Source of the DNA: an uncultured Ignavibacteriales bacterium
GTDB lineage: Bacteria > Zixibacteria > MSB-5A5 > GN15 > JAAZOE01
DNA: 64,000 nt
Reading direction: 5' to 3'
NCBI GenBank assembly: GCA_964549765.1
Contig: CAZJWR010000002.1
Coordinates: 30,691 to 94,690, forward strand
This document shows positions 1 to 64,000 of this stretch, piece after piece (positions within the stretch are counted from its first letter, which is position 1; the number at the start of each line of letters is the position of its first letter). The position numbers and the translations under genes are program-made. Below the pieces are notes generated by a model, which searched no databases, was not told the DNA's origin, and saw only the letters and a list, made by a program, of their open reading frames with translations.

Positions 1-1334
<1,334 letters not shown>

Positions 1335-1342
1335 TCACTTCA

Positions 1343-2059
1343 CTAATTATTGCTGTCTTCGGTCCAGATCAGCATCCGCCCGCAGCTGTCGCAGGTGATG
1401 ATGCTCTGGCCGAGTTTGATTTCTTGGATTTTCTGCGGCGGCAGGGCCTTGTAGCAGGCGCCGCAGGCCCGCTTTTTGACCGGCACCACAGCCGCCCCGC
1501 CTTTGCCCCGACGAATGCGATCATACGCCCGCAGCACCCGCTGGCTCACTTGTCCGACCAGGTTTTTCCGTTCCTTTTCCTTGTCATTTATCTTGGACCC
1601 GACCGAATCGATCTGCTCCTGCAAACTCGCTATCTGTTCCTTGTTGATTCTCTTAATCCCCTCGACCTGACCGTCGAGTCCCTCGATTTCGTTCTCGTAT
1701 TCCTCGATCGCCTCCATCAGGTCCACGGCTCGGGTTTCCAAGTCGTTGATACGCTCCTTGATCTGATCGATTTCACTGACCAGCGCGTCATATTCCTTGT
1801 TGGTCTTTATCGCCATCATCCGCTGCTGCAGGTTCTTCAGCTTGTCCTGCTTTTCGTGCAGCTCCAAGTCGACTTCCCGCTGCTCCACCCTGGATTTGTC
1901 TAGGGCCTCCGAGATATCTCCGAGCTTCCGTTCGGACTCCTCGATCTCCCGCCGCAGATTTTCCATCATATCCGGGATATATTCCTTGGATCGCTCCAGC
2001 TCCCCCAGGTCATAGTCAATGCTCTGCAATTTCAAAAGCAACTCCAGATCGCCGTTCAT
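1343..2059 (-). CDS. coiled-coil / C4 zinc-ribbon protein (DUF164, COG1579-like)
   Basis: 238-aa ORF. A long E/K/L-rich coiled-coil-like region is followed by a C-terminal double CxxC (CGACYKALPP...CDSCGRML). Confidence 0.7.
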   Translation of the reverse strand: MNGDLELLLKLQSIDYDLGELERSKEYIPDMMENLRREIEESERKLGDISEALDKSRVEQREVDLELHEKQDKLKNLQQRMMAIKTNKEYDALVSEIDQIKERINDLETRAVDLMEAIEEYENEIEGLDGQVEGIKRINKEQIASLQEQIDSVGSKINDKEKERKNLVGQVSQRVLRAYDRIRRGKGGAAVVPVKKRACGACYKALPPQKIQEIKLGQSIITCDSCGRMLIWTEDSNN

Positions 2060-2091
2060 GTCCAGCTCCTTCGGATCACGCTACCACCGAT

Positions 2092-2124
2092 AAAAAAAGT
2101 GCCTGCCATTCGCATGGCGGGCAC
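2092..2124 (-). terminator. intrinsic terminator downstream of the tRNA pair
   Basis: On the minus strand, the stem GTGCCCGCCAT-GCGA-ATGGCAGGCAC (one G:T pair) is followed by TTTTTTT. Confidence 0.6.
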
Positions 2125-2235
2125 TCCTGAATTTTCTGTCTGTTTTTCCGGCGTACATTTTCGCATGGTTGCGATAATCGTATATACGCCGGAGATTGTT
2201 TTTCGTTCGTCTACGCACCAAAATACAATCTTTCA

Positions 2236-2312
2236 TGGTGGGCAATACTGGATTCGAACCAGTGACCTCTCGGATGTGAACCGAACGCTCTAACCAACTG
2301 AGCTAATTGCCC
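2236..2312 (-). tRNA. tRNA-Val (anticodon CAC), CCA encoded
   Basis: A manual cloverleaf fold works. Acceptor GGGCAAT/ATTGCCC, D stem GCTC/GAGC, anticodon stem TTCGG/CCGAG with loop TTCACAT, T arm ACTGG-TTCGAAT-CCAGT, then ACCA. Confidence 0.9.
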
Positions 2313-2342
2313 ATCCCTGTTTTTTCTACTCCAAAGATCATC

Positions 2343-2416
2343 TGGGCCCACCAGGACTCGAACCTGGGACCCGCTGATTATGAGTCAGCTGCTCTAACCG
2401 ACTGAGCTATGGGCCC
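2343..2416 (-). tRNA. tRNA with CAU anticodon (elongator Met, or Ile2 if lysidine-modified); CCA not encoded
   Basis: Acceptor GGGCCCA/TGGGCCC, anticodon stem GCTGA/TCAGC with loop CTCATAA, T arm CCAGG-TTCGAGT-CCTGG. The paired 1:72 position and the anticodon stem argue against an initiator tRNA. Confidence 0.85.
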
Positions 2417-2431
2417 AATCTATAGCCTTGC

Positions 2432-2460
2432 AATATAAGACTCATCTCCGTTCCGGTCAA
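2432..2460 (-). promoter_or_regulatory. sigma70-type promoter for the tRNA pair
   Basis: The minus strand reads TTGACC-17 nt-TATATT. The -10 element ends about 15 nt before the first tRNA base. Confidence 0.5.
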
Positions 2461-2640
2461 CCTCTTTTTCGGAAGCCGCCGGCCGCGCCGACTCTATCTC
2501 TATAAACCGCTGGCCGGCAGGGCAGTTCCCCCCCAAATTCCCGATCGTGTCCGGATTGAATTTTGCGAATTTCCCCGCCCGCCTCGAAAACGCGGATCAG
2601 CCCGGGACGACCGATGCCGCCGCCCACCGGCAGGTTCTTC

Positions 2641-2669
2641 TTGACATATCCGGCGGGGACGATTATTAT
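2641..2669 (+). promoter_or_regulatory. near-consensus sigma70 promoter for the oxidoreductase/Cys-peptide operon
   Basis: TTGACA (2641-2646), a 17-nt spacer, then TATTAT (2664-2669). It lies about 80 nt upstream of the ATG at 2751. Confidence 0.55.
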
Positions 2670-2750
2670 GTTACTTCAGGACTGGGGATTCAGGCATCAT
2701 TCGGCATCACCGGCATCAGTCCCGGACACATATCTACAAGGAGAGACCTC

Positions 2751-3335
2751 ATGGCTACGCGTGCGTTCTCCGTCAAGGAAGGCGTCATGTACATCCTGGT
2801 CGGCGGGGTGGTTTTGTTTTTCGCCGTGTTTCTCGGCATCCGCACCGGCTTTGCCATTCGCGGCGGCGGCGGCGAACCCGGCGAACTCACCCCGGAAAAC
2901 CTGCCCAATCGAACGATATTGAAACTGGGCGATCCCTTTCCGGCGCTTCCGGTCAAATCGCCCGACGCCAATACCCTGCAAATCTCCGACATCACCGGCG
3001 GAAAACCGACCGTCTTCGCCTTCGTGCTGCCCGGATGCGATCCGTGCAAAAACATGCTGACCAAGTGGCGGGCGAACGGCATCGTCAACGATGACAAAGG
3101 CGTTCATATCGTGTTATTGGCCGCCAGTCAGCCCGATGAACTAAATGCGGGACCCCTCGCGGAATTCGAAGGCGATTATCCGATCTATTTTGTCGATATG
3201 GAGCAGCTGGGCGAGCAGTGCGGTATTTCCAGCTTCCCCAGCGTCGTGGGCGTCAAAGCGGATGAAACGATCGGCTTTGTCGCCAACGCCTACGTTTATC
3301 GTCTCGATACGGCATTTTTTAAAAAATATCTGTAA
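2751..3335 (+). CDS. membrane-anchored TlpA/ResA-like thiol:disulfide oxidoreductase (CDPC motif)
   Basis: It lies inside ORF 2547..3335. The start was set at ATG 2751 because AAGGAGAG lies upstream and the promoter lies inside the longer ORF. There is one N-terminal TM helix (YILVGGVVLFFAVFLGIRTGFAI). The thioredoxin fold has VLPGCDPCK and a cis-Pro loop SSFPSVVG. Confidence 0.75.
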   Translation: MATRAFSVKEGVMYILVGGVVLFFAVFLGIRTGFAIRGGGGEPGELTPENLPNRTILKLGDPFPALPVKSPDANTLQISDITGGKPTVFAFVLPGCDPCKNMLTKWRANGIVNDDKGVHIVLLAASQPDELNAGPLAEFEGDYPIYFVDMEQLGEQCGISSFPSVVGVKADETIGFVANAYVYRLDTAFFKKYL

Positions 3336-3415
3336 AGGAGAAGCCCCTTTTCCATTTTCGGAATTGGATAAGGGCGATCCGAATTCAAACCATTCATCAA
3401 GGAGGATGTTGTCCC

Positions 3416-3697
3416 ATGAAGAAACTCACCATCTATGGAAGCCTGTTTCTCTTCGTATTCGGGCTCTCGGCCGGCCTGGTGGTTACCATGCCCGGCCAGG
3501 CACAGGCCTATCAGCTGTGTACGCTTGAATGCGTGGGCCAGTATTATTGCAATACCCACAAAACCGGGGAGTTGTGCACCAGCCCGAAAATGCCCTATTA
3601 CAAGTATTGGGTCGCGACATGCGTTGGGGGACCGCTCAATTGCCCGCCCACTCACTGGGTCGGTTGTTGCCCCAAACTTATTCCGATTGAACCGTAA
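3416..3697 (+). CDS. small Sec-exported cysteine-rich peptide (8 Cys in a 62-aa predicted mature part), family unknown
   Basis: 93 aa with AGGAGG 9 nt upstream. The signal peptide is MKKLTIYGSLFLFVFGLSAGLVVTMPGQAQA|YQ. The mature part is YQLCTLECVGQYYCNTHKTGELCTSPKMPYYKYWVATCVGGPLNCPPTHWVGCCPKLIPIEP. Confidence 0.7.
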   Translation: MKKLTIYGSLFLFVFGLSAGLVVTMPGQAQAYQLCTLECVGQYYCNTHKTGELCTSPKMPYYKYWVATCVGGPLNCPPTHWVGCCPKLIPIEP

Positions 3698-3775
3698 TTA
3701 CGCGATATAAATCGTCGCCCATCCGGGCCCTTCCGGGTGCGCGGCGTAATTGTCACGGCACGGGGAGGCATCGAT

Positions 3776-4348
3776 ATGGCATCGACGAAATTTCCCATCA
3801 AAAGGGCCGTCATGATCATTGTTGTCGGCGGGATCATTCTGTTTCTGGCTGTATTTGTCGGCATCCAGATCGGCTATGCCCTGAAAGGCGGCGACCGGAC
3901 ATCTGCGACGGAAGCGATATCGTCCGGCACGCCGTCGCCCGGCGACCCAGTTCCCTCGCTGAAACTGTTTACCGAAGACGGGCGGCCGTCGAACCTGCGC
4001 GAAATCGTGTCGGGGGGAGATGCGCTCATCGCTTTCACTATGTCCGGATGCAGCTCCTGCTCGGATCTATTGTCCGGATGGAAAGCAGACGGTATCCTTG
4101 ACCGGCGGGAAGGAAGGCGAATATTCGTCGTCGTCGCGACGCCGCCCGGCGATTTTGACGCCGGGGAGCTGGCCCCTTATGCTTCATACTGTCCCATGTA
4201 TTTCTGCGATAACGCCGACCTTTATGTAGATCTGGATGTACATGGTTTGCCGGCGGTCCTCGGTGTGACCGGGGACGGCGCCGTGAGTTTTTTCAGCGAT
4301 GACGCCGAATCAATTCGCGATACGACCTATCTCGTGCGTCATCGGTAA
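3776..4348 (+). CDS. membrane-anchored TlpA/ResA-like thiol:disulfide oxidoreductase, paralog (CSSC motif)
   Basis: The start at ATG 3776 has GGGGAGG 7 nt upstream. The TM anchor IVVGGIILFLAVFVGIQIGYALKGG is nearly superimposable on that of 2751..3335. The fold has TMSGCSSCS and a cis-Pro loop HGLPAVLGV. Confidence 0.75.
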   Translation: MASTKFPIKRAVMIIVVGGIILFLAVFVGIQIGYALKGGDRTSATEAISSGTPSPGDPVPSLKLFTEDGRPSNLREIVSGGDALIAFTMSGCSSCSDLLSGWKADGILDRREGRRIFVVVATPPGDFDAGELAPYASYCPMYFCDNADLYVDLDVHGLPAVLGVTGDGAVSFFSDDAESIRDTTYLVRHR

Positions 4349-4430
4349 TCGATCTGCCTGCCGGACATTCGGCCGACAGGGGAGGGGATGTAATCTCAAT
4401 CGTATCCAATCCATGGAAGGAGGTGATTTT

Positions 4431-4736
4431 ATGAAGAAAGCGATCATTCTTGCCTCGACCTTTCTGGTCGTGTTCGGCCTGACGCTCGGCATCGTTCTGT
4501 CCCTGAACGAGGGCGCCAATGCCCTCAATCTGTGTGTCTGGGAATGTGCATTCAAGACCACATGGACAACCTATACCGGCCCGGAATGCCCCGGAACCTG
4601 TCCTTCGAGTATGATCTATAAAATTACCCGAAGGTCCACCTGTGTGTCCGGCCCGCTCAACTGTCCGTATGTCAATGAAGTCATCGGTTGTTGGGACGGC
4701 GTCGATCAATTCGGCTGCCTCTTGGGACGGCATTAA
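4431..4736 (+). CDS. small Sec-exported cysteine-rich peptide, paralog (8 Cys in a 70-aa predicted mature part)
   Basis: The start at ATG 4431 has GGAAGGAGGTG upstream. The signal peptide is MKKAIILASTFLVVFGLTLGIVLSLNEGANA|LN. The mature part is LNLCVWECAF...STCVSGPLNCPYVNEVIGCWDGVDQFGCLLGRH. It shares LCxxEC, TCVxGPLNCP and GC blocks with 3416..3697. Confidence 0.7.
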   Translation: MKKAIILASTFLVVFGLTLGIVLSLNEGANALNLCVWECAFKTTWTTYTGPECPGTCPSSMIYKITRRSTCVSGPLNCPYVNEVIGCWDGVDQFGCLLGRH

Positions 4737-4750
4737 TTTTTTATCTGTCT

Positions 4751-4784
4751 CGGCCCGGACTTCGTCCGGGCCGATCATTTTGGG
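4751..4784 (+). terminator. hairpin terminator after the second Cys-peptide gene
   Basis: The stem CGGCCCGGA-CTTCG-TCCGGGCCG is followed by ATCATTTTGG. The T tract is interrupted. Confidence 0.5.
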
Positions 4785-4874
4785 GTACTTACCCTTATAG
4801 GACGCGCCTCCAAGTTGTACCAAGATTCCCGGTGAAATTTCGGTCGGCAATCGGGATATTTTGCACCTTCCCGC

Positions 4875-4901
4875 TAAATAGCTTAACATATTTGCCGATT
4901 T
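4875..4901 (+). promoter_or_regulatory. sigma28 (FliA)-type promoter upstream of motAB
   Basis: TAAA (4875-4878), 15 nt, then GCCGATTT (4894-4901). This matches the TAAA-N15-GCCGATAA class consensus and lies about 50 nt upstream of the motA ATG. Confidence 0.6.
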
Positions 4902-4951
4902 ACACTTAAGAGGTGCGTAATAACCCGTCCTCGGTACAAAAAGGGAATGCC

Positions 4952-5809
4952 ATGCTTACCATAGTCGGCTTTATCGTCGTCGCCGGAGCCGTTATCGGTG
5001 GATTCATCATGGAGGGAGGCCAACTCATGGTCCTCTTCCAGCCCGCAGAATTTCTTATCATCGGCGGCGCGGCTCTCGGCGCACTTCTCGTGGCTACTCC
5101 CATACCCGTTCTCAAGGAACTGATCCGGCAGATCAAGTCCTCGTTCGGCGGCGGATACGGTAAAGAGGCATTTACGGGGCAGATGGTCATGCTGTATGAG
5201 ATTTTCAACATCGCCCGGCGCGAGGGCCTGGTCGGGCTCGAATCGCATATCGAGAAACCGGAAGAATCCGAAGTCATCCGGCGCTATCCGGCCTTCCTGC
5301 AAAACCATCATGCCGTCAGTTTCATGTCCGACACCATGCGATTGATCATCACCGGGTCGGTTCAGCCCCATGAGCTCGAAGCCCTGCTCGACGTCGATCT
5401 CGAAACTCATCATGAGGAAGTCGATACGCCCCCGACGATGCTGTCCAACATCGCCGATTCCCTCCCGGGTCTCGGTATCGTCGCGGCCGTTCTCGGCGTT
5501 GTCATCACCATGGGCGCCATCGGCGGCCCGCCCGAGGAGATCGGGCACAAGGTCGGCGCGGCGTTGGTCGGGACGTTCCTGGGCGTGCTGCTTTGCTACG
5601 GTTTCGTCGGCCCGCTGGCCAACAACATCCGCACCAGCAACCGATCCGACACGACCTATATGCATTGTCTCAAACAATGCCTGCTGGCGTTCTGCAAGGG
5701 TTTTCCGCCGTCGATCGCCGTCGAATACGGCCGCAGATCGATTCCGACCGAGGTGCGCCCCTCGTTTATCGAGGTCGAGGATGCCTGCAAACTGACGCGC
5801 AAGGGGTAA
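4952..5809 (+). CDS. motA: flagellar motor stator protein MotA
   Basis: MLTIVGFIVVAGAVIGGFIMEGGQLMVLFQPAEFLIIGGAALGALLV... has a typical MotA N-terminus and four TM segments. The start at 4952 was chosen by homology to MotA N-termini. Confidence 0.9.
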   Translation: MLTIVGFIVVAGAVIGGFIMEGGQLMVLFQPAEFLIIGGAALGALLVATPIPVLKELIRQIKSSFGGGYGKEAFTGQMVMLYEIFNIARREGLVGLESHIEKPEESEVIRRYPAFLQNHHAVSFMSDTMRLIITGSVQPHELEALLDVDLETHHEEVDTPPTMLSNIADSLPGLGIVAAVLGVVITMGAIGGPPEEIGHKVGAALVGTFLGVLLCYGFVGPLANNIRTSNRSDTTYMHCLKQCLLAFCKGFPPSIAVEYGRRSIPTEVRPSFIEVEDACKLTRKG

Positions 5810-5812
5810 TCG

Positions 5813-6664
5813 ATGGCCGACGAGCAGAAAAAAGAGCAACCGATAATCGTCGTCAAAAAGGTGGGCAAACACGGCGGTCATCACGGCGGCGCCTGGAAGG
5901 TCGCCTATGCCGATTTCGTCACCGCCATGATGGCCTTCTTTCTCGTCATGTGGCTGGTCACCCAGTCGAATGTAATCCGGCAGGCCGTCCAATCGTATTT
6001 TCTCGATCCGGTGCATCACGGCAAGAATTTCAAAGCCAGTGTCCTGAAAGGCGGCGCCGGCGCGCTCAAGGGCGGCGCTATCGGCACCGGGGCCGGTGAT
6101 GAAATGACGCAGCAGGAACAGTTGAAAAAGGATATGGAGGCGCTCGGCAATCATATCAAGGAAGTGATGGATGGCATCCCCGGTCTCGATATTCTCCGCA
6201 ACGCCATCGAAATCGAAATGACCCAGGAAGGCTTGCAGATCCAACTTATCGAGGGCAGCGACAACATCACATTCTTCAAATCCGGCCGCGCCATGCTCAG
6301 CACCAAGGCCGAATTGATCCTTAAGACAATCGCCATGGAACTGCGCAAAGTTCCCAATATGATCGTGATCGAGGGGCACACCGACGCCCAGGACCATTCC
6401 TTTGCCGATAATTATTCCAATTGGGAGCTTTCGACCGACCGGGCCAACGCCGCCCGGCGGGCCATGGTCGAGGGTGGGCTCGATCCCCGGCGCGTCTACA
6501 ATGTGCGCGGATACGCCGACAAGAAGCTGCGGATTCCGGAAAATCCCTATGATCCGCGCAACCGGCGTATTACAATTCTTGTGCTTAATCGTATACCCTG
6601 TGAGGAGACGCCGCAGGATAGTTACGACACACCAATTATGATGTCTAAAAACGACGGGCAGTAG
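5813..6664 (+). CDS. motB: flagellar motor protein MotB (OmpA-like C-terminal domain)
   Basis: GGAWKVAYADFVTAMMAFFLVMWL is the plug/TM region containing the conserved Asp. The C-terminal part is OmpA-like: IEGHTD...NWELSTDRANAARR. Confidence 0.9.
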   Translation: MADEQKKEQPIIVVKKVGKHGGHHGGAWKVAYADFVTAMMAFFLVMWLVTQSNVIRQAVQSYFLDPVHHGKNFKASVLKGGAGALKGGAIGTGAGDEMTQQEQLKKDMEALGNHIKEVMDGIPGLDILRNAIEIEMTQEGLQIQLIEGSDNITFFKSGRAMLSTKAELILKTIAMELRKVPNMIVIEGHTDAQDHSFADNYSNWELSTDRANAARRAMVEGGLDPRRVYNVRGYADKKLRIPENPYDPRNRRITILVLNRIPCEETPQDSYDTPIMMSKNDGQ

Positions 6665-6885
6665 CGCCCGGTTCGCGATCGCTGGAAATCCGAAATTTCC
6701 GTATAACCAACAGGCATTCATCGCGTTATAGCGAAATGGGTTCGTTTTGTCATTTTTACTGTTTTCGACATCCTTTTCTTGTGTAGCAACAAGTTACAAC
6801 AGGGGAAAAAATCGGAGATTTTTTCCCTACTCTGCAGGTCTCCCTATATAATGGCCCGGAGCGACAAATTGCATCGATTCGGCAT

Positions 6886-6957
6886 GAATTTTTAAGGAGT
6901 ATGAGCGGGAACCCACCCTCGACCGCCTGCGGCGGTCTTCGGATGGGGCACCAGTCC
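6886..6957. repeat. dispersed intergenic repeat, copy A (second copy at 36810..36879)
   Basis: The 54-nt core at 6904-6957 matches 36826-36879 at 47 of 54 positions (hand count), including a 31-nt identical run AGCGGGAACCCACCCTCGACCGCCTGCGGCG. It contains the hairpin GACCGCC-TGC-GGCGGTC. Confidence 0.75.
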
Positions 6958-6994
6958 ATTGAAAGCTATTCGGCAGATATCGGAGACATCCGCT

Positions 6995-7771
6995 CTAGTT
7001 GTTCTTCCACTCCGGCTTGCGCTTTTCCAGAAACGACTGGATGCCCTCGTTGGCGTCGTGCGTGGCCATGAGTTCATCAATATACAATCGCCTCTGTTTT
7101 TGGAGACCATCCCTGAGCGTGCGGTTGAACTCTAACCGGGCGGCCCGCACGGCATATTTCAACGACGATGCGCTCTTGGGCAGGATGGCCTTTTCCGCCC
7201 AGGCGTCGACTCCCGCCAGCATCGATTGGTTATCTTCGAAGACGGCATTGACGAGGCCCATCGCGAGGGCATCGTCGGCCGAGATGATTTTCCCAGTAAG
7301 CAGCAGATCGTCGGCGCGCGCCTGGCCGATTTTCATCGGCAATATCAACGACGCCGGCGGCGCGAACACGCCGAGCTGGATTTCGGGCTGGCCCAGTTTG
7401 GCTGTTTTGTCGGCGAAAAGGAAATTGCACATCAGGGCCAATTCCATGCCGCCGCCGAGGCATTGCCCGGATACCAGAGCCGCCGTCGGTATGGCCAGAT
7501 CGGCCAGCGTATGAAACAGCTTGTGGAACTGCTTCAACATGGCCGGGGCTTTTTCTTTCGTATGCTCGGGAACGCTGGCGCCGAAGCAGAAATGATCGCC
7601 CGCCCCGGTGAATTGCAGCAGTTTGACGTCATCCTGATCGGACAAAACATCCAGAAATTCCTGGATGTTGTCCATCATTTCGGCGTCGAGGACATTCGCC
7701 TTTGGCGCATTCAACGTTACCCGGACGATTTGGCCGTCGTGAAACGGTTCCACTATGATTTTTTGCGCCAT
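6995..7771 (-). CDS. dch: enoyl-CoA hydratase/isomerase family; candidate cyclohexa-1,5-diene-1-carbonyl-CoA hydratase
   Basis: The start at 7771 (MAQKII...) has GAGGTGA upstream and lies 4 nt after the oah stop. Crotonase motifs are present: FCFGASV and GGGMELAL. The specific function is inferred from its position directly after had and oah. Confidence 0.6.
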   Translation of the reverse strand: MAQKIIVEPFHDGQIVRVTLNAPKANVLDAEMMDNIQEFLDVLSDQDDVKLLQFTGAGDHFCFGASVPEHTKEKAPAMLKQFHKLFHTLADLAIPTAALVSGQCLGGGMELALMCNFLFADKTAKLGQPEIQLGVFAPPASLILPMKIGQARADDLLLTGKIISADDALAMGLVNAVFEDNQSMLAGVDAWAEKAILPKSASSLKYAVRAARLEFNRTLRDGLQKQRRLYIDELMATHDANEGIQSFLEKRKPEWKNN

Positions 7772-7775
7772 GATG

Positions 7776-8861
7776 TCACCTCGGTAGTATGGCGTCGAGA
7801 AGTTCATCATCCCAGGGATGACCCTCGGCCAGCATGAGACGGAGCTTGATGAAATCGACTTCCCGATTTCCCTTGGGGCCTTCGTTGAATGCCCGGAAAC
7901 CGGCTTTGGCCTCGGTCATCATATTCAGACCCAGCCAGTCGCGGTTGGACTGCTGGTTTCTGTCCCAATGCTCCAGTTTTTTCTTCCGCACGCTATTCAG
8001 GGTTTTGTTCACACAGTCGGGCATCAAGTACAGGAATTTGGTCGTCAGAGCGTTGACGGCATTGTCCAGCGGCGTCATGTCGATTTCACCGGTTGCCATC
8101 ATCTCTTTGCCCTTCTTATATTCATCACCCGGTTTTCTTCTGCCGTAGACCGTATCACCGGATTCATCCAGCCAGCGGTCGGTGACCACCAGCGGATTAC
8201 GGATGAATTTGCCGTCGACTTTCAGAACCGGGATGGCCTCGGTTATGAGTCCGTACGCTTTGGCCTCATACGCCGACCACATATCGCAGAGGGTGCAGCT
8301 TTGAAAGGCGCGTTCGATTCCGACAAACAGGTGCAGAAAGTCGGTGCTGCCGCCGTCGGGGGCGCTGCCGTGCCTGGGCCCCGCCTGGCCGAAAACTGCC
8401 AGGTCGCTGGCGACGGCCAGGTCGCAGGCCATGCCGATTTCCTGCCCGCCGGCGATCCGCATCCCGTTGACGCGGCAGATGACCGGCTTGTCGCACATGA
8501 GGATCGACGTGATCATATCGTTGAACAGCCGCATATATTGTTTGTATTCCAGGGGCCGCCCGGAATAATATTCGGCATACTCCTTGGTGTTGCCGCCGGT
8601 GCAGAAGGCTTTATCGCCTACGGCGGTGAAGACGACGGCCACGACGGAGCGGTCGTTGGAGGCTTTGCGAAAAGCCAGGATCACTTCCTTGACGGCGTTG
8701 GTCGTGTAGGAGTTATACTGCTTGGGATTGTTAAGAAAAATCCAGGCGTTGTGCAGGCCCTTCACGGGATTGCCGCCGGCATCGAGGCAGGGGCGCAGTT
8801 CGTAGATGATTTCCTTGAAATCGATATCGACCAGATCGTGGCTGACTAAATGGTGACTCAT
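7776..8861 (-). CDS. oah: 6-oxocyclohex-1-ene-1-carbonyl-CoA hydrolase (ring-cleaving crotonase, Oah/BamA type)
   Basis: A long crotonase-superfamily protein of about 361 aa (AFCTGGN...VNGMRIAGGQEIGMACD), matching the size and architecture of Oah/BamA. It is flanked by a Zn-ADH (had) and a short crotonase (dch). The start at 8861 has GAGGAG 9 nt upstream. Confidence 0.7.
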   Translation of the reverse strand: MSHHLVSHDLVDIDFKEIIYELRPCLDAGGNPVKGLHNAWIFLNNPKQYNSYTTNAVKEVILAFRKASNDRSVVAVVFTAVGDKAFCTGGNTKEYAEYYSGRPLEYKQYMRLFNDMITSILMCDKPVICRVNGMRIAGGQEIGMACDLAVASDLAVFGQAGPRHGSAPDGGSTDFLHLFVGIERAFQSCTLCDMWSAYEAKAYGLITEAIPVLKVDGKFIRNPLVVTDRWLDESGDTVYGRRKPGDEYKKGKEMMATGEIDMTPLDNAVNALTTKFLYLMPDCVNKTLNSVRKKKLEHWDRNQQSNRDWLGLNMMTEAKAGFRAFNEGPKGNREVDFIKLRLMLAEGHPWDDELLDAILPR

Positions 8862-8927
8862 AACATCACACTCCTCTATTATCATAGTTTCGCTATTGCC
8901 TTTGCACGCGGGTTTATCAACTTGTAC

Positions 8928-9992
8928 TCAATTGCCCGCCGCATCCGGGACCAGGACCGAACGTTTAAGCAGTTTGTGTTCCAGCGTCTGCTGGAAAATG
9001 TCGTTTATCTTGGACAAGGCGAACGTCTCCGTAAACGGTTTGAGTTGCAATGTACCCTTGGCGACAAGATCAATGACATCGGGATACAGTTCCGGCTTGC
9101 ATCCCCAGGTGCCGATCAGTTGGGCGTCGAAGGCCATCAGGTTGCTCAGGCGGACTTCCAGTTTATCGAGGGTGAAACCGACGATGGAAAGGACTCCGGC
9201 GATTCCCAACAGCCCGAAGGCCAGTTCTTGGCCCGGTTTGGTGCCCGAGGTCTCGAATATTTTCCATCCGAAGGGCGATGCGCCCATCTCCTTGCAGGCC
9301 GATTTGACCTGCTTTTTCAATTCTTTGAAGTCGAGGCCTTTGGGGTTTATGGTCGAGGTTATGCCGATGGCGGCGAGTTGATCGAGCTTTTGCGGATCGA
9401 TATCGATGGCGAGGACTTTCGCGCCGAGGATGTTGGCCAATTGCGCGGCATAGATACCGATTCCGCCGACGCCGATGACGATGGCGAAATCGCCTGCTTT
9501 CAGTCCGCTCTTGACGATGACCTGATAGGGTGTCGAGACGGCATCGGCGATCACCGATAGCTCCGCCAGCGAATGAGAGGCCATGGCGGCGTCGGGCACC
9601 GGCACGGCGTATCGGGCCGGGACGGCGATATGGCTGGCGAATCCGCCGTGAAAATCATTGCCGGGCATTTTCTGATTTTGACAGATATTGCTGCGGTCGT
9701 TCTTGCACAATTCGCATTCGCCGCAGGGCAGCACGGCCGGGATAATAACCGGTTTGCCTTTGAGCGCCGCCGGACCTTCGACAACCGTGCCGCTGATTTC
9801 GTGTCCCAGGACAAGCGGCAGTTCATGGCGGGTCGGGACGCCGTAATGCCAGAAGCTGAGATCGGTATGGCAGACCCCGCAGCCGGCGATTTTTACCAGC
9901 GCCTCGTCCTCGCCGACCTTCGGCCACGGGAGCGTAACCTGTTCGAAGGGCTTATCCTTGGCGGTCATTTGATATGCCAGTATGCTTTCCAT
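8928..9992 (-). CDS. had: Zn-dependent alcohol dehydrogenase family; candidate 6-hydroxycyclohex-1-ene-1-carbonyl-CoA dehydrogenase
   Basis: GCGVCHTDLSFW...GHEISGTV is the Zn-ADH signature and GVGGIGIY is the Rossmann motif. AGGAGG lies before the ATG. The specific function is inferred from context next to oah/dch. Confidence 0.65.
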   Translation of the reverse strand: MESILAYQMTAKDKPFEQVTLPWPKVGEDEALVKIAGCGVCHTDLSFWHYGVPTRHELPLVLGHEISGTVVEGPAALKGKPVIIPAVLPCGECELCKNDRSNICQNQKMPGNDFHGGFASHIAVPARYAVPVPDAAMASHSLAELSVIADAVSTPYQVIVKSGLKAGDFAIVIGVGGIGIYAAQLANILGAKVLAIDIDPQKLDQLAAIGITSTINPKGLDFKELKKQVKSACKEMGASPFGWKIFETSGTKPGQELAFGLLGIAGVLSIVGFTLDKLEVRLSNLMAFDAQLIGTWGCKPELYPDVIDLVAKGTLQLKPFTETFALSKINDIFQQTLEHKLLKRSVLVPDAAGN

Positions 9993-10103
9993 AGTACCTC
10001 CTTGCAGGATTTATATATGTTAATCTCTTTTTGTCGTTCCCCGTTTCGCCGACCGGGCGGGACATCGGTCCTGTCGACGTTGCCCGAAGCGCCGCGCCGG
10101 CGA

Positions 10104-11054
10104 TTATTCCACCGTGTATTCGAGCAGATGAACCAGCGCCGTGACGCATTGGTTCAGCGGCGTCGGTTTGCAATGCTTGCGGCCGTACTCGACGATCTTG
10201 CCGTTGAGCTGATCGATTTCGGTGCGGTTGCCGTTTTCGAGGTCGATCAGCATCGAGGGCCGGTGATGCCCGGCGTTTTTCAAGTAACGGATGCAGAATC
10301 GCCGGAATTTTCGGCCCAGTTCGATCCCTTCCATTTCCGCCACGCGCACCGATTCGTCGATAATTGCCTCGACCAACTCCAGCGTGAAGGGGAAATCCAT
10401 GACGTCCTTCATGGTTTTGCGGGAGATGGCACAGACGGCGCTGAGAGCGGCGTTGAGGATGGCCTTCTCCCAGATGTAATCCTGAATATCCTCGGGAATT
10501 TCCGTATCCATATCCACGGAATTCAGGAGTGCGACGATTTTATCGACGATTTGCCGGCCATTGGGCGACAGGCAAGCGATATAGTTCGGCGGATTGAAAA
10601 AACTCACATGGACGGTATTGGCGTCGCTCATGCTTCCGGCATAATTGACGACCATTCGCAGCGTCTTGTCGTCGCCGAATTCCCGGGCGACGATCACTTC
10701 GTTGTCGATGCCGTTCTGGGCGCACATGACATACATCTTGTCCGATGCGAAATCCGCCAGTTGGCCGACAACTTTTTTGAGGCTGGGTGTTTTTACGGCG
10801 ACGACGGCCAGATCGAGGTCGAACGAGGCCAACTCCTGGATGGAATAGCATACGTCCGACACCGGAACCGTTTTTTCGATGACATTTTTCAGGCGCAGCC
10901 CGGATTTTTTTATCTTGTCCATCTTGGTCGTGATAATGTCGCACGGAATAACATAGGCGCCCGCCTCGGCGAGATGGGCCGCCAGGATGGACCCCACCGG
11001 CCCCATGCCGATGACACCGACGCGCATTTGATCGTTGTTGTTATTATTCGCCAT
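10104..11054 (-). CDS. 2-dehydropantoate 2-reductase family (PanE/ApbA-like) oxidoreductase
   Basis: MRVGVIGMGPVGSILAAHLAEAG is an N-terminal Rossmann motif. The C-terminal region has ...PSMLIDLENGNRTEIDQLNG, typical of ketopantoate reductases. Confidence 0.75.
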   Translation of the reverse strand: MANNNNNDQMRVGVIGMGPVGSILAAHLAEAGAYVIPCDIITTKMDKIKKSGLRLKNVIEKTVPVSDVCYSIQELASFDLDLAVVAVKTPSLKKVVGQLADFASDKMYVMCAQNGIDNEVIVAREFGDDKTLRMVVNYAGSMSDANTVHVSFFNPPNYIACLSPNGRQIVDKIVALLNSVDMDTEIPEDIQDYIWEKAILNAALSAVCAISRKTMKDVMDFPFTLELVEAIIDESVRVAEMEGIELGRKFRRFCIRYLKNAGHHRPSMLIDLENGNRTEIDQLNGKIVEYGRKHCKPTPLNQCVTALVHLLEYTVE

Positions 11055-11100
11055 AATCGTCTCCCTATATTCAGACGTCCCAATATAAGAAATCCCAAGG

Positions 11101-12513
11101 TTAAGTGGGTGCCACTATTTTTCTTTTATCCACGACAAACACGACAAAGAATGTGACCAGGCTGACGATCCAGCAGAAAAATATCGGGTGAGGAAGCCCG
11201 ATCAATCGAAAGGCCGCGCCGATCCCCGGGAATATGAGCCAGGCGACAAGCGCGGCCATGGCCATGAGCAATGTCCATGTCGCATGCGCCCGGCGGCATA
11301 CCGAGGGCCAGAAGATGGTCATCAGGGTGATCAAGGTATAGGCGGTGGTCAGGGTCAGGCCGATCAAAAGCGTTTGCAGAATGCCCGACACCGATACCGC
11401 CAGGATATAGGTGAAAACGCTCAGCACCAAAACGGCGAGGCGCGAAATAACCCGTTCCCGTTTCTCGGACAAATCTGGAGCGATGAACCGTTTTACGATA
11501 TCGCCGACGACCAACGTGGCGCTGCCGATCAGCAGGGCCGAGGCGGTGGAAACGTCGGCCGCCCAGAGGCCGGCCAATATCATTCCGGCCACGACCGGAC
11601 TCAGGCTCAGCACCGTGCGGGGGAGGGCCTCGGTGGGGATGATTCCCGGATGCATAACGGCGGCGGCCACGCCGATAACGGCGCTGATGAAACCGACCGG
11701 CAGGATGATCAAACCTCCGAGAAGGAAACCCCATCGGGCGGCTCGGGCGTTTTTGGCGGCGAAACTAATCTGCACCACCGATTGCACCGAAAATACCATC
11801 GTACACATCACCACAAACCAGGCGACTATCAATCCCCACCCGATGGCGCCGAGATCGAAGCCCGGATGCTGAGGGGGAAGTTGCGAAACGATCCGGCCGA
11901 ATCCACCGATTTTTCCCACCGCCATGAAGGCGCCCAGAAGAACTCCCACATAGATGAAGATGACATTGAAGATATTGGTCAGGCCGGCTGCCCAGAAACC
12001 TCCGATTAGCGTGATGCCCACGAATACGACGGCGGTGACCAGCATCCCCGTGTGAAAGCTGAACACGCCGGGCAAAAGAGATGACAGGATGGCGCCGCCC
12101 GCGACATACTGCAACGATGTGATGACAAGCTGCAATATGATTTGCCCGATGGCGCCTATAACCCGTCCGGAGACGCTGTAATGCTTTTCGAAAAGTTCCG
12201 GCAGGGTGCTGATCTCCAGTTTTCGATAACGATGCGCCGCGAACAGTCCGACCAGTAATGCGCCTGCCGCCCAGGCGGCATTGTACCATCCGGCGGATAT
12301 GCCCGATTTGTAGGCCCGTTCGGCCACCCCGATAGTCGACGCGCCGCCGACGGCCAACCCGGCCAGAAGTGGGGCGATAACCCAGAAGGGAAGGCTGCGT
12401 CCCGCGAGCAGATAGGCGATCATGCCGCCGCGACTGAGACGTCGGGTCATCCAGGTCACGATATAGAGCAGGATGACGTACAGGCAGACGATACTCAGCG
12501 GAATCCAGTTCAT
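11101..12513 (-). CDS. sodium:solute symporter family (SSF) transporter
   Basis: Polytopic membrane protein. MNWIPLSIVCLYVILLYIVTW...AYLLAGRSLPFWV is a typical SSF N-terminus. The start at 12513 is preferred over 12546. Confidence 0.8.
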   Translation of the reverse strand: MNWIPLSIVCLYVILLYIVTWMTRRLSRGGMIAYLLAGRSLPFWVIAPLLAGLAVGGASTIGVAERAYKSGISAGWYNAAWAAGALLVGLFAAHRYRKLEISTLPELFEKHYSVSGRVIGAIGQIILQLVITSLQYVAGGAILSSLLPGVFSFHTGMLVTAVVFVGITLIGGFWAAGLTNIFNVIFIYVGVLLGAFMAVGKIGGFGRIVSQLPPQHPGFDLGAIGWGLIVAWFVVMCTMVFSVQSVVQISFAAKNARAARWGFLLGGLIILPVGFISAVIGVAAAVMHPGIIPTEALPRTVLSLSPVVAGMILAGLWAADVSTASALLIGSATLVVGDIVKRFIAPDLSEKRERVISRLAVLVLSVFTYILAVSVSGILQTLLIGLTLTTAYTLITLMTIFWPSVCRRAHATWTLLMAMAALVAWLIFPGIGAAFRLIGLPHPIFFCWIVSLVTFFVVFVVDKRKIVAPT

Positions 12514-12623
12514 AGCCGTCCCCTGAGGGAATGTTTGAAAATGCATTGGGTCGGGTTTCCCGTTACGTTTCGCGTCACGAGGACCCCGACCTTCTTACCT
12601 GTTGCGTATTAACCTTGTTCAAT

Positions 12624-14714
12624 TCATCCTGCCGTCTTGACTTTCACGCGGGCGTCAACCACTTCCACCCCTTTGCCCTTGTCGAAAGCGAAGGCGGGAT
12701 TGAGATCCATCTCGTCGATTTCCGGGAAGTCCGAACACAACTGCGAGAGCCGCATCAGCGTTTCCGTCAGGGCGTCGATATCGGCCGGTTTCGCGCCCCG
12801 TGTGCCCTCGAGTATGGGATAACCTTTGATGCCGTGAATCATGCCCAAAGCGTCCTGTTGAGAAAGCGGCGCGAGGCGAAATTGCACGTCCTTCAGGGTT
12901 TCGACGAACACGCCGCCCAGACCGAACATCAGCATCGGCGCCAGACCGGGGTTGGCCTTGGCGCCCATGATCACTTCCCGGCCGCCGGTGCGGTATTCCT
13001 GAAGGATGAATCCGGGCTTGAATTCCTTGAACGCCGCCGACATCTCGTCGAACGCTTTGAGAAGTGCAGCTTCATTGGGAAGATCGAGATAGACCCCGCC
13101 GGCATCCGTCTTATGAACGATCGCTTCGGCATCCACCTTGAGGACCAGCGGATAGGTGAGTTTCGCGGCTTCTTTCTTCAGCTCGTCTTTGATCTTTATT
13201 CTCACGCTTTTCACGGCCGGTATGCCATAGCATTTCAGGAGTTCGAACACATCGGCTTGGGGGAGAAAAACATCTTTGCCGGAATACTGTCCAATGATTT
13301 CTTGAGAGCGTTTCTTATCGGATTCGAATGTTTGGTAGGCGGGCGCTTCCCGCTGCGCGATGCGGCCGTACTTGATCATCGCCGCCAGCGCTCGGGAGGC
13401 CGATTCGGGGTAATCGAAAACGGGGATGCCGCTCTGTCGGACCAGCCGGACGACCTCGCCGAATTTTTCTTCGATCGTCAGGATGATGCAGACGATCGGC
13501 TTGTCGGCGGCGGCGCCGATTTCGCCGAGTTTGCGGGCGACTGCTTCGCAGTCGACAAACGGCGGCGTCACAAAATTGAGAATCAGCGAATCGATGTTGG
13601 GGTCTTTCAGAAGCGCCTCGACCGCGCCGCCATATTCCTTGGCGCCGGCGGTGGCGATGACGTCGACCGGATTGGAAACGATCGCTTCGGAGAAGAGGAG
13701 TTCCCCGAGGGTCTTTCCCGTCTGCGGGCTCAGTTCGGCCAGTTTCAGGCCGGCGGCGATGCATTCATCGACGGCGATAATGGCCGGGCCGCCGGTGTTG
13801 GTGACGATGACGACCTTATCGGATTTGGGGACGGGCTGGGTCGAAAAGGCGATGGCGGCTTCTATCATCTCCTGCTGGGTATCGAAACGAAGCACGCCGC
13901 CCTTTTCGAAAATCGCGTTGGCCAGCGTATCCTGCTCGATCATCGAGCCGGTATGCGAGGCCACGGCCCGGACGCCTTCCGAGGTTTTCCCGGCTTTCAG
14001 CGTCAGGATCGGTTTCTTTTTTGTCACCCGCTTTGCCACTTCGAGAAAGCCGGCGGGATCCGAGAGAGTTTCGATATGGGTCATGATGACTTTGGCATCG
14101 TCGTCTTGACCGAAATAATCGATGATTTCATTCATGCTCACATCGGCCTCGTTCCCGAAGCTGGCGTACATGCGTATGCCCATGCCGATGCGATACAACT
14201 GCAATTTCAACGTTTCGCCAACGCCGCCGCTCTGGGCGACGATAGAAATATTGCCGGGAGTCATGGGTACGAATGTGAAATTCGCATAGACCGATACGGC
14301 CGGATCGGAATTTTGTATGCCTTGCGAGTTTGGCCCATAAATCCGCATGCCGTATTTGTGCGCGATATCGACGATCTGTTTTTCGAGTTTCCGTCCCTCC
14401 TCGCCGACCTCTTTGAATCCGGCGGTGTGGACGATGGCGTACTTAACGCCTTTCTTGCCGCATTCTTCGAGGACGGAGGGGACGAGCGTGTTCTTGATCG
14501 AAATATTGACGAGGTCGATCTCATCGGGGACATCGTTCACAGAGGCGTAGGTCTTGAAGCTTTTGATGGATTTCGACTTCGGATTGATGGGGTAGATGGG
14601 TCCTTTGAAATTATGATCAACGAGATTCTGGATGACAATATGCCCTATACTCAGAGGATTATTGGAAGCGCCGATAATCGCCACCGATCGGGGCTTGAAT
14701 AAGCCGTCAAGCAT
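12624..14714 (-). CDS. ADP-forming (NDP-forming) acyl-CoA synthetase, fused alpha/beta type
   Basis: The 696-aa protein begins LFKPRSVAIIGASNNP...IYPINPK (CoA-binding domain). This is followed by ligase-CoA and ATP-grasp regions. The start overlaps the upstream activase stop by 8 nt. Confidence 0.8.
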   Translation of the reverse strand: MLDGLFKPRSVAIIGASNNPLSIGHIVIQNLVDHNFKGPIYPINPKSKSIKSFKTYASVNDVPDEIDLVNISIKNTLVPSVLEECGKKGVKYAIVHTAGFKEVGEEGRKLEKQIVDIAHKYGMRIYGPNSQGIQNSDPAVSVYANFTFVPMTPGNISIVAQSGGVGETLKLQLYRIGMGIRMYASFGNEADVSMNEIIDYFGQDDDAKVIMTHIETLSDPAGFLEVAKRVTKKKPILTLKAGKTSEGVRAVASHTGSMIEQDTLANAIFEKGGVLRFDTQQEMIEAAIAFSTQPVPKSDKVVIVTNTGGPAIIAVDECIAAGLKLAELSPQTGKTLGELLFSEAIVSNPVDVIATAGAKEYGGAVEALLKDPNIDSLILNFVTPPFVDCEAVARKLGEIGAAADKPIVCIILTIEEKFGEVVRLVRQSGIPVFDYPESASRALAAMIKYGRIAQREAPAYQTFESDKKRSQEIIGQYSGKDVFLPQADVFELLKCYGIPAVKSVRIKIKDELKKEAAKLTYPLVLKVDAEAIVHKTDAGGVYLDLPNEAALLKAFDEMSAAFKEFKPGFILQEYRTGGREVIMGAKANPGLAPMLMFGLGGVFVETLKDVQFRLAPLSQQDALGMIHGIKGYPILEGTRGAKPADIDALTETLMRLSQLCSDFPEIDEMDLNPAFAFDKGKGVEVVDARVKVKTAG

Positions 14715-15492
14715 CTTGACCTCCTTGATGTTTTAATGCATACAGGGCCGCTCCAAGAGCGCCCGTCAGCTGCGGGAGAGGGGGAACGAATATTCTGCTG
14801 CTCGTCTTTTCCTCGAACATGGTGACAAGATATGGATTGTATGCCACGACTCCCCCGCTCATTACTATCGAACCGTTCATCGAGTCCATTTCGAGGACCC
14901 GCTTGATGATCGAATTAAACAGCCCCTTGATGATATCGGCCACGTCGACGCCTTCGCGAATTTTAGCCAGAATTTCCGTTCCGGTAAATACCGTGCAATA
15001 GCTGCCCAGTTCGATGTTGTTTTTCGCGCTCCCGGCCATGTCGTTCAACCGCCCCAGGTCTATCCGCAGCCGGTACGCCATTTCTTCCAGAAACGCTCCG
15101 GTTCCGGCGGCGCATTTGCGGTTCATTTTGAATCCGGTTCGTTTGCCGTCGTCGTCAATCTTGATGATTTTATTATCCTGCCCGCCGATATCGACCAGAG
15201 TATGGGCCTGCGGAAAATGATGGAAACTTCCCTCGGCGTGGCAACTGATTTCCGTCCTTGTTTCGTCGGCGTACGAGACATTGCGCCGGCCGTATCCGGT
15301 TGTGACGACAACAAATGTGTCATCGTCGCGGCATCCGGCCTGTTCGCGCGCGGCAGCATAGGCGCGGTCGGCGGCGGCGCTGAAATCGGCCGCGGAATCG
15401 TTTACCGCATGGCCGCGCACATCCTTTTTTTCATCGATAATAATCGCCTTGGTGGTCGAGGCGCCAATATCGATACCGACAAAGTACTTCAT
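14707..15492 (-). CDS. BcrAD/BadFG-type ATPase; activase of a 2-hydroxyacyl-CoA dehydratase/DCCP-type enzyme
   Basis: GIDIGASTTKAIII, VDIGGQDNK and NRKCAAGTGAFLE are ASKHA-fold motifs, with the bridging-cluster Cys as in HgdC-like activators. Confidence 0.8.
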   Translation of the reverse strand: MKYFVGIDIGASTTKAIIIDEKKDVRGHAVNDSAADFSAAADRAYAAAREQAGCRDDDTFVVVTTGYGRRNVSYADETRTEISCHAEGSFHHFPQAHTLVDIGGQDNKIIKIDDDGKRTGFKMNRKCAAGTGAFLEEMAYRLRIDLGRLNDMAGSAKNNIELGSYCTVFTGTEILAKIREGVDVADIIKGLFNSIIKRVLEMDSMNGSIVMSGGVVAYNPYLVTMFEEKTSSRIFVPPLPQLTGALGAALYALKHQGGQDA

Positions 15493-15527
15493 TCAGTTTG
15501 TCAGGTCCCACACGTAGAGAAGAATTA

Positions 15528-16772
15528 TTACCGGGCCTCCAGTTGCTCAATGAAGGCTTCTATATTCGTTTTGGCCTGCTCTTCGGAGTAGCAGCGCAGG
15601 TCGTTGAGATCGCCGTTTATGGTCAGGGCGGGAATACCCAGCCGTTTTTCGAGCCGTTCGGGCATGCCGTAGCGGTTGTTTGAATTATTCGGGCAGGTTT
15701 TGGAATCGTGGAACAGGATCCCGTCCAGTTTGAAACGGCGAACCATATCTTCGATATATTGCTCTTTGAAATTCTCGTCTCGCACAATAAAAATTTCGGT
15801 ATACGCCCGGGCCATGCTCAGGAAAGGATCGGCCGGGTCGAACGCCTCAAAAATCCAGCTGTTGCAATAGGTCGAGGTTATCACGGCCGCTTTGAGGCCG
15901 ATGAAAAATTCGGACAGGTCGCGTAGTTTGCCCCAGATCGGCATGCCTTCCCAATAGAGGCGATACTTCTCACCTTCGACCGCCCCCTCTTTGTTGGCGA
16001 CCCGTTCTTCCAGCTCTTTCAGCAACAACTCATAATAGTCGACGGCCGTCTGCGATCCGCGCAGGATGACGGCGGGGCCCATATGAATGGTGGCGTCGAA
16101 AAAGCTCATGGGAGCTGGCGAGGCCATATTCGTCTCAAGGACTTTTTTCCAAAGGTCGCTGCATTTCTTGGACATGGCCAGCGATTCCCGGAATTTGTCG
16201 ATGTCGAATTTATTGCCCGAAATTTTTACCAGAGGCGGGATGAGGTCTTCGATCTGCCGGACGATACCGGCCAGGATGTCGTCGGTGATGTGCCCGATGT
16301 TGCGGAAGGTGGAGATGCCCATGATCGGAACCTGCAATTCGCGGGCATACCATGACAGCCAGTCCTGCACGTCTCGGCATTGATTGGTGTTGAACATGAG
16401 CACATCCGGTTTCGGGACGCCCTCGATGCCCTTGTAAGCAAGCGACAGCGGCGTTTGCTTCTTGAGGAACGATCCGATGTCGCTGGTCAGGTAGGAACAA
16501 ATGTCCGGCGAATACCCGATGGCATTGGTTGCCGGGATGCAGTCGGTGGCCATCCGTGTGGCCCCCAGCATGGCGCCGTGGTTTTCCGGATAGTAAACGA
16601 GAAACCCCAGGCTCAACAGAAGCTCCGCCGGTCCGACGCTGGTGCACCAGGCGATTTTTTTCGTTCCCTCTCGGGCCGCCGCATCCATCTCATAGAAATA
16701 ATCGGCCATGATTTTCTTCATTTGGCCGGTGGCCTGGATTTTCTTGATGGTGGCTTTGTTGTCAGCGCTCAT
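15528..16772 (-). CDS. 2-hydroxyacyl-CoA dehydratase / benzoyl-CoA reductase B/C-family protein, single subunit (possibly double-cubane-cluster type)
   Basis: 414 aa. ...IAWCTSVGPAELLLSLGF..YYPENH... and the C-terminal ...FHDSKTCPNNSN... are typical of the HgdA/B-BcrB/C fold. Only one such subunit is present, followed directly by one activase. Confidence 0.65.
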   Translation of the reverse strand: MSADNKATIKKIQATGQMKKIMADYFYEMDAAAREGTKKIAWCTSVGPAELLLSLGFLVYYPENHGAMLGATRMATDCIPATNAIGYSPDICSYLTSDIGSFLKKQTPLSLAYKGIEGVPKPDVLMFNTNQCRDVQDWLSWYARELQVPIMGISTFRNIGHITDDILAGIVRQIEDLIPPLVKISGNKFDIDKFRESLAMSKKCSDLWKKVLETNMASPAPMSFFDATIHMGPAVILRGSQTAVDYYELLLKELEERVANKEGAVEGEKYRLYWEGMPIWGKLRDLSEFFIGLKAAVITSTYCNSWIFEAFDPADPFLSMARAYTEIFIVRDENFKEQYIEDMVRRFKLDGILFHDSKTCPNNSNNRYGMPERLEKRLGIPALTINGDLNDLRCYSEEQAKTNIEAFIEQLEAR

Positions 16773-16822
16773 GGCATTCTCCTCAGAAGAATTTGTCTTC
16801 CGTGCAACCGACTATATTTTCG

Positions 16823-18901
16823 CTATACATTCATCGTTTTGGAGCAGGCCGCTCCAATCACACCGCCCCGGCACAACGGGGAACTCATAAATCCAGCAGA
16901 ATGCTTGGCCTGTACGCCAAGGGCATCCGCCAAAGGCGCGCCGCACGATTCCCGGATGCAATCCATGATTGCTTTCCGCGCCGATTCGACAGCGGGATTA
17001 CCGGAATCGGGCAGGCCGGTTTCGTCCGGGATTCCGCTCAGCGCCTTCTCGACGATTTTTCTTTGTGGCGGGGCACTCCCGTCGCCGGATGCGATTTTCC
17101 AGACCATCTGAATGGCGTCATCCATCGGCCCGGCATAATCGACCAGCCAGCCGACGGCGTCGGCGGCCGGGATCGCTTTGCCGGTCAGCAGCAGGTTGAT
17201 AATTTTCGGCCAGCCTTCGGGACGGGATTTCCTAAACGACCAATGGCATCCCTCCATGCCGGGGATAACCGGTAGAGTGACTTCGGGCATGCCGAGGACG
17301 CTCGCATTTAATGCAACGAGGTAATGGCAATGCATCATCAGCTCCAGCATGCCGCCCAGGCAGCGTTTGCCGTTAATGAATCCCACCGAGGTCTTGAAAT
17401 CGTTCGCCAGCCGCCGGGCCGTCTGCGACCACGCCGTCGATATCCGCAGGCCCTGGTCACTGTCCTCCAGCGCCGGGAAAAATTCGCTGGTGTCGGCGCC
17501 GACCAATTGCGACGACAGATGGAAATCGCCGGTGACGATGACGCGGTCGATTTTTTCATTCACCAGCCAGTCAATGGCCCGGTTCAATTCGGCGTCGACG
17601 TCGCTATTGTAGCTTTCGCGGCCAAGCGTAATAATGCCGACCTTACCGTCGTGCTCGGCGTTGACATACAATTGCTGCCATTCGGCATTTTCGATCTTTC
17701 CGAAGACATCCGGATTCCAGGGGGATTCGGCGGCCTCCGGATGGAGTTTATGATATTCTTCGACGCGCTTGATGGCCTTATCGGGCCCGATTTCGCGGAT
17801 GTAGGCAAGGATGCCCTTGCGGAACTGGGCGCACAATTCGCCGATGGCGTTGATGTGCGACAGGTGCGAACGGTTTTCCTGAAGCATCAGGCCGGTCATT
17901 TGGATGGTTGGACCTGCAACCCAGTTCAGGAATTCGTCCTCGTCGTCCATGGTCCAATCGACCACGGGGCGGAAATGATTCATGGGATACCAGTTCTGCC
18001 CGCTTGTTTTGCGTTCCACCAGGTCTGCCGTCGGCGTGAACAGGTCGCCGTATTTTTCGCTCAGGTGATGCAGGCACGACCAGGTCAGGAAATTGGCGCC
18101 GGCGGCGCCGATGGCGTCATGCGCCCGGAACGGGTTCGGGCCGAGCGTCTTGCGTACGAATTTGTCGATTTTCCAGAACGGCATGTTCGAGGCGCGATGA
18201 TACCGCAGTGCGGCCAGAGTCAGGCCGCAGAAGAGCACATCGAGGACGAACGACCAATAATCGCTGACCGGCATGGGGATCAACCCTACCGACCAGAGAA
18301 GCTGTGTGATCGGCGAAGTGTTCGACTCGACAATTTCGAAGACCTTATTTATCTGATGCGGAAAGGCCGGATGCGCGATTCCGACGCCCAGTTCCGAGCT
18401 GGGAAATCCCGACGTGACGGAACGAATTTCCGCCTTGGGAAAGGCCTCACGGAAGACACCGTAATGGGCCTTTTTGATATCGAGGATTTCCGGGATCGCT
18501 TCGAGCAGAAAGCGGGGCTGCAGCCGCTTCAATTCCGACGGCAGGCGGCGGCCGTCGTAATTCAGCCTGATGACATTGCCCATGATTTCGTCGGCGCGCT
18601 GTTGGCCGAACGAACCCCTGAGGCCCTGATATTGCATGCCGAGGCCGTCCGGGGCGCCGGGGAAATCGAGGCCGACGATCGGGACGTTATAGGGGAGAAG
18701 CCGTGAACCGAACTGCATGGTTTTGCCGGCGCCGACGATGCCGTTGGCTCCGGAAATGACCATCGCGCCGCGTTCGCCCGCCGGGCCGAAAATGTGATCC
18801 ACCAGATTTTCCGCCGTGACGGGGAGGCGGCCGTTTTGAAAGATCTCCAGGACGTGTCCCAGACCGAGAGTATCCGTGGTTGGCTGTCTTAGTGCTTTCA
18901 T
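16823..18901 (-). CDS. fusion protein: N-terminal 3-hydroxyacyl-CoA dehydrogenase-like domain + C-terminal enoyl-CoA hydratase (crotonase) domain
   Basis: The N-terminal part has VISGANGIVGAGKT (Rossmann), ...EAIPEILDIKK... and NPFRAHDAIG. The C-terminal part has ITLGRESYNS...GKRCLGGMLELMMHC (crotonase). The start overlaps the thiolase stop (ATGA). Confidence 0.65.
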   Translation of the reverse strand: MKALRQPTTDTLGLGHVLEIFQNGRLPVTAENLVDHIFGPAGERGAMVISGANGIVGAGKTMQFGSRLLPYNVPIVGLDFPGAPDGLGMQYQGLRGSFGQQRADEIMGNVIRLNYDGRRLPSELKRLQPRFLLEAIPEILDIKKAHYGVFREAFPKAEIRSVTSGFPSSELGVGIAHPAFPHQINKVFEIVESNTSPITQLLWSVGLIPMPVSDYWSFVLDVLFCGLTLAALRYHRASNMPFWKIDKFVRKTLGPNPFRAHDAIGAAGANFLTWSCLHHLSEKYGDLFTPTADLVERKTSGQNWYPMNHFRPVVDWTMDDEDEFLNWVAGPTIQMTGLMLQENRSHLSHINAIGELCAQFRKGILAYIREIGPDKAIKRVEEYHKLHPEAAESPWNPDVFGKIENAEWQQLYVNAEHDGKVGIITLGRESYNSDVDAELNRAIDWLVNEKIDRVIVTGDFHLSSQLVGADTSEFFPALEDSDQGLRISTAWSQTARRLANDFKTSVGFINGKRCLGGMLELMMHCHYLVALNASVLGMPEVTLPVIPGMEGCHWSFRKSRPEGWPKIINLLLTGKAIPAADAVGWLVDYAGPMDDAIQMVWKIASGDGSAPPQRKIVEKALSGIPDETGLPDSGNPAVESARKAIMDCIRESCGAPLADALGVQAKHSAGFMSSPLCRGGVIGAACSKTMNV

Positions 18902-20112
18902 TTCCGGCTCCCTCCGTCCGTGACTTTGAGGACTGCGGCGATGCCGACATCGCCCGCAGCGCAGCCGAAGACCAGCGCGTACCCACCGCCGAGATCGACG
19001 GTTTCCTCCAGAGCTTCAATTATCACCCTGGTCAGAGTCGGTCCCTGGGGATGTCCCCATACCAGCGGGCAGCCGGTGGTGTTCATCTTGTGCCAATCGC
19101 AGTCGAACACTTTGGCGAAGATGACATCGTTGACGGCGAACGGATTATGATTTTTCATGACGGCCATATCGTCTATGGTCAGGCCGGTTTTGTCGAACAA
19201 TTTTTGAACCGCCAAAACAGGCGCTTCCGGCATGAGGCTGGGAAGAGTCCGCACTTCGGCTTTGGCAATGATCTGAATATCTATTTCCGGTCGCGGGCTC
19301 AACTCGCGCGCCTTCTCTTTGGTTGTCACCAGCAAGGTCGCCATGCCGTCGGAAGCGTGCGTTTGTGTTCCCGCCGTAACGCAGGTATCGAGTTCGCGCA
19401 TGGTCCTCAGACTATCGAGGGTAATCTGCCGGACGCCCATATCGGAATCGATCCTTCCCAGCGGGCGGCCCTGAATGTTGAGCACATCGAGCGGCACCAG
19501 GACCTTATCGAGAAATCCCGAATTTTTCGCCTCGAAATACTGCTGGTAGCGATAGAAAGCCAGCTCGTCCACTTCCCGGCGATCGGTCTTGTACTTGCGG
19601 GCCGATTGTCCGGCACAGGCGATCATGGCGTTACCGGTGGCGGGATCGAAGCCGAAGTTGTCCCAGACGTCGCTGAGCACTTCGGTCCGGCGGTAAGCGC
19701 GGCGTTCGGGAAAGACGCCAACGGGTGAATCGCTGGTGCGATCGAAGGTCAGCACGCCGACGACATCGTTCGATCCGCCCTGCACCTCGGCGGCAGCCGC
19801 AACGACCGCTTGAAGTCCGGTGGCGCAGGCCTGTTCCATATGGTAACCGGGGATTCGCCGTCCCAGGCAACTGGAGACGAGGGGCGCCGTCCAGAATTTG
19901 AAATGCCAGGGGATGGTTGATCCGATAATGAGGTAGTCGAGTTCACTGGTGGGGATTTTGCGCAGTCCCATGATTCTGCTCATGGCTTCGCCGGCGAACT
20001 GGCCGATATTGACTTCCGCCAAGGCGGACATCTGCCAGGCCGGGAAATAACTGCTGCCCCAGGCGCCATAGGGGACTCTCGCATCGGCGAACCGTGGAGC
20101 CGTTTCTTTCAT
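18898..20112 (-). CDS. thiolase-family acyl-CoA acyltransferase
   Basis: The start at 20112 (MKETAP...) has AAGGAG 6 nt upstream. The thiolase fold is seen in ...MEQACATGLQAV... and the C-terminal ...NTTGCPLVWGHPQGPTLTR...GCAAGD. Confidence 0.75.
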   Translation of the reverse strand: MKETAPRFADARVPYGAWGSSYFPAWQMSALAEVNIGQFAGEAMSRIMGLRKIPTSELDYLIIGSTIPWHFKFWTAPLVSSCLGRRIPGYHMEQACATGLQAVVAAAAEVQGGSNDVVGVLTFDRTSDSPVGVFPERRAYRRTEVLSDVWDNFGFDPATGNAMIACAGQSARKYKTDRREVDELAFYRYQQYFEAKNSGFLDKVLVPLDVLNIQGRPLGRIDSDMGVRQITLDSLRTMRELDTCVTAGTQTHASDGMATLLVTTKEKARELSPRPEIDIQIIAKAEVRTLPSLMPEAPVLAVQKLFDKTGLTIDDMAVMKNHNPFAVNDVIFAKVFDCDWHKMNTTGCPLVWGHPQGPTLTRVIIEALEETVDLGGGYALVFGCAAGDVGIAAVLKVTDGGSRK

Positions 20113-20447
20113 TACCAACTCCTTCGATCGTAATTTATGTGGTGCAGATGGTGCAAATCGCTCATGACGTCCGGATAAGCCGTTTCGGCGAGAAAAATCG
20201 CCGATGGGGAGAATGTCCATTCGCTCGCGACAGATACCGGGGATTCCATGTCTTCAAACCGCCTTCCGCTGCTTATCCCTGAACAACGTACCCGAAGCGG
20301 CCGAATAGGTTGCGTGAATTCGACGTCTCCGGATCGGTCATCTTATGTCCTGATTTACCATCCTAATGAAAATCGACCTTCGTCGCAAGCGATTTTTGGT
20401 TTTCCCTGACGTGCGCGATCACGCGTCGGGCCGCAACAGCGGCGGGT

Positions 20448-21662
20448 TCACGGATAAAATCGGGAATCTATTATTTCCACGACAACCGCCTCGCCTTTGC
20501 CGATTGTCCTGCTTCCGCCCTCGGTCAATATCAGGCCGTTGATTCCCCGGATGGACGATAATCTTCCCGATTCCTGCCCAATCACCGGATGAGCGACCAC
20601 GCCATTGTCTGTCGATTCCAGTCTGGCGCCGATGATCATGAACCGGTTTCCCGATATGTGGAGGTCATCACCCAGCGTGGCCGATATCACACGCCGCTGA
20701 TGCGGAATGCCGCACAGCAGAGAGATTATCCGCTTTACATAGAGATGGTATCCCACCACGGCGCTGACCGGGTTGCCAGGCAGGCTGATCAGCCAACGGC
20801 CGCCGAAAGAAGCTATCAGCGTCGGTTTGCCCGGCTTGACGGCGAGCTTGTGGAAGAGAATGTCTCCGCCCATCCTCTCCACCACGCCGGGAATGTAATC
20901 ATAATCACCCATCGATACGCCCCCGGTGGAGATAACCAGATCGTGACGTTCGAGCAGGCTCCGAAGTCTATTACCGAAGCTATCGCGATCGTTGGGAGAA
21001 ACTCGTTCACGTATGTCCACCGGGAAAATGTCGTTCAGCAGCAGAGCATACAGCGAAGCGAGATTGGCGTCGTAGATTTGCCCGTAAGCCAGCTTTTCGC
21101 CCGGTGCGACGATCTCCGGGCCGGTGGATATGACGGCAGTTCGCGGTTTCGGGATGATCGACACTTCGGTCATGCCCAATGACGCGAGTATCCCGATGTC
21201 AGGCGGCTGCAAAATGTTCCCATCCTCGAAGATCATCTGGCCGGCGGTCATATCATTCCCAAATGGCCTGACGAAATCTCCCCGGCGCGGCATACTTCGG
21301 ATTAAGGCATGGTCGGATTCGACGGCGATGTCTTCAATCTTTATGACCGTATCGGCTCCCTGTGGCAGCGGCGCACCGGTCATGATTTTGCAGACATGGC
21401 CGTCTTTCAGCGTCGGCGGTTCTGTGGGGCCAGCGGCAATAATCGATTGGATGGGCAGCCGCCACGGTCCGTCGCCGTCGATATCGGCGATACGGACGGC
21501 GATGCCGTCCATGGAGGAGGCCGGAAATTCTGGGACATTGATGGCCGCAATGATATTTTCGGCGATACGGCAGCCGATGGCTTGATCCAATGGCACGCGC
21601 GCCGGCGGAAGGTGTTTCACCGCCGCGTCGATTCGCGACCAGGCTTCGTGCAAAGTAATCAT
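20448..21662 (-). CDS. moeA: molybdopterin molybdotransferase MoeA
   Basis: 404 aa. ...FPASSMDGIAVR..., KIMTGAPLPQGADTVI and STGGVSMGDYDY are MoeA hallmarks. Confidence 0.85.
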   Translation of the reverse strand: MITLHEAWSRIDAAVKHLPPARVPLDQAIGCRIAENIIAAINVPEFPASSMDGIAVRIADIDGDGPWRLPIQSIIAAGPTEPPTLKDGHVCKIMTGAPLPQGADTVIKIEDIAVESDHALIRSMPRRGDFVRPFGNDMTAGQMIFEDGNILQPPDIGILASLGMTEVSIIPKPRTAVISTGPEIVAPGEKLAYGQIYDANLASLYALLLNDIFPVDIRERVSPNDRDSFGNRLRSLLERHDLVISTGGVSMGDYDYIPGVVERMGGDILFHKLAVKPGKPTLIASFGGRWLISLPGNPVSAVVGYHLYVKRIISLLCGIPHQRRVISATLGDDLHISGNRFMIIGARLESTDNGVVAHPVIGQESGRLSSIRGINGLILTEGGSRTIGKGEAVVVEIIDSRFYP

Positions 21663-21663
21663 A

Positions 21664-22098
21664 TTATTCTATAATCCTGATCATGTCGCCTTCGGCCAGG
21701 ACACCGCCTTTGATGACGCGGGCGAACAGACCCTCGCGGGGCATGATGCAATCTCCGACCGTTTCCCTGATTATACATCCGTGGTGGCAATCCTTGCCTA
21801 CCTGGACGATTTTGAGGATGACGGTGTCTCCCAGGGCCAGCTTTGTCCCGACTCCGATGTTTTCGAAGTCCATGCCGACGGTGGTGATGTTTTCGCCGAA
21901 GTCGCCCGGATGCAGGTCCATGCCTTCTGTCGTTAGCTTCCGGAAGCTTTCATACGGGAGCAGACTGATAGCTCGAGCCGTCCCGGCATGGGCGTCGCCG
22001 TCGATCCCCTGCAACGTTACCATGACGCCGGGCACATTTGTCTTTTTCGTGCCTTTCTCATGCGAAACCGACAAGCGGAAAATCGATGCCGTTGCCAT
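21664..22098 (-). CDS. MOSC domain-containing protein
   Basis: ...GIDGDAHAG...PGDFGENITTVG...LKIVQVGKDCHH... is MOSC-like. The start at 22098 (MATASI) is preferred because GAAGG lies upstream. The alternative ATG at 22152 has no visible SD. Confidence 0.65.
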   Translation of the reverse strand: MATASIFRLSVSHEKGTKKTNVPGVMVTLQGIDGDAHAGTARAISLLPYESFRKLTTEGMDLHPGDFGENITTVGMDFENIGVGTKLALGDTVILKIVQVGKDCHHGCIIRETVGDCIMPREGLFARVIKGGVLAEGDMIRIIE

Positions 22099-22155
22099 TT
22101 TCTTACCTTCACCGGCGGATCGGTGTCCTTTTGTCAGATGACTTCGCGGCATAAT

Positions 22156-22647
22156 CTAATCGGTTTTCTCCCTGATCCAGCGGCCGTTTCGCCCGCCACC
22201 TTTTTCTTCCAGGCGGATCGAATCAATGGTCATGTTTCTGTCCACCGCTTTGCCCATGTCGTAAATCGTCAGCGCCGCCGCCGATACCGCCGTCAGCGCT
22301 TCCATTTCGACGCCGGTCTTGTAATGCGTGCGGGCCTCGGCCCGTATTTCCACCGATGGTGGATTATTCTTCAATTCCAGTTCGACCGATACGAACGTCA
22401 GCGGCAGGGTGTGGCAGAGGGGGATGATATCGGACGTCTTCTTGGCGGCCTGAATGCCCGCTATCCGCGCCGCCGCGAACGCGTCGCCTTTTTTGAGAGT
22501 ATGGTCGCGGAGTTGCCGATAAAGTTCCTCTGAGATCAGTACTTTCCCCGAGGCAATCGCATAACGATCCGTGTTCGGCTTGTCGCCGACATCGACCATG
22601 CGAGCGGCGCCCTTTTCATCGACGTGAGTCAGTTTCTTCTCTTTCAT
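22156..22647 (-). CDS. moaC: cyclic pyranopterin monophosphate synthase MoaC
   Basis: ...MVDVGDKP...KKGDAFAAARIAGIQAAKKTSDIIPLCHTLPL...TGVEMEALTAVSAAALTIYDM... is a canonical MoaC sequence. Confidence 0.9.
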   Translation of the reverse strand: MKEKKLTHVDEKGAARMVDVGDKPNTDRYAIASGKVLISEELYRQLRDHTLKKGDAFAAARIAGIQAAKKTSDIIPLCHTLPLTFVSVELELKNNPPSVEIRAEARTHYKTGVEMEALTAVSAAALTIYDMGKAVDRNMTIDSIRLEEKGGGRNGRWIREKTD

Positions 22648-23651
22648 CCTCCGACCCTCCGCATGGACGGATTGCCGTCGACGCTGGTTTGTTCGCGTCT
22701 CGTGCTCCGGAATCCGGGTGTCATGATGACGTTGCGGATGAATTCGGCAATTTTGTCAGCGCTCGCGCCATCACGAATGAGCGGAATTAAATCGATTGAG
22801 ACATTTCCGAACAGGCAGCCGACGAGTTGGCCCGAAGATGTCAACCGCAGGCGATTGCATCGGGCGCAGAAGTCACGGGATATGGCCGAGATAAAACCAA
22901 TGCGGCCGGGAAAACCGGGCACGTGGTATCTCACCGCAGGGCCGGAATTGTTATCGTTCGGTGGCGTTTCTTCAAGATCCAGACCGATTCGCGCTCTCAT
23001 TTCATCCTCGCCGACAAAACGTTCCTGCTTCCATCCCGATCCACAGGCGGGCATGAATTCAATGAAACGCAATTCGAGCCGGCGGTCCAGCGCCCATGCG
23101 GCGAAGCGGTGGATTTCGCCATCGTTGATTCCTCGCATAACGACCGTGTTCACCCTTACCCGGTCGAACGCTCCGCTCTTTTCGGCATTCGTAATTGCCG
23201 CATAGGTCTGTTCGAAGCGGTCGAATCCGGTGAGGTGTCGGAAGGTATCCCGATTCAGCGTGTCGAGGCTGATATTGAGACGATTCAAACCGGCGTCAGC
23301 CAACAATGGGAGCATCGGTTCCAATAATAGGCCATTGGTTGTCAGCCCGATCAGAGAAATTCCATCCAATGCCGATGTTTGCCTGACAAGATCGACGATG
23401 CCTTGTCGCAAGAGCGGTTCGCCGCCGGTGAATCTGATTTTTGTGATACCAGTCGATGCGAATGATCGCAGCAAATGAAGAAGTTCCGTATCGGATAGTT
23501 GCCGGCCCTCGTTTGCAGGTGCGGTTTCCGACCCATAGCAGTACCGGCATCGGAGGTTGCATTGTTGCGTCAGGGAAACGCGCAGGTAGGTGATGGTACG
23601 ACCCATCGGATCGACCAATTGAGCCGGTGATGTCATTCGTTGCGATATCAT
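22644..23651 (-). CDS. moaA: GTP 3',8-cyclase MoaA (radical SAM)
   Basis: The start at 23651 forms an ATGA overlap with the upstream stop. LRVSLTQQCNLRCRYCY is the CxxxCxxC radical SAM motif. The C-terminal CARCNRLRLTSSG is the second-cluster motif. The 104-aa N-terminal extension in the track ORF overlaps the upstream gene and was rejected. Confidence 0.88.
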   Translation of the reverse strand: MISQRMTSPAQLVDPMGRTITYLRVSLTQQCNLRCRYCYGSETAPANEGRQLSDTELLHLLRSFASTGITKIRFTGGEPLLRQGIVDLVRQTSALDGISLIGLTTNGLLLEPMLPLLADAGLNRLNISLDTLNRDTFRHLTGFDRFEQTYAAITNAEKSGAFDRVRVNTVVMRGINDGEIHRFAAWALDRRLELRFIEFMPACGSGWKQERFVGEDEMRARIGLDLEETPPNDNNSGPAVRYHVPGFPGRIGFISAISRDFCARCNRLRLTSSGQLVGCLFGNVSIDLIPLIRDGASADKIAEFIRNVIMTPGFRSTRREQTSVDGNPSMRRVGG

Positions 23652-24157
23652 GGATCGGGTGTTTCCCCGTTTATCAGTTCCAGGGCATGTTCCAGAGCCG
23701 GTTCGATGACCTGCAGATTTTCCAGAGCGCCTTTCGGGCTTCCCGGTAAATCGATGATCAGGCTGCCGCCGACGCAGCCGACCACGGCCCGGGAGAGGGC
23801 CGCATACGGCGTTTTTTCGAATGATGCGTGGCGCATGACCTCTTCCAGGCCGGGAATGCGCCGTTCGATGATGTCCAGGGTGGCTTCGGGTGTGACATCG
23901 GTCGGGGCAAGTCCGGTGCCGCCCGATACCAGGATCAGGTGAATTCCGTCTTTGTGTACCCATCTCCTGAGAATCGTGACGATGGCCTGCCGGTCATCCG
24001 GGGCGATTTCCAGAAAACCGACACGGTAGCCGCAATCCTCGAGAAAGTCTTTCAAGCCCGGCCCCGTGCGGTCGGCGCGCTCGCCGCGATATGCCCGATC
24101 GCTGGCGATCAGAACGGCGGCGTCGAATCGGCTGATTTTTGACGGATGCGGAGTCAT
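23648..24157 (-). CDS. moaB: MoaB/MogA-family molybdenum cofactor biosynthesis protein
   Basis: 169 aa. ...AVLIASDRAY..., ILVSGGTGLAPTDVTPEA and ...PGSPKGA... are MoCF_biosynth domain motifs. Confidence 0.8.
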   Translation of the reverse strand: MTPHPSKISRFDAAVLIASDRAYRGERADRTGPGLKDFLEDCGYRVGFLEIAPDDRQAIVTILRRWVHKDGIHLILVSGGTGLAPTDVTPEATLDIIERRIPGLEEVMRHASFEKTPYAALSRAVVGCVGGSLIIDLPGSPKGALENLQVIEPALEHALELINGETPDP

Positions 24158-24162
24158 GGAAA

Positions 24163-24417
24163 TCAGGCCTCGAACATATCATCATCGGCGTTTTGCGCGG
24201 AGGGTTCTTTTCTGGTGAAAATCATCACCGTCTCATCGGGGCCGCCGTCAAAGCAGACGGTGCATCCGTCCAGCTCCAATTCTTTCACAGGGACCGTCTT
24301 GACCTCAAAACCGAGGGTGCGATAATTTTCGACGGCTTCCCGCAGGCGGGCGCCCGAGGCGGTAAATTGCTGAATCCATCCTTCGGATTTCAATTTGTCG
24401 ATAAGGTTTGCGCTCAT
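24163..24417 (-). CDS. small hypothetical protein (84 aa) with a single CxxC
   Basis: The ORF has a purine-rich SD region (GGGAGGGAAGGA) upstream. It is packed 5 nt before moaB. It contains ELDGCTVCFDG and an acidic C-terminus. No family was recognised. Confidence 0.5.
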   Translation of the reverse strand: MSANLIDKLKSEGWIQQFTASGARLREAVENYRTLGFEVKTVPVKELELDGCTVCFDGGPDETVMIFTRKEPSAQNADDDMFEA

Positions 24418-24483
24418 GCGGATGACTATCCTTCCCTCCCCACCGTCCCATTCATATATACGTCGCCCCGGCCGGTACGGAGA

Positions 24484-27021
24484 TTAAAACAAATCGTCCA
24501 AATCGTCGTCTCCGCCGCCGCCCGGCAACTCTCCGTATTTTTGAAGATACTGCTGGATCAGTTCGCTTTCGCGTTTGGTGTACATGGGGTTGGCTTCCCA
24601 GATAAACCACCGGGCGTCGCCGGGATTTCCAAGGCAATCCCGAAGACCCTGCCGTATGTCGGCCGTTCCCGAAATGCGGATCACTTTTTTGTCGGAATCA
24701 AGCAGTTGGAAAACACCTTCCGTTTCGGGTACGGCATCGACGGCGTCGGCAGCCAGCGGCAGCCATTTTTCCGGCGGCAGGGTGACCGGCATGATCATCT
24801 TTCTGAGATAGCAATGCAAACACCGCTGGGCTTCGGATATCGCCGCTTGTTCGGAAAGGGTTTGCTGGATCAAGCCGAATCCCGATTTTCGTACGTCGGG
24901 AATTTCCGTGATCGGCATTTGCCGCGATTGCGCGAAATTTGCCACGGAGAAGCCCGGTTCCGATCCGGTGAATCCGGCCGGGGTGTGATCGGTGTCGGCG
25001 AGGCCGTTTCCGCCGAGGAAGCGGTCGATGATATCGGCGACTTTTCTGCCATCGGCGACGGAGTCAACGACCGAAGACGGTCCGCGCACGACATCCCCGA
25101 CGGCGAAAACACCCTCATGCCCGAGGGCAAAATCTTTGTCCACTTTCAGCGTATGGCCGGGGCCTTTCGTTATCGTGGTATCGTCTGCCATCAGTTCGGG
25201 GTCACCCTGTTGTCCGATGTTGACGATGACCGCATCCGCATCGATATGGGTTATGTCGTTCTCGTCATACTCTGGATCGAACCGGCCCTGGCTGTCGAAA
25301 ACGCGAGTGCATTTTTTCAAATCGATTCCCGATACCCGATTCTGATCCACGGTGAAGGCTTTCGGACCAAGGCTGGTGTGGATCGTTATGCCTTCCTCTT
25401 CGGCCTGGGCGATCTCCCAGTCGTGGGCGGGCATCTCGTCGCGCGATTCCAGACACACCATATCGACCGATTGTGCACCCAGCCGCAAAGCGGTCATGGC
25501 CGCATCGATTGCCACGTTGCCGCCGCCGATAACCACGACCCGGCCGTCGAGATGCGGTTTATGTGATGACTTGGCCGATTTCAAAAATTCGAGCCCGGCG
25601 TATATGCCGTCGCTGTCGGAATTTTCGATTGATAGTTTTTTGCTCACCGTCACGCCGGCGGCGATAAGCACGGCATCAAACCCCTGAGACTTGAGATCGG
25701 CGGCCGGATTGCCGCCGTTGAAACGATGATCCATATGAAAAGAGATTCCGAGACCATCCAGAATCTTTAACTCTCGGTCCAGTACGTCGGCAGGCAGGCG
25801 ATAATCGGGGATGCCGTAGCGCAGCATCCCGCCCGGTTTGCTTTCCCGGTCGAAAAGATCGACGTGATGTCCCTGGCGGGCCAGATAGTACGCCGCCGTA
25901 AGGCCGGCCGGGCCGGAGCCGACGATGGCGACTTTCTTTCCGGTGTCGGAGAGTTTTTCGATTGCCTGCGATGCTTCGTCGAGCACATTATCGGCGACAA
26001 AACGCTTGAGATCGCATATGGCGACCGGCTGATCAAGTTCCCCTCGGCGGCATAAACCCTCGCAGGGATGAAAACAGACATATCCGAGTATGCCGGGAAA
26101 CGGCACGCGGGAACGGATAATATCCAGTGCTTCACGATAATTACCCGAGGCGATAGCTTGGACATACTGCGGGATATCTATTCCCGCAGGGCAATTGGCC
26201 GCGCAGGGAACGGGCGCGTCGCGGCGCACGGCCGGGACGCCGTCTTTATCGCGCAAAGCTCCGGTAGGACAGATTTCCACGCATGCCCCGCAGAACCGGC
26301 ATTGAGCGTCCTTTAGGCTGGCTCCGTTGACGGTTCCGACCCATGCCCGACCGTCCTTCCATGTGGCGCCCAGTATATTGCGATCATGCGCCAAGGTGCA
26401 GATTCGGACACACCTCAGGCAGCCGATACACAGGTTGTAGTCGCGGATATATAATGGATCGTCGGTGATGATCGGGCGCTGAACCGGTATGTAGCGCTGG
26501 GTATCGCCGGGGATACCGATGAAATCGGCGACCTTCTCCAATTCGCATCGGCCCAGCAAGACGCAGCATCGTTCCTCGACGGCGACGTTCGACGAGCAAT
26601 CGGCGCGGCTGCAACCTTCTTTCTGAGCGCAGGTCAGGCAGGCGTGGGGGTGATCGGCGAGTAGTCTCGCCAGAGCCTGCTTCCGGCGGCTTATGACCGT
26701 GTCGGTATCAGTGCGAATGATCATTCCGTCTTCGGCGGGCGTGATGCAGGAATTGACCGGTTCGGGTTTACCGTCGATCTCGACCAGACACAGGTTGCAA
26801 TGCGCCTCGGTTTCGGATTCCGAAGCGGGCGTTCCCCCGGTGATTTCGGTCGTTCCCTGATGAATCGTATCCGCCCATGTCATTTCGCTCACCGGGGGCA
26901 GATCGGGATGATAGCACATGCGAGGGATGAATATCCCGGCGGCGTCAGCGGCCTGAAGGAGGGTGCATCCTTCGGCGCATGAGACGGTTTGACCGTCAAT
27001 CGTAATAGACAGCATAGCCAT
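24484..27021 (-). CDS. multidomain Fe-S flavoprotein: 2Fe-2S ferredoxin + NuoG/HndD-like Fe-S domains + 2x[4Fe-4S] + GltD-like NAD(P)H-dependent FAD oxidoreductase, with an unassigned C-terminal extension
   Basis: The N-terminus is SITIDGQTVSCAEGCTLL...CNLCLVEIDG...HPHACLTC. CIGCLRCVRIC and CRFCGACVEICP are 4Fe-4S motifs. VAIVGSGPAGLTAAYYLAR...VVVIGGGNVAIDAA are the two dinucleotide folds of the glutamate-synthase small-subunit family. Confidence 0.75.
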   Translation of the reverse strand: MAMLSITIDGQTVSCAEGCTLLQAADAAGIFIPRMCYHPDLPPVSEMTWADTIHQGTTEITGGTPASESETEAHCNLCLVEIDGKPEPVNSCITPAEDGMIIRTDTDTVISRRKQALARLLADHPHACLTCAQKEGCSRADCSSNVAVEERCCVLLGRCELEKVADFIGIPGDTQRYIPVQRPIITDDPLYIRDYNLCIGCLRCVRICTLAHDRNILGATWKDGRAWVGTVNGASLKDAQCRFCGACVEICPTGALRDKDGVPAVRRDAPVPCAANCPAGIDIPQYVQAIASGNYREALDIIRSRVPFPGILGYVCFHPCEGLCRRGELDQPVAICDLKRFVADNVLDEASQAIEKLSDTGKKVAIVGSGPAGLTAAYYLARQGHHVDLFDRESKPGGMLRYGIPDYRLPADVLDRELKILDGLGISFHMDHRFNGGNPAADLKSQGFDAVLIAAGVTVSKKLSIENSDSDGIYAGLEFLKSAKSSHKPHLDGRVVVIGGGNVAIDAAMTALRLGAQSVDMVCLESRDEMPAHDWEIAQAEEEGITIHTSLGPKAFTVDQNRVSGIDLKKCTRVFDSQGRFDPEYDENDITHIDADAVIVNIGQQGDPELMADDTTITKGPGHTLKVDKDFALGHEGVFAVGDVVRGPSSVVDSVADGRKVADIIDRFLGGNGLADTDHTPAGFTGSEPGFSVANFAQSRQMPITEIPDVRKSGFGLIQQTLSEQAAISEAQRCLHCYLRKMIMPVTLPPEKWLPLAADAVDAVPETEGVFQLLDSDKKVIRISGTADIRQGLRDCLGNPGDARWFIWEANPMYTKRESELIQQYLQKYGELPGGGGDDDLDDLF

Positions 27022-27102
27022 AGCGATGTTTCAACCTGTGTGAAGAGGCAAAATCAATAAAATTCGGCGCAGTCAAATCCGACGTGCGATGCCGTCCGGC
27101 GG

Positions 27103-27384
27103 CTACCACGAATGGGAAATCGCGCCGGGGGTGCAGGCGACGACACACGGCAACGGGGGCCGGTCGGCCGTCGGCTTGCACGGGCCGCAGTCATATTTGA
27201 CTTTCTTGCGGTGCTCTTCCTTGATAGCGGCGACTTCGTCATCATAATCGTCGACGATAATTTCGAACATGCCCACCGGGCAGGCGCCAACGCACGGGTG
27301 ATCGCCGCATTCAAGGCAGCGATCAGTGTCTATCGTGATGAAAAAGTTGCCGCTGCCGTCCATATATCCGTAATTGGCCTTCAC
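27103..27384 (-). CDS. ferredoxin-like 2x[4Fe-4S]-type protein with atypical Cys spacing (BzdM/Fdx-like by position)
   Basis: 93 aa if the GTG at 27384 (GTGA overlap with the upstream stop) is used; an alternative ATG lies at 27363. The Cys motifs are CLECGDHPCVGACP and CGPCKP...CVVACTPGA. It lies directly downstream of the four reductase subunits. Confidence 0.6.
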   Translation of the reverse strand: MKANYGYMDGSGNFFITIDTDRCLECGDHPCVGACPVGMFEIIVDDYDDEVAAIKEEHRKKVKYDCGPCKPTADRPPLPCVVACTPGAISHSW

Positions 27385-28268
27385 TGGGCGACCTTCTTCC
27401 GTTGTTTCTCGACCAGCGCTTTCGCAAAAAGGGCGGCACCGAGCGCTCCGGCGATCTGGGTGTCGTATTGGGATTTCAGCGCCGTAAGATCCAGTTCCTT
27501 TTCGAGGCGGGTCACCACGCCTGCGTTTTTGGCGATGCCGCCGGTGATGGCGAATTCTTTTTGGACGCCGATGCGTTCCAGAAGCGACACGACCCGGTGC
27601 GCCATGGCCGAGCAGTAGGCCGCCAGGACGCGCTTTTTCGACCAGCCCTCGCGCAGCAGGGACGACGCTTCGGATTTGGCGAAAACGACACAGGTCGACG
27701 ACACCGGCGGCGGTTCTTCGTCCACGTCCAGCGACATCTCGCCGACGTCTTCGATGGATACCGACAGCAGGTCGGCGAACACTTCCATGCCCCGTCCGGT
27801 GCCGGCGGCGCATTTGTCGTTCATCAGGAAGTTGGTGACTTTGCCCTTCTCATCGCACAGGATTGCCTTGCAGTCTTGTCCGCCCATATCCAGGATCGTC
27901 CGCACCGATGACCCGTACATGAAATTGCCGCCCCGGGCGTGGCAGGCGATTTCGGTGATGGCGCGGTCGGCAAAGGGGACGTTGACGCGGCCGTAGCCGG
28001 TGCCCACCGTATAATGAATATCGTCCAGAGTCAGGCCGGTGTTTTCCATGGCCCATGTGATCGCCTTGCGGGCGCTGTCCGGGCTGTCGGAGCCCGTGCG
28101 CATATTCGAATACGCGAACAGCTTGCCATCGACCAGAATCACCGCCTGGGAACTGACCGATCCGACGTCAACACCGGCCGAGATGGTCTCGGCTCCTTTC
28201 GGATCCATGTTCTTGTCGCGCCAGTTATATTCTTTCCACCGCCAGTATTCTTTTACTTGTTCCGTCAT
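27381..28268 (-). CDS. bzdQ: benzoyl-CoA reductase ATPase subunit, short alpha type (BzdQ-like / BcrA family)
   Basis: The 295-aa BcrAD/BadFG ATPase has GVDVGSVSSQAVI, LDMGGQDCK and NDKCAAGTGRGMEV. Its size and fourth position match the Bzd (Azoarcus-type) arrangement. Confidence 0.65.
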   Translation of the reverse strand: MTEQVKEYWRWKEYNWRDKNMDPKGAETISAGVDVGSVSSQAVILVDGKLFAYSNMRTGSDSPDSARKAITWAMENTGLTLDDIHYTVGTGYGRVNVPFADRAITEIACHARGGNFMYGSSVRTILDMGGQDCKAILCDEKGKVTNFLMNDKCAAGTGRGMEVFADLLSVSIEDVGEMSLDVDEEPPPVSSTCVVFAKSEASSLLREGWSKKRVLAAYCSAMAHRVVSLLERIGVQKEFAITGGIAKNAGVVTRLEKELDLTALKSQYDTQIAGALGAALFAKALVEKQRKKVAQ

Positions 28269-29041
28269 GACTGCACCCTTTCGCTCGCGACCACGGCCGC
28301 TCCCAACGCGCCCACGAATTCCGCATCTTTCGGAACGCTTACTTCCATTTCCAATGCCCGGCTGAGGGCGTCGACGAATCCGGGATTGTACGACACCCCG
28401 CCCACCAGAGCCACGTCCTTATTGATTCCCACCCGCCGGACCATGGATACGATGCGGCTCGAGATGGCATCGTGCACGGCCCGGGCGATATCCTGCTTCG
28501 GGGTTTTGGCGTGCACCAGCGAGACGACTTCGCTTTCGGCGAACACCGCGCACTGGGCGTTCATGGGCGTCGTCTTGTCCGACTGGAGCGATAATTTTCC
28601 GAATTCCTCGAGTGAGACTTCCAGAGCGCGCGCCATCGCTTCGGCAAATGCGCCGGCGCCGGCGGCGCATTTTTCGTTGACGGCAAAATCGACGACCTTG
28701 CCGGTCTCTTCCAGTTTTATGCCGCGGCCTTCCTCCGCCCCGACGTCAATTACCGTCCGGACGTTTTTCATCAGATGATTGATTCCCTTGGCAGCGGCGC
28801 CCACGTCGGTGATATCCGAATTGATATTGGGAGCGGATTTTCGTCCGGCCCCGGTCGACGTGATATGCTTGATATCGGCGACTCCGATCCCCGATTCTTT
28901 GGCCGCCTGTGCCAGACATTCCGAGGCCGACTCGGTGGAGTCAAAACCGGTTGCGACCTTCGCCTTGCCGGCGATTTCCCCGTCTTTCAGGATGACCGCC
29001 TTGATATATTTGGCCCCCATGTCTATTCCGGCTGTAATCAT
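28265..29041 (-). CDS. bzdP: benzoyl-CoA reductase ATPase subunit (BzdP-like / BcrD family)
   Basis: The start at 29041 (MITAGIDMGAKYIK) has GGAGG 7 nt upstream. It has IDVGAEEGR and NEKCAAGAGAFAE. It overlaps the next gene by 4 nt. Confidence 0.65.
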   Translation of the reverse strand: MITAGIDMGAKYIKAVILKDGEIAGKAKVATGFDSTESASECLAQAAKESGIGVADIKHITSTGAGRKSAPNINSDITDVGAAAKGINHLMKNVRTVIDVGAEEGRGIKLEETGKVVDFAVNEKCAAGAGAFAEAMARALEVSLEEFGKLSLQSDKTTPMNAQCAVFAESEVVSLVHAKTPKQDIARAVHDAISSRIVSMVRRVGINKDVALVGGVSYNPGFVDALSRALEMEVSVPKDAEFVGALGAAVVASERVQS

Positions 29042-29098
29042 TATGCTTCCTCCGCTCACTAAATGTCTATTCCAAACGCGCTATCGTCGATCGCTTCG

Positions 29099-30415
29099 TT
29101 ACGGGGCAGCCGTGGATGTGTTCTGCATCGTGACGCCCAATGTTTCCATGAAAGAATCGATCCGCACCATAACCCGTTTCTCATCGAATTCCCGCTCGTC
29201 TCCCATGTTGCCTTCGAAGGTCATAACCGGCACGCCGGCTTTGGCGATACCGAGGCGATTTTCCATGATGCCGCAGGAAAGTCCCTCGCATCCCCGGTTC
29301 AGGTGAAGCATGACCCCGTCCAGTTGCCATTGCTTGACGATCTGAAGCATCATGTCGGTCTTGAGGTTGGGATCGTAAAAATGCTGCCATTCGGGCTTGG
29401 AGAGATTCCAATCGGCCAATACTCGCAGGGCCTGATCGCGAGTGGTGATCTTTTCGCCCTTCTGCATGGGCGTCGTCCTGGGGCCCCAACTGCCGTCGGG
29501 CTTGGTTTCCCAGATGCCGATCAGGCCGAAGGTATACAGCGATCCGACCGAGATCGCGCCGTATTTTTCCAGATACCGGAACACCTTGAGAAATCCCCAC
29601 GGCGGCTGCGTGTCGGACATAAGCCGGCACGTTTCGTTGGGCACGGCGGCGATATGGTTCTCGACCCGGTATTTGACTTCGTCGCGGAGTTCCTCGTAGA
29701 AATCGGCGATTTCTTTGGAGTGCTTGGCGAGAGTCCCATGCACGTATAGCGAATACATGGTCTTTTCGTCCAGCGGCGCCGGCTTGGCCATATTCAGGCA
29801 ACAGACTTCCGCCCAGGTGGACGTCGACCGCGTTTCGTTCTCGACGGCCTCGATCAGGAGTTCATCCTGATACTTGCGGCCGGTGACCTTTTCGAGCCAT
29901 TCGATCGATTCGTGCATCTGATTGACGACAAACATCAGTCGATTCTCGTCGATATCCTTGTAGGGGCCGACCGAGACATCGATGCAGAAATAGGGGATCT
30001 TCTTGTATTCGGCGACATGCTGATACCATTTCCCGTGGCTGCAGCAGATGTGATCCTGAAAGCAGAAATCGGGATCGGGGTAATCGCCGCCGAAGGCGTA
30101 CTTGCCGAGGTACATCGATCCCCAGTAGTTGCGCATATAGCTGCACAGATCGCGAGCCCACCCTTTGGCTTCGGCCGCTTCCAGACATTCCAGAGACAGC
30201 TTGCGGTCAAACGCGATCGAGGCCGCGTACGGCTCGCCGGTGACGTTGTATACATCGCGGCCCAAACCCGCCGGAATGGCGTCGAACGACCACGCCCCGC
30301 CGGTCCAGCGGATACCGCCTTTTTCGCGCGCCTGCTGGTAGTCTTTGTAATACTTGAGGCGCAGCTCTTTGGCTTTCGGCCAGCATTTCAACGGTTCGGT
30401 TTTATATTCAGCCAT
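29099..30415 (-). CDS. bzdO: benzoyl-CoA reductase large catalytic-module subunit (BzdO-like / BcrB family)
   Basis: The start at 30415 ([19 protein letters not shown]...) has GAGGAG 4 nt upstream. It is a 438-aa HgdB/BcrB-fold protein paired with a 374-aa partner and two ATPases. Confidence 0.65.
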
Positions 30416-30438
30416 GATACTCCTCTTCATCAAATAGC

Positions 30439-31563
30439 CTAAAACAGCTCTTCCACGCCCAGCATTTCCAAAAACGCCTCCACCCGTATCCGCATCGGGC
30501 CCAGCGGCACGGTCACGTCGAATTCGAGAAATAGGGTCGGAAAATTATTGCCGTTCAGATATTCCTTCAGCGGCACCATGTCGCATTCATGGGGATCGCA
30601 GAATTTCTGCTGGATCAGGATGACGCCGGCGACGTTGAAATCCTTGGCTAGTTGCAGGATATGCGGAAACCGGGTCCGTTCCTCCCAGTCCTTGGTCGGG
30701 CACGGCGGGCGGTCGATATACCGGTTGGAGAGATCTTTCAGGATATCGCCGGAAAACTGCGTCGAATTCCAAAAATAGCGGGACCCGGTGCAATGGTCGT
30801 CGACGACGACCGTGGCGCCGACCGATTCCACCATATTGATAAAGGCCGTGTCGTCGTCCTCGGACCCGACGATCATGAGACGCGCGCCGGTGTCGCGGTC
30901 GAGCTTGCGCGATTTCAATCCCAGTAGGATACGCTTCAATTCGGCATTGTGATCTTTTTTGTCGACGAAAAACGACGACGCCACCATGACCATCGCCTCG
31001 AGGCCGGTCAGGGGCGGATTGTCCCCCTTGCGAAGATCGTACACTTCATGCATCAGGCGGCGGTTTTCGTTGTAGAGTTCGGCCGCTTCCTGCATTGACG
31101 TGTCGGAGATCGTCTTCCCGGTCCATTTCTCGATCGCGTCTTTGAATTTGACCAGCTCTCCCGCGAAGTAGGAGCGGGCGTGTTCCGTCTGCACCTTGTT
31201 CGGCATGTAAAGATAAAACGAGAAATCCTCGGGCACGTGGTTTCGCCACGAGGTGAAGGCCTGCCGCAGATGCAGGCAGGACTGGGAAAGCACGATACCC
31301 TTCATGTAGTCGTAGCGGCCCTTCAGCCCCTGTGCCAGGACGTCCCGGCAGAAGGGACAAAACATCCCGAAAATATGCGGTTCGGTGACATCCTGCGGTT
31401 CGTGAGCGCCGAGCATCCGCACCGGCAGCATGCCGGCGGCATAGAGCAGTTCCTCGGGCACATAACTGCAGAAGCAGCCGACGACCTGACCGTCATTTTT
31501 CGCGAGCCAGTCGCGGGCGTAGTCATGACGGTTCTTGTACCAGTCAAAAAACTTCTCGAACAT
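30439..31563 (-). CDS. bzdN: benzoyl-CoA reductase subunit (BzdN-like / BcrC family)
   Basis: The 374-aa protein has ...[23 protein letters not shown]... and ...KFCDPHECD..., typical of the HgdA/BcrC fold. It is the first gene of the N-O-P-Q order. Confidence 0.65.
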
Positions 31564-31579
31564 AATCCTCCTGCGATTC

Positions 31580-32197
31580 TTATAATGCGTTTATACCATT
31601 CAGAAATATTTGCAGAAAACGTGAAGACATGGCATCGACATCGGCGTTTCTTTCGGGATCATACCACATATAAACCCAATTGAGCGACCCGAACAGAAAC
31701 AGCGTCGCCTGATCGATGTCGTCTTTGGTACCTCGGCAGGCTTCGGCGACGGCGCTGCGAACCAGGCGGAAATATTCCCGCCGGGTTTCCAGAACGCCCT
31801 TGTAATATTTACCGGACAACGAGTCGATTTCGTGGATGCAGACCCGGAATTCATCGGTGTGGTTGACGAAAAACTGAAAATGATTATCGATGACCGCCTT
31901 CAGTTTATCTTCGGGCGTCGCCGATTCATCCATTTTCGTCCTCAGCCGTTCGACCAGGGTGGAAAACGCATGATGCTGGATGGCATAGAGCACTTCGTCT
32001 TTGCTCTTGAAGTAGTAATAGATGCCGGACAAACCCACGTTGCCTTCGGCGGCCACGTCGCGGACGGAAGCCCCGTCGAAGCCGTTCCTGGCGATCACCT
32101 TGGCGGCGGCTTCCAGAATCGACGCCATCCGTTTTTCGTAAGTGTTGCGGCGGCGGGTGGCTGAGGATTTTGCCTTTGTTTTTGCGACGGCAGCCAC
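31580..32197 (-). CDS. TetR/AcrR-family transcriptional regulator (GTG start)
   Basis: The HTH region is ILEAAAKVIARNGFDGASVRDVAAEGNVGLSGIYYYFKSKDEV. It ends 16 nt upstream of bzdN on the same strand. AAGGAAG lies 9 nt before the GTG. Confidence 0.85.
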   Translation of the reverse strand: MAAVAKTKAKSSATRRRNTYEKRMASILEAAAKVIARNGFDGASVRDVAAEGNVGLSGIYYYFKSKDEVLYAIQHHAFSTLVERLRTKMDESATPEDKLKAVIDNHFQFFVNHTDEFRVCIHEIDSLSGKYYKGVLETRREYFRLVRSAVAEACRGTKDDIDQATLFLFGSLNWVYMWYDPERNADVDAMSSRFLQIFLNGINAL

Positions 32198-32220
32198 GGC
32201 TCTTCACTTCCTTATAAAAT

Positions 32221-32230
32221 CGAACGTTCG
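32221..32230. promoter_or_regulatory. perfect 10-bp palindrome CGAACGTTCG, candidate TetR operator
   Basis: It sits between the -10 element (32236-32241 on the minus strand) and the tetR start codon, at or near the predicted transcription start. Confidence 0.4.
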
Positions 32231-32235
32231 TTCAA

Positions 32236-32265
32236 ATTATACACAAAAAGTCCCAAAAAAGTCAA
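32236..32265 (-). promoter_or_regulatory. sigma70-type promoter of the tetR-bzd operon
   Basis: The minus strand reads TTGACT-18 nt-TATAAT. The palindrome follows immediately downstream. Confidence 0.5.
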
Positions 32266-32309
32266 GAGAATTTTCTGGTCTGGAAATAAATACCCCCCGG
32301 GGAATTTGT

Positions 32310-32343
32310 GGCTGGCGGACGTCCCCGTCTGCCAGCCTTTTTT
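32310..32343 (+). terminator. orphan intrinsic-terminator-like hairpin on the plus strand (no upstream plus-strand ORF)
   Basis: GGCTGGCGGACG-TCCC-CGTCTGCCAGCC is a 12-bp stem with one mismatch, followed by TTTTTT. It lies 250 nt upstream of the Mo-enzyme operon. Confidence 0.5.
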
Positions 32344-32416
32344 GAGAATCACATCACCGTTGGCGCACGAGGACGTACGCCAACCACTAATGGTGATTGC
32401 GTAGATGGGATACAAC

Positions 32417-32451
32417 AGATTGCTTCACCCGCAGGGCGGGTTCGCAATGAC
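32417..32451. repeat. REP-like palindromic element (GTCATTGCGA...GAAGCAATCT family), short copy, minus orientation
   Basis: The reverse complement reads GTCATTGCGAA-CCCGCCCTGCGGGT-GAAGCAATCT. It has the same termini as the copies at 36511 and 36653. Confidence 0.65.
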
Positions 32452-32591
32452 AATGGTGGCAGGGGTTGTTCAACAGGCCCTGAAGCAGTGCGTCACCCAC
32501 CTGTGTATAAAGGACTGTGGGCGGCCATGAAGATTTGCTGTTGCGATATGTGGATAACGATCATATATTCTTTCGTGCTTGAGGAAAATCT

Positions 32592-33626
32592 ATGACACTG
32601 CCGCGATTTGACGTCCTGGTTCCGAATACGGTCGAGGAGGCCTGTGCCATGCTGGCCGAACACGCCGATGACGGCGTGCGTGTCCTCGCCGGTGGCACCG
32701 ATATCCTCGTCGATCTGCGCCGCCCGATTATTCACCAGCACGTCCCACGCTGCGACGGCTGCCCGACACACCCGAAGGGCAATGTCGTCACCACGATCGA
32801 ATGCCGACCGGCTGAAACCGATCCGTTGATGGACCCCGCCGGTTCGTTGCGGGCCGTGCTCCAAGACCCGCGCCACGCCGCCCCTGCTTATCTGGTGTCA
32901 TTGCACAAGCTGAAACAACTCAAGGGCATCGAGAAATTGAAAGACGGCGGCCTGCGCATCGGCGCCCTGACCACCATCAGCGAAATCGAACGGCATCCCG
33001 ATATCCGTATCGGCTGGACGGCCTTGGCCGAAGGTGCGGACAGCCTGGGTAGTCCGCTGGTGCGCAATCGCGGAACGATTGGCGGCAATATCGCCAATGC
33101 CCGCCCCGCCGCCGATTCGGTTATCCCGACGATTGCCCTGGGGGGAAAACTGACGCTTACGCGGCCTTCTGGATTGCGAGTCGTGCCGGCCGAGGATTTT
33201 CCGCGAGGACCGGGGCTTTCGGTCATCGAGCCGGATGAAATCCTAACCGAAATCCATTACCCACCGCCGTTGCCGTATTCGGGGAGCGCCTACTACAAGC
33301 TCGCCAACCGAAAAGCGCTCGAAATTTCGATGGTCGGTGTCGCCGTCTGGATGGCGCTGGAATCGCCCGACGGCCCGGTCAAAGATATCCGCGTCGCTCT
33401 TGGCGCGGTCGGCCCAACGCCGATTCTGGCGGAATCGGTGAAAAAGGTCTTAATCGGCAAAATTCCCGATGAATCGATACTTATGAAAGCAGCCAAAGCC
33501 GCTGCCGGGGATGCTCGCCCGATCGATGATCATCGCGGCTCGGCCTGGTACCGAGTGATGATGGTCGAATTGCTGACGTTGCGTCTTTTGAGAATCGTAC
33601 TGAACCGGGCCCGTGGAGATAAATGA
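32592..33626 (+). CDS. FAD-binding (medium) subunit of a xanthine dehydrogenase/CO dehydrogenase-family molybdoenzyme, with an extra Cys/His-rich insertion
   Basis: ...VLAGGTDILVDL... and ...TIGGNIANARPAADS... are CoxM/XdhB-type motifs. It is 344 aa, and I recall typical subunits being shorter (roughly 290 aa). The insertion spans about residues 45-97. Confidence 0.8.
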   Translation: MTLPRFDVLVPNTVEEACAMLAEHADDGVRVLAGGTDILVDLRRPIIHQHVPRCDGCPTHPKGNVVTTIECRPAETDPLMDPAGSLRAVLQDPRHAAPAYLVSLHKLKQLKGIEKLKDGGLRIGALTTISEIERHPDIRIGWTALAEGADSLGSPLVRNRGTIGGNIANARPAADSVIPTIALGGKLTLTRPSGLRVVPAEDFPRGPGLSVIEPDEILTEIHYPPPLPYSGSAYYKLANRKALEISMVGVAVWMALESPDGPVKDIRVALGAVGPTPILAESVKKVLIGKIPDESILMKAAKAAAGDARPIDDHRGSAWYRVMMVELLTLRLLRIVLNRARGDK

Positions 33627-34090
33627 AAAAGATCATTTCATTGACCGTTAACGGCGTTGAGCATGAAGTCGCCGTCGAACCGCGCCGGACGCTTCTGGAG
33701 CTTATCCGCGACGATCTGGGTCTGACCGGAACCAAAAGGGGCTGCGGCATAGGCGATTGCGGGACGTGCACGGTATTGATGGACGGCGTGGCGACGTTCA
33801 GTTGCCTGACGCTGGCGATTCAGGCGGAAGGGTGCACGATTGAAACGGTGGAGGGATTGGCAGAAAACGGCAAATTGAATCGTCTCCAGCAGGCATTCGT
33901 GGATCACGGAGCCATCCAATGCGGCTATTGCACGCCGGGCATGTTGATGACGGCTACGGAGTTGCTGCGGCGCGATCCGCATCCCGGTGAGGACGATATC
34001 CGGCGGGCAATATCCGGGAATCTCTGCCGATGCACCGGTTACCAGAAAATCGTCGAGGCCATCCAGGCGGCATCGGAGGAGGCGAAATGA
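33623..34090 (+). CDS. [2Fe-2S] (small) subunit of the molybdoenzyme
   Basis: GCGIGDCGTCTVLMDG...SCLT and QCGYCTPGM...NLCRCTGY are the two canonical 2Fe-2S motifs. Confidence 0.9.
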   Translation: MKKIISLTVNGVEHEVAVEPRRTLLELIRDDLGLTGTKRGCGIGDCGTCTVLMDGVATFSCLTLAIQAEGCTIETVEGLAENGKLNRLQQAFVDHGAIQCGYCTPGMLMTATELLRRDPHPGEDDIRRAISGNLCRCTGYQKIVEAIQAASEEAK

Positions 34091-36462
34091 CCAAATATCG
34101 CATCCTCAACACGCGCGCTCCCCGGGTCGACGCCGCCGATAAGGCGATGGGAAAGGCGCTGTATACCGACGATCTCAAACGGCCGAATATACTGTACGCG
34201 GCAATCCTTCACAGCCCGCTGGCGCATGCCCGCATATTGAATATCGATACCTCCCGCGCTGAACGTCTGCCGGGTGTCAAAGCGGTGGTGACATACCGCG
34301 AAGCGGGCACGACACCGTACGGTGTCAGCCCGGCCCGGTACGACGAAACGATTTTTTGCCATGATAAGGTCCGCTACGTCGGCGATGAAATCGCGGCTGT
34401 GGCCGCGGTCGACCTGGATACCGCTATCGAGGCCCGGAACCTGATTAAAGTCGATTTCGAGGAGTTGCCGGTTGTTCTGGATGGGCGCACGGCGATGGAT
34501 GAGGGACAGCCACAGCTTCACGATACGTATAAAAACAACATCTGCGCCGAAGTTCACTGGGATTTCGGAGATGTCGAGAAGGCGCGGCAAGAATCGTTTA
34601 TCGTCCGCACCGATCGCATGACGAGCAAGATGCAGGATGGTGCGTTCATGGAGCCGCAAAGCGTGCTGGCCGAGGTTGACGCCCACGGCAATCTGACCAT
34701 GTGGAGTTCCACGCAGGCGCCGCATTATGTTCAGCGGACGCTGGCGATGGCCCTGCATTTGCCGTTGCATAAAGTGCGGGTGATCAAACCGGCTGTCGGC
34801 GGCGGGTTCGGACCGAAAGCGTCTTGCTCCACCGCCGAACTGGCGACCTGTTTGCTGGCCATGAAAACCGGTCGGCCCGTCAAGCTGACGTTCGATCGCG
34901 AGCAGGTGTTTCTCCATTCGCGGGCGCGTCATCAGTTTTTCCATACCATGACCACAGGCGTCCGGCAGGATGGGACATTGGCGTTTCTCGATCATAAATG
35001 TATTCTCGACGGCGGCGCCTACGCCAGTTTCGGAATCGCTACGATATATTATTCGGGATCGCTTCTCGGCGGGCCGTATCGGCTGAAAAATATGAAATAC
35101 GACGGCTACCGGGTCGTTACCAACAAGCCGGCCTGCGGCGCTCAGCGGGGGCACGGCGCGGTCATCGCGCGGGCGTTGTTCGAAGTGCAGCTCGACCGCA
35201 TCGCAGAGGAATTGGGCATGGATCCCATCGAACTGCGGCTCAAGAACGTGATGGAGGCGGGCGAAACGACCTGCAACGAGCTTTTTGTCAGCAGTTTCGG
35301 CATGCGTGAAGCGCTTGAAGCCGTGCGGGATTCCGCCGCATGGAAAAAGAAACGTTCAGCGGCTGGCAAAACCCGAAGTGAAGGGAAAGGCATCGGCGCC
35401 GCCTGCGGCTTCTTTGTTTCCGGGGCCGGGTATTCGATCTACCGGAGCCGCACCTATCACTGCACGGTCGTCACCAAGGCCGACGAAGTCGGCGGCGGGG
35501 TTACAGTGTCGTCGGGTGCGGCCGATATCGGCCAGGGTTCGGATACCGTGCTGGCCATGATCACGGCCGAGGAACTGGGCCTCACGATGGATGATGTCCG
35601 GGTCGTATCGGGAGATTCCAATCTCAGCGTCGATCTCGGCGCCTATTCCAGCCGGACAACGCTCATGACGGGTCATGCCTGCCGCGAAGCGGCTCAGGAT
35701 GTCAAACGACAGATACTGGAGGTAATCGCCGGGAAAGTCGGCAAACCGCCGGAAACACTTGATTTGAAAGACGGCAAGGTCGTGTCGTTATCCGATCAGA
35801 TCGATTTTTCCGAGATCAGGAAGGAATACCTGCAGGAGCACAAGGGGTTCAGCGATCTTCCGGATGGACCCGATCTGACGTTCGCCGAGGCCAGCCGAAT
35901 CGCATTCCTCGAAATCGGTTCAATCGTCGGTACCGGCAAATACCGCCCGCCGCGTCTGGGCGGATCGTTCAAAGGCGCGACCGTCGGCACGTCGCCCGCC
36001 TTCGGCTGTTCGGCGCAAGTTGCCGAGGTGTCGGTCGATCTCGAAACCGGCGAGGTCACGCTGGAAAATATCACCGGGGCACACGATTGCGGCTTTGCCA
36101 TCAACGTCACGCAGGTCGAAGGACAGATGCAGGGATCGATGATGATGGGCATGGGCGAGGCCCTGATGGAAGAAATCATCTACGACAAGAAGGGCCGCAT
36201 CGTCAACGCCAACCTGGCCGAATACAAAATCCCGACCTCGCTGGATATGCCGCATCTGGATGCGATCATCGTCGAATCCAACGAACCGCACGGCCCGTAT
36301 GGCGCCAAGGAAGTCGGCGAAGGCGCCATCATGCCGGTGATTCCATCGATCCTCAATGCCATCTACGACGCCACCGGTGTGCGGATCGACGAACTCCCCG
36401 TGACCCCCGAACGCCTGGTCGCCGCCATGCGCGCGGCGAAGGGCAACGCATCAGATAAATAA
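34087..36462 (+). CDS. molybdopterin-binding (large) subunit of the molybdoenzyme; candidate aromatic acyl-CoA or N-heterocycle hydroxylase/reductase (for example 4-hydroxybenzoyl-CoA reductase-like)
   Basis: The start at 34087 forms an ATGA overlap, with GGAGGAGG upstream. It has ...GKALYTDD...AILHSPLAHARI..., ...GGGFG.K and C-terminal ...YGAKEVGEG. The substrate is inferred only from the neighbourhood. Confidence 0.8.
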   Translation: MTKYRILNTRAPRVDAADKAMGKALYTDDLKRPNILYAAILHSPLAHARILNIDTSRAERLPGVKAVVTYREAGTTPYGVSPARYDETIFCHDKVRYVGDEIAAVAAVDLDTAIEARNLIKVDFEELPVVLDGRTAMDEGQPQLHDTYKNNICAEVHWDFGDVEKARQESFIVRTDRMTSKMQDGAFMEPQSVLAEVDAHGNLTMWSSTQAPHYVQRTLAMALHLPLHKVRVIKPAVGGGFGPKASCSTAELATCLLAMKTGRPVKLTFDREQVFLHSRARHQFFHTMTTGVRQDGTLAFLDHKCILDGGAYASFGIATIYYSGSLLGGPYRLKNMKYDGYRVVTNKPACGAQRGHGAVIARALFEVQLDRIAEELGMDPIELRLKNVMEAGETTCNELFVSSFGMREALEAVRDSAAWKKKRSAAGKTRSEGKGIGAACGFFVSGAGYSIYRSRTYHCTVVTKADEVGGGVTVSSGAADIGQGSDTVLAMITAEELGLTMDDVRVVSGDSNLSVDLGAYSSRTTLMTGHACREAAQDVKRQILEVIAGKVGKPPETLDLKDGKVVSLSDQIDFSEIRKEYLQEHKGFSDLPDGPDLTFAEASRIAFLEIGSIVGTGKYRPPRLGGSFKGATVGTSPAFGCSAQVAEVSVDLETGEVTLENITGAHDCGFAINVTQVEGQMQGSMMMGMGEALMEEIIYDKKGRIVNANLAEYKIPTSLDMPHLDAIIVESNEPHGPYGAKEVGEGAIMPVIPSILNAIYDATGVRIDELPVTPERLVAAMRAAKGNASDK

Positions 36463-36510
36463 CCCAGCCCACGTGAATCGTGATATTTCTATTCCCATAA
36501 AATGATGAAT

Positions 36511-36561
36511 GTCATTGCGAGAAGGCCGGTCGCTGTAAGCGAACGGCTGACGAAGCAATCT
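36511..36561. repeat. REP-like palindromic element, plus orientation
   Basis: GTCATTGCGAGAAG-GCCGGTCGCTGTAAGCGAACGGCT-GACGAAGCAATCT. The termini are partly self-complementary (ATTGC/GCAAT) and the core forms a GC-rich hairpin. Confidence 0.7.
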
Positions 36562-36652
36562 GTGGCCTGATTATGCACGCAAGCTGCGTGATGCGTAATT
36601 GTACGGATACATTATCGGTCTAGAAGCCCGTTCTTGATCATGGCGATGCTAT

Positions 36653-36710
36653 AGATTGCTTCGTCGCGTTGCGTCCGCGCTGACGCGTGGCCGCCGCTTC
36701 TCGCAATGAC
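36653..36710. repeat. REP-like palindromic element, minus orientation (inverted partner of 36511..36561)
   Basis: The reverse complement reads GTCATTGCGAGAAG-CGGCGGCCACGCGTCAGCGCGGACGCAACGC-GACGAAGCAATCT. Confidence 0.7.
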
Positions 36711-36809
36711 GGGGGCGTTTTTGTATTGCGGATTGATGCCAAAGCAGGACAGACAGTCGGATTCGGGGCAGACGAGGGTGTCTGCCGCCCACAGTAAGGT
36801 CAGATGCGG

Positions 36810-36879
36810 GAATTTAAATTGCGAAAGCGGGAACCCACCCTCGACCGCCTGCGGCGATCATCGGATAGGCCACCCTACC
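36810..36879. repeat. dispersed intergenic repeat, copy B (copy A at 6886..6957)
   Basis: See copy A. It is followed immediately by GCAATGAC, the terminal motif of the REP-like family. Confidence 0.75.
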
Positions 36880-36916
36880 GCAATGACATGATGTATTTTT
36901 GAAAATGGATGGTGTA

Positions 36917-37624
36917 TTATGGTCTGACAATCATCTCGATGCCGGATAGTCTGCGCGCGTTCTTGACACTATGCATCACGGAGGCGATGAGGGCATCGGT
37001 ATCGGTGACGCGAACCCCGCCCAGGCAATAGGCTCCGTGACGGAATAAAACATCGTTCATCGGCGTGCTCGGCCCGAGGATGAACGCCTTCGCTTTCGCC
37101 GCTGCGCATAGTTCAAGCAGACGGGGCAAGGTCTTGTTTATCAGTGACGTCGCCGATATGACCACAATATCCGATTCAGGTATGACCGCTTCGCAGGCGC
37201 TCGCCGGCAATTCGCCTTTCATCGGGTCCATCTCAAGGAAGAAAGCCTTTGCGGCTTCCTGCGCGATGTCATCATTGAGGGGAAACCTGCCGATGACGGT
37301 TACGGTCTTTCCTTTGACCATGCCAAAAATGTCGCTGAAAATATTTCCGGGCCGTCCCGACGGTTGGATCAGCGAATTCAGCGCCGCCAGCCCCAAGCCG
37401 GATTCGAGTGTTTCCCACCGCGTCAGGCGCTGCGCCATTTCAAAAGCGCTGCCGCCGACGAGATCACCGGCTGATTCAACTTCGCCGCAATACCCGGTTT
37501 TGAAGGTGTGAGCGATGCCGGTGTACTTGCTCTCCACCACGGTCCAATGCAGACCGATGCAGACGCGTTTCACGGGACAATCACCAGCCCGGACGCTTTC
37601 GAGCAGATCATCGATCAGTTTCAT
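36917..37624 (-). CDS. DUF4213/DUF364-family protein (Rossmann-like, so-called putative heavy-metal chelation domain)
   Basis: 235 aa. Its size and layout (N-terminal ...VCIGLHWTVVES..., C-terminal ...KTVTVIGRFP...VVISATSLINKT...) resemble DUF364 proteins. It is the last gene of the OFOR operon. Confidence 0.5.
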   Translation of the reverse strand: MKLIDDLLESVRAGDCPVKRVCIGLHWTVVESKYTGIAHTFKTGYCGEVESAGDLVGGSAFEMAQRLTRWETLESGLGLAALNSLIQPSGRPGNIFSDIFGMVKGKTVTVIGRFPLNDDIAQEAAKAFFLEMDPMKGELPASACEAVIPESDIVVISATSLINKTLPRLLELCAAAKAKAFILGPSTPMNDVLFRHGAYCLGGVRVTDTDALIASVMHSVKNARRLSGIEMIVRP

Positions 37625-37629
37625 GGAGG

Positions 37630-38469
37630 CTATTTCACGAATTGTTGGTCAACGAGCCGGGACCATTCGGCGGTAAATTCCGGTTTTTCGACATTCCGAA
37701 GTTCGCCGACCACGATTTTAGCGCATTTTTGTTTTTCTTCTTCGGACAGCCGTTCGTATTTAGAGCGGCCGATGGTATTCTGCTTGTACCACAGCAGATA
37801 GTCCTTACCCTGTTTGAGCTGATTTTTTCTCCCGTAGCCGACCGGGCAGGGGGAGAGAATCTCTATGAATGAAAATCCCTTTTTCTCGATCCCCTTCTTG
37901 ATCGCCAGCATCGTTTCATGAGGATAAGCGGTCGCCCATTTGGCGACATACGGTGCGCCCGCGCCGATAGCAAGCGCCGACAGATCGAAGGGGGTTTCGA
38001 TATTGCCATAGGGCGAGGTCATGGTGAATGATCCGGTCGGCGTGGTAGGAGAAACCTGCGCGCCGGTCATACCATAATTGTAATTATTCACGCAGATGAC
38101 GGTCATGTCGACGTTTCGTCGGGCGGCATGGATGAAATGATTGCCGCCGATTCCGGCCAAGTCGCCGTCGCCGGTGAAGACAATCACGTTCAGTTCGGGA
38201 TCGGCCAGTTTCACGCCGGTGGCGAAGGCGATGGCGCGGCCATGAGTGGTATGAAGGCCGTCAGCGTCGATATATCCGGGCAGACGCGACGAACACCCGA
38301 TGCCCGACACGAAAACGGATTTGTTGATATCCAGGCCGATCTTGTCGATGGCCCGAAGGGCGCAATTCAGCACGGTGCCGTTGCCGCAAGCCTGACAGAA
38401 AATCGACGGCCACATGCCCTGCTCAAGATATGTTTCCCGAATATGTTTGCCTTTCCGGAACATTCGCAC
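37630..38469 (-). CDS. 2-oxoacid:ferredoxin oxidoreductase beta (TPP-binding) subunit, set 2
   Basis: ...FCQACGNG..., GIGCSSR and TGDGDLAGIGGNHFIHAARRN are the TPP/Fe-S motifs. Confidence 0.88.
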   Translation of the reverse strand: MRMFRKGKHIRETYLEQGMWPSIFCQACGNGTVLNCALRAIDKIGLDINKSVFVSGIGCSSRLPGYIDADGLHTTHGRAIAFATGVKLADPELNVIVFTGDGDLAGIGGNHFIHAARRNVDMTVICVNNYNYGMTGAQVSPTTPTGSFTMTSPYGNIETPFDLSALAIGAGAPYVAKWATAYPHETMLAIKKGIEKKGFSFIEILSPCPVGYGRKNQLKQGKDYLLWYKQNTIGRSKYERLSEEEKQKCAKIVVGELRNVEKPEFTAEWSRLVDQQFVK

Positions 38470-38471
38470 TT

Positions 38472-39704
38472 TTATCCTTTAACGGCCTCGATGATTTCAT
38501 CGGGTGAGAATATCTGGCCGCCGGTTTTCCACAGCGGCACGACCTCGCATTGCCCGCCGATAACTTCCCGCACGCTGTGATAGACTTGACCAAGATTGAG
38601 TTCCGGAATGATGATACGGCCGGTTCGTTGGGCGAGTTCCGCCACATCCTTTTCCGGGAAGGGCCAGTTCGTGATTATCCTAAGATGATCGACGTTGATG
38701 CCGTCCCGACGCATTTTCTTGACGACATTATACACGGATCGCGACGTGACCCCGTAGCTGATTATGCCGACGGCGGATTTGTCGTCGCCGTCTGTATAAT
38801 CGCGTTCGACGCGGCAGATCATATCGCGATTGTCTCGGATTTTATTGCACAACCGTTTGACGAGTCGGTCATGATCCGGCTGGCTGTCGGTGCAGGGATA
38901 TCCGCTCTCGGTATGCGTCAGGCCGGTGATGTAGGTATGAAAACCGGTTCCGAATTTCGCCATTTCCGGAATCTGCGACCCGTCGGCGGTGTAAGGTTGA
39001 AATTCACCCTTGGGTCGGGACGGTTCCTTGCGCCGGGCAAGATCAATATCTTTGAAATCGGGGAGGACAACCTTTTCCCGCATATGGCCGATAATGCCGT
39101 CGGTCAGAAGTATGACCGGCACGCCGTAATATTCCGCGAGATTAAACGCGTCGATAGTAAAATCCAGGCATTCCTGCGCCGTGCTCGGCGAAAGGGCGAT
39201 AATCTCATAATCGCCATGGCTTCCCCATTTGGCCTGCATAATATCGCCCTGCGCTCCCTCGGTCGGCTGGCCGGTGGACGGCCCGGAGCGCTGGACATCG
39301 ACGATGACACACGGTGTTTCGGTCATGGCGGCATAACCGATATTTTCCTGCATGAGGGAAAATCCGGGCCCGCTGGTCGCCGTCATTGCCTTGGCGCCGC
39401 ATCGGGACGCTCCGATGATCGCGCCGATGGAGGCGATTTCATCCTCCATTTGCACGCATATGCCGCCGATTTTGGGCATAAGATGCGACATCATCTCGGC
39501 GGTCTCGGTGGCGGGGGTGATGGGATACCCGGCGAAGAATCGGCATCCGGCCAGCAATGCGCCATACGCTATGGCGATATCGCCCTGCACGAACAAGACA
39601 TTCTTGCCCAGCACTCGTTTGACCCGGTTGAAATCTTCCTCGGTGAACGGTCGGGTGGGTTTGTATGCCGATGTGACGTCGATGTTCGGTTTTTCGCTTT
39701 TCAT
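38472..39704 (-). CDS. 2-oxoacid:ferredoxin oxidoreductase alpha subunit, set 2
   Basis: The start at 39704 forms an ATGA overlap with the gamma stop. It has ...GYPITPATE... and TSGPGFSLMQENIGYAAMTETPCVIVDVQRSGPSTG. Confidence 0.88.
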   Translation of the reverse strand: MKSEKPNIDVTSAYKPTRPFTEEDFNRVKRVLGKNVLFVQGDIAIAYGALLAGCRFFAGYPITPATETAEMMSHLMPKIGGICVQMEDEIASIGAIIGASRCGAKAMTATSGPGFSLMQENIGYAAMTETPCVIVDVQRSGPSTGQPTEGAQGDIMQAKWGSHGDYEIIALSPSTAQECLDFTIDAFNLAEYYGVPVILLTDGIIGHMREKVVLPDFKDIDLARRKEPSRPKGEFQPYTADGSQIPEMAKFGTGFHTYITGLTHTESGYPCTDSQPDHDRLVKRLCNKIRDNRDMICRVERDYTDGDDKSAVGIISYGVTSRSVYNVVKKMRRDGINVDHLRIITNWPFPEKDVAELAQRTGRIIIPELNLGQVYHSVREVIGGQCEVVPLWKTGGQIFSPDEIIEAVKG

Positions 39705-40261
39705 TTCCCACCCTGCTGCGCTTTTTCGCACGCTTCCCGGCCAATCCGATATCCCTCGGCGAAGGCTTTCAAATTCAACTCGCGGAATCGCTCCGAAAAA
39801 CTCGACTCGACCGCCTTGACCATATTGTCTTTGCTGGCCGCTTCCGTGATGGCGCACAGACTGCCGAGCATGATGATATTGGCAACGACGCGATTGCCGA
39901 GCGCATCGGCGGTTGTGGAAAACGGCAGCCGATAGAGGGCTGCTGCATCGGGAGGGGTATTGACCTCTACCAAATCTTCATCGACAATCACCGTGCTGTC
40001 GGGTTTTATCTCCGACGCATACTTGTCGTATCCGGGTTGGGATAGCGCCACCAGGCAGTCGGCCTTGATCACCATCGGATAATCAATGGCCTCGTCGGCG
40101 ATGATGACTTCGGCTTTGGCCGCCCCGCCGCGCGATTCGGGGCCGTATGACTGCGTCTGGACGGCGCTCATGCCGTCGGCAATAGCCGCTTCGCCGAGGA
40201 TGACGCCGGCCCGAATCATTCCCTGGCCGCCGGTGGCGACTAATCTTATTTCGGTTCTCAT
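39701..40261 (-). CDS. 2-oxoacid:ferredoxin oxidoreductase gamma subunit, set 2
   Basis: IRLVATGGQGMIRAGVILGEAA...SYGPESRGG is the gamma-subunit signature. Confidence 0.85.
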   Translation of the reverse strand: MRTEIRLVATGGQGMIRAGVILGEAAIADGMSAVQTQSYGPESRGGAAKAEVIIADEAIDYPMVIKADCLVALSQPGYDKYASEIKPDSTVIVDEDLVEVNTPPDAAALYRLPFSTTADALGNRVVANIIMLGSLCAITEAASKDNMVKAVESSFSERFRELNLKAFAEGYRIGREACEKAQQGGK

Positions 40262-40274
40262 CGCGAGCGGGATA

Positions 40275-40823
40275 TCATCCTTTCTTCATAATTTCGCCGG
40301 CGAGCGCGCACCCTTCGCGCATCGCCTCCAGATTCACCTGCTCGGTTCCGGCGGGGACGTTTTCCAGAATCGCCTTTTCCAGCGATTCGGCCGACACCAG
40401 ATTCAGCAGCGTGTTCATGTAGCCGAGCATTACCATGTTGGCGATGATTTTGCGGCCATATTTTTTGTAGGCGATATCGGTCGCCTTGATGTCGTACTTT
40501 TTTATGCCCTTGGGATCGCGCTTGCTGTCGGTTATCACTAGGTCGGCGTCCAGTATCAACGTCCCACCCGGTCTCAAAAGGGAAACGAATTTATCATATG
40601 CGGGCTGCGTCATGGCCACCAGCACGTCGTTGCCGACCGGTTCCAGTTCGTAGATGTCGTCGTTCGAGATGATCACATCGCCGCGGCATTCGCCGCCCCG
40701 CGATTCGCTGCCGTAGGATTGATTCTGGATGGCCCTCTTGCCGTCATAAATGGCCGACTGCCCAAGAATATAGCTGGAAAGGACAATCCCCTGTCCGCCG
40801 AATCCTGCAAATCGTACGATCAA
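40275..40823 (-). CDS. 2-oxoacid:ferredoxin oxidoreductase gamma subunit, set 1
   Basis: VRFAGFGGQGIVLSSYILGQSA...SYGSESRGG. Its start overlaps the set-1 beta stop by 4 nt. Confidence 0.85.
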   Translation of the reverse strand: MIVRFAGFGGQGIVLSSYILGQSAIYDGKRAIQNQSYGSESRGGECRGDVIISNDDIYELEPVGNDVLVAMTQPAYDKFVSLLRPGGTLILDADLVITDSKRDPKGIKKYDIKATDIAYKKYGRKIIANMVMLGYMNTLLNLVSAESLEKAILENVPAGTEQVNLEAMREGCALAGEIMKKG

Positions 40824-41668
40824 CCGGCTGTTTCCTTTTCGATTATATCCGTCTGTTCCTGCGTGATTTTATGCAACTCGGTCACGTATTCGGGCCGATC
40901 CCGATCGCACAGCTTGCCGATGATGATTCGATTTTCGAGTTCCTCCTCGGACATGCCGCGCGTTTTGTCGATGCGGATGGCCTGTTCTTTGAAGCGATGC
41001 AGGAAATCGGTTCCCGTGCGCAGGCCGATGCGGCGGCCGTAGTTTTCGGGACATTGCGATACTATTTCGATGAAACTGAATCCCCGTTTTAGCATCGCGT
41101 TTTGCATCGATTCCATGAGAGGGAAAACGTGATAGGTCGTCCAACGGGCGACATAACTGGCCCCCGCCGCCGCGACCAGATCGGCCACCCGAAACGGCGG
41201 TTCGACATTGCGGTGGGGAGTCGTGGTCGTTTTGACTCCGACCGGTGTAGTCGGCGCGGCCTGGCCGCCGGTCATACCGTAGATCATGTTGTTCACCATG
41301 AACACCGACAGGTCGATATTGCGCCGGGCGGCATGGATGAGATGATTGCCGCCGATACCGGCGATATCGCCGTCTCCGGCGATCACGACGACCTTAAGAT
41401 CGGGCCGCATGACTTTGACGCCGCTGGCAAAGGCGATAGGACGGCCGTGCGTCGTATGCAAAGTGTCGGCTTTAAAATAGGGGCTGGGTATCCAGGCCGA
41501 ACAGCCGATCCCGGACACACAGACCATTTTGGTCGGGTCCAAGCCGATTCCCTCCACGGCGTTGACGAACGCATTTAGAACGGTTCCGCAGCCGCATCCG
41601 ACGCAGAAGCGATGCGGCATGATTTCTTCGCGGACATAGCCCATTAGTCGGTGACGGGGATGGCTCAT
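40820..41668 (-). CDS. 2-oxoacid:ferredoxin oxidoreductase beta subunit, set 1
   Basis: The start at 41668 forms a TGATG overlap with the alpha stop. It has FCVGCGCG, GIGCSAW and AGDGDIAGIGGNHLIHAARRN. Confidence 0.88.
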   Translation of the reverse strand: MSHPRHRLMGYVREEIMPHRFCVGCGCGTVLNAFVNAVEGIGLDPTKMVCVSGIGCSAWIPSPYFKADTLHTTHGRPIAFASGVKVMRPDLKVVVIAGDGDIAGIGGNHLIHAARRNIDLSVFMVNNMIYGMTGGQAAPTTPVGVKTTTTPHRNVEPPFRVADLVAAAGASYVARWTTYHVFPLMESMQNAMLKRGFSFIEIVSQCPENYGRRIGLRTGTDFLHRFKEQAIRIDKTRGMSEEELENRIIIGKLCDRDRPEYVTELHKITQEQTDIIEKETAG

Positions 41669-42831
41669 CAAACCACCTCCATGACCGCATAATGGATTTC
41701 GTCCACGGTGTGGGGGACGCCGCCGATTTTCGGTACGGAAACCACGAGACAATCGACAAACCGTTCGATTTCGCGCGATAATTGGCCGAGATTCATTTCC
41801 GGCACCAGAATAATATCCAAATCCTTTCCGAATTCCTCCACCTGTTTCCGGGCAAATGGCCAGATGGTGATGAGACGCAGAAAATCGATATTTTTCCCCT
41901 GAGCGCGGGCCTGCTTGACTGCGCCGAGAGCGGGCCGGGATGTTGCGCCGTAGGATATGACCCCAACGCGAGCTTTTCCATTCGTGTCGATATCCGGTTC
42001 GACCTTGATGATATCCTCCCGGTTATCGTCGATCTTGCGGTAAATTCTTCTGACAAGTTTATCGTGCACATGCTGAGATGTTACATCCCGCATGCCGTTG
42101 TCGAGATGAGTCGAGCCGGTGACGTGGACGTTGTATCCCTCGCCGTAATGGACAATTCCGGGAACAAGTTCCTCTCCGCCGAAGACGTCCTCCCCCGGCG
42201 CGGCCAATTTCCTCGAAGCATGACTGATCAACGACAGCGCCGGCATGGTGAGGCGTTCCCGGATATGGCCGATCTCGCCGTCCATCAAGAATATTACCGG
42301 CGTCCGGTAGACATCGGCCAGATCGAAGCATGCGAACATGAGATCGAAACATTCCTGGGCGGAATTGGGCGCCAGCGCGATGATATTATGATCGCCGTGG
42401 GTTCCCCAGCGGGCCTGCATGACGTCCCCCTGGGCCGGTTTGGTGGCCTGGCCGGTCGACGGTCCGCTCCGTTGAACATTGACGATTACGCACGGGGTTT
42501 CGGTCATGACGGCATAGCCGATGTTTTCCTGCATGAGTGAAAAACCGGGCCCGCTGGTGGCGGTCATGGTGCGGCCGCCGGTCCATGAGGCGCCGACGAT
42601 TGCGGCCATACTGGCCAGTTCGTCCTCCATTTGGACGCAATAACCGCCGGCTTTGGGGAGTTCCCGGGCGATCAACTCGGCCACTTCGCTGGCGGGCGTG
42701 ATGGGATATCCGGCGAAGAAATCGCATCCGGCGAAAATGGCGCCGTAGGCGCAGGCCTGATCGCCGAGCATAAAGTAGGTTTTGCCCCCCATGAACTCGA
42801 TATAACGGCTTCTTTTTTCGTCAATGGCCAT
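41668..42831 (-). CDS. 2-oxoacid:ferredoxin oxidoreductase alpha subunit, set 1
   Basis: ...GYPITPASE... and TSGPGFSLMQENIGYAVMTETPCVIVNVQRSGPSTG. Confidence 0.88.
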   Translation of the reverse strand: MAIDEKRSRYIEFMGGKTYFMLGDQACAYGAIFAGCDFFAGYPITPASEVAELIARELPKAGGYCVQMEDELASMAAIVGASWTGGRTMTATSGPGFSLMQENIGYAVMTETPCVIVNVQRSGPSTGQATKPAQGDVMQARWGTHGDHNIIALAPNSAQECFDLMFACFDLADVYRTPVIFLMDGEIGHIRERLTMPALSLISHASRKLAAPGEDVFGGEELVPGIVHYGEGYNVHVTGSTHLDNGMRDVTSQHVHDKLVRRIYRKIDDNREDIIKVEPDIDTNGKARVGVISYGATSRPALGAVKQARAQGKNIDFLRLITIWPFARKQVEEFGKDLDIILVPEMNLGQLSREIERFVDCLVVSVPKIGGVPHTVDEIHYAVMEVV

Positions 42832-42862
42832 GCTATTCGCTCTTTCCCGCCGCTGCCCGCCG

Positions 42863-43183
42863 CTATTCGTTGGTGATGGTTATGGCGAATTCGGGACACA
42901 GAAGCTCGCACAGGCGGCATCCCACGCATTCATCTCCCTTGACGACGATGGGAAGATAGTACCCTTTTCGATTCAGCTTGTCGGATTTCACGAACACTTT
43001 CAACGGGCAGAACTCGATGCAGATTTCACACCCTTTGCAAAGATTTTCCTCAATCTCTATCGGTCCGCTGTTTCCTTTGGGTTGATCGGTCGTATCCAAA
43101 TGGTCTCCGCAGATGCTGCTATATTCCAAGTTGCGCTTGTTCGCTCCGCTCCCGACGGTATCGGCTATCGTTCCTCCTGGCAT
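42863..43183 (-). CDS. 2-oxoacid:ferredoxin oxidoreductase delta subunit (2x[4Fe-4S] ferredoxin)
   Basis: CKGCEICIEFCP and CVGCRLCELLCP are the two cluster motifs. It is the first gene of the operon. Confidence 0.8.
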   Translation of the reverse strand: MPGGTIADTVGSGANKRNLEYSSICGDHLDTTDQPKGNSGPIEIEENLCKGCEICIEFCPLKVFVKSDKLNRKGYYLPIVVKGDECVGCRLCELLCPEFAITITNE

Positions 43184-43561
43184 GAATACTCACGGACATG
43201 CCGTGGTTTCCCACAGAGTCAAGTATAATGAATCACACGGCGATATTCAACTCAATTTTCATCGCTATGCGCGCCGCATTTCCTGCCTCGGCGACAGCCG
43301 CGACCTCCCGAATTGCGATCTGCACTGTCGAATCGAGCGGCGACGGGCCGGGCGAGGGGGGAAAATGGAGTTGATTTTGTCGGGTCAAATCGTTATTATC
43401 GACGTTTAGCGCCAGCCGGCTGATTTTCGTATCAGTTGTCGCTGCAGATTCGGCAGGATGAACGCCGGACAGGGAGACGGGGAGGTTGAAAAAGCGTCGA
43501 AAACGGATATTGTGTGTGAAAAGTAAAAGTGGAATATAGTCTCCAAAGTTCAGGAGGAAAG

Positions 43562-44707
43562 ATGCCCTACAATATTGACCCAAGACAGCAGCCGATTCGC
43601 GATAAGATAAAAGTTTTTGCCGAAAAAGAAGTACTCCCGGTGTGTCTGGAACTCGACCGCGGGAAAGAGTCTTTTTCCCATGAACACTATCAGAAACTGG
43701 CCAAGGAGGGACTGGTCGGTTTCGGCATGCCCAAGGAATACGGCGGCGGCGGGTATTCCAACCTCGAATATATCACCATGATCGAGGAATTGACCTACTA
43801 CGATCCACCGACGGGGCTTATGGCGGCCATCCCGCAACTGGCGACCTATCCCGTGTTTACATTCGGGACCGAGGAGCAGAAGAAAAAATTCGTCCCCAAA
43901 TGCGCTTCGGGCGAGATGATCCCGTCGTTCGTGTTGACCGAACGCAATGCCGGCTCCGACGCCTCTAACCAGAGCACGATGGCGATCATAGACGGCGATC
44001 ACTTCGTGATAAACGGCGAGAAAATCTTCATTATGCACGGCGACGTCTGCAATTTGGCCGTCCTGTTCTGCAAAATCGGCGAGAAGGACGAAAGCCGGAC
44101 GCGGATTTCGACCATTTTGGTCGAGACCGACACGCCCGGCTGGAAAGCGCGCACGCTGCAGCACAAAATGGGCATGCGGGCGGCGACGACGGCGGAGATC
44201 ACGCTGGAGAACGTCAAGGTCCCGCGTGAAAATCAATTGGGCGATACCGGCCGGGGTTTCATCATCGCCATGAACACTCTCGACGGCGCCCGCATCGGCG
44301 TCGCTGCACAGGCGGTCGGGATTTGCCAGAGAGCTTTGGACGAATCGATCAAGTATGCCAAGAATCGCATCGCCTTCGGCGCGCCGATCGCCAAGCTCCA
44401 GGCGATTCAGTGGATGATCGCCGACATGGCCACCCGCACCGAAGCGGCCCGGATGATGACGTATAAGGCCGCCATGGTGCAGGACAGCGGCGCGAAATAC
44501 ACGGTCGAGGCGGCGCAGGCCAAAATGTACGCCACCGAGATGGCGCGATTCTGCGTCGACCGGGCCATGCAGATTCATTCGGGATACGGATATATCGGCG
44601 AATTCTCGATTATCGAAAAGCTGTACCGCGATCAGCGGGTCACGGAAATCTACGAAGGCACCAACGAGGTTCAGCGACTGGTGATTGCCAACAGTCTGTT
44701 GCGATAG
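43562..44707 (+). CDS. acyl-CoA dehydrogenase
   Basis: The start at 43562 has AGGAGG upstream. It has ...LTERNAGSDAS... and the C-terminal ...YEGTNEVQRLVIA. Confidence 0.88.
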   Translation: MPYNIDPRQQPIRDKIKVFAEKEVLPVCLELDRGKESFSHEHYQKLAKEGLVGFGMPKEYGGGGYSNLEYITMIEELTYYDPPTGLMAAIPQLATYPVFTFGTEEQKKKFVPKCASGEMIPSFVLTERNAGSDASNQSTMAIIDGDHFVINGEKIFIMHGDVCNLAVLFCKIGEKDESRTRISTILVETDTPGWKARTLQHKMGMRAATTAEITLENVKVPRENQLGDTGRGFIIAMNTLDGARIGVAAQAVGICQRALDESIKYAKNRIAFGAPIAKLQAIQWMIADMATRTEAARMMTYKAAMVQDSGAKYTVEAAQAKMYATEMARFCVDRAMQIHSGYGYIGEFSIIEKLYRDQRVTEIYEGTNEVQRLVIANSLLR

Positions 44708-44735
44708 AGATTGCGTTTCCGTTTTCACAAATCGA

Positions 44736-44776
44736 GGCCCTTCGCCGGGTGATGTTTCGCACTCCGGCGGAGGGCC
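44736..44776 (+). terminator. long hairpin downstream of the acyl-CoA dehydrogenase (possible terminator)
   Basis: GGCCCTTCGCCGG-15 nt loop-CCGGCGGAGGGCC is a 13-bp stem with one G:T pair, followed by GATATTTGA. The T tract is weak. Confidence 0.35.
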
Positions 44777-44944
44777 GATATTTGATGGGGTCTTTGATCG
44801 GCGAGTTCGCGGAAAGCCCGGACCGAAGCGCGGGAGGGCCGAAAATCGAGTGTGCGGCAATTGGACTCTGCGCTTGATTTTTTCGCAACGTATTGTATAT
44901 TAGAAGGTTTCGATGCATTTACCAGAATCTGATGGAGTTTACGT

Positions 44945-46612
44945 ATGTTCGATAAATCGTTTTTGAAGGAACTGAAAAAGCGCCGCGAGAAATGGGCTGA
45001 GGTGAACGGCAAGTATCCCCAGAATTCCCGGCCGCGTTTTATGACCGTTTCCGGCGACGAGGTCGATATCCTCTACGGCCCGGATTCGGTGTCCATGGAT
45101 AATTACCTGGAAAAGATCGGTTTCCCCGGTGAGTTTCCTTATACCCGCGGCGTGCATCATTCGATGTACCGTGGCAGAATGTGGACCATGCGCCAGTTTT
45201 CGGGGATGGGGACGCCGAGGCAGACCAACCAGCGCTATCATTATTTGCTCAAACAGGGTCAGACGGGCCTATCGGTGGCGTTCGATCTGCCGACGCTGAT
45301 GGGATACGATTCCGATCATGAACGTTCCCTGGGCGAAATCGGCAAATGCGGCGTGGCCGTCGATACCTTGGCCGATATGGAGGTCATTTTCGACGGCATC
45401 GATCCGTCGAAGATTTCAACCTCCATGACCATTAACGCCCCGGCGTCGATCCTGCTGGCCATGTATATCGCCATGGCCGAAAACAAAGGCGTGTCATCGG
45501 AAAAATTGACCGGCACGCTGCAGAACGACATTCTGAAAGAGTATATCGCCCAGAAGGAATGGATTTTCCCGCCGGAGCCGTCGATCCGCCTGATCACCGA
45601 CCTGATGGCGTTCAGCGCCGATAATGTCCCGAAATGGAATACGATTTCGATTTCGGGGTATCATATCCGCGAGGCGGGCGCGACGGCGGCGCAGGAACTG
45701 GCCTTCACGCTGGCCGACGGCTTTACCTACGTCGAATCGGCGATCAAGGCCGGGCAGGACGTGGATGTGTTCGCGCCGCGCCTGTCGTTTTTCTTCAACG
45801 CCCACCAGGATTTCTTCGAGGAAATCGCCAAATATCGCGCCGCCCGCAGAATCTGGGCCCGCCGGATGCGGTACAAATACAACGCCAAGAGCGAAAAGAG
45901 CTGGCTGTTGCGGTTCCATACCCAGACGGCCGGATGTTCGCTGACCGCCCAGCAGCCGGAGAACAACCTGATGCGGACGGCGTTCGAAGCCCTATCGGGT
46001 GTCCTGGGCGGGACGCAATCGCTTCACACGAACTCCATGGATGAAACTCTGGCGCTGCCGTCGGATAAGGCTGCACTGCTGGCGCTCCGTACCCAGCAGA
46101 TTATCATGCATGAAACCGGCGTGGCCAACACAATCGATCCGCTGGCGGGATCGTACTTCATGGAGGCGCTGACCGACAAGATCGAGGCGGAAGCCGAGGC
46201 GTATTTCGATGAGATTGACAAGCGCGGCGGCGTCCTGCGATGCATCGAGGAAGGTTATCTCCAGCGCGAAATCGCGAAATCGGCCTATCGCTATCAGTTA
46301 GAAATCGAGCGCAATGAGCGCATCATCGTCGGCGTCAACGGCCTCGTCATGGACGAGGATATCGATATCCCGGTTCTCCGGATCGACGAGAAAGAGGCGA
46401 ATGAACAATTGGCCGGTCTCAAGAAGGTCAAAGAGAGCCGCGACAACGACAAAGTTACCCGCACGCTGGCCGATTTGACCGAGTGCGCCAAAGGCGACGG
46501 CAACACCCTCAAAGCGATCCTCGATTGCGTCCGGGTGTATGCCACGGAGGGCGAAATCGTCGACGCGCTGCGGCCGGTTTTCGGCGAATATACCGAGCCG
46601 CCGATGTTTTAG
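44945..46612 (+). CDS. B12-dependent acyl-CoA mutase large (substrate-binding) subunit with an isobutyryl-CoA-mutase-type Phe/Gln signature
   Basis: FPYTRGVHHSMYRGRMWTMRQFSG...GLSVAFDLPTLMGYDSD...GTLQNDILKEYIAQKEW. F85 and Q203 lie 118 residues apart. They occupy the positions of Tyr89 and Arg207 of methylmalonyl-CoA mutase. Confidence 0.8.
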   Translation: MFDKSFLKELKKRREKWAEVNGKYPQNSRPRFMTVSGDEVDILYGPDSVSMDNYLEKIGFPGEFPYTRGVHHSMYRGRMWTMRQFSGMGTPRQTNQRYHYLLKQGQTGLSVAFDLPTLMGYDSDHERSLGEIGKCGVAVDTLADMEVIFDGIDPSKISTSMTINAPASILLAMYIAMAENKGVSSEKLTGTLQNDILKEYIAQKEWIFPPEPSIRLITDLMAFSADNVPKWNTISISGYHIREAGATAAQELAFTLADGFTYVESAIKAGQDVDVFAPRLSFFFNAHQDFFEEIAKYRAARRIWARRMRYKYNAKSEKSWLLRFHTQTAGCSLTAQQPENNLMRTAFEALSGVLGGTQSLHTNSMDETLALPSDKAALLALRTQQIIMHETGVANTIDPLAGSYFMEALTDKIEAEAEAYFDEIDKRGGVLRCIEEGYLQREIAKSAYRYQLEIERNERIIVGVNGLVMDEDIDIPVLRIDEKEANEQLAGLKKVKESRDNDKVTRTLADLTECAKGDGNTLKAILDCVRVYATEGEIVDALRPVFGEYTEPPMF

Positions 46613-46677
46613 GTCGCGGACGGGTGAGCGACAAATTGATTGAGCATATGTCGAAACTTTGAATGGAATAAAACGCA

Positions 46678-47097
46678 ATGTCTGAAAAAATTCGGGTACT
46701 ACTTGCCAAACCGGGGCTGGATGGGCATGATCGCGGCATCAAAGTGATCGCCGCGGCCTTCCGGGATGCCGGCTTCGAAGTGATTTATACCGGCCTTCGG
46801 CAGACGCCGGAACAGATCGCCACCGCCGCTGTGCAGGAGGACGTCGACGCCGTAGGCGTTTCCATCCTCTCGGGGGCGCACATGACGCTGTTTCCGGCGA
46901 TTTTGAAACTGCTCAAAGACAAAGGTGCGGAAAACATCATGCTCTTCGGTGGTGGCATCATTCCCGACGACGACGCGGCCGAGTTGGAAAAGATGGGCGT
47001 GGCCAGACTTTTCACACCCGGTGCGGCGACCACCGAAATCGTGGAATGGCTCAAAGCGACTGTTTCGACCGTCCGGAAGGACGAGGAAATTCTTTAG
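46678..47097 (+). CDS. acyl-CoA mutase small subunit (cobalamin-binding domain)
   Basis: [17 protein letters not shown] is the DxHxxG base-off/His-on motif. ...SILSGAH... and ...GGGIIP follow. Confidence 0.88.
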
Positions 47098-47122
47098 CCT
47101 TTTGCGCGGTCCAGGGAATTGC

Positions 47123-47968
47123 ATGTATAAGTTCGGCAATTTTGCGATACATCATTACGTCGAGCGGACGTTCAAGCTCGACGGTGGGACGATGTTCGGC
47201 ATCGTGCCCAAAAAAATATGGGGCAAGCTGGTGCCGGTCGACGAGGACAACCTGGTGCTGATGAACACGAATTTATTCGTCATCGAAACGAAGCAATACA
47301 CTTTTCTGTGTGACACCGGGCTGGGCACCCTTCTCGATGAACGCGAGACCAAGATTTACGCCGCCTTCGAGCCGTCGCGGATCGAAACCGGCTTGAATGA
47401 AATCGGCTTCGATGTCGAGGATATCGATTACGTGCTGCTGTCGCATTTGCATCTCGATCATTCCGGCGGCGCCGTCAAAAAAGTCGATGATCGTTTGACG
47501 CCGCGTTTTCCCAAAGCCCGGTATGTCGTCCAGAAGGACGAATGGGATGACGCCATGCATCCCGATGAGCGCACCTCGGCGGTATACAAGGTCGATATGC
47601 TCAAAACGCTTGAAGCTGCAGGTCAGTTGGTGCTGGTGGACGGCGACGAAGAACTGGTCCCCGGCGTAAAACTCGTCAAGACTGGCGGCCATACCGTCGG
47701 GCACCAGGGGTTCGAGTTTTCATCGGGCGGTGAGACGATCGTCTATTACGCCGATATCATCCCCTTTTCGCATCATTTCAAAGTCCCGTATGTGGCGTCG
47801 GTCGATTTGTATCCGCGCGAGACGATGAAGGTGAAACGGTCGCTGGTAGGGCGGGCGCTGGACGGAGAGATCGCGATTGCGTTCGATCACGACACGGAAA
47901 TCCACATCGGCCGAGCGTACGAAGATGGGGTTAAGACGGTCATCAAGCCGGTGATGCAAACGGCTTGA
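47123..47968 (+). CDS. MBL-fold metallo-hydrolase
   Basis: [12 protein letters not shown] is the HxHxDH motif, followed by ...[10 protein letters not shown].... The start at ATG 47123 lies inside the longer track ORF. Confidence 0.75.
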
Positions 47969-48008
47969 TGGACCAAACGTGCGAAGACACGAAACAAGCA
48001 GGGTAGCG

Positions 48009-49559
48009 ATGTCACTTGAGAAAAAATTGAAGGAACGGGACGAACGGCGGGCGCAGGCGCGTCTCGGCGGCGGACAGGATAAAATCGACGCCCAACACGC
48101 CAAGGGCAAACTGACGGCGCGGGAACGGATCGAACTGCTTCTGGATCGGGGCAGTTTCGAGGAATTTGACATGTTCGTCGCGCATCGATGCCACGATTTC
48201 GGACTGGAAAAGAAAAAATACCTCGGCGACGGCGTTGTCACCGGGGTTGGCAAGATCGACGGCCGGCAGGTGTTCGTCTTTTCGCAGGATTTCACCGTTT
48301 TCGGGGGATCGTTATCCGAGGCGCACGCCGAAAAAATCTGCAAGATCATGGATATGGCCATGAAGGTGGGTTGCCCCGTGATCGGCCTCAACGATTCCGG
48401 CGGGGCGCGAATTCAGGAAGGCGTCGTATCGTTGGGCGGATACGCCGACATATTCCTGCGCAATACGCTCGCTTCGGGCGTCGTCCCGCAGATTTCGCTG
48501 GTCCTCGGGCCGTGCGCCGGGGGCGCCGTTTACAGCCCGGCCATCACCGATTTCACGATCATGGTGAAAGGCATCAGCCATATGTTCGTCACCGGGCCGA
48601 ACGTGGTCAAGACGGTGACGCACGAAGATGTCACGTCCGAGGAACTGGGCGGCGCCATGACTCACGCCACCAAATCGGGCGTGGCGCATTATGCGGCCGA
48701 AAACGAACCCGACGCAATCCGTTTCACGCGCGAGTTGTTCAGTTATCTTCCGCTCAACAACATGCAGGATCCGCCCTTTATCGAAACCGACGATCCGCAC
48801 GACAGGGAAGAAGAGAGCCTCAATTCAATCGTGCCGCTCAATCCGAACAAGCCATACGATATCAAAGACGTTATTCATTATATTTTCGACGACGGGCGTT
48901 TTTTGGAAATCCATGGCGATTTCGCGCCCAATATTGTCGTCGGATTCGCGCGGCTGGGCGGTTACTCGGTGGGGATTATCGCCAACCAGCCGGCCTTTCT
49001 CGCCGGCGTGCTCGATATCAACTCCTCGCGAAAGGCGGGCCGCTTCATCCGCTTCTGCGACGCGTTCAATATTCCCATCATCACCTTCGAGGATGTGCCC
49101 GGATTTTTGCCCGGCACCGATCAGGAGCACAACGGCATTATCGTCAACGGCGCCAAACTGCTGTATGCCTACTGTGAGGCGACGGTTCCGAAAATTACGG
49201 TCATCACCCGCAAGGCCTACGGCGGAGCATATGATGTTATGAATTCCAAGCACGTGCGCGGCGATCTGAACTACGCCTGGCCGACCGCCGAAATCGCTGT
49301 GATGGGCCCCAAAGGCGCGGTCGAGATTATTTTCCGCAAAGAAATTGAGAAAGTCAAAGACAAAGACAAGGCGATCGAGGAAAAAGTATCGGAATACTCC
49401 GAGAAATTCGCCAATCCCTACGTTGCTGCCGAGCGGGGGTATATTGATGACGTCATCGAACCGAAACGCACTCGCCTGCGGTTGATCAATGCCCTGACTA
49501 TGCTGGAGAACAAGAAGGATTCCAACCCGCCGAAGAAACACGGCAATATACCGTTGTGA
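48009..49559 (+). CDS. acyl-CoA carboxylase carboxyltransferase (beta) subunit, PccB / methylmalonyl-CoA carboxyltransferase 12S type
   Basis: ...[14 protein letters not shown]...[10 protein letters not shown]...[12 protein letters not shown]...RKAYGGAY... is a canonical sequence for this family. Confidence 0.88.
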
Positions 49560-49573
49560 TATGAAATAAGACT

Positions 49574-51094
49574 ATGCCTGAGATAAGCAAGATACTGATT
49601 GCGAACCGGGGAGAAATCGCGGTGCGCATCGTCCGCGCCTGCCGCGACGCCGGAATAAATTCGGCCGCCGTTTATTCCGACCCCGACCGGACAGCCTTTC
49701 ATGTCCGCGCCGCCGATGAAGCCTACCCCTTGCACGACGTAACCTCGGCCGAATCATACCTCGTCCATGAAAAAATCATCGACGCCGCCAAATCGTGCGG
49801 GGCGCAGGCGATTCATCCGGGGTATGGTTTCCTTGCGGAAAATCATGTCTTCGCCGATTTGTGCCGCGAGAACGATATCATATTCATCGGGCCGACGCCG
49901 GAAGTGATCAACCTTCTGGGCGACAAACTCGAAGCGCGCCGCACGGCGATCAAGGCCGGTCTGCCGCTGACGCCCGCCAGCGAGCACGATGTCGCCGATA
50001 TCGACCGGGCGCGGGCGGAAGCCGAAAAAATCGGGTATCCGATATTGATCAAGGCGGCTGCCGGCGGCGGCGGCAAGGGGATGCGGATCGTCCATTCCGC
50101 CGATGATCTCGAAGCGGCCCTGATAACGGCGGCGTCGGAGGCGTCATCGGCGTTCGGCGACCGGCGGGTCTACATCGAGAAATATTTCGACCGCCCCCGC
50201 CATATCGAAATCCAGATTCTTGCCGACACCCACGGCAACGCCGTGCATATGGGTGAGCGCGAATGTTCCATCCAGCGGCGACACCAAAAGGTAATCGAGG
50301 AGTCGCCGTCGGCGGTGGTCGATGACAAACTTCGCGCCCACATGGGCGAGGCCGCCGTCGCGATCGCACTCGAATCGGGCTATGTCGGCGCGGGTACGGT
50401 CGAATTTTTGGTCGATCAGGAATTGAAATTTTATTTCCTCGAAGTCAACACCCGCCTGCAGGTGGAACATCCGGTCACCGAGATGGTTACCGGGATCGAT
50501 CTGGTCATCGAGCAGTTCAAAATCGCCCGGGGCGAAAAATTATCATTGAAGCAAAAGGATATCGCTCATCGCGGCCATGCCATCGAATGCCGAATCTACG
50601 CCGAGGACGTCCCCGCCGGCTTCGTGCCGTCGACCGGGCACCTGTCGGCCTACCGGGAACCGGCCGGCCCGGGAGTTCGGGTCGATTCCGGTTTCGTCGC
50701 CGGAGACACGATTCCGGTTTACTATGATCCCCTGATCGCCAAATTGATCACGTGGGGCGATGACCGCCGGCAGTCGATATCGCGCATGCGCCGGGCGCTG
50801 ACCGAATACGCCGTCCAGGGGGTCGATACGACGATTCCCTTCGAATTGAAGGTGATGGCCAACGAGCGGTTTGTCGAGGGCAAATTGTCGACACATTTTA
50901 TCCCCGAGGAATTCCCCGATCTGGCGGCGAGCATGGCCCAGACCGACGACGAAGTCGAACTGTCGGCGATGGCGGCGGCATTGATCGATTTCCAGCAGCG
51001 AGAGAAAACCGCTGCGGCCGCCGGGCGCCCTGCGCGGCAGGCGGATAGCTGGAAACTCTCCGGGCGGCTCGAGGGTTTAAGGAAGGTATGGTAG
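49574..51094 (+). CDS. biotin carboxylase subunit of acyl-CoA carboxylase
   Basis: KILIANRGEIAVRIVRAC...HPGYGFLAEN...GGGGKGMR...EMNTR-like EVNTRLQVEHPVTE. Confidence 0.9.
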   Translation: MPEISKILIANRGEIAVRIVRACRDAGINSAAVYSDPDRTAFHVRAADEAYPLHDVTSAESYLVHEKIIDAAKSCGAQAIHPGYGFLAENHVFADLCRENDIIFIGPTPEVINLLGDKLEARRTAIKAGLPLTPASEHDVADIDRARAEAEKIGYPILIKAAAGGGGKGMRIVHSADDLEAALITAASEASSAFGDRRVYIEKYFDRPRHIEIQILADTHGNAVHMGERECSIQRRHQKVIEESPSAVVDDKLRAHMGEAAVAIALESGYVGAGTVEFLVDQELKFYFLEVNTRLQVEHPVTEMVTGIDLVIEQFKIARGEKLSLKQKDIAHRGHAIECRIYAEDVPAGFVPSTGHLSAYREPAGPGVRVDSGFVAGDTIPVYYDPLIAKLITWGDDRRQSISRMRRALTEYAVQGVDTTIPFELKVMANERFVEGKLSTHFIPEEFPDLAASMAQTDDEVELSAMAAALIDFQQREKTAAAAGRPARQADSWKLSGRLEGLRKVW

Positions 51095-51096
51095 CG

Positions 51097-51600
51097 ATGA
51101 AAAAAGTCCAGGTCGACATACAGGATAAGACCTTCCAGTTCGAGTTGCGGCAGGCGGACGGCAAATTGCGGATCAGACGCAACGGCGACGATCATGCCGC
51201 CGACCTGGTCAGGCTGCGCAGCAACCGCTATTCGCTTATCATCGACGGGCGCTCCTATGAATTCGGCCTCGAACACGACGGCGACGGGTACATGATATCG
51301 TCGGGGTCACGTTCGGGAACGGTCCGGGTCGAGGATTACGAACTGGCCCGCATCAAGAAGGCCGCCGGCATCGACGACAACATCCGGGTCAAAAATATCA
51401 CCGCCCCTATGCCGGGGTTGATCGTCCGCGTCAATCGCCAGGCGGGCGATGATGTAAAAAAGGGTGAAGCGCTGGTGGTGATGGAAGCGATGAAGATGGA
51501 AAACGATATCAAATCGCCGCTGGCCGGGAAGATCAAGGCTATCAATGTTTCGACCGGCGAAAGTGTCGAGAAGGGACATCTGCTGGTCGAATTCGAATAA
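51097..51600 (+). CDS. biotin carboxyl carrier protein (biotinyl domain)
   Basis: The C-terminal ...VVMEAMKMENDIKSP... is the biotin attachment motif. The start at 51097 (AAGGAAGG 10 nt upstream) is preferred over 51088. Confidence 0.8.
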   Translation: MKKVQVDIQDKTFQFELRQADGKLRIRRNGDDHAADLVRLRSNRYSLIIDGRSYEFGLEHDGDGYMISSGSRSGTVRVEDYELARIKKAAGIDDNIRVKNITAPMPGLIVRVNRQAGDDVKKGEALVVMEAMKMENDIKSPLAGKIKAINVSTGESVEKGHLLVEFE

Positions 51601-51669
51601 TGCAGCGAACCGCAGAAACAGCCGATATGATGCGCAAAGGCGCTGACGAATAGAGAACGAGGACGTATC

Positions 51670-52212
51670 ATGAAGAGACAGATTCAATACCTTTCCGCCG
51701 CGATTATCATTGTTTCCCTGTTGGTACTGACGATGGCGTCGTGTGAATCGAAAAAAGCCGTCGATCCCACCGTCAAGCGTATCGAGGACAAAACCGAGGA
51801 GCTGTTCACGCGGTCGAAGGTCTTGGATTATGAAGCGCTGTACGAAAATGAATTCCCCTATATGAAGGATGAAATGCCGCTCGACGAGTACCTCAAGAAC
51901 AGCTATATCCAGTGGGGACGGGTCGATACCCTGGCAGCATTGCAGATCGATTCGGTCAATTTATTCGGCGATTCCGCCTACGCCTACCTGCAGATCGAAT
52001 ATGTCCTTTCGGACAGTTCGCTTTCCGTCCGGGATTTACCGCTGATATGGTACCGGGTCGAGGATACCGGTTGGGTGCATCCGGTGCTTTCAAATTTTCA
52101 GCAGCAGAAGGAATACGAAGAGGAAATCCGGATGTACTGGGAGGCCGTCAAGGAAATGCAGAAAGATCAGGATCAAGATTCCGGAGAGCAGACCGACAGC
52201 TCCGGCACTTGA
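51670..52212 (+). CDS. putative lipoprotein, function unknown
   Basis: A signal peptide with a lipobox-like LTMASC is followed by an acidic C-terminus. No family was recognised. Confidence 0.55.
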   Translation: MKRQIQYLSAAIIIVSLLVLTMASCESKKAVDPTVKRIEDKTEELFTRSKVLDYEALYENEFPYMKDEMPLDEYLKNSYIQWGRVDTLAALQIDSVNLFGDSAYAYLQIEYVLSDSSLSVRDLPLIWYRVEDTGWVHPVLSNFQQQKEYEEEIRMYWEAVKEMQKDQDQDSGEQTDSSGT

Positions 52213-52271
52213 TGTGTGTATTTTAATAGAGTCGATTATTTCCGATTATCATTTTGCGCCGTGGAGGGGCG

Positions 52272-52871
52272 ATGGCGGACAAAGACAAGCTCCGGGAATA
52301 CAAACAAAAACGCAGCGAGGGCAAAACCGCCGAACCGTTTCAATCCGGCGGACGATCCAAAGGCGGCCGCATTTTTGTCATCCAGAAACATGACGCCAGT
52401 CGCCTGCATTATGATTTCCGATTGGAAATCGACGGCGTTCTGAAATCGTGAGTCATCCCCAAAGGCCCCTCGACCGACCCCAAGGACAAACGCCTGGCCG
52501 TGCCGACCGAAGATCACCCCATGAGCTACAAGGATTTCGAAGGTACTATCCCCGAGGGCGAATACGGCGGCGGAACGGTGTTGGTTTGGGATGCCGGCAC
52601 ATACAAAAATATCAAACGCAAAAACGGCCGCCTGATTGCGATGGAAAAGGCGTATGAAAACGGGCAGGTCGAAATCGAACTGCACGGGAAAAAACTCAAG
52701 GGCGGCTACGCCCTGATCCGCACCGGAAAGCCTTCCGACAAACGCTGGCTGTTGATCAAAATGCGCGACGATTATGCCGATGCCCGCCGCAATCCGGTCA
52801 CGTCCGAGCCGGGGTCGGTCCTTTCCGGCAAGACCATCGAACAAATCGCCGAGGCATTGGAAAAGAAGTAA
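52272..52871 (+). pseudogene. stand-alone LigD-type 3'-phosphoesterase domain gene interrupted by an in-frame TGA
   Basis: ...[75 protein letters not shown].... The stop at 52449-52451 sits where the family has Trp (SWAVPKGPS). The two track ORFs 52254..52451 and 52500..52871 are in the same frame. Confidence 0.7.
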
Positions 52872-52916
52872 AGAAAACGCCGAAGCGTGGTACCGTAGGC
52901 AGGAAATTCGATAAAT

Positions 52917-53333
52917 CTATTTTTTCTTGATCGTCCGCAGGAGGCGTTCGACGCGAAGTTTGATCTGGTCGCGGATCATCGCGTAGGCCTGCTCCTGCGA
53001 GATTTCTTCTGAAACCAGCGTGTCGGGATTGGGAATCGTCCAGTGATCATACTTGACGTCCGGCGGGAAAAAGGCGCTGTAGGGTTTGACGGTCTCGCTG
53101 AGGGTGACGATATAATCGGCCCATTTCATCAGGCGGTCATCCAGGCGGCGGCTCTGATGGCGGGAAATATCGATTCCCACCTGCTTCATGATATGAATCG
53201 CCATGGGATGGACCTTGAACGGCTGCATGCCGGCTGATCGCACGTTGATGGACTGGTCGCCGAGATGCCGCGCCCATCCCTCGGCCATCTGCGAACGCAC
53301 CGAATTGCTGGCGCAAACGAAGAGAAGATTCAT
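52917..53333 (-). CDS. low-molecular-weight phosphatase / ArsC-like protein retaining only the nucleophilic Cys
   Basis: MNLLFVCASNSVRSQMAEGWA is the CX5R(S) P-loop. It aligns along its whole length to Trx-coupled ArsC, but TLSETVKPYSA replaces TLCGDAADKCP. Confidence 0.7.
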   Translation of the reverse strand: MNLLFVCASNSVRSQMAEGWARHLGDQSINVRSAGMQPFKVHPMAIHIMKQVGIDISRHQSRRLDDRLMKWADYIVTLSETVKPYSAFFPPDVKYDHWTIPNPDTLVSEEISQEQAYAMIRDQIKLRVERLLRTIKKK

Positions 53334-53536
53334 GATTTGTGTTCCTCTTGCTTCCGACGATTTCCCAATATCCGGACGGAGGAAATATACTGCCAAAAGG
53401 GAGACCGGCCAATAAAAATCGACCGCGCCGCTTGATCGAAAATATCCGCCGTACGATACATGCCGGTTGACTTATATCGGTCCGCTGCGTATAATTGGAG
53501 GCAAAACCGAATTGGACATTCTTACGGAGAAGCGGG

Positions 53537-54058
53537 ATGGAACCTACCATGTCGAGCGAAAAAACCACCAAACGCACCGATTATTTGCACTGGGATGAAT
53601 ATTTTATGTCGGTGGCGGTCCTGTCGTCCTTACGAAGTAAAGATCCCAATACGCAGGTGGGGGCCTGCATCGTCAACGACGGCAACCGCATCGTCGGTAT
53701 CGGGTACAACGGTTTCCCGGCGGGATGTTCCGACGACGAACTGCCGTGGGGCCGGGTCGGCGAATATCTGGACACCAAATATCCGTATGTCTGCCATGCC
53801 GAACTGAACGCCATCCTCAACAGCGATTTCGGACGGATGAACAATTGCCGGATGTACGTCAACCTGTTTCCCTGCAACGAATGCGCCAAGCTGATCATCC
53901 AGGCGGGGATCAAAAAGGTTATTTATATCAGCGACAAGTATCCCGACGACGAAAAGTTTATATCGGCGCGGCGGATGTTCAAGCTGGCCGGCGTGGAGAT
54001 GGCCCAGATGCCTGTCCCCAAACGCAAAATCGAAATCGATTTCAGCCGCTTTGTATAA
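53537..54058 (+). CDS. dCMP deaminase (ComEB-type cytidine/deoxycytidylate deaminase)
   Basis: WDEYFM...VCHAELNAI...PCNECAK are the zinc-binding motifs. The start was chosen at 53537 (GGAG upstream). Confidence 0.85.
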
Positions 54059-54084
54059 CGCCGTTTCGTGAATTCTGGCCAAAT

Positions 54085-54112
54085 AAAAACCCCGCCGAAA
54101 GGCGGGGTTTTT
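54085..54112. terminator. bidirectional intrinsic terminator between the dCMP deaminase gene and secF
   Basis: AAAAA-CCCCGCC-GAAA-GGCGGGG-TTTTT. It lies between convergent genes. Confidence 0.8.
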
Positions 54113-54129
54113 GTGTGGGTAGATTTTGC

Positions 54130-55068
54130 TTATTTGAACCGCTTGGGGCTGCGGGCTTCCCATTCAACCACAATCGGGCTGGCTACGAACACCGAACTAT
54201 AGGTGCCGACGACGACGCCGATTACCAGCGCCAGCGACAGCGACCGCAGCACCGGCCCGCCGAACAGGAACAGGGTCAGGACGACGATAAACGTCGAGAC
54301 CGAGGTCATGACCGTCCGTGACAGCACTTCGTTGATGCTCGTGTTGATAGTTACCACGAAATCGCCTTTTTTGCGGAACAGTCTGAGGTTTTCCCGGATA
54401 CGGTCGAACACGACGACGGTGTCGGTCAGGGAATACCCGCCCAGGGTCAGCAGCGCGGTGACCACGAGCAGGTCGATTTCGATACCCAAAATCCAGAATA
54501 TCCCCAAGACCGCCAGCACGTCATGAAACGTCGCGACGGTCGCGGCTATGCCGGATCGGAAATCGAATCGAATCCAGATATAGATCAAAATGCCGGCCAC
54601 GGCCAGAAGGATGGCCCACTGGGCCTGTTTGCGCAGCGATTTGCCCACGGCCGGCCCGATGGTGTGTTCCGAATCTTCATGGAAGGCGTTGTCGGGAAAG
54701 GCCTGTTGGACGACCGCCGTGATTTTATCCACGGTCGATTCCTGACCCACCGACAGGCCCTCGGATACGGTCTTGACGCGGATAAGATAAGAATTCTCGA
54801 CGCCTTCGGTGGACAGGCTCTGAATATTGGCCTCGGGAAAACCGTTGTTGATGAGCGCCGAGCGCAGATCGCCGATGGTAATCGGCCTGTCGAAATTCCC
54901 CTGTACCATGGTGCCGCCGGTGAAATCGATCCCCATCTTCGCTTTGCCAAGCATGATGCTGGCAAAAGCCGTCAGCCCGAGGAGGATTAGCAGCGCCGAA
55001 AGGATAAACGAATATTTGCGTTTTCCGATGAAATCGATGTTTGGCTTTTCGCCGAATATTTCGAACAT
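54130..55068 (-). CDS. secF: protein translocase subunit SecF
   Basis: ...IDFIGKRKY... is followed by MGIDFTGGT and the C-terminal six-TM SecF layout. Confidence 0.9.
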   Translation of the reverse strand: MFEIFGEKPNIDFIGKRKYSFILSALLILLGLTAFASIMLGKAKMGIDFTGGTMVQGNFDRPITIGDLRSALINNGFPEANIQSLSTEGVENSYLIRVKTVSEGLSVGQESTVDKITAVVQQAFPDNAFHEDSEHTIGPAVGKSLRKQAQWAILLAVAGILIYIWIRFDFRSGIAATVATFHDVLAVLGIFWILGIEIDLLVVTALLTLGGYSLTDTVVVFDRIRENLRLFRKKGDFVVTINTSINEVLSRTVMTSVSTFIVVLTLFLFGGPVLRSLSLALVIGVVVGTYSSVFVASPIVVEWEARSPKRFK

Positions 55069-55090
55069 TTCTTGGTCGTCTCCTCACGAA

Positions 55091-56779
55091 CTATATGGAC
55101 AGGGTCTTGTATCCTTTGCGAATATCGAATATGGCCTTGGTAATTACCACCGCCGTATACAATGACAGGGTAACACCCAGAAACAACGACACCGCGAAAC
55201 CTTTGACCGGCCCCGATCCGAAAATAAACAGAATAGCTGCCGTAATCAGCGTGGTAACGTGACTGTCGACAATCGCCACCAGAGCCCGGTCGTACCCGGC
55301 CTCAATGGACGCCCGGATGGTTTTGCCGGTGGCCAATTCCTCGCGGATGCGCTGAAATATCAGCACGTTGGCGTCGACCGAAATACCGATGGTCAGGATA
55401 ATCCCGGCGATACCCGGCATGGTCAACGTTGCCCGCAAGGCCGCCATAGCTGCCAGCAGGAAAAACAGGTTGAATACCAAGGCGATATCGGCAATCACAC
55501 CGGACACCCGGTAATAAATTCCGATCAGCAGGAGCACAAGAAGCAGGGCGATCCACGATGAGGTCAGGCCCTTGTGAATTGAGTCGCGTCCCAAAGACGG
55601 CCCCACCACGGAACTTTCGATGATCTGCACGTCGGTCGGGAGCGCACCGGCTTTCAACACGATCGACAGGTCGCGGCCTTCCTCGAAGGTGGCCCCGGTG
55701 CCCATCGTGATACGGCCACGGTCGCGGATACGATCCTGAATAATCGGCGCCGATTCGACCTTGCCGTCGAGGACGATGGCCAGGGGTTTGCCGATGTTGG
55801 GGCCGCTGACGCGCGAGAAAATACGCCCGCCTTCACGAGTAAGAGTGAAATTCACGATCGGTTTGCCGTACTGATCAAGCTGCGGGATGGCATCGGTCAG
55901 GTACTCACCGGACATCTGGACCCGGCTTTTGAGCACATAAAAGCGGGTGACCTCGCGGCCGGCGTAAACCTCGGACCGTCGGCCGAACGCGAACTGGACG
56001 TCGGTGGGGATCAATTTCTGGATTTCCGGCTTAGCGAGAATCGCCTTGATGTTCGGAAGGAGGTCGGTCTCCACGAAAAATTCGGGATAATCGGCGCCCG
56101 GAACCGGATCGAGGTAAATCGAAAACGGCTTGTCCAGCTCCTCTTCGGTCAGCGCCGTCATATCTTCTTGGATGGTATCGGAGCCTTCGCCAAGCAAATC
56201 CTGCAGCACGTCGACCTTCCCGGTATCGGCGGAGGTCGTATCTTTTCCGGTGGTATCCGCTTCGGGGACCGTGCCTTCGACTGTTTCCTTCATATTGACC
56301 AACGCTGCGTCTATCTTCGAAAGCAGCAGGGTCGCATTATCCTGGGATTCGAGCAGCTTGAACTGCAACTGGGCCGTTTCGCCGATCAGTTTCTGGGCGC
56401 GGTTGACGTCGGTGAAGCCGGGCAGATCGACGATGATGCGGTCCTCGCCCGATTTCTGAATCACCGGTTCGGTGACGCCGAACTGGTCGATACGGTTGCG
56501 GATGATTTCCAGCGCCCGGTCGACGGCGTCCTCTCTGGCCTTGGGCGGCAGTTTTTCCTTTTCCACCCGCAGGACGACGTGCATGCCGCCCTGGAGGTCA
56601 AGGCCCAGGCGGATGGCCTGCTGCTTCATCGCAAACAGTTTGGCCGGGTTGTCTTCCTGCAGCACCTGTTTTTCCGAACCGGATAGCATCCAGTACCGAA
56701 CAGTGGGCCAGGAGTAGTAGACGGCGGCCAGGATCAAGATTGCCGTGATTGCGAATCGCCATGTCTGTGCTCTGCTCAT
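55091..56779 (-). CDS. secD: protein translocase subunit SecD
   Basis: ...LGLDLQGGMHVVL..., a large periplasmic domain, then ...SLGRDSI..G... and TM bundle ...TLTMPGIAGIILTIGISVDANVLIF. Confidence 0.9.
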   Translation of the reverse strand: MSRAQTWRFAITAILILAAVYYSWPTVRYWMLSGSEKQVLQEDNPAKLFAMKQQAIRLGLDLQGGMHVVLRVEKEKLPPKAREDAVDRALEIIRNRIDQFGVTEPVIQKSGEDRIIVDLPGFTDVNRAQKLIGETAQLQFKLLESQDNATLLLSKIDAALVNMKETVEGTVPEADTTGKDTTSADTGKVDVLQDLLGEGSDTIQEDMTALTEEELDKPFSIYLDPVPGADYPEFFVETDLLPNIKAILAKPEIQKLIPTDVQFAFGRRSEVYAGREVTRFYVLKSRVQMSGEYLTDAIPQLDQYGKPIVNFTLTREGGRIFSRVSGPNIGKPLAIVLDGKVESAPIIQDRIRDRGRITMGTGATFEEGRDLSIVLKAGALPTDVQIIESSVVGPSLGRDSIHKGLTSSWIALLLVLLLIGIYYRVSGVIADIALVFNLFFLLAAMAALRATLTMPGIAGIILTIGISVDANVLIFQRIREELATGKTIRASIEAGYDRALVAIVDSHVTTLITAAILFIFGSGPVKGFAVSLFLGVTLSLYTAVVITKAIFDIRKGYKTLSI

Positions 56780-57049
56780 GTTTGAACCACTTCCTTTTCA
56801 ATAGTTCAGATAACGGCATAAATAGGCAAAGAATATACCATAATCGTGCCGGATGTCAATGAATTTATAAATCGGCGTCAAGGCAAAATAGAAATCGCCC
56901 ATTTTCATACCTGGGGCAATATCCGCGTCTCCGCCACCAACTTCGATACCGCGCTCCGGTTTCAAAAGGCCGGAAAAACCGGCCAAAAGCGTCATTTGCA
57001 GGCGGAGCCGCCTCTTGACTCCCCGCGGGGAGCGACGTATTTTATCGGC

Positions 57050-57787
57050 ATGACTGAGACGATCCAAAATCTGCTCGAACGGCTGTGCCGCGCCGAAGAC
57101 GTTGTCGTTTCCACCGGAGCGGGCGTTTCGGCAGAATCGGGCGTGCCAACGTTTCGTGGCGCCGGCGGCATTTGGTCGAAAATGAAGCCCGAGGAGCTGG
57201 CGTCGGTGGACGGCTTCATGAATAATCCGCAACTGGTTTGGGAATGGTACCAGTATCGCCGCGACCTGACGAGCAAGGTGTCTCCGAACCCCGGCCATCG
57301 CGCCATCGCGCAGATGGAGAAGCTGTTCCCGAAATTCACGTTGATCACGCAAAATATCGACGGCCTCCACGCCCGCGCCGGATCGGGCAATATCCTAGAA
57401 CTTCACGGCAATATTACCCGCAACAAATGCCTCAAATGCAAACGTCCGTACCGGGGAGAGATCGACCTCGAAAAGGGTCTGCCGTATTGCGAATGCGGCG
57501 GCATGATCCGCCCCGACGTGGTGTGGTTCGGCGAGATGCTGCCCCAGGATATTTTGCAGCGGGCGTTTCAGGCCACCGAGGAGGCCGATGTCTTTTTCTC
57601 AGTCGGCACCTCGACGCTGGTTCAGCCGGCGGCGTCGCTGCCGTTTATGGCGCGCCGAGGGGGCGCCTATGTCGTCGAGGTCAATATCGAACCGACAGGT
57701 CTGACCACAATCGCCGACCTTTTCCTGCAAGGCAAATCGGGCGAGGTTCTTCCGAGGATAGTCGAGGAATTGCAATCCCCCGCTTAG
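57050..57787 (+). CDS. cobB: NAD-dependent protein deacylase (Sir2/CobB family)
   Basis: STGAGVSAESGVPTFRG, QNIDGLH and the Zn ribbon CLKC...CECGG. The start at 57050 (MTETIQ) lies inside the longer track ORF. Confidence 0.85.
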   Translation: MTETIQNLLERLCRAEDVVVSTGAGVSAESGVPTFRGAGGIWSKMKPEELASVDGFMNNPQLVWEWYQYRRDLTSKVSPNPGHRAIAQMEKLFPKFTLITQNIDGLHARAGSGNILELHGNITRNKCLKCKRPYRGEIDLEKGLPYCECGGMIRPDVVWFGEMLPQDILQRAFQATEEADVFFSVGTSTLVQPAASLPFMARRGGAYVVEVNIEPTGLTTIADLFLQGKSGEVLPRIVEELQSPA

Positions 57788-57794
57788 GGTTTAT

Positions 57795-58733
57795 ATGCGC
57801 GCCCATACCCATTCCAAAGGCCCGGCCGCGCCGGTCAAAGACGCCGAGCGTATTATCGAGATCGGCGAACAACTGCTGGCCCGCCTGACCGCCTGCGATC
57901 TTTGTCCGCAAAACTGCCGGGTCGACCGCACCGTCGGCGAAACCGGCGAGTGCGGCATCACCGACCAAATGCTGGTGGCCAGCTGCAACCTGCATCATGG
58001 CGAGGAGCCGCCGTTGTCGGGGAATCGCGGGTCGGGGACGATTTTTTTCTCCGGATGTTCGCTGACCTGCCTCTATTGCCAGAACTATCCTCTCAGCCAG
58101 CAGCTGATCGGTTCACCGTTCAGCGTCGAGGAGCTGGCACATGCAATGCTGCAGCTCCAGAAACGGGGCGCTCATAACATCAATCTCGTCACCCCCGACC
58201 ATGTCATCGGGCATATTGTCAAGGCTATCGGCCTGGCCGTAAAGGACGGCCTGGCAATACCGATAGTTTTCAACAGTTCCGGCTACCAGAAGCTCAGTAC
58301 GGTCCGGCTGCTGGAGGGGATCGTCGATATTTATCTGGTCGATATGCGGTATGCCGACAACGAAATAGCCCGCAACTGTTCCCGGGCGAAAAAGTATAAG
58401 GAAGTGAACCGGGCGGCGGTCAAAGAGATGTTCCGCCAGGTGGGAAATCTGGTCCGGCGAGGCGGCATAGCCATCCGCGGGATTTTGGTCCGTCACCTTG
58501 TTTTGCCCGGCGGTTTGTCGGGATCGCAAGAGGTTTTTCGATTTCTGGCGGATGAGATTTCGCCGAAAGTGTATGTGAGCTTGATGAGTCAGTATTTTCC
58601 CGCCTATCAGGCGGTGGGGCATCCGCAATTGGGCCGGAGAATAACGCGGGCCGAGTTTGACAGGGCCGTTGATATGTTCTATACTGCAAAATTGAGTCGC
58701 GGATATATACAGGAGATGGGATCGGGTGCCTAA
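57795..58733 (+). CDS. radical SAM protein (PflX/COG1313-like)
   Basis: FFSGCSLTCLYCQN is the CxxxCxxC motif. An N-terminal CDLCPQNC extra Cys cluster is also present. Confidence 0.75.
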   Translation: MRAHTHSKGPAAPVKDAERIIEIGEQLLARLTACDLCPQNCRVDRTVGETGECGITDQMLVASCNLHHGEEPPLSGNRGSGTIFFSGCSLTCLYCQNYPLSQQLIGSPFSVEELAHAMLQLQKRGAHNINLVTPDHVIGHIVKAIGLAVKDGLAIPIVFNSSGYQKLSTVRLLEGIVDIYLVDMRYADNEIARNCSRAKKYKEVNRAAVKEMFRQVGNLVRRGGIAIRGILVRHLVLPGGLSGSQEVFRFLADEISPKVYVSLMSQYFPAYQAVGHPQLGRRITRAEFDRAVDMFYTAKLSRGYIQEMGSGA

Positions 58734-61700
58734 GAAAAGTATTCCCCTTCTGACGGCGATCTTCTTGTTGCTGACGTTCAGTTCCTGCACGTGCATCTAT
58801 TTCAACACCTTCCACAATATCCGTAAGGATTTCGGCGCCGCCGAAAAATCGCGCAAGGAGTCCGGGCGGGACAAGGCCAGCGGCGGCGAAGCCAAGCAGT
58901 ACAACGACGCCATCGCCAAAGCGTCACGCGTCCTGGAACGCCATCCCACTTCCAGCTACGTCGATGACGCCCTGTATATCATCGGGACGTCCTATTATTA
59001 TCTGGGTGAATACGACAAGGCCAGCCGGAAATTCAAAGAGCTGTTCGCCAATTATCCGAAGTCCGAGTATATTCCGCGTTCGCGCCTCCTTATGGCGAAG
59101 GCCAAGTTGAAATTGAAGGAGGAAGCCGAAGCGGTCGTCATTTTCGAAGAGATTTTCGAGAAGGATAAGAACAAGGAGATGAAAGCCCAGGCGGCGCGGT
59201 CGCTGGGTGAGTATTATTTCGAAAGTCGCGATTATGATAAATCCAACGAGTATTTCATGGCGCTGGTCGATTCCCTCGGCGACCAATCGGAGCGGCTGAA
59301 CGCCCTCATCTACGTGGCCGACGGCTACTTCGACATGTTCGCGCTAAAACCGGCCATCGACAAATACAGCATCGCTTTGAAGCAGAACCCTGACACCCTG
59401 CAATTTTATCATATTATGTTTCGCCTGGCCGAATGCGATATCTATCTCAATAAGATCACCGAGGGTACCGAAAAGCTTTCTGAATTGGCCGACAATGAAG
59501 TGTACTATGATTCGCTGGCGCCGATCAGGCTCAAGATGGCTGAAGGATATGAATGGGAAGGGGATTTCAATTCCGCGATTGACACCTACGAACGGATAAT
59601 CGACGAGAATCCGCGGCGTGACCCGGCCGCCATCGCCTATTATCGGCTGGGCCTGATCTATCAATACGACTTCGAAGATCTCACCAAAGCCCGGGCCTAT
59701 TATCAGAAATCGCGTGAGGAAAAAACCAATTCCTCGGTGGCCGAGGACGCCACGCGGCGGGCGTCGAAACTGGCTCTGCTGGAGCAATATAGCAAAACCG
59801 ATCAGGATACGACCGTCGCCGATTCCACTCAGGGAGTCGATTTCGAGCGGCTGAATGAATTGTCGGAAAACGAGTTCCTGCTGGCCGAATTATTCTACTT
59901 CGATCTGGAAAAGCCGGATTCGGCGATCAATACTTACGAGACAATGCTCGATCGCTACCCGACGTCGCGCCTGGCGCCGCGCGCCCTGATGTCGATGGCG
60001 CATATTTACCGAGACGAATATCATGATACCACCGGAGCCGACAGCCTGCTCCGGGAGGTCCTGAAGCAATATCCACATTACGATGAGGCGCAGGACGTTA
60101 TCGATATGCTGGGGCTGGCCGGCACCGTCGCCGATACCGGTTATGCCGCGATCCCGTTCGCCAAGGCCGAAACATTTCTGGACGAATTCCAGGAATCTGA
60201 TTCCAGCATGTACTATATTCAGCAGAACATTGATTCCATTCTCGCCGCTGATTCCTCCGCGTTCCGGGACACGACCGCCGTGGATACGACGCGGCCGCCC
60301 GATTCGCTGATCGTCGAGGATGTCTACCTGCAATCGGATACCACGATCGCTTCCGATTCCGCCCAGATCGCCGATTCGCTTCTTGTCGCCGAACGCCAAC
60401 GAATCGCCGATTCCGCTCGCACCGCCGATTCGCTTCGGACCGCCGAACGGCAGCGAATCTATGATTCTCTCCGTGTCGTCGATTCCATTCATGTCGCCGA
60501 TTCCGTGCGGGCGGCACAACTGGCTCACGTCGCCGATTCCCTTCGAGCTCTCCGAAATCAGGGCCACGATTCTCTGCCGACAAGCATGATCAACGGTCCG
60601 GATTCGCTGCTTCCTTCGGATACGCTGTCGCTCGCCGAGCTGGTTGCCAGAGCACACGAAACCTCCGATTCGACCGGGCGGCCGGACTCATTGTCGGGCG
60701 GAACGGTGGATAGCGCCGGGATTCCGCCGAGATCACAGACGCCCGTTGAACCGGAAATGGGGCCGCCTTCGCCGGAAGTGGTGCATGGGCCGCCAAGTTC
60801 CATGACCCAACTTGATTCCCTGCGACAGGCGCATACCCAAGCGACCCAGCATGCCGGTCAGCCGATCGATCAGAGGGCGGGTGTGAACCCGGTGAGCGGG
60901 CCGATCGTGAACCCGCAAATGGGCCCGCCGTTACCCGGATTCGATCAGGGCGCCGGTTTGCCGGGGCAGCCTGGTGCTCCGCAGCTGGTAACCACGCCGA
61001 ACGATATCCGCAGCCGGGCGAGCATCGGGGCGGCCGCGATGGGCGACACCGCAAAGCTGGCGTCGACGGCGAGCCAGACTGCCGACACGGGCGCCGCCGG
61101 GGACTCGGTCATCGTGCCGCAGAAAACCCTGGGGGAATGCTGGGATGAGGCTCTGGCGACGGCGAAAGACAGGTATAGCCCGCTGCAGTTGAGTCTCCTG
61201 GATTCGGCGCGCTATTACTACCGGCGTGTCATCGACAGTTTCCCGTATTCCCGCTATTACACGCAGTCACGATACGTCCTGCTCTGGACCTACGATCATT
61301 ATCTGGCCCCCGGCGATTCATCGCTGATGGATCTGTACCGCAATTTCGTCGATTCCTTTCCGCAGTCGGAATACGCCCAGGCGATCGCCGACGAATACGG
61401 TATCCGTTCTGCGGGGATGAAAACGGTCCGGCAGAATCAGAATCAGCAGCAGGAGCAAACCGAACCCGAAGCCGATACGACCGCGCTGGCCCAAGTCGAC
61501 AGCACCGGCCAGGAAGGTCAGGCGTCGGATTCCGTCAGCAGCACGGTGTCGAAATTTATCACCAGGGACGGCAAGCAACTCGAACCGGCCAACAAATATT
61601 TCTTGCAGGAAGACGTGCCTTTTGAGTATCCTCTGGAAGCCCTGGCATGGACGATCGAGGATGTTCTGTATTTTCAGATCCGGATCGATTTTTCCGGGAA

Positions 61701-61872
61701 GGTCGTTGATTTTCAGCTTATGAATCCGACGCAATCGCAGGAGCTGAACGATCGCGCCACGGAGACGGTAAAAAATACGCGGTTCGACAACGGCAGAATT
61801 CCGGCCGAGTTATTCGACCATTGGTTTTATTATAAATATGAGGTTCATCCCCCGGCTCAGTTGAGGCAATGA
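58726..61872 (+). CDS. large lipoprotein: N-terminal TPR (BamD/YbgF-like) repeats, low-complexity DS-repeat and Pro/Gln-rich linker, more TPR-like sequence, C-terminal TonB_C-like domain
   Basis: The signal and lipobox is LLLTFSSC. Multiple YYxLGxxY-type TPRs are present. The C-terminus ...FEYPLEALAWTIEDVLYFQIRIDFSGKVVDFQLM... resembles the TonB C-terminal fold. Confidence 0.6.
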   Translation: MPKKSIPLLTAIFLLLTFSSCTCIYFNTFHNIRKDFGAAEKSRKESGRDKASGGEAKQYNDAIAKASRVLERHPTSSYVDDALYIIGTSYYYLGEYDKASRKFKELFANYPKSEYIPRSRLLMAKAKLKLKEEAEAVVIFEEIFEKDKNKEMKAQAARSLGEYYFESRDYDKSNEYFMALVDSLGDQSERLNALIYVADGYFDMFALKPAIDKYSIALKQNPDTLQFYHIMFRLAECDIYLNKITEGTEKLSELADNEVYYDSLAPIRLKMAEGYEWEGDFNSAIDTYERIIDENPRRDPAAIAYYRLGLIYQYDFEDLTKARAYYQKSREEKTNSSVAEDATRRASKLALLEQYSKTDQDTTVADSTQGVDFERLNELSENEFLLAELFYFDLEKPDSAINTYETMLDRYPTSRLAPRALMSMAHIYRDEYHDTTGADSLLREVLKQYPHYDEAQDVIDMLGLAGTVADTGYAAIPFAKAETFLDEFQESDSSMYYIQQNIDSILAADSSAFRDTTAVDTTRPPDSLIVEDVYLQSDTTIASDSAQIADSLLVAERQRIADSARTADSLRTAERQRIYDSLRVVDSIHVADSVRAAQLAHVADSLRALRNQGHDSLPTSMINGPDSLLPSDTLSLAELVARAHETSDSTGRPDSLSGGTVDSAGIPPRSQTPVEPEMGPPSPEVVHGPPSSMTQLDSLRQAHTQATQHAGQPIDQRAGVNPVSGPIVNPQMGPPLPGFDQGAGLPGQPGAPQLVTTPNDIRSRASIGAAAMGDTAKLASTASQTADTGAAGDSVIVPQKTLGECWDEALATAKDRYSPLQLSLLDSARYYYRRVIDSFPYSRYYTQSRYVLLWTYDHYLAPGDSSLMDLYRNFVDSFPQSEYAQAIADEYGIRSAGMKTVRQNQNQQQEQTEPEADTTALAQVDSTGQEGQASDSVSSTVSKFITRDGKQLEPANKYFLQEDVPFEYPLEALAWTIEDVLYFQIRIDFSGKVVDFQLMNPTQSQELNDRATETVKNTRFDNGRIPAELFDHWFYYKYEVHPPAQLRQ
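60301..60610 (+). repeat. in-frame tandem repeats (GATTC / GCCGATTC-containing units) encoding (I/V)ADS(L/A)R...AERQR motifs
   Basis: The block GCCGATTCGCTTC....CGCCGAACG.CA.CGAATC occurs twice (60370-60405 and 60424-60459). Degenerate GCCGATTCC copies occur at 60496 and 60532. Confidence 0.7.
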
Positions 61873-62678
61873 GGAAAATCGTATCCCAGAGCTGCCGGAT
61901 CATCGAAAACCGGCGGCTGGACAAAACCGGCCTGTACCGCAGCCTGCGCGTGACCGACTTCAAAGCCGCCCGGACAGTTCATCCCGGACAGTTTGTCCAT
62001 ATCAAAGTCGCCGGATGCATGGATCCGTTTTTCCGCCGGGCGTTTTCCATCGCCGATTACGACCCCGATCAAGGGGAACTGGAGATAATCTACAAGGTCA
62101 TCGGCAAGGGAACCGGCGTCCTGGGACAGAAAACCAAAGGTGAATATCTCGATATCCTCGGCCCCCTGGGCAGCGGCTTTTCACGAATATCCAAATCCAA
62201 AACGGTCGTTATCATCGCCGGCGGGGTCGGTTTTCCGCCCCTGTATTTTCTGGCCAAACGCCTGGTCCAATCCGGTCATCCGGCGAGAAACATCCTCTTT
62301 TTCTACGGTGGACGAAACCGCGCCGACCTCGTCGAGATGAAGCGAACCCGCGATCTGGGAGTGGAATTGACCCCCTGCACCGACGATGGCTCCTATGCTT
62401 TTTCGGGATTCGTCACTGAAGCGGCGGCGGCGCGAATGGAGAAATTGGAGGGGAAAAAGACGACAATCTGCACCTGCGGCCCCGAGCCGATGCTGGCCGT
62501 GGTCCAGGAGACGGCCCGGCGGATGGGATTTTCCGGCGAAATGGCATTGGAGGCGCCGATGCCCTGCGGGATAGGTGTTTGTCTGGGATGTATCAAACCG
62601 TCGCTGGAATCGCCGCAGAAATATGTCCGCGTCTGCCACGACGGCCCGGTGTTCGAACTGGGCGAGGTAAAATTATGA
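61869..62678 (+). CDS. pyrK: dihydroorotate dehydrogenase electron-transfer subunit
   Basis: It has an FNR-like fold (RRAFSIAD) and a C-terminal 2Fe-2S motif CGIGVCLGC...C. It forms an ATGA overlap with pyrD. Confidence 0.85.
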   Translation: MRKIVSQSCRIIENRRLDKTGLYRSLRVTDFKAARTVHPGQFVHIKVAGCMDPFFRRAFSIADYDPDQGELEIIYKVIGKGTGVLGQKTKGEYLDILGPLGSGFSRISKSKTVVIIAGGVGFPPLYFLAKRLVQSGHPARNILFFYGGRNRADLVEMKRTRDLGVELTPCTDDGSYAFSGFVTEAAAARMEKLEGKKTTICTCGPEPMLAVVQETARRMGFSGEMALEAPMPCGIGVCLGCIKPSLESPQKYVRVCHDGPVFELGEVKL

Positions 62679-63589
62679 AACCCGATCTGCGCGTCGATAT
62701 CGCCGGCGTCACGTTGAAGAATCCCGTCACGGTGGCGTCCGGCACGTTCGGATACGGCGAGGAATTCGCCGATTTTATCGATCTCGACGCCCTCGGCGGC
62801 ATCGTCACCAAATCGATTACGCTCAAAGAACGCGCCGGACATCCGCCGCCCCGGACGTGCGAAACTGCCGGCGGTATGCTCAACGCCATCGGGCTGGCCA
62901 ACGTCGGCATTGAACGGTTTATCGACGAAAAGATTCCCTTCTTGAAGAAGCTCAAAACCGTCATCATCGTCAACGTTGCCGGCGCAACCGTGGATGAGTA
63001 TGTCGAAGTGTGCCGCCGGCTGGAAAAAGCCGGCCATTTCGATATGATGGAACTCAACGTTTCCTGTCCCAACGTCGACGAGGGCGGCATGGAGTTCGGC
63101 GTCGACGAAGCGTCGATCACACGGGTGATCCGAGCCGTCAGAGAGGTGACGAGCCGCCCGGTTATCGCCAAACTTTCTCCCAACGTGACGTCGATCGCCC
63201 AGATGGCGCAGGCAGCCAAAGAAGGCGGCGCGGCAGCCGTATCCCTGATCAATACCTTGGTCGGGATGGCGATCAATGTCCTCGATTGGCGGCCGCGCCT
63301 CTCCAACGGAACCGGCGGTTTATCCGGGCCGGCGATCAAACCGGTGGCGGTGGCCATGGTGCACAAGGTCTCGCGGGCGGTCGATATACCCATCATCGGG
63401 ATCGGCGGTATCGCCTCGGCCGAGGACGCCGTCGAGTTTCATTTGGTGGGAGCTCACGCCGTCCAAATCGGCACGGCCAATTTTATCGATCCCGGTACGA
63501 GCATGTCGGTCATCGCCGGGCTCGAAAAATATTTGGCGCAGCGCCGACTGTCGTCAATTTATGATATCATCGGAAAGGCCAGGATATAA
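62675..63589 (+). CDS. pyrD: dihydroorotate dehydrogenase, class 1B catalytic subunit
   Basis: ...NPVTVASGTFGYG..., ELNVSCPNV, ...GGLSGPAIKP... and IIGIGGI. Confidence 0.9.
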   Translation: MKPDLRVDIAGVTLKNPVTVASGTFGYGEEFADFIDLDALGGIVTKSITLKERAGHPPPRTCETAGGMLNAIGLANVGIERFIDEKIPFLKKLKTVIIVNVAGATVDEYVEVCRRLEKAGHFDMMELNVSCPNVDEGGMEFGVDEASITRVIRAVREVTSRPVIAKLSPNVTSIAQMAQAAKEGGAAAVSLINTLVGMAINVLDWRPRLSNGTGGLSGPAIKPVAVAMVHKVSRAVDIPIIGIGGIASAEDAVEFHLVGAHAVQIGTANFIDPGTSMSVIAGLEKYLAQRRLSSIYDIIGKARI

Positions 63590-63592
63590 TCT

Positions 63593-64000
63593 ATGAGCGC
63601 GCTGAAGAAGCTAACGGCCAGTGCCGAGGCGCATAATTCGATCCTCTGCGTGGGTCTCGATCTGGATCCGACCCGTCTCCCCCCGGGGATGGGCGAAAAC
63701 ACGACTGCGATTGCCCAATTCGCCATTCGGATAATCGCGGCCACGTCGGACATCGTGGCGGCGTATAAGCCCAATCTGGCCTTTTATGAAGCGTTCGGCC
63801 CCGACGGGCTGTCGCTGCTCAAGCTCATTTGCAGTCGTATCCCCGAGGATACGCTGATTATCCTCGACGGCAAACGCGGCGATATCGGCAACAGCGCCGC
63901 ATTCTATGCCAGAGCTCTCTTTGAACTCTATCGGGCCGACTGGGTGACGGTCAGTCCCTATATGGGTTTCGATTCCATCAAGCCTTTTCTGGAATTCAAG
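63593..64000 (+). CDS. pyrF: orotidine 5'-phosphate decarboxylase (long type), 3' end beyond window
   Basis: MSALKKLTASAEAHNSILCVGLDLDP...AAYKPNLAFYEA...LDGKRGDIGN. It is not in the track because no stop lies inside the window. Confidence 0.85.
   Translation, partial: MSALKKLTASAEAHNSILCVGLDLDPTRLPPGMGENTTAIAQFAIRIIAATSDIVAAYKPNLAFYEAFGPDGLSLLKLICSRIPEDTLIILDGKRGDIGNSAAFYARALFELYRADWVTVSPYMGFDSIKPFLEFK

Follow-up and report, generated by a model that had tools for sequence, protein, structure and literature searches.

A tandemly duplicated operon of predicted TlpA-fold oxidoreductases and exported cysteine-rich miniproteins in Zixibacteria

In general terms, it is already known that an enzyme dedicated to disulfides can be encoded next to the cysteine-rich proteins that it serves. 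The pediocin-like loci with PedC-type proteins, the BlpG locus of Streptococcus thermophilus and the sublancin locus with BdbA/BdbB each place an oxidoreductase gene beside genes for small exported peptides that contain cysteine. These loci belong to Gram-positive bacteria, and they feature double-glycine leaders, ABC exporter/peptidases, immunity genes, and cationic products with one or two disulfides. In prochlorosin-type arrays, one neighbouring enzyme acts on a set of paralogous precursors that have a conserved N-terminal leader and a diverged core. Finally, the thioredoxin-fold CxxC protein MauD is needed for methylamine dehydrogenase's small subunit, which carries six disulfides (bioRxiv 10.64898/2026.03.05.709764).

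The locus described here lies in a 64-kb stretch of DNA (64,000 nucleotides, hereafter the window) from an uncultivated bacterium, probably of the Zixibacteria, and consists of four genes on the plus strand in the order T1-P1-T2-P2, where T denotes a TlpA-like protein and P a small protein predicted to be exported. A sigma-70-like promoter (TTGACA-17-TATTAT, positions 2641-2669) that matches 11 of 12 consensus positions stands at one end, and an intrinsic-terminator-like hairpin (4750-4774; an 11-bp stem with nine G-C pairs) stands at the other. The original prediction for this DNA had placed four genes between one promoter and one hairpin, and its statements about the sequence all hold. Specifically, the anchors of T1 and T2, their differing CDPC and CSSC motifs and their cis-Pro loops are as claimed, as are the Sec-type signal and eight cysteines assigned to each P. 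Position 2641, given as the start of the unit, is indeed where the promoter starts, but it is not the start of a gene. Both promoter hexamers are kept in the related loci L013, L011 and L015 (alignment A5). The hairpin is kept in L013, L011 and L005, and a different hairpin occupies the same place in other loci.

Shine-Dalgarno sites are located on the plus strand at 2738-2743 (AAGGAG), 3399-3406 (AAGGAGGA), 3762-3768 (GGGGAGG) and 4415-4426 (GGAAGGAGGTGA). The 5′ untranslated region of T1 carries three direct copies of GGCATCA (2693-2699, 2703-2709 and 2712-2718), a cluster that occurs once in the window, where 0.1 would be expected by chance, and that recurs at the matching position in L001, L013, L014 and L015. 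The predicted RNA fold of this region is not significant (z = +1.04), and the region matches no Rfam family. A longer, GTG-initiated open reading frame (2547-3335) is unsupported because the orthologues begin with MATRAF. Minus-strand open reading frames that overlap the T and P genes have low GC3.

The operon contains T and P genes only, and its neighbours are genes for tRNA-Val, tRNA-Met, a Zn_ribbon_9/CT398 protein and MotA/MotB. As originally stated, no ABC exporter, protease, maturase or recognizable immunity gene is seen near it, and a PADLOC scan yields no match. Class II bacteriocin loci that encode a thioredoxin-like accessory factor pair a double-glycine leader with an exporter of the C39-peptidase ABC type; this pairing is likewise absent here, as the P leader is of the Sec type and no ABC exporter is found in any of the loci.

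The T1 protein (2751-3335; 194 amino acids, active site GCDPC, anchor VGGVVLFFAVFLGIRTGFAIRGG) and its paralogue T2 (3776-4348; 190 amino acids, active site GCSSC, anchor VGGIILFLAVFVGIQIGYALKGG) share 32% identity along their full length (E = 1e-38), and both are predicted to be membrane-anchored thiol-disulfide oxidoreductases. An AlphaFold2 model of T1 (pLDDT 83.5) shows a helix at residues 8-36 followed by a thioredoxin fold, and its Foldseek neighbours are ResA, Etrx2, CcmG and TlpA (E about 1e-7, probability 1.00, TM-score by target 0.65-0.73). Model and neighbours agree with the earlier description of T as TlpA-like with an N-terminal anchor, and T is best modelled as a divergent ResA/TlpA-fold protein with one predicted membrane segment. 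The basic residues that precede the predicted helix suggest that the domain resides outside the cytoplasm.

In the T family alignment, G95, C96 and C99 never vary and P163 hardly does; the near-invariant cis-Pro position reads FPS in T1 and LPA in T2. The CDPC of T1 is followed by lysine, which we take to resemble the CEPCK of ResA. The clade that includes T2 has nine fast-evolving members with a CxSC motif (CSSC, CKSC, CNSC, CTSC, CISC or CHSC). The direction of the redox reaction is not readable from either CDPC or CSSC.

By sequence, T stands well apart from curated families. T1 scores 21.9 bits against Pfam AhpC-TSA (cutoff 26), 18.2 against Redoxin (26.6) and 16.6 against Thioredoxin_2 (27), T2 scores 12 bits against Pfam families and is also below the cutoffs, and no T match to Pfam or NCBIfam reaches a curated cutoff. 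T1 obtains 22.2 bits with the ResA model NF002854 (cutoff 170), and T1 and T2 obtain 12.4 and 11.2 bits with the MauD model TIGR02661 (cutoff 188.6). Furthermore, neither the scanned window genes nor the sequences flanking the fetched loci include ccdA, resBC, mau or cytochrome-maturation genes. On these scores and on the absence of such genes, T can be rejected as an ordinary cytochrome-maturation or Sco protein, an identity that would have counted against the original prediction. The T family comprises 22 clusters, all with E < 1e-54, and a T-profile search finds T at T-P loci only. T is a previously undescribed, phylum-restricted and distinct clade of TlpA-like proteins.

P1 (3416-3697; 93 amino acids) and P2 (4431-4736; 101 amino acids) are predicted to be exported and to leave about 62 and 70 mature residues after cleavage between AQA and Y and between ANA and L, respectively. 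Each has eight cysteines, counted past the signal peptide. The two are 45% identical over 80 amino acids (E = 9e-16) and represent different subtypes, 'YYC...GCC' for P1 and 'PGxC...C-terminal GC' for P2, of a family that amounts to about 36 clusters in a set of 1.84 billion representative proteins. The A-x-A cleavage motif and six cysteines are invariant in the family alignment. An even number of cysteines is found in 61 of 66 members (eight in 46 and ten in 15). The second cysteine of 'GCC' and the cysteine of 'YYC' occur together in 36 of 36 cases, with no example of the former without the latter, and the 'PGxC' cysteine is accompanied by the C-terminal 'GC' cysteine in 14 of 15 sequences. 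This covariation, which involves two alternative extra pairs and sets the P1 and P2 subtypes apart, is expected if all cysteines of P are paired.

The T and P genes are real, as indicated by their dN/dS values. Pairwise values are 0.2-0.3 for T genes and 0.16-0.45 for P genes, orthologues and paralogues together, which places the P genes under purifying selection; P1 gives 0.18-0.23 against its orthologues and P2 gives 0.22-0.24. No sign of positive selection is seen, with all pairwise values below 0.55.

The original prediction had also placed the peptides outside described families. Indeed, searches of Pfam, NCBIfam, PADLOC, PDB sequences, PDB folds and the viral folds of BFVD assigned P to no described family, and our literature search found no publication on this protein family. 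Weak matches that are driven by composition were obtained with DUF1272 (best E = 5e-4, five of 19 members) and with vicilin CX3C peptides (PDB profile search, E = 0.06). Four giant 'Cys-rich' matches (P0036, P0046, P0055 and P0060) are translations of repetitive DNA or Ig-repeat proteins and are unrelated to P. Heme binding is rejected because CxxCH is absent, a lipoprotein because the lipobox cysteine is absent, and a type IV pilin because the N-terminus is unlike that of pilins. The AlphaFold2 model of P1, a three-stranded sheet, is of moderate confidence (pLDDT 79, pTM 0.47), such that the fold comparison is a weak test; its best PDB matches are laterosporulin bacteriocins (E 1.5-4.8, probability at most 0.10), which are not significant and leave P without a supported fold similarity to defensin-like or laterosporulin-type bacteriocins, and nothing significant is found in BFVD. 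P is a previously undescribed, phylum-restricted family of miniproteins of about 65 residues, presumably disulfide-rich, with no detectable relative in these collections.

About 12 related lineages carry such arrays, and two of these are labelled Zixibacteria. A T gene heads the P array in all 11 lineages for which upstream sequence is available, and a P-based scan of metagenome contigs, together with look-ups of P-carrying contigs, revealed no P outside a T-headed array. The expectation that P would lie systematically beside T is therefore borne out. Every intact T found is likewise accompanied by a P gene or the remnant of one. The proposed 1:1 pairing of T and P, on the other hand, is peculiar to the present lineage. 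Elsewhere one sees T-P, T-P-P-P-T-P-P, a T ahead of four P genes or a T ahead of eight, such that the number of P copies per T ranges from one to eight, and T is therefore better read as a single enzyme heading a variable array. One lineage (L011 and L012) has an intact T whose sole P is a pseudogene, and T may therefore have another client. T and P have been duplicated together as a unit, in which the duplicated T altered its active site, and T is promoter-proximal in every T-P transcription unit.

The locus has a stable chromosomal position that is syntenic across the phylum, and no copy turned up among phages, plasmids and viral contigs. A scan of species-representative genomes with strict patterns recovered one T locus only, and the taxonomic range therefore rests on the two labelled contigs and on the similarity of the neighbouring MotA. 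Among labelled records, the T-P operon is found only in Zixibacteria. Because all of these loci are orthologous and confined to a single phylum, the co-occurrence of T and P represents one origin with retention rather than many independent associations, so that their adjacency does not independently support a functional link. By identical logic, the linkage to motAB is just as tight, or nearly so.

We propose that the T-P locus is a self-contained operon for extracytoplasmic, disulfide-rich miniproteins and their own folding catalyst, with recognition in the membrane and specialization of T2 for P2, a reading to which we give an even chance. In this model, T would be anchored in the inner membrane with its ResA/TlpA-fold thioredoxin domain in the periplasm. 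P would be translocated by Sec, and its eight cysteines (ten in some relatives) would pair into four or five disulfides within a beta-rich domain of about 60-70 residues. T might introduce or reshuffle these disulfides while the precursor is still tethered to the membrane by its unusually long and unusually well conserved signal peptide, which the equally conserved transmembrane helix of T would read. Such recognition would enable one T to serve several diverged P paralogues. After duplication of the unit in the window, T2 (CSSC) may have become specialized for the P2 subtype, whose fourth disulfide would be placed unlike that of P1. Mature P proteins would most likely be soluble periplasmic or released miniproteins of a binding or inhibitor type, rather than membrane-lytic antimicrobials.

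Recognition in the membrane is suggested by the pattern of conservation, which in each family peaks in the membrane-embedded segment, the signal peptide for P and the anchor for T. Mean identity is 62% in the T transmembrane segment versus 42% in the catalytic domain (or, when one T clade is compared with the other, 48% versus 27%), and 43% in the P signal peptide versus 27% at mature non-cysteine positions, values to be read with the knowledge that the low-complexity composition of hydrophobic segments inflates percent identity. A small-residue G-x3-G motif occurs in each of the two segments (G16/G20 for P, G29/G33 for T), and the P signal-peptide motif is confined to P genes among 2,082 open reading frames from the window and the fetched loci.

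Alternatively, T could be a general or otherwise-dedicated periplasmic oxidoreductase whose position beside P is merely inherited, with P being oxidized by general machinery. TlpA-like proteins usually serve the maturation of respiratory enzymes, and this reading would suit an association that arose once among orthologous loci, the retention of an intact T in L011 and L012, where the P gene is a pseudogene, and the placement of one T before as many as eight dissimilar P genes. We consider it unlikely, since T and P were duplicated as a unit with a changed active site in the T copy, T always sits nearest the promoter with P in the same transcription unit, T-profile matches (22 clusters, E < 1e-54) are limited to T-P loci, and genes for cytochrome maturation, Sco, Cox or Msr are missing from the flanks of fetched loci and from the scanned window genes. 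More improbable still is a role in motility, in which P would be a periplasmic factor, folded by T, whose target is the MotAB stator or the flagellar basal body, much as in MotC with its chaperone MotE or in the disulfide-dependent MotX/MotY and FlgI. The array is followed on the plus strand (4952-6664) by motA (4952-5809; Pfam MotA_N and MotA_ExbB) and motB (5813-6664; MotB_plug and OmpA), and motA follows the array in 10 of the 11 lineages with enough downstream sequence. T-P-motAB behaves as a conserved block, since the genes flanking it at the T end and at the motB end vary by lineage, and P, like the periplasmic domain of MotB, would be extracytoplasmic. However, the exceptional lineage L005 retains T-P-T-P with no motA within 560 bp. 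The spacer between P and motA also holds, in eight of eight aligned loci (alignment A8), a terminator and a separate sigma-28 (FliA)-type promoter of motAB (TAAA-N15-GCCGATTT; 4875-4901, plus strand), which is the most conserved block of the spacer, presumably matches the sigma-28 consensus, and lies outside the sigma-70-type T-P transcript. This arrangement speaks against co-transcription or co-regulation of the two units. Moreover, P has no homology to known flagellar proteins, and a family of one to eight copies with about 27% identity at mature non-cysteine positions is ill-suited to partners such as MotA and MotB, which are 89-94% identical between lineages (dN/dS 0.06-0.08).

The remaining alternatives concern what P does once folded. 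Bacteriocins were suggested at the outset, and Sec-dependent, disulfide-stabilized antagonists made with a dedicated oxidase T, which perhaps also protects the producer, would parallel the thioredoxin-like accessory proteins of the pediocin-type, Blp and sublancin loci. A thiol-disulfide oxidoreductase does reside within the locus, the small exported peptides are diverged in tandem behind a conserved leader (one to eight copies, with recent duplicates and one pseudogene), and laterosporulins are nearest in fold, albeit without significance. This suggestion has lost weight and now seems improbable to us. The mature proteins are mostly anionic, with a median net charge of -3, a charge of -2 or lower in 46 of 66 and +2 reached by one of 66, and the locus offers no exporter, immunity gene or outer-membrane route, which together argue against a classical bacteriocin; the purifying selection on P and the syntenic chromosomal locus, absent from the phages, plasmids and viral contigs searched, point the same way. 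Alternatively, P might comprise periplasmic inhibitor or immunity-type miniproteins that act against incoming lytic enzymes or toxins and are diversified as an array, with T ensuring their folding. A signal that is Sec only, a host whose outer membrane is indicated by LptE and Omp85 genes near related loci, small, rigid, anionic and disulfide-rich mature domains, and array expansion with gene turnover would all fit. No known inhibitor family matches P in sequence or fold, though, and no cognate toxin genes are nearby; we rate this role as quite unlikely, and it is compatible with, rather than exclusive of, the self-contained folding operon that we favor.

The T-P operon adds two undescribed families that, among labelled records, occur only in a candidate phylum without cultured members. 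It also offers a specific case, open to experiment, of an anaerobe with a dedicated disulfide catalyst; extracytoplasmic oxidative folding is poorly understood in such organisms. If the signal peptide is truly recognized by the anchor, then a new principle of client selection by periplasmic oxidoreductases would emerge. Stable miniprotein scaffolds with four or five disulfides are also of use in peptide engineering. If T merely oxidizes P and the role of P is mundane, then this is one more lineage-specific operon. At the far end of this range, the locus could represent a new mode of maturation, in which an anchored thioredoxin-like enzyme picks its clients by their signal peptides in the bilayer and folds an expandable library of miniproteins with a fold unseen in solved structures, possibly with a new extracytoplasmic role such as modulation of the MotAB stator or as a Sec-dependent antagonistic or inhibitory peptide. 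We view this outcome as a long shot.

Compared with the PedC, BlpG and BdbA loci, the T-P operon has a Sec leader with A-x-A, anionic products with a predicted four or five disulfides and a host with an outer membrane, and it lacks an exporter and an immunity gene. Prochlorosins resemble it in logic only, because their lanthionine rings are installed in the cytoplasm rather than disulfides outside, their leader serves recognition rather than Sec, and there is no homology. ResA, TlpA and CcmG share with T the fold, a CxxC at the start of helix 1, a cis-Pro loop, a single N-terminal anchor and an extracytoplasmic domain. T differs from them by its marginal sequence scores, by a neighbourhood without cytochrome-maturation or Sco/Cox genes, by the unusual CxSC of the T2 clade and by having the anchor as its most conserved part. 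The match of T to MauD is faint (12 bits, where the cutoff is 188.6), and MauE, mau genes and a tryptophylquinone enzyme are all absent from the T-P operon, its presumed clients being multi-copy and showing no sign of a cofactor. The operon resembles the MauD/MauE system in that a dedicated thioredoxin-fold CxxC protein is encoded in the same cluster as a small periplasmic protein with multiple disulfides, which in the T-P operon would be its client.

The operon comprises T1 (2751-3335, 194 aa), P1 (3416-3697, 93 aa), T2 (3776-4348, 190 aa) and P2 (4431-4736, 101 aa), all on the + strand, where T denotes a membrane-anchored thioredoxin-fold oxidoreductase and P a small Sec-exported, Cys-rich protein. 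Each gene is preceded by a strong Shine-Dalgarno site. A sigma-70-type promoter lies upstream of T1 (TTGACA-17-TATTAT, 2641-2669, + strand, 11 of 12 matches), and an 11-bp G+C-rich hairpin lies downstream of P2 (4750-4774, + strand). The two T proteins share 32% identity over their full length (E 1e-38) and the two P proteins 45% (E 9e-16). The T anchors, the CDPC and CSSC motifs and the cis-Pro are all present as originally described, as are the AQA/Y and ANA/L cleavage sites and the eight Cys residues in each of P1 and P2. Minus-strand ORFs overlap these genes, but their third-position G+C is low and they are not real genes.

According to the original prediction, this operon is a duplicated one-to-one unit in which each T is dedicated to its neighbouring peptide. 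The observation is confirmed, and the interpretation stands in part, but the one-to-one pairing does not hold across the family. Profiles for T, P and MotA/MotB were run over 23 fetched loci, which represent about 12 lineages. T-P-T-P is found in the window, L005 and L013/L014, and T-P in L007 and L015, while L022 carries a partial T followed by one P. The L008 group has the order T-P-P-P-T-P-P, and a T is followed by at least three P genes in L006 and by four in L018. The largest array seen is that of Candidatus Zixiibacteriota CSMAG_807 (L016, DAOUTW010000008.1, 6001-10099), where eight P paralogues, arranged in tandem and strongly diverged, stand between one T and motAB. At the other extreme, the only P after T in the identical sequences of L011 (8663-8943) and L012 is a pseudogene, interrupted in frame by a TAA at codon 7 and again by a mid-gene TGA, beside which T, the terminator and motAB are all intact. 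A T heads every array for which upstream sequence is available, and no P was seen outside T-headed arrays in the fetched loci. Across lineages, then, the rule is that one T heads a P array of variable size, and one-to-one pairing is a lineage-specific state. Because all loci are orthologous, the T-P association represents a single retained event rather than repeated independent evidence. Two contigs carry a Zixibacteria or Zixiibacteriota label, and the remaining loci carry MotA genes close to that of the window. The locus is absent from the phage, plasmid and viral-contig collections searched.

Orthologue and paralogue comparisons give dN/dS values of 0.16-0.45 for P and 0.2-0.3 for T, and of 0.06-0.08 for MotA and MotB. 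The values for T and P look like signatures of expressed proteins under moderate constraint, and these comparisons do not show positive selection. Several P pairs show less synonymous divergence (dS) in the region encoding the signal peptide than in that for the mature domain, although counts are small (L008 7771-8043 versus 8382-8654; L018 1116-1397 versus 1541-1834; L013 versus L005 P1). One pair has a signal-peptide dS of 0.16 and a mature-part dS of 0.32, and in another the signal-peptide part is at 0.31 while the mature part is saturated. Gene conversion, or constraint on the nucleotide sequence near the 5′ ends, may underlie this pattern. Three direct copies of GGCATCA (2693-2718, spacing 10 and 9 nt) lie after the -10 hexamer and before the T1 Shine-Dalgarno site. 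The window has no second cluster of this kind (0.1 would be expected by chance), and the copies are kept in L001, L013, L014 and L015. Around the T2 start (3766-3784) is a related pair, GGCATCG...ATGGCATCG. No RNA fold is evident at the GGCATCA copies, which could serve as an operator or a protein-binding RNA element.

The most persistent neighbour of the array is motA-motB, which lies downstream of P2 in the window and 3′ of the array in 10 of the 11 lineages with enough downstream sequence, whereas the genes before T and after motB differ among lineages. One might therefore consider a motility role for T-P, but we regard this as improbable. Specifically, the spacer between P and motA always contains a terminator hairpin, and its most conserved block, present in all eight aligned loci, is a TAAA-N15-GCCGATTT element before motA (4875-4901 in the window, about 9110-9140 in L011). 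This element agrees with the sigma-28 (FliA) promoter consensus, in contrast to the sigma-70-type promoter of the T-P operon. With its own sigma-28-like promoter as the best-conserved part of the spacer, motAB looks like an independent unit within the flagellar regulon. In addition, L005 keeps T-P-T-P and the terminator with no motA within 560 bp. We therefore treat motAB as a conserved neighbour of the array.

On the other side of the operon, genes for tRNA-Val and tRNA-Met (- strand) lie upstream of T1, adjoined by a gene for a CT398-like protein with a coiled coil and a C4 zinc ribbon (Zn_ribbon_9/CT398, 1346-2059, - strand). The latter gene also precedes the array in L013/L014, and is absent from that place where urocanase (hutU) is the upstream neighbour. 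The window is part of the chromosome of an anaerobe, and encodes proteins of the benzoyl-CoA reductase and 2-hydroxyacyl-CoA dehydratase types, a molybdenum hydroxylase, pyruvate:ferredoxin oxidoreductase subunits and SecDF. Two clusters of BcrAD/BadFG-type ATPases and HGD-D-type subunits (14710-16772 and 27384-31563), of the benzoyl-CoA reductase or 2-hydroxyacyl-CoA dehydratase type, point to anaerobic breakdown of aromatic compounds or amino acids. Near them are a TetR regulator and the three-part molybdenum hydroxylase (32592-36459). Three further ORFs match no Pfam family at E <= 1e-5: those of 692 aa (16826-18901, - strand) and 180 aa (51670-52209, + strand) have gene-like third-position G+C, and that of 461 aa (38550-39932, + strand) has a lower value (0.60). 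Neither the scanned window genes nor the flanks of the fetched loci include Dsb, CcdA, VKOR or MauE genes.

Searches of T against Pfam and NCBIfam yield only sub-threshold scores (AhpC-TSA, 21.9 bits with a cutoff of 26; ResA, 22 with 170; MauD, 12 with 188.6). The AlphaFold2 prediction, made from 23 family members, is confident (pLDDT 83.5) and has an N-terminal helix (residues 8-36) followed by a thioredoxin fold. In Foldseek it falls close to ResA, pneumococcal Etrx2, CcmG, TlpA and others of their kind (E about 1e-7, target TM-score 0.65-0.73). On these results T belongs, as a divergent and membrane-anchored protein, to the ResA/TlpA structural class, and its profile scores place it outside every curated family. 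The T family is small and sharply bounded, with 22 clusters all at E < 1e-54. Its two clades carry CDPC/CEPC/CGPC and CxSC motifs, respectively; T2 sits in the latter, which is long-branched.

P matches nothing in Pfam, NCBIfam or PADLOC, and full-text searching found no literature on this family. A word-seeded search of 5.8 billion proteins returned 19 P clusters, and an exhaustive search of 1.84 billion representatives returned 40 profile matches, about 36 of which are peptides 72-118 aa long that share one architecture; the remaining four are Ig proteins or translated repeats. All members have a basic N-terminus, followed by a long hydrophobic segment bearing near-invariant F and G-x3-G residues and by an invariant A-x-A motif; the mature domain, about 65 residues long, contains six invariant Cys as well as the motifs TGPxC, PYY and GGPLNCP. 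After the signal peptide, 46 of 66 sequences carry eight Cys and 15 carry ten. The 'YYC' Cys is present in all 36 sequences that have the second Cys of 'GCC', and the C-terminal 'GC' Cys in 14 of the 15 that have the 'PGxC' Cys. Covariation of these two alternative extra pairs fits a fully disulfide-bonded domain, with the fourth bridge probably placed differently in P1 and P2: the predicted fourth pair joins YYC to GCC in P1, and in P2 it links PGxC to the C-terminal GC. The AlphaFold2 model of P (pLDDT 79) is a three-stranded sheet without a significant fold neighbour in PDB or BFVD, and the P profile finds no relative among PDB sequences. A longer, more divergent P-like ORF in L006 (10843-11235, reaching the contig end with its stop codon beyond the sequence) has 11 Cys and the same signal peptide, so the family may include further Cys frameworks.

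How might one T serve many diverged P domains? The best-conserved parts of both proteins are their membrane-embedded segments. Mean identity is 62% in the T anchor versus 42% in the thioredoxin domain (48% versus 27% between the two clades), and 43% in the P signal peptide versus 27% at mature non-Cys positions, although hydrophobic composition inflates the anchor and signal-peptide figures. Moreover, the P signal-peptide motif is restricted to P genes among 2,082 ORFs of the window and fetched loci, and both segments contain G-x3-G motifs. Given these three features, we propose that T may recognise the membrane-tethered P precursor within the membrane, which would explain how a single T accommodates so many P domains. 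Regarding the function of P, a classical cationic bacteriocin seems less suitable, because mature P is anionic (median net charge -3; -2 or below in 46 of 66), the host is bounded by an outer membrane, and the locus lacks both exporter and immunity genes. We favour a periplasmic or released protein with a binding or inhibitor-type role.

The nearest functional precedent is MauD, a thioredoxin-fold protein required for the six-disulfide small subunit of methylamine dehydrogenase; a recent preprint discusses MauD together with MauE as a route of oxidative folding that is general in anaerobe-rich phyla (bioRxiv 10.64898/2026.03.05.709764). Pairing a dedicated thiol-disulfide oxidoreductase with Cys-rich clients in one locus is already known. 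What is new is that T and P are two undescribed families, found among labelled records only in Zixibacteria, and what distinguishes their locus is its array architecture, its conserved signal peptide and anchor, and its persistent motAB neighbour.

Follow-up and report, generated by a model that had tools for sequence, protein, structure and literature searches.

The closest described parallels to the locus reported here appear, by analogy, to be MauD and MauE acting with MauA, and PedC acting with pediocin. In the first, a small exported polypeptide with many disulfides, six in the case of MauA, has its own membrane-anchored CxxC protein of the thioredoxin fold. BdbA/BdbB with sublancin 168 provide a case of accessory oxidoreductases comparable to PedC. 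MauE of the mau system has been described as a DsbB-like oxidant; it can replace DsbB and was proposed to act via a thioredoxin-fold partner (bioRxiv 10.64898/2026.03.05.709764). PedC is an in-operon accessory thiol-disulfide oxidoreductase needed for the correct disulfides of pediocin PA-1 (PMC4919988). A third setting is provided by actinobacterial gene clusters, the decRiPPter 'mauE/mauD' candidate RiPP families (Kloosterman et al. 2020, PMC7794033), in which an 8-Cys precursor is accompanied by an ABC exporter, an S26 peptidase, MauE and a thioredoxin resembling MauD.

The locus analyzed here lies in a 64,000-nt stretch of DNA (the window) from the genome of an uncultured, salt-marsh member of the Zixibacteria, whose habitat is anoxic marsh sediment. 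Positions 2641-4774 are predicted to form one transcription unit, in which a two-gene module is repeated in tandem; in each copy a gene for a thioredoxin-fold protein (T) precedes a gene for a cysteine-rich peptide (P). The order T1-P1-T2-P2 is preceded by a single near-consensus promoter and followed by a single strong terminator. The best explanation, to which we give a probability of about 0.7 as a whole, is that this unit would be an oxidative-folding module complete in itself, serving exported mini-proteins that form a diversifying library. The features are as follows:

2641..2669, forward strand: sigma-70-type promoter-like site, TTGACA-17-TATTAT, 11/12 matches, 82 nt before the T1 ATG
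2751..3335, forward strand: T1, predicted membrane-anchored thioredoxin-fold oxidoreductase, 194 aa, with an N-terminal TM segment, PGCDPC, cis-Pro and C-terminal FFKKYL
3416..3697, forward strand: P1 precursor, 93 aa
3416-3508, forward strand: P1 predicted signal peptide (MKK...AQA), followed at 3509-3694 by the mature 62-aa 8-Cys peptide; predicted cleavage between AQA and Y
3776..4348, forward strand: T2, T1 paralog, predicted membrane-anchored thioredoxin-fold oxidoreductase, 190 aa, active site SGCSSC
4431..4736, forward strand: P2 precursor, 101 aa
4431-4523, forward strand: P2 predicted signal peptide (MKK...ANA), followed at 4524-4733 by the mature 70-aa 8-Cys peptide; predicted cleavage between ANA and L
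4750..4774, forward strand: intrinsic-terminator-like hairpin, 11-bp stem with 9 GC pairs, then TCATTTTGGG; closes the unit before motA

P1 and P2 are paralogs, with 45% identity over 80 residues, a likeness far above chance by BLASTP (E 9e-16); T1 and T2 are 32% identical (E 1e-38). P1 has GGAGGA 8 nt 5′ of its start, which we read as a ribosome-binding site. The true start of P2 is the ATG at 4431 (MKKAIIL...), preceded by GGAGGTG, and the longer ORF start at 4299 is not real. GC3 in frame is 0.65-0.69 for the genes of the locus. No RNA run was found to contain this stretch. The promoter-like site sits within a spurious long GTG-started ORF (2547-3335). A preliminary description of the interval 3416-4736 had placed the mature cysteines of P1 at 4, 8, 14, 23, 38, 45, 53 and 54 and those of P2 at 4, 8, 22, 26, 40, 47, 56 and 65; both sets can be read directly from the sequence. 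The shared blocks that it listed, xxLCxxEC, TCV(G/S)GPLNCP with its 7-residue cysteine spacing and (V/I)GC, were all found, and neither peptide has a CxxCH motif or a double-glycine leader, as it stated. T2 falls inside that interval and T1 just upstream; neither was mentioned, and the pairing of each peptide gene with a T gene as a two-gene module went unremarked. Other neighbours in the window are tRNA genes, a zinc-ribbon gene and motAB, while relatives' loci adjoin urocanase, amidohydrolase, LptE or motAB genes. We rejected a functional link to motAB: the synteny is seen only within family f1, a terminator lies between, and f3 and f4 have other neighbours.

T1 and T2 share with TlpA, ResA, CcmG (DsbE), StoA and Etrx an N-terminal anchor and a thioredoxin fold with CxxC and cis-Pro, and their best profile relatives in the PDB are Etrx, ResA, StoA and CcmG (E 3e-9 to 2e-4), extracytoplasmic TlpA-like proteins. 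The CxxC pair and the cis-Pro (C96, C99 and P163) are invariant in 19 T family members. Unlike these relatives, T1 and T2 miss all curated cut-offs. T1 scores 21.9 vs. 26 bits for AhpC-TSA and 18.2 vs. 26.6 for Redoxin in Pfam, and 22 vs. 170 for ResA in NCBIfam, with T2 lower still in each case; for MauD (TIGR02661) the two score 12.4 and 11.2 bits vs. a cut-off of 188.6. They differ further by a family-specific C-terminal motif, FFxKYL, by their constant pairing with peptide genes, and by lacking sporulation partners and, among T neighbours in the window and in relatives, cytochrome c maturation or Sco/Cox genes. Shared with the mau system are these weak MauD matches and the presence of MauE in the genome. 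Unlike MauA, the putative substrates are free-standing, tandemly expanding peptides, not an enzyme subunit; no quinone cofactor is involved, and mauA, mauB and mauE are all absent from the locus itself.

The peptide family comprises about 100 non-redundant members (101 in the residue statistics), with the motif TGPxC-x-NPxxPYYxY common to them, and is restricted to a single order of Zixibacteria. A search of 1.84 billion representatives at E<=1e-3 gave homologs in 58 clusters, one of which (P0054) is a spurious repeat protein; a 5.8-billion-protein set gave 13 matches, and all three source-given names were 'hypothetical protein'. A T gene followed by one or more peptide genes occurs at about 20 loci, spread over three of the order's families. 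Every fetched locus with a T homolog has 1-8 peptide genes on the same strand after T, so the arrays are linked to T; orphan peptide paralogs with no adjoining thioredoxin gene also occur (L003-L005, L035-L038). Neither P1 nor P2 matches Pfam or NCBIfam, and 31 aligned family members gave only sub-threshold matches. One candidate, Pfam DUF6520, was rejected: its best score was 20.1 vs. a gathering cut-off of 25.4 bits, in one 4-Cys paralog and mostly over the leader, and exceeded the cut-off in none of 41 genomes. Together with alignments in which homologs keep the cysteine framework while loops and tails vary, this upholds the preliminary proposal of a new family. Judged by sequence, it is an undescribed peptide family limited to one Zixibacteria order.

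A search for related loci, using an alignment of 6 T sequences, led outside the phylum to Actinomycetota, where MauE and an 8-Cys peptide are encoded beside T relatives (L053, L054); at L052 the 8-Cys peptide neighbour alone was confirmed. These loci count in favour of the proposed oxidative-folding module. The actinobacterial clusters resemble the Zixibacteria module in having a homologous thioredoxin (hhalign probability 98%, E 8e-14) beside a precursor with at least eight cysteines. They differ in having a non-Sec leader, an ABC exporter, a peptidase of their own and MauE alongside, whereas nothing beyond the thioredoxin and Sec signal peptides belongs to the Zixibacteria module; the peptides are unrelated in sequence. 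Similarly, the systems of PedC and BdbA/BdbB are Gram-positive operons with double-glycine leaders, ABC transporters and immunity genes, and their peptides are cationic with two disulfides. As in RiPPs, the Zixibacteria arrays show a conserved leader, a variable core and an adjacent enzyme, T always being at the array head. The leader looks to be an ordinary Sec signal; a dedicated leader peptidase or exporter and modification beyond disulfides were not found, and no peptidase, ABC transporter, radical SAM, YcaO or LanM-type gene lies near the peptide loci.

The number of cysteines is even in 93 of the 101 members (p = 2e-19), and counts of 4, 8 and 10 are found on one scaffold. CIII is never lost without CVIII (19/19, p = 3e-9), a tail cysteine has been gained in 33/42 members lacking CVIII vs. 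5/59 (p = 3e-13), and members with four cysteines retain exactly CIII, CIV, CVII and CVIII. The even counts, this pairwise compensated gain and loss and the linkage of a thioredoxin-fold gene to the arrays agree with the earlier suggestion of a disulfide-stabilised scaffold with variable loops, and we infer that the cysteines of the mature peptides are in the disulfide state. The statistics of presence and absence would make CIV-CVII the invariant core disulfide, with CIII pairing with CVIII or its replacement in the tail, and CI and CII with CV and CVI.

Secretion by the Sec pathway is suggested by the leaders, which have an MKK n-region, an h-region of about 20 residues and the sequence characteristics of Sec/signal peptidase I substrates. 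Ala occupies position -1 in 101/101 members and Ala or Val position -3 in 98/101, in support of the signal-peptide reading of the preliminary description, and no lipobox Cys at +1 was seen in the members read. These data are consistent with Sec export and cleavage of P1 and P2; since the hydrophobic region is long, the leader may instead be an uncleaved signal anchor. Leader conservation is 2.23 bits per position vs. 1.65 for the mature part without its cysteines, the leader has diverged less than the core at synonymous sites, and F11, F15 and G16-x3-G20 are conserved positions. Conotoxin superfamilies and prochlorosin precursors likewise combine a conserved signal or leader and cysteine framework with variable loops and multigene expansion, and follow a pattern of one promiscuous maturation catalyst for many substrates. 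The likeness is one of evolutionary pattern only, as seen in the lower synonymous divergence of the leader; there is no homology, and no positive selection was detected between orthologs.

The AlphaFold (AF2) model of P1 has three beta strands (pLDDT 78), and that of P2 (pLDDT 75) the same three-strand topology; in both, the cysteines lie in and between the strands of a compact sheet. Neither model contains a helix, and the fold is thus not CS-alpha/beta. No PDB sequence-profile match of significance was found for P1 or P2, and the best Foldseek matches in the PDB (E 3.2 for P1, 2.5 for P2) were all unrelated proteins. The knottin, defensin and bacteriocin folds put forward earlier for comparison found no counterpart, with no Pfam match and nothing in Foldseek below E = 2.5; nor did CBM1 or hevein-type folds give a structural or profile match. 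If the reading proposed here is right, the peptides would probably represent a small fold not seen before.

What the peptides do is a matter for greater caution: antagonism, binding or inhibition could all be candidate roles, and we would speculate that the library supplies extracytoplasmic ligands for binding or antagonism. That the peptides are Sec-dependent bacteriocin-like toxins, and the arrays an arsenal diversified in an arms race, is possible yet rather unlikely. It would account for the tandem arrays, diverged paralogs and conserved leader, and bacteriocin operons have dedicated thioredoxin-like accessory proteins such as PedC (PMC4919988). A strain-level haplotype of P2 with 4 nonsynonymous and 1 synonymous changes within 25 nt points the same way. 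The family profile aligned a single PDB sequence, also a bacteriocin, of laterosporulin type (PDB 6LWZ); its six cysteines align with CI, CII, CIV, CV, CVI and CVII, and a YY pair aligns as well, at a non-significant E = 2.9. We rejected homology to this cationic, Gram-positive, defensin-like class IId peptide on that E value and on its lack of recovery by Foldseek, and retain it only as a lead. The absence near the peptide loci of immunity, exporter or lysis genes and of an evident outer-membrane secretion route argues against toxins. Net charge is mostly -1 to -7 (P1 +1, P2 0), so these are not classical cationic antimicrobials; no Pfam bacteriocin family was matched, and anti-phage defence was discarded for want of a PADLOC match. 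Selection argues against an arms race too. Compared with orthologs on the syntenic contig L007, dN/dS is 0.14-0.24 for all four genes (P1 0.20, P2 0.24; T2, 63% identical to its ortholog, 0.20), and between paralogs it is 0.08-0.4 with dS near saturation. The ortholog values indicate purifying selection, and the diversifying selection on the loops suggested earlier was not borne out between orthologs.

Export by Sec alone, with further secretion genes absent, would also fit peptides that stay in the periplasm or at the surface, where they would serve as modules for binding polysaccharide or peptidoglycan, or else inhibit proteases or lysozyme; we regard this as unlikely. The binding face would be the conserved Tyr-rich strand (PYYxY), in peptides rich in aromatic residues and proline (Y 8.6%, W 2.6%, P 11%), and a small disulfide-pinned beta sheet is found in many carbohydrate-binding modules and inhibitors. 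There is an 'NPYY' resemblance to CBM1, and a CBM1 or hevein-like carbohydrate-binding module was considered and set aside, having no Pfam or Foldseek support. The same lack of a Pfam match extends to CBM and inhibitor families generally and the same lack of a Foldseek match to the peptides as binders or inhibitors, and such a role offers no evident need for 1-8 diverged copies.

A quite different proposal, which we consider very doubtful, would make the peptides periplasmic proteins with active thiols or bound metal (for example carriers or buffers of Cu, Zn or Fe), with DsbD feeding a TlpA-type reductase that keeps their cysteines reduced, as TlpA serves ScoI and CoxB. The closest solved relatives of T (ResA, StoA, CcmG and Etrx) are indeed reductases and CGPC is the commonest active site of the T family, found in most members; both facts speak against the oxidase direction that we favour. 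DsbD in the genome, the anoxic sediment and the anionic peptides can be added on the same side. In contrast, the even-cysteine rule and the compensated losses and gains fit disulfides and not metal sites, as do 4, 8 or 10 cysteines on one scaffold and their AF2 placement within the compact sheet, both in its strands and between them; nor were His or Met ligands seen to be conserved. Lastly, P1 and P2 are short and a long antisense ORF (4293-4889, 198 aa) overlaps P2, yet the idea that they are chance or non-coding ORFs, or that the antisense ORF is the real gene, is effectively refuted by dN/dS (about 0.2 in the sense frame vs. 0.86) and GC3 (0.66-0.68 vs. 0.50), and with ribosome-binding sites and some 100 homologs of the same architecture, P1 and P2 are, on coding signatures, real genes of one family.

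We propose that T1 and T2 are thiol-disulfide oxidoreductases anchored in the membrane and facing the periplasm, each encoded ahead of a Sec-exported precursor. Signal peptidase I would cut the precursor after A-x-A to give a mini-protein of 62-70 aa, a three-stranded beta sheet held by four disulfides, which T, as a dedicated catalyst, would form or shuffle during exit from the translocon. DsbB, VKOR and DsbA-type domains are all absent from the organism's own genome (97% complete), and without them the lineage would need a catalyst of its own. We infer this enzyme-substrate relation between T and the peptides from the gene arrangement. The likely final electron acceptor would be MauE, a speculative assignment. 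The genome has DsbD and a MauE with a CGC-F motif, the latter at 30623-31012 of another contig, C19, beside a rhodanese gene and not adjacent to the peptide locus; MauE was found in 60 of 61 relatives, with or without the peptides, and its co-occurrence is for that reason uninformative. As an alternative to oxidation, T could act as a DsbD-fed isomerase. The arrays would have evolved by tandem duplication and loss, keeping the leader, the cysteine framework and the TGPxC-x-NPxxPYYxY motif while loops and C-terminal tails diverge.

An extension of the oxidative-folding module that we hold to be quite unlikely is that the leader serves as an in-membrane recognition tag, docking on the GxxxG-bearing TM helix of T, so that one MauE-driven anchored enzyme would oxidatively fold a hypervariable mini-protein library. 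Homology between the leader and the thioredoxin TM segment was rejected, since hhalign paired FLxV-FGLxxG with FLAVFLGIRxG at a probability of only 1.5%. If true, leader docking would provide a Sec-coupled bacterial counterpart of the combinatorial libraries of venom-peptide and prochlorosin type, built on a mini-protein fold not so far in the PDB.

If the oxidative-folding module is as proposed, it would add a new family of disulfide-rich mini-proteins from a candidate phylum without cultured members, and its thioredoxin gene and Sec peptide would make a compact two-gene cassette that could be tried for the production of multi-disulfide peptides. It would also offer a natural test case for multi-disulfide proteins in bacteria without DsbA/DsbB, tied to the newly proposed MauE pathway.

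A gene for a thioredoxin-type protein, absent from the preliminary description of the peptide genes P1 and P2, precedes each of them (T1 and T2, respectively).

Features of the region (window positions)
2641-2669: near-consensus promoter TTGACA-17-TATTAT, ahead of T1
2751-3335: T1, roughly 190 aa, N-terminal TM segment, PGCDPC motif, upstream of P1
3416-3697 (+): P1 precursor, 93 aa, ribosome-binding site GGAGGA, MKK start, predicted cleavage site AQA/YQLC
3776-4348: T2, roughly 190 aa, N-terminal TM segment, SGCSSC motif, upstream of P2
4431-4736 (+): P2 precursor, 101 aa, true start at 4431, ribosome-binding site GGAGGTG, MKK start, predicted cleavage site ANA/LNLC
4750-4774: hairpin with an 11-bp stem and T-rich tail, beyond P2

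With a promoter before T1 and a hairpin after P2, T1-P1-T2-P2 looks like one operon consisting of a duplicated two-gene module. T1 and T2 are 32% identical (E 1e-38), and P1 and P2 45% (BLASTP, E 9e-16). Both peptide genes have strong ribosome-binding sites and encode a hydrophobic segment some 20 residues long between MKK and the predicted cleavage site. The same four genes occur in the same order on a 2.3-kb contig from a different sample (L007), with dN/dS ratios of 0.14 and 0.20 for T1 and T2, and 0.20 and 0.24 for mature P1 and P2, respectively; GC3 is 0.65-0.69 in the four frames. An antisense ORF of 198 aa over P2 and the terminator (4293-4889, -) is partly conserved in L007, solely through the sense gene; its dN/dS of 0.86 and GC3 of 0.50 led us to reject it as non-coding. 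Directly upstream of the module lie genes for tRNA-Val(CAC) and tRNA-Met(CAT) (2236-2417, -). Since the upstream neighbour in related genera is urocanase, the 5′ flank is, judging by gene order, rearranged in this genome.

The runs holding the sequence are salt-marsh metagenomes. At the end of the P2 leader and start of the mature part (4513-4537), contigs of two other salt-marsh runs (X1 and X5) share a single haplotype that differs at five sites within 25 nt, four of the changes being nonsynonymous (G28D, N33Y, L34Q and V36A; N30N is synonymous). Assemblies of runs X2 and X3 break within P2, with no contig spanning about 4470/4585 to 4757.

The cysteine positions proposed from the sequence were reproduced exactly, at 4, 8, 14, 23, 38, 45, 53 and 54 of mature P1 (counted from AQA/Y) and at 4, 8, 22, 26, 40, 47, 56 and 65 of mature P2 (counted from ANA/L), and all three conserved blocks were found. 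The further proposal, that the peptides form a new family built on a disulfide scaffold, is supported: homologs share the Cys framework and, among 101 non-redundant members, 93 have an even number of Cys in the mature part (binomial p = 2e-19). Position -1 is Ala in all 101, and position -3 is A or V in 98. Outside the cysteines, T-G-P-x-C-x-(N)-P-x-x-P-Y-Y-x-Y and (F/W)-(V/I)-G-C are conserved.

The statistics of Cys presence and absence suggest how the eight framework positions (CI-CVIII) pair. CIV (101/101) and CVII (98/98) are invariant, and eight members have four Cys only, keeping exactly CIII, CIV, CVII and CVIII. All 19 members lacking CIII also lack CVIII (Fisher p = 3e-9), and a Cys in the C-terminal tail is found in 33/42 members where CVIII is lost vs. 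5/59 where it is kept (p = 3e-13). We infer a core CIV-CVII disulfide, a second between CIII and either CVIII or the tail Cys, and, forming a module of their own, CI and CII paired with CV and CVI. P2 has Trp at both CIII and CVIII and two novel Cys, 26 and 65, presumably a replacement pair.

AlphaFold2 models built on a 31-sequence alignment predict the same topology for both peptides, a three-stranded sheet plus a disordered tail, with strands at 10-15, 30-36 and 48-54 in P1 (mean pLDDT 78.3) and 10-15, 32-38 and 51-57 in P2 (74.7). Foldseek against the PDB gave nothing better than E 2.5-3.2, and the family profile matched a laterosporulin-type bacteriocin alone among PDB sequences (E 2.9). 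A new fold is probable rather than established, as the models are of moderate confidence and their coordinates could not be inspected.

The leader is better conserved than the mature part (2.23 vs. 1.65 bits per position, Cys columns excluded), with F11, F15, G16 and G20 standing out and forming a GxxxG motif; the thioredoxin TM segment has a conserved GxxxG too. The leader core LFLxVFGLxxG (P1, 3446-3484) and the T1 TM segment LFxAVFLGIRxG (2817-2855) look alike, but homology is not supported (hhalign probability only 1.5%). Among tandem paralogs of four arrays in related genomes (L044, L045, L047 and L048), leader dS is several-fold lower than mature dS (e.g. 0.31 vs. 1.17, or 0.22 vs. saturation), suggesting that the 5′ part undergoes gene conversion or is constrained at the nucleotide level. 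As for the idea that the loops diversify under selection, no positive selection was found (ortholog dN/dS 0.20-0.24 for P1/P2).

P1 and P2 match no Pfam or NCBIfam model. Across the 31 aligned members, all Pfam matches were sub-threshold, and a PADLOC scan of P1, P2, T1 and T2 gave no match; a weak match of one paralog to DUF6520, below cut-off, was rejected. A HMMER scan of 1.84 billion representatives returned only 58 matches at E<=1e-3, 57 of them 61-118 aa long and the other a spurious repeat protein (P0054). A 5.8-billion-protein set gave 13, all three source-given names being "hypothetical protein". Members occur in 21 of 285 genomes of the phylum (E<=1e-5), all in one order, with 11 of the 14 genomes in the window's family among them. 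The window's genome itself holds weaker relatives and three further paralogs, which lie on other contigs.

Paralogs lacking an adjacent thioredoxin gene
C6:97158-97415 (-): L003, 85 aa, 8 Cys
C9:7244-7591 (+): L004, 115 aa, 9 or 10 Cys
C14:40058-40309 (-): L005, 83 aa, 4 Cys

These would need T1/T2 or another enzyme in trans. Elsewhere, too, some paralogs are orphans. At every examined locus with a T homolog (about 20, in three families of the order), T is followed by 1-8 peptide genes on the same strand. In one family (f1) the site is orthologous, reading urocanase (-), T, n peptide genes, motA, motB; motAB lies outside the module, since neighbours differ in other families. Genes for transporters, proteases, radical-SAM enzymes or immunity proteins do not accompany the module at the examined loci. 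Within some arrays lie decaying copies, either truncated or interrupted by stop codons.

Decaying array members
L047 1793-2020: truncated, 75 aa, stops after CV
G005:C46 18716-18985 and 19078-19353: copies with in-frame stops

In a quick tree, P1-type and P2-type clades are common to several genera, alongside recent genus-specific duplications, a pattern of birth-and-death evolution.

T1 and T2 gave only sub-threshold matches to AhpC-TSA/Redoxin, ResA and MauD. A 19-member T profile, in which the CxxC pair and cis-Pro are invariant, matched pneumococcal Etrx, ResA, StoA and CcmG in the PDB (E 3e-9 to 2e-4), all of them extracytoplasmic TlpA-like thioredoxins of solved structure. In the window's genome (97% complete), DsbB, VKOR and DsbA-type domains (PF01323, PF13462) were not found, control genomes giving the expected matches. 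This leaves its one MauE as the sole candidate disulfide generator.

C19:30623-31012 (L056 1480-1938): MauE, 85 bits, ECGCF motif, right after a membrane-anchored rhodanese-domain gene (L056 899-1483)

In E. coli, MauE from one Calditrichota and one Thermodesulfobacteriota species substitutes for DsbB through a CXC site, and the authors of that work propose action via a thioredoxin-fold partner such as MauD (2026 preprint, 10.64898/2026.03.05.709764). Beyond the phylum, the T relatives found are from Actinomycetota and share 28-34% identity; the L053 homolog reaches an hhalign probability of 98%. Three clusters, L052, L053 and L054, come from Hamadaea, Micromonospora and an uncultured Actinomycetota, respectively. 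In L053 and L054 the T relative directly follows a MauE with CxCFG and adjoins an 8-Cys precursor, an ABC exporter and an S26 peptidase; the 8-Cys peptide is the one part confirmed in L052. The precursor leader in these clusters is non-Sec (...RLGDRMLGLL...AGAC), the thioredoxin has PGCGPC, and the peptidase is an S26 signal-peptidase homolog. The cluster type, matching "mauE/mauD" candidates, was flagged, not characterised, by decRiPPter (PMC7794033). Together these findings make an oxidative, MauD-like role of T1 and T2 plausible. Co-occurrence cannot test the MauE-T link, as MauE is present in 60/61 relatives. DsbD was found in the genome, and T1 and T2 may instead be DsbD-fed isomerases or reductases.

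The genome also has another TM-anchored thioredoxin (C61:8629-9201, -), two Cys-rich ORFs of 64-66 aa with a similar leader (C50:237-431, +; C33:13229-13429, -) and a very distant second pair of TM-anchored CxxC thioredoxin and Cys-rich exported peptide (C121:340-930, -, and C121:1-283, -). The thioredoxin and Cys-rich peptide theme may thus be broader in this genome.

Cys (12.7%), Pro (11.3%), Gly (9.7%) and Tyr (8.6%) are abundant in the mature peptides. Their net charge is mostly -1 to -7, P1 (+1) and P2 (0) being at the upper end, so they are not membrane-active peptides of the classical cationic kind. Bacteriocin-like antagonism is a candidate reading of their function, of fairly low probability, and a binding or inhibitor role is slightly less likely. 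Sec export alone is evident and the host is diderm, with LptE and PorV-like genes nearby; the peptides may be periplasmic, held at the surface or leave by another route. The module would work much as MauD does with MauA or PedC with pediocin, but belongs to none of those families. The fuller picture would be a conserved two-gene oxidative-folding module, in which a thioredoxin accompanies one or more Sec-exported mini-proteins; it is duplicated in the window and restricted to a single order of Zixibacteria.
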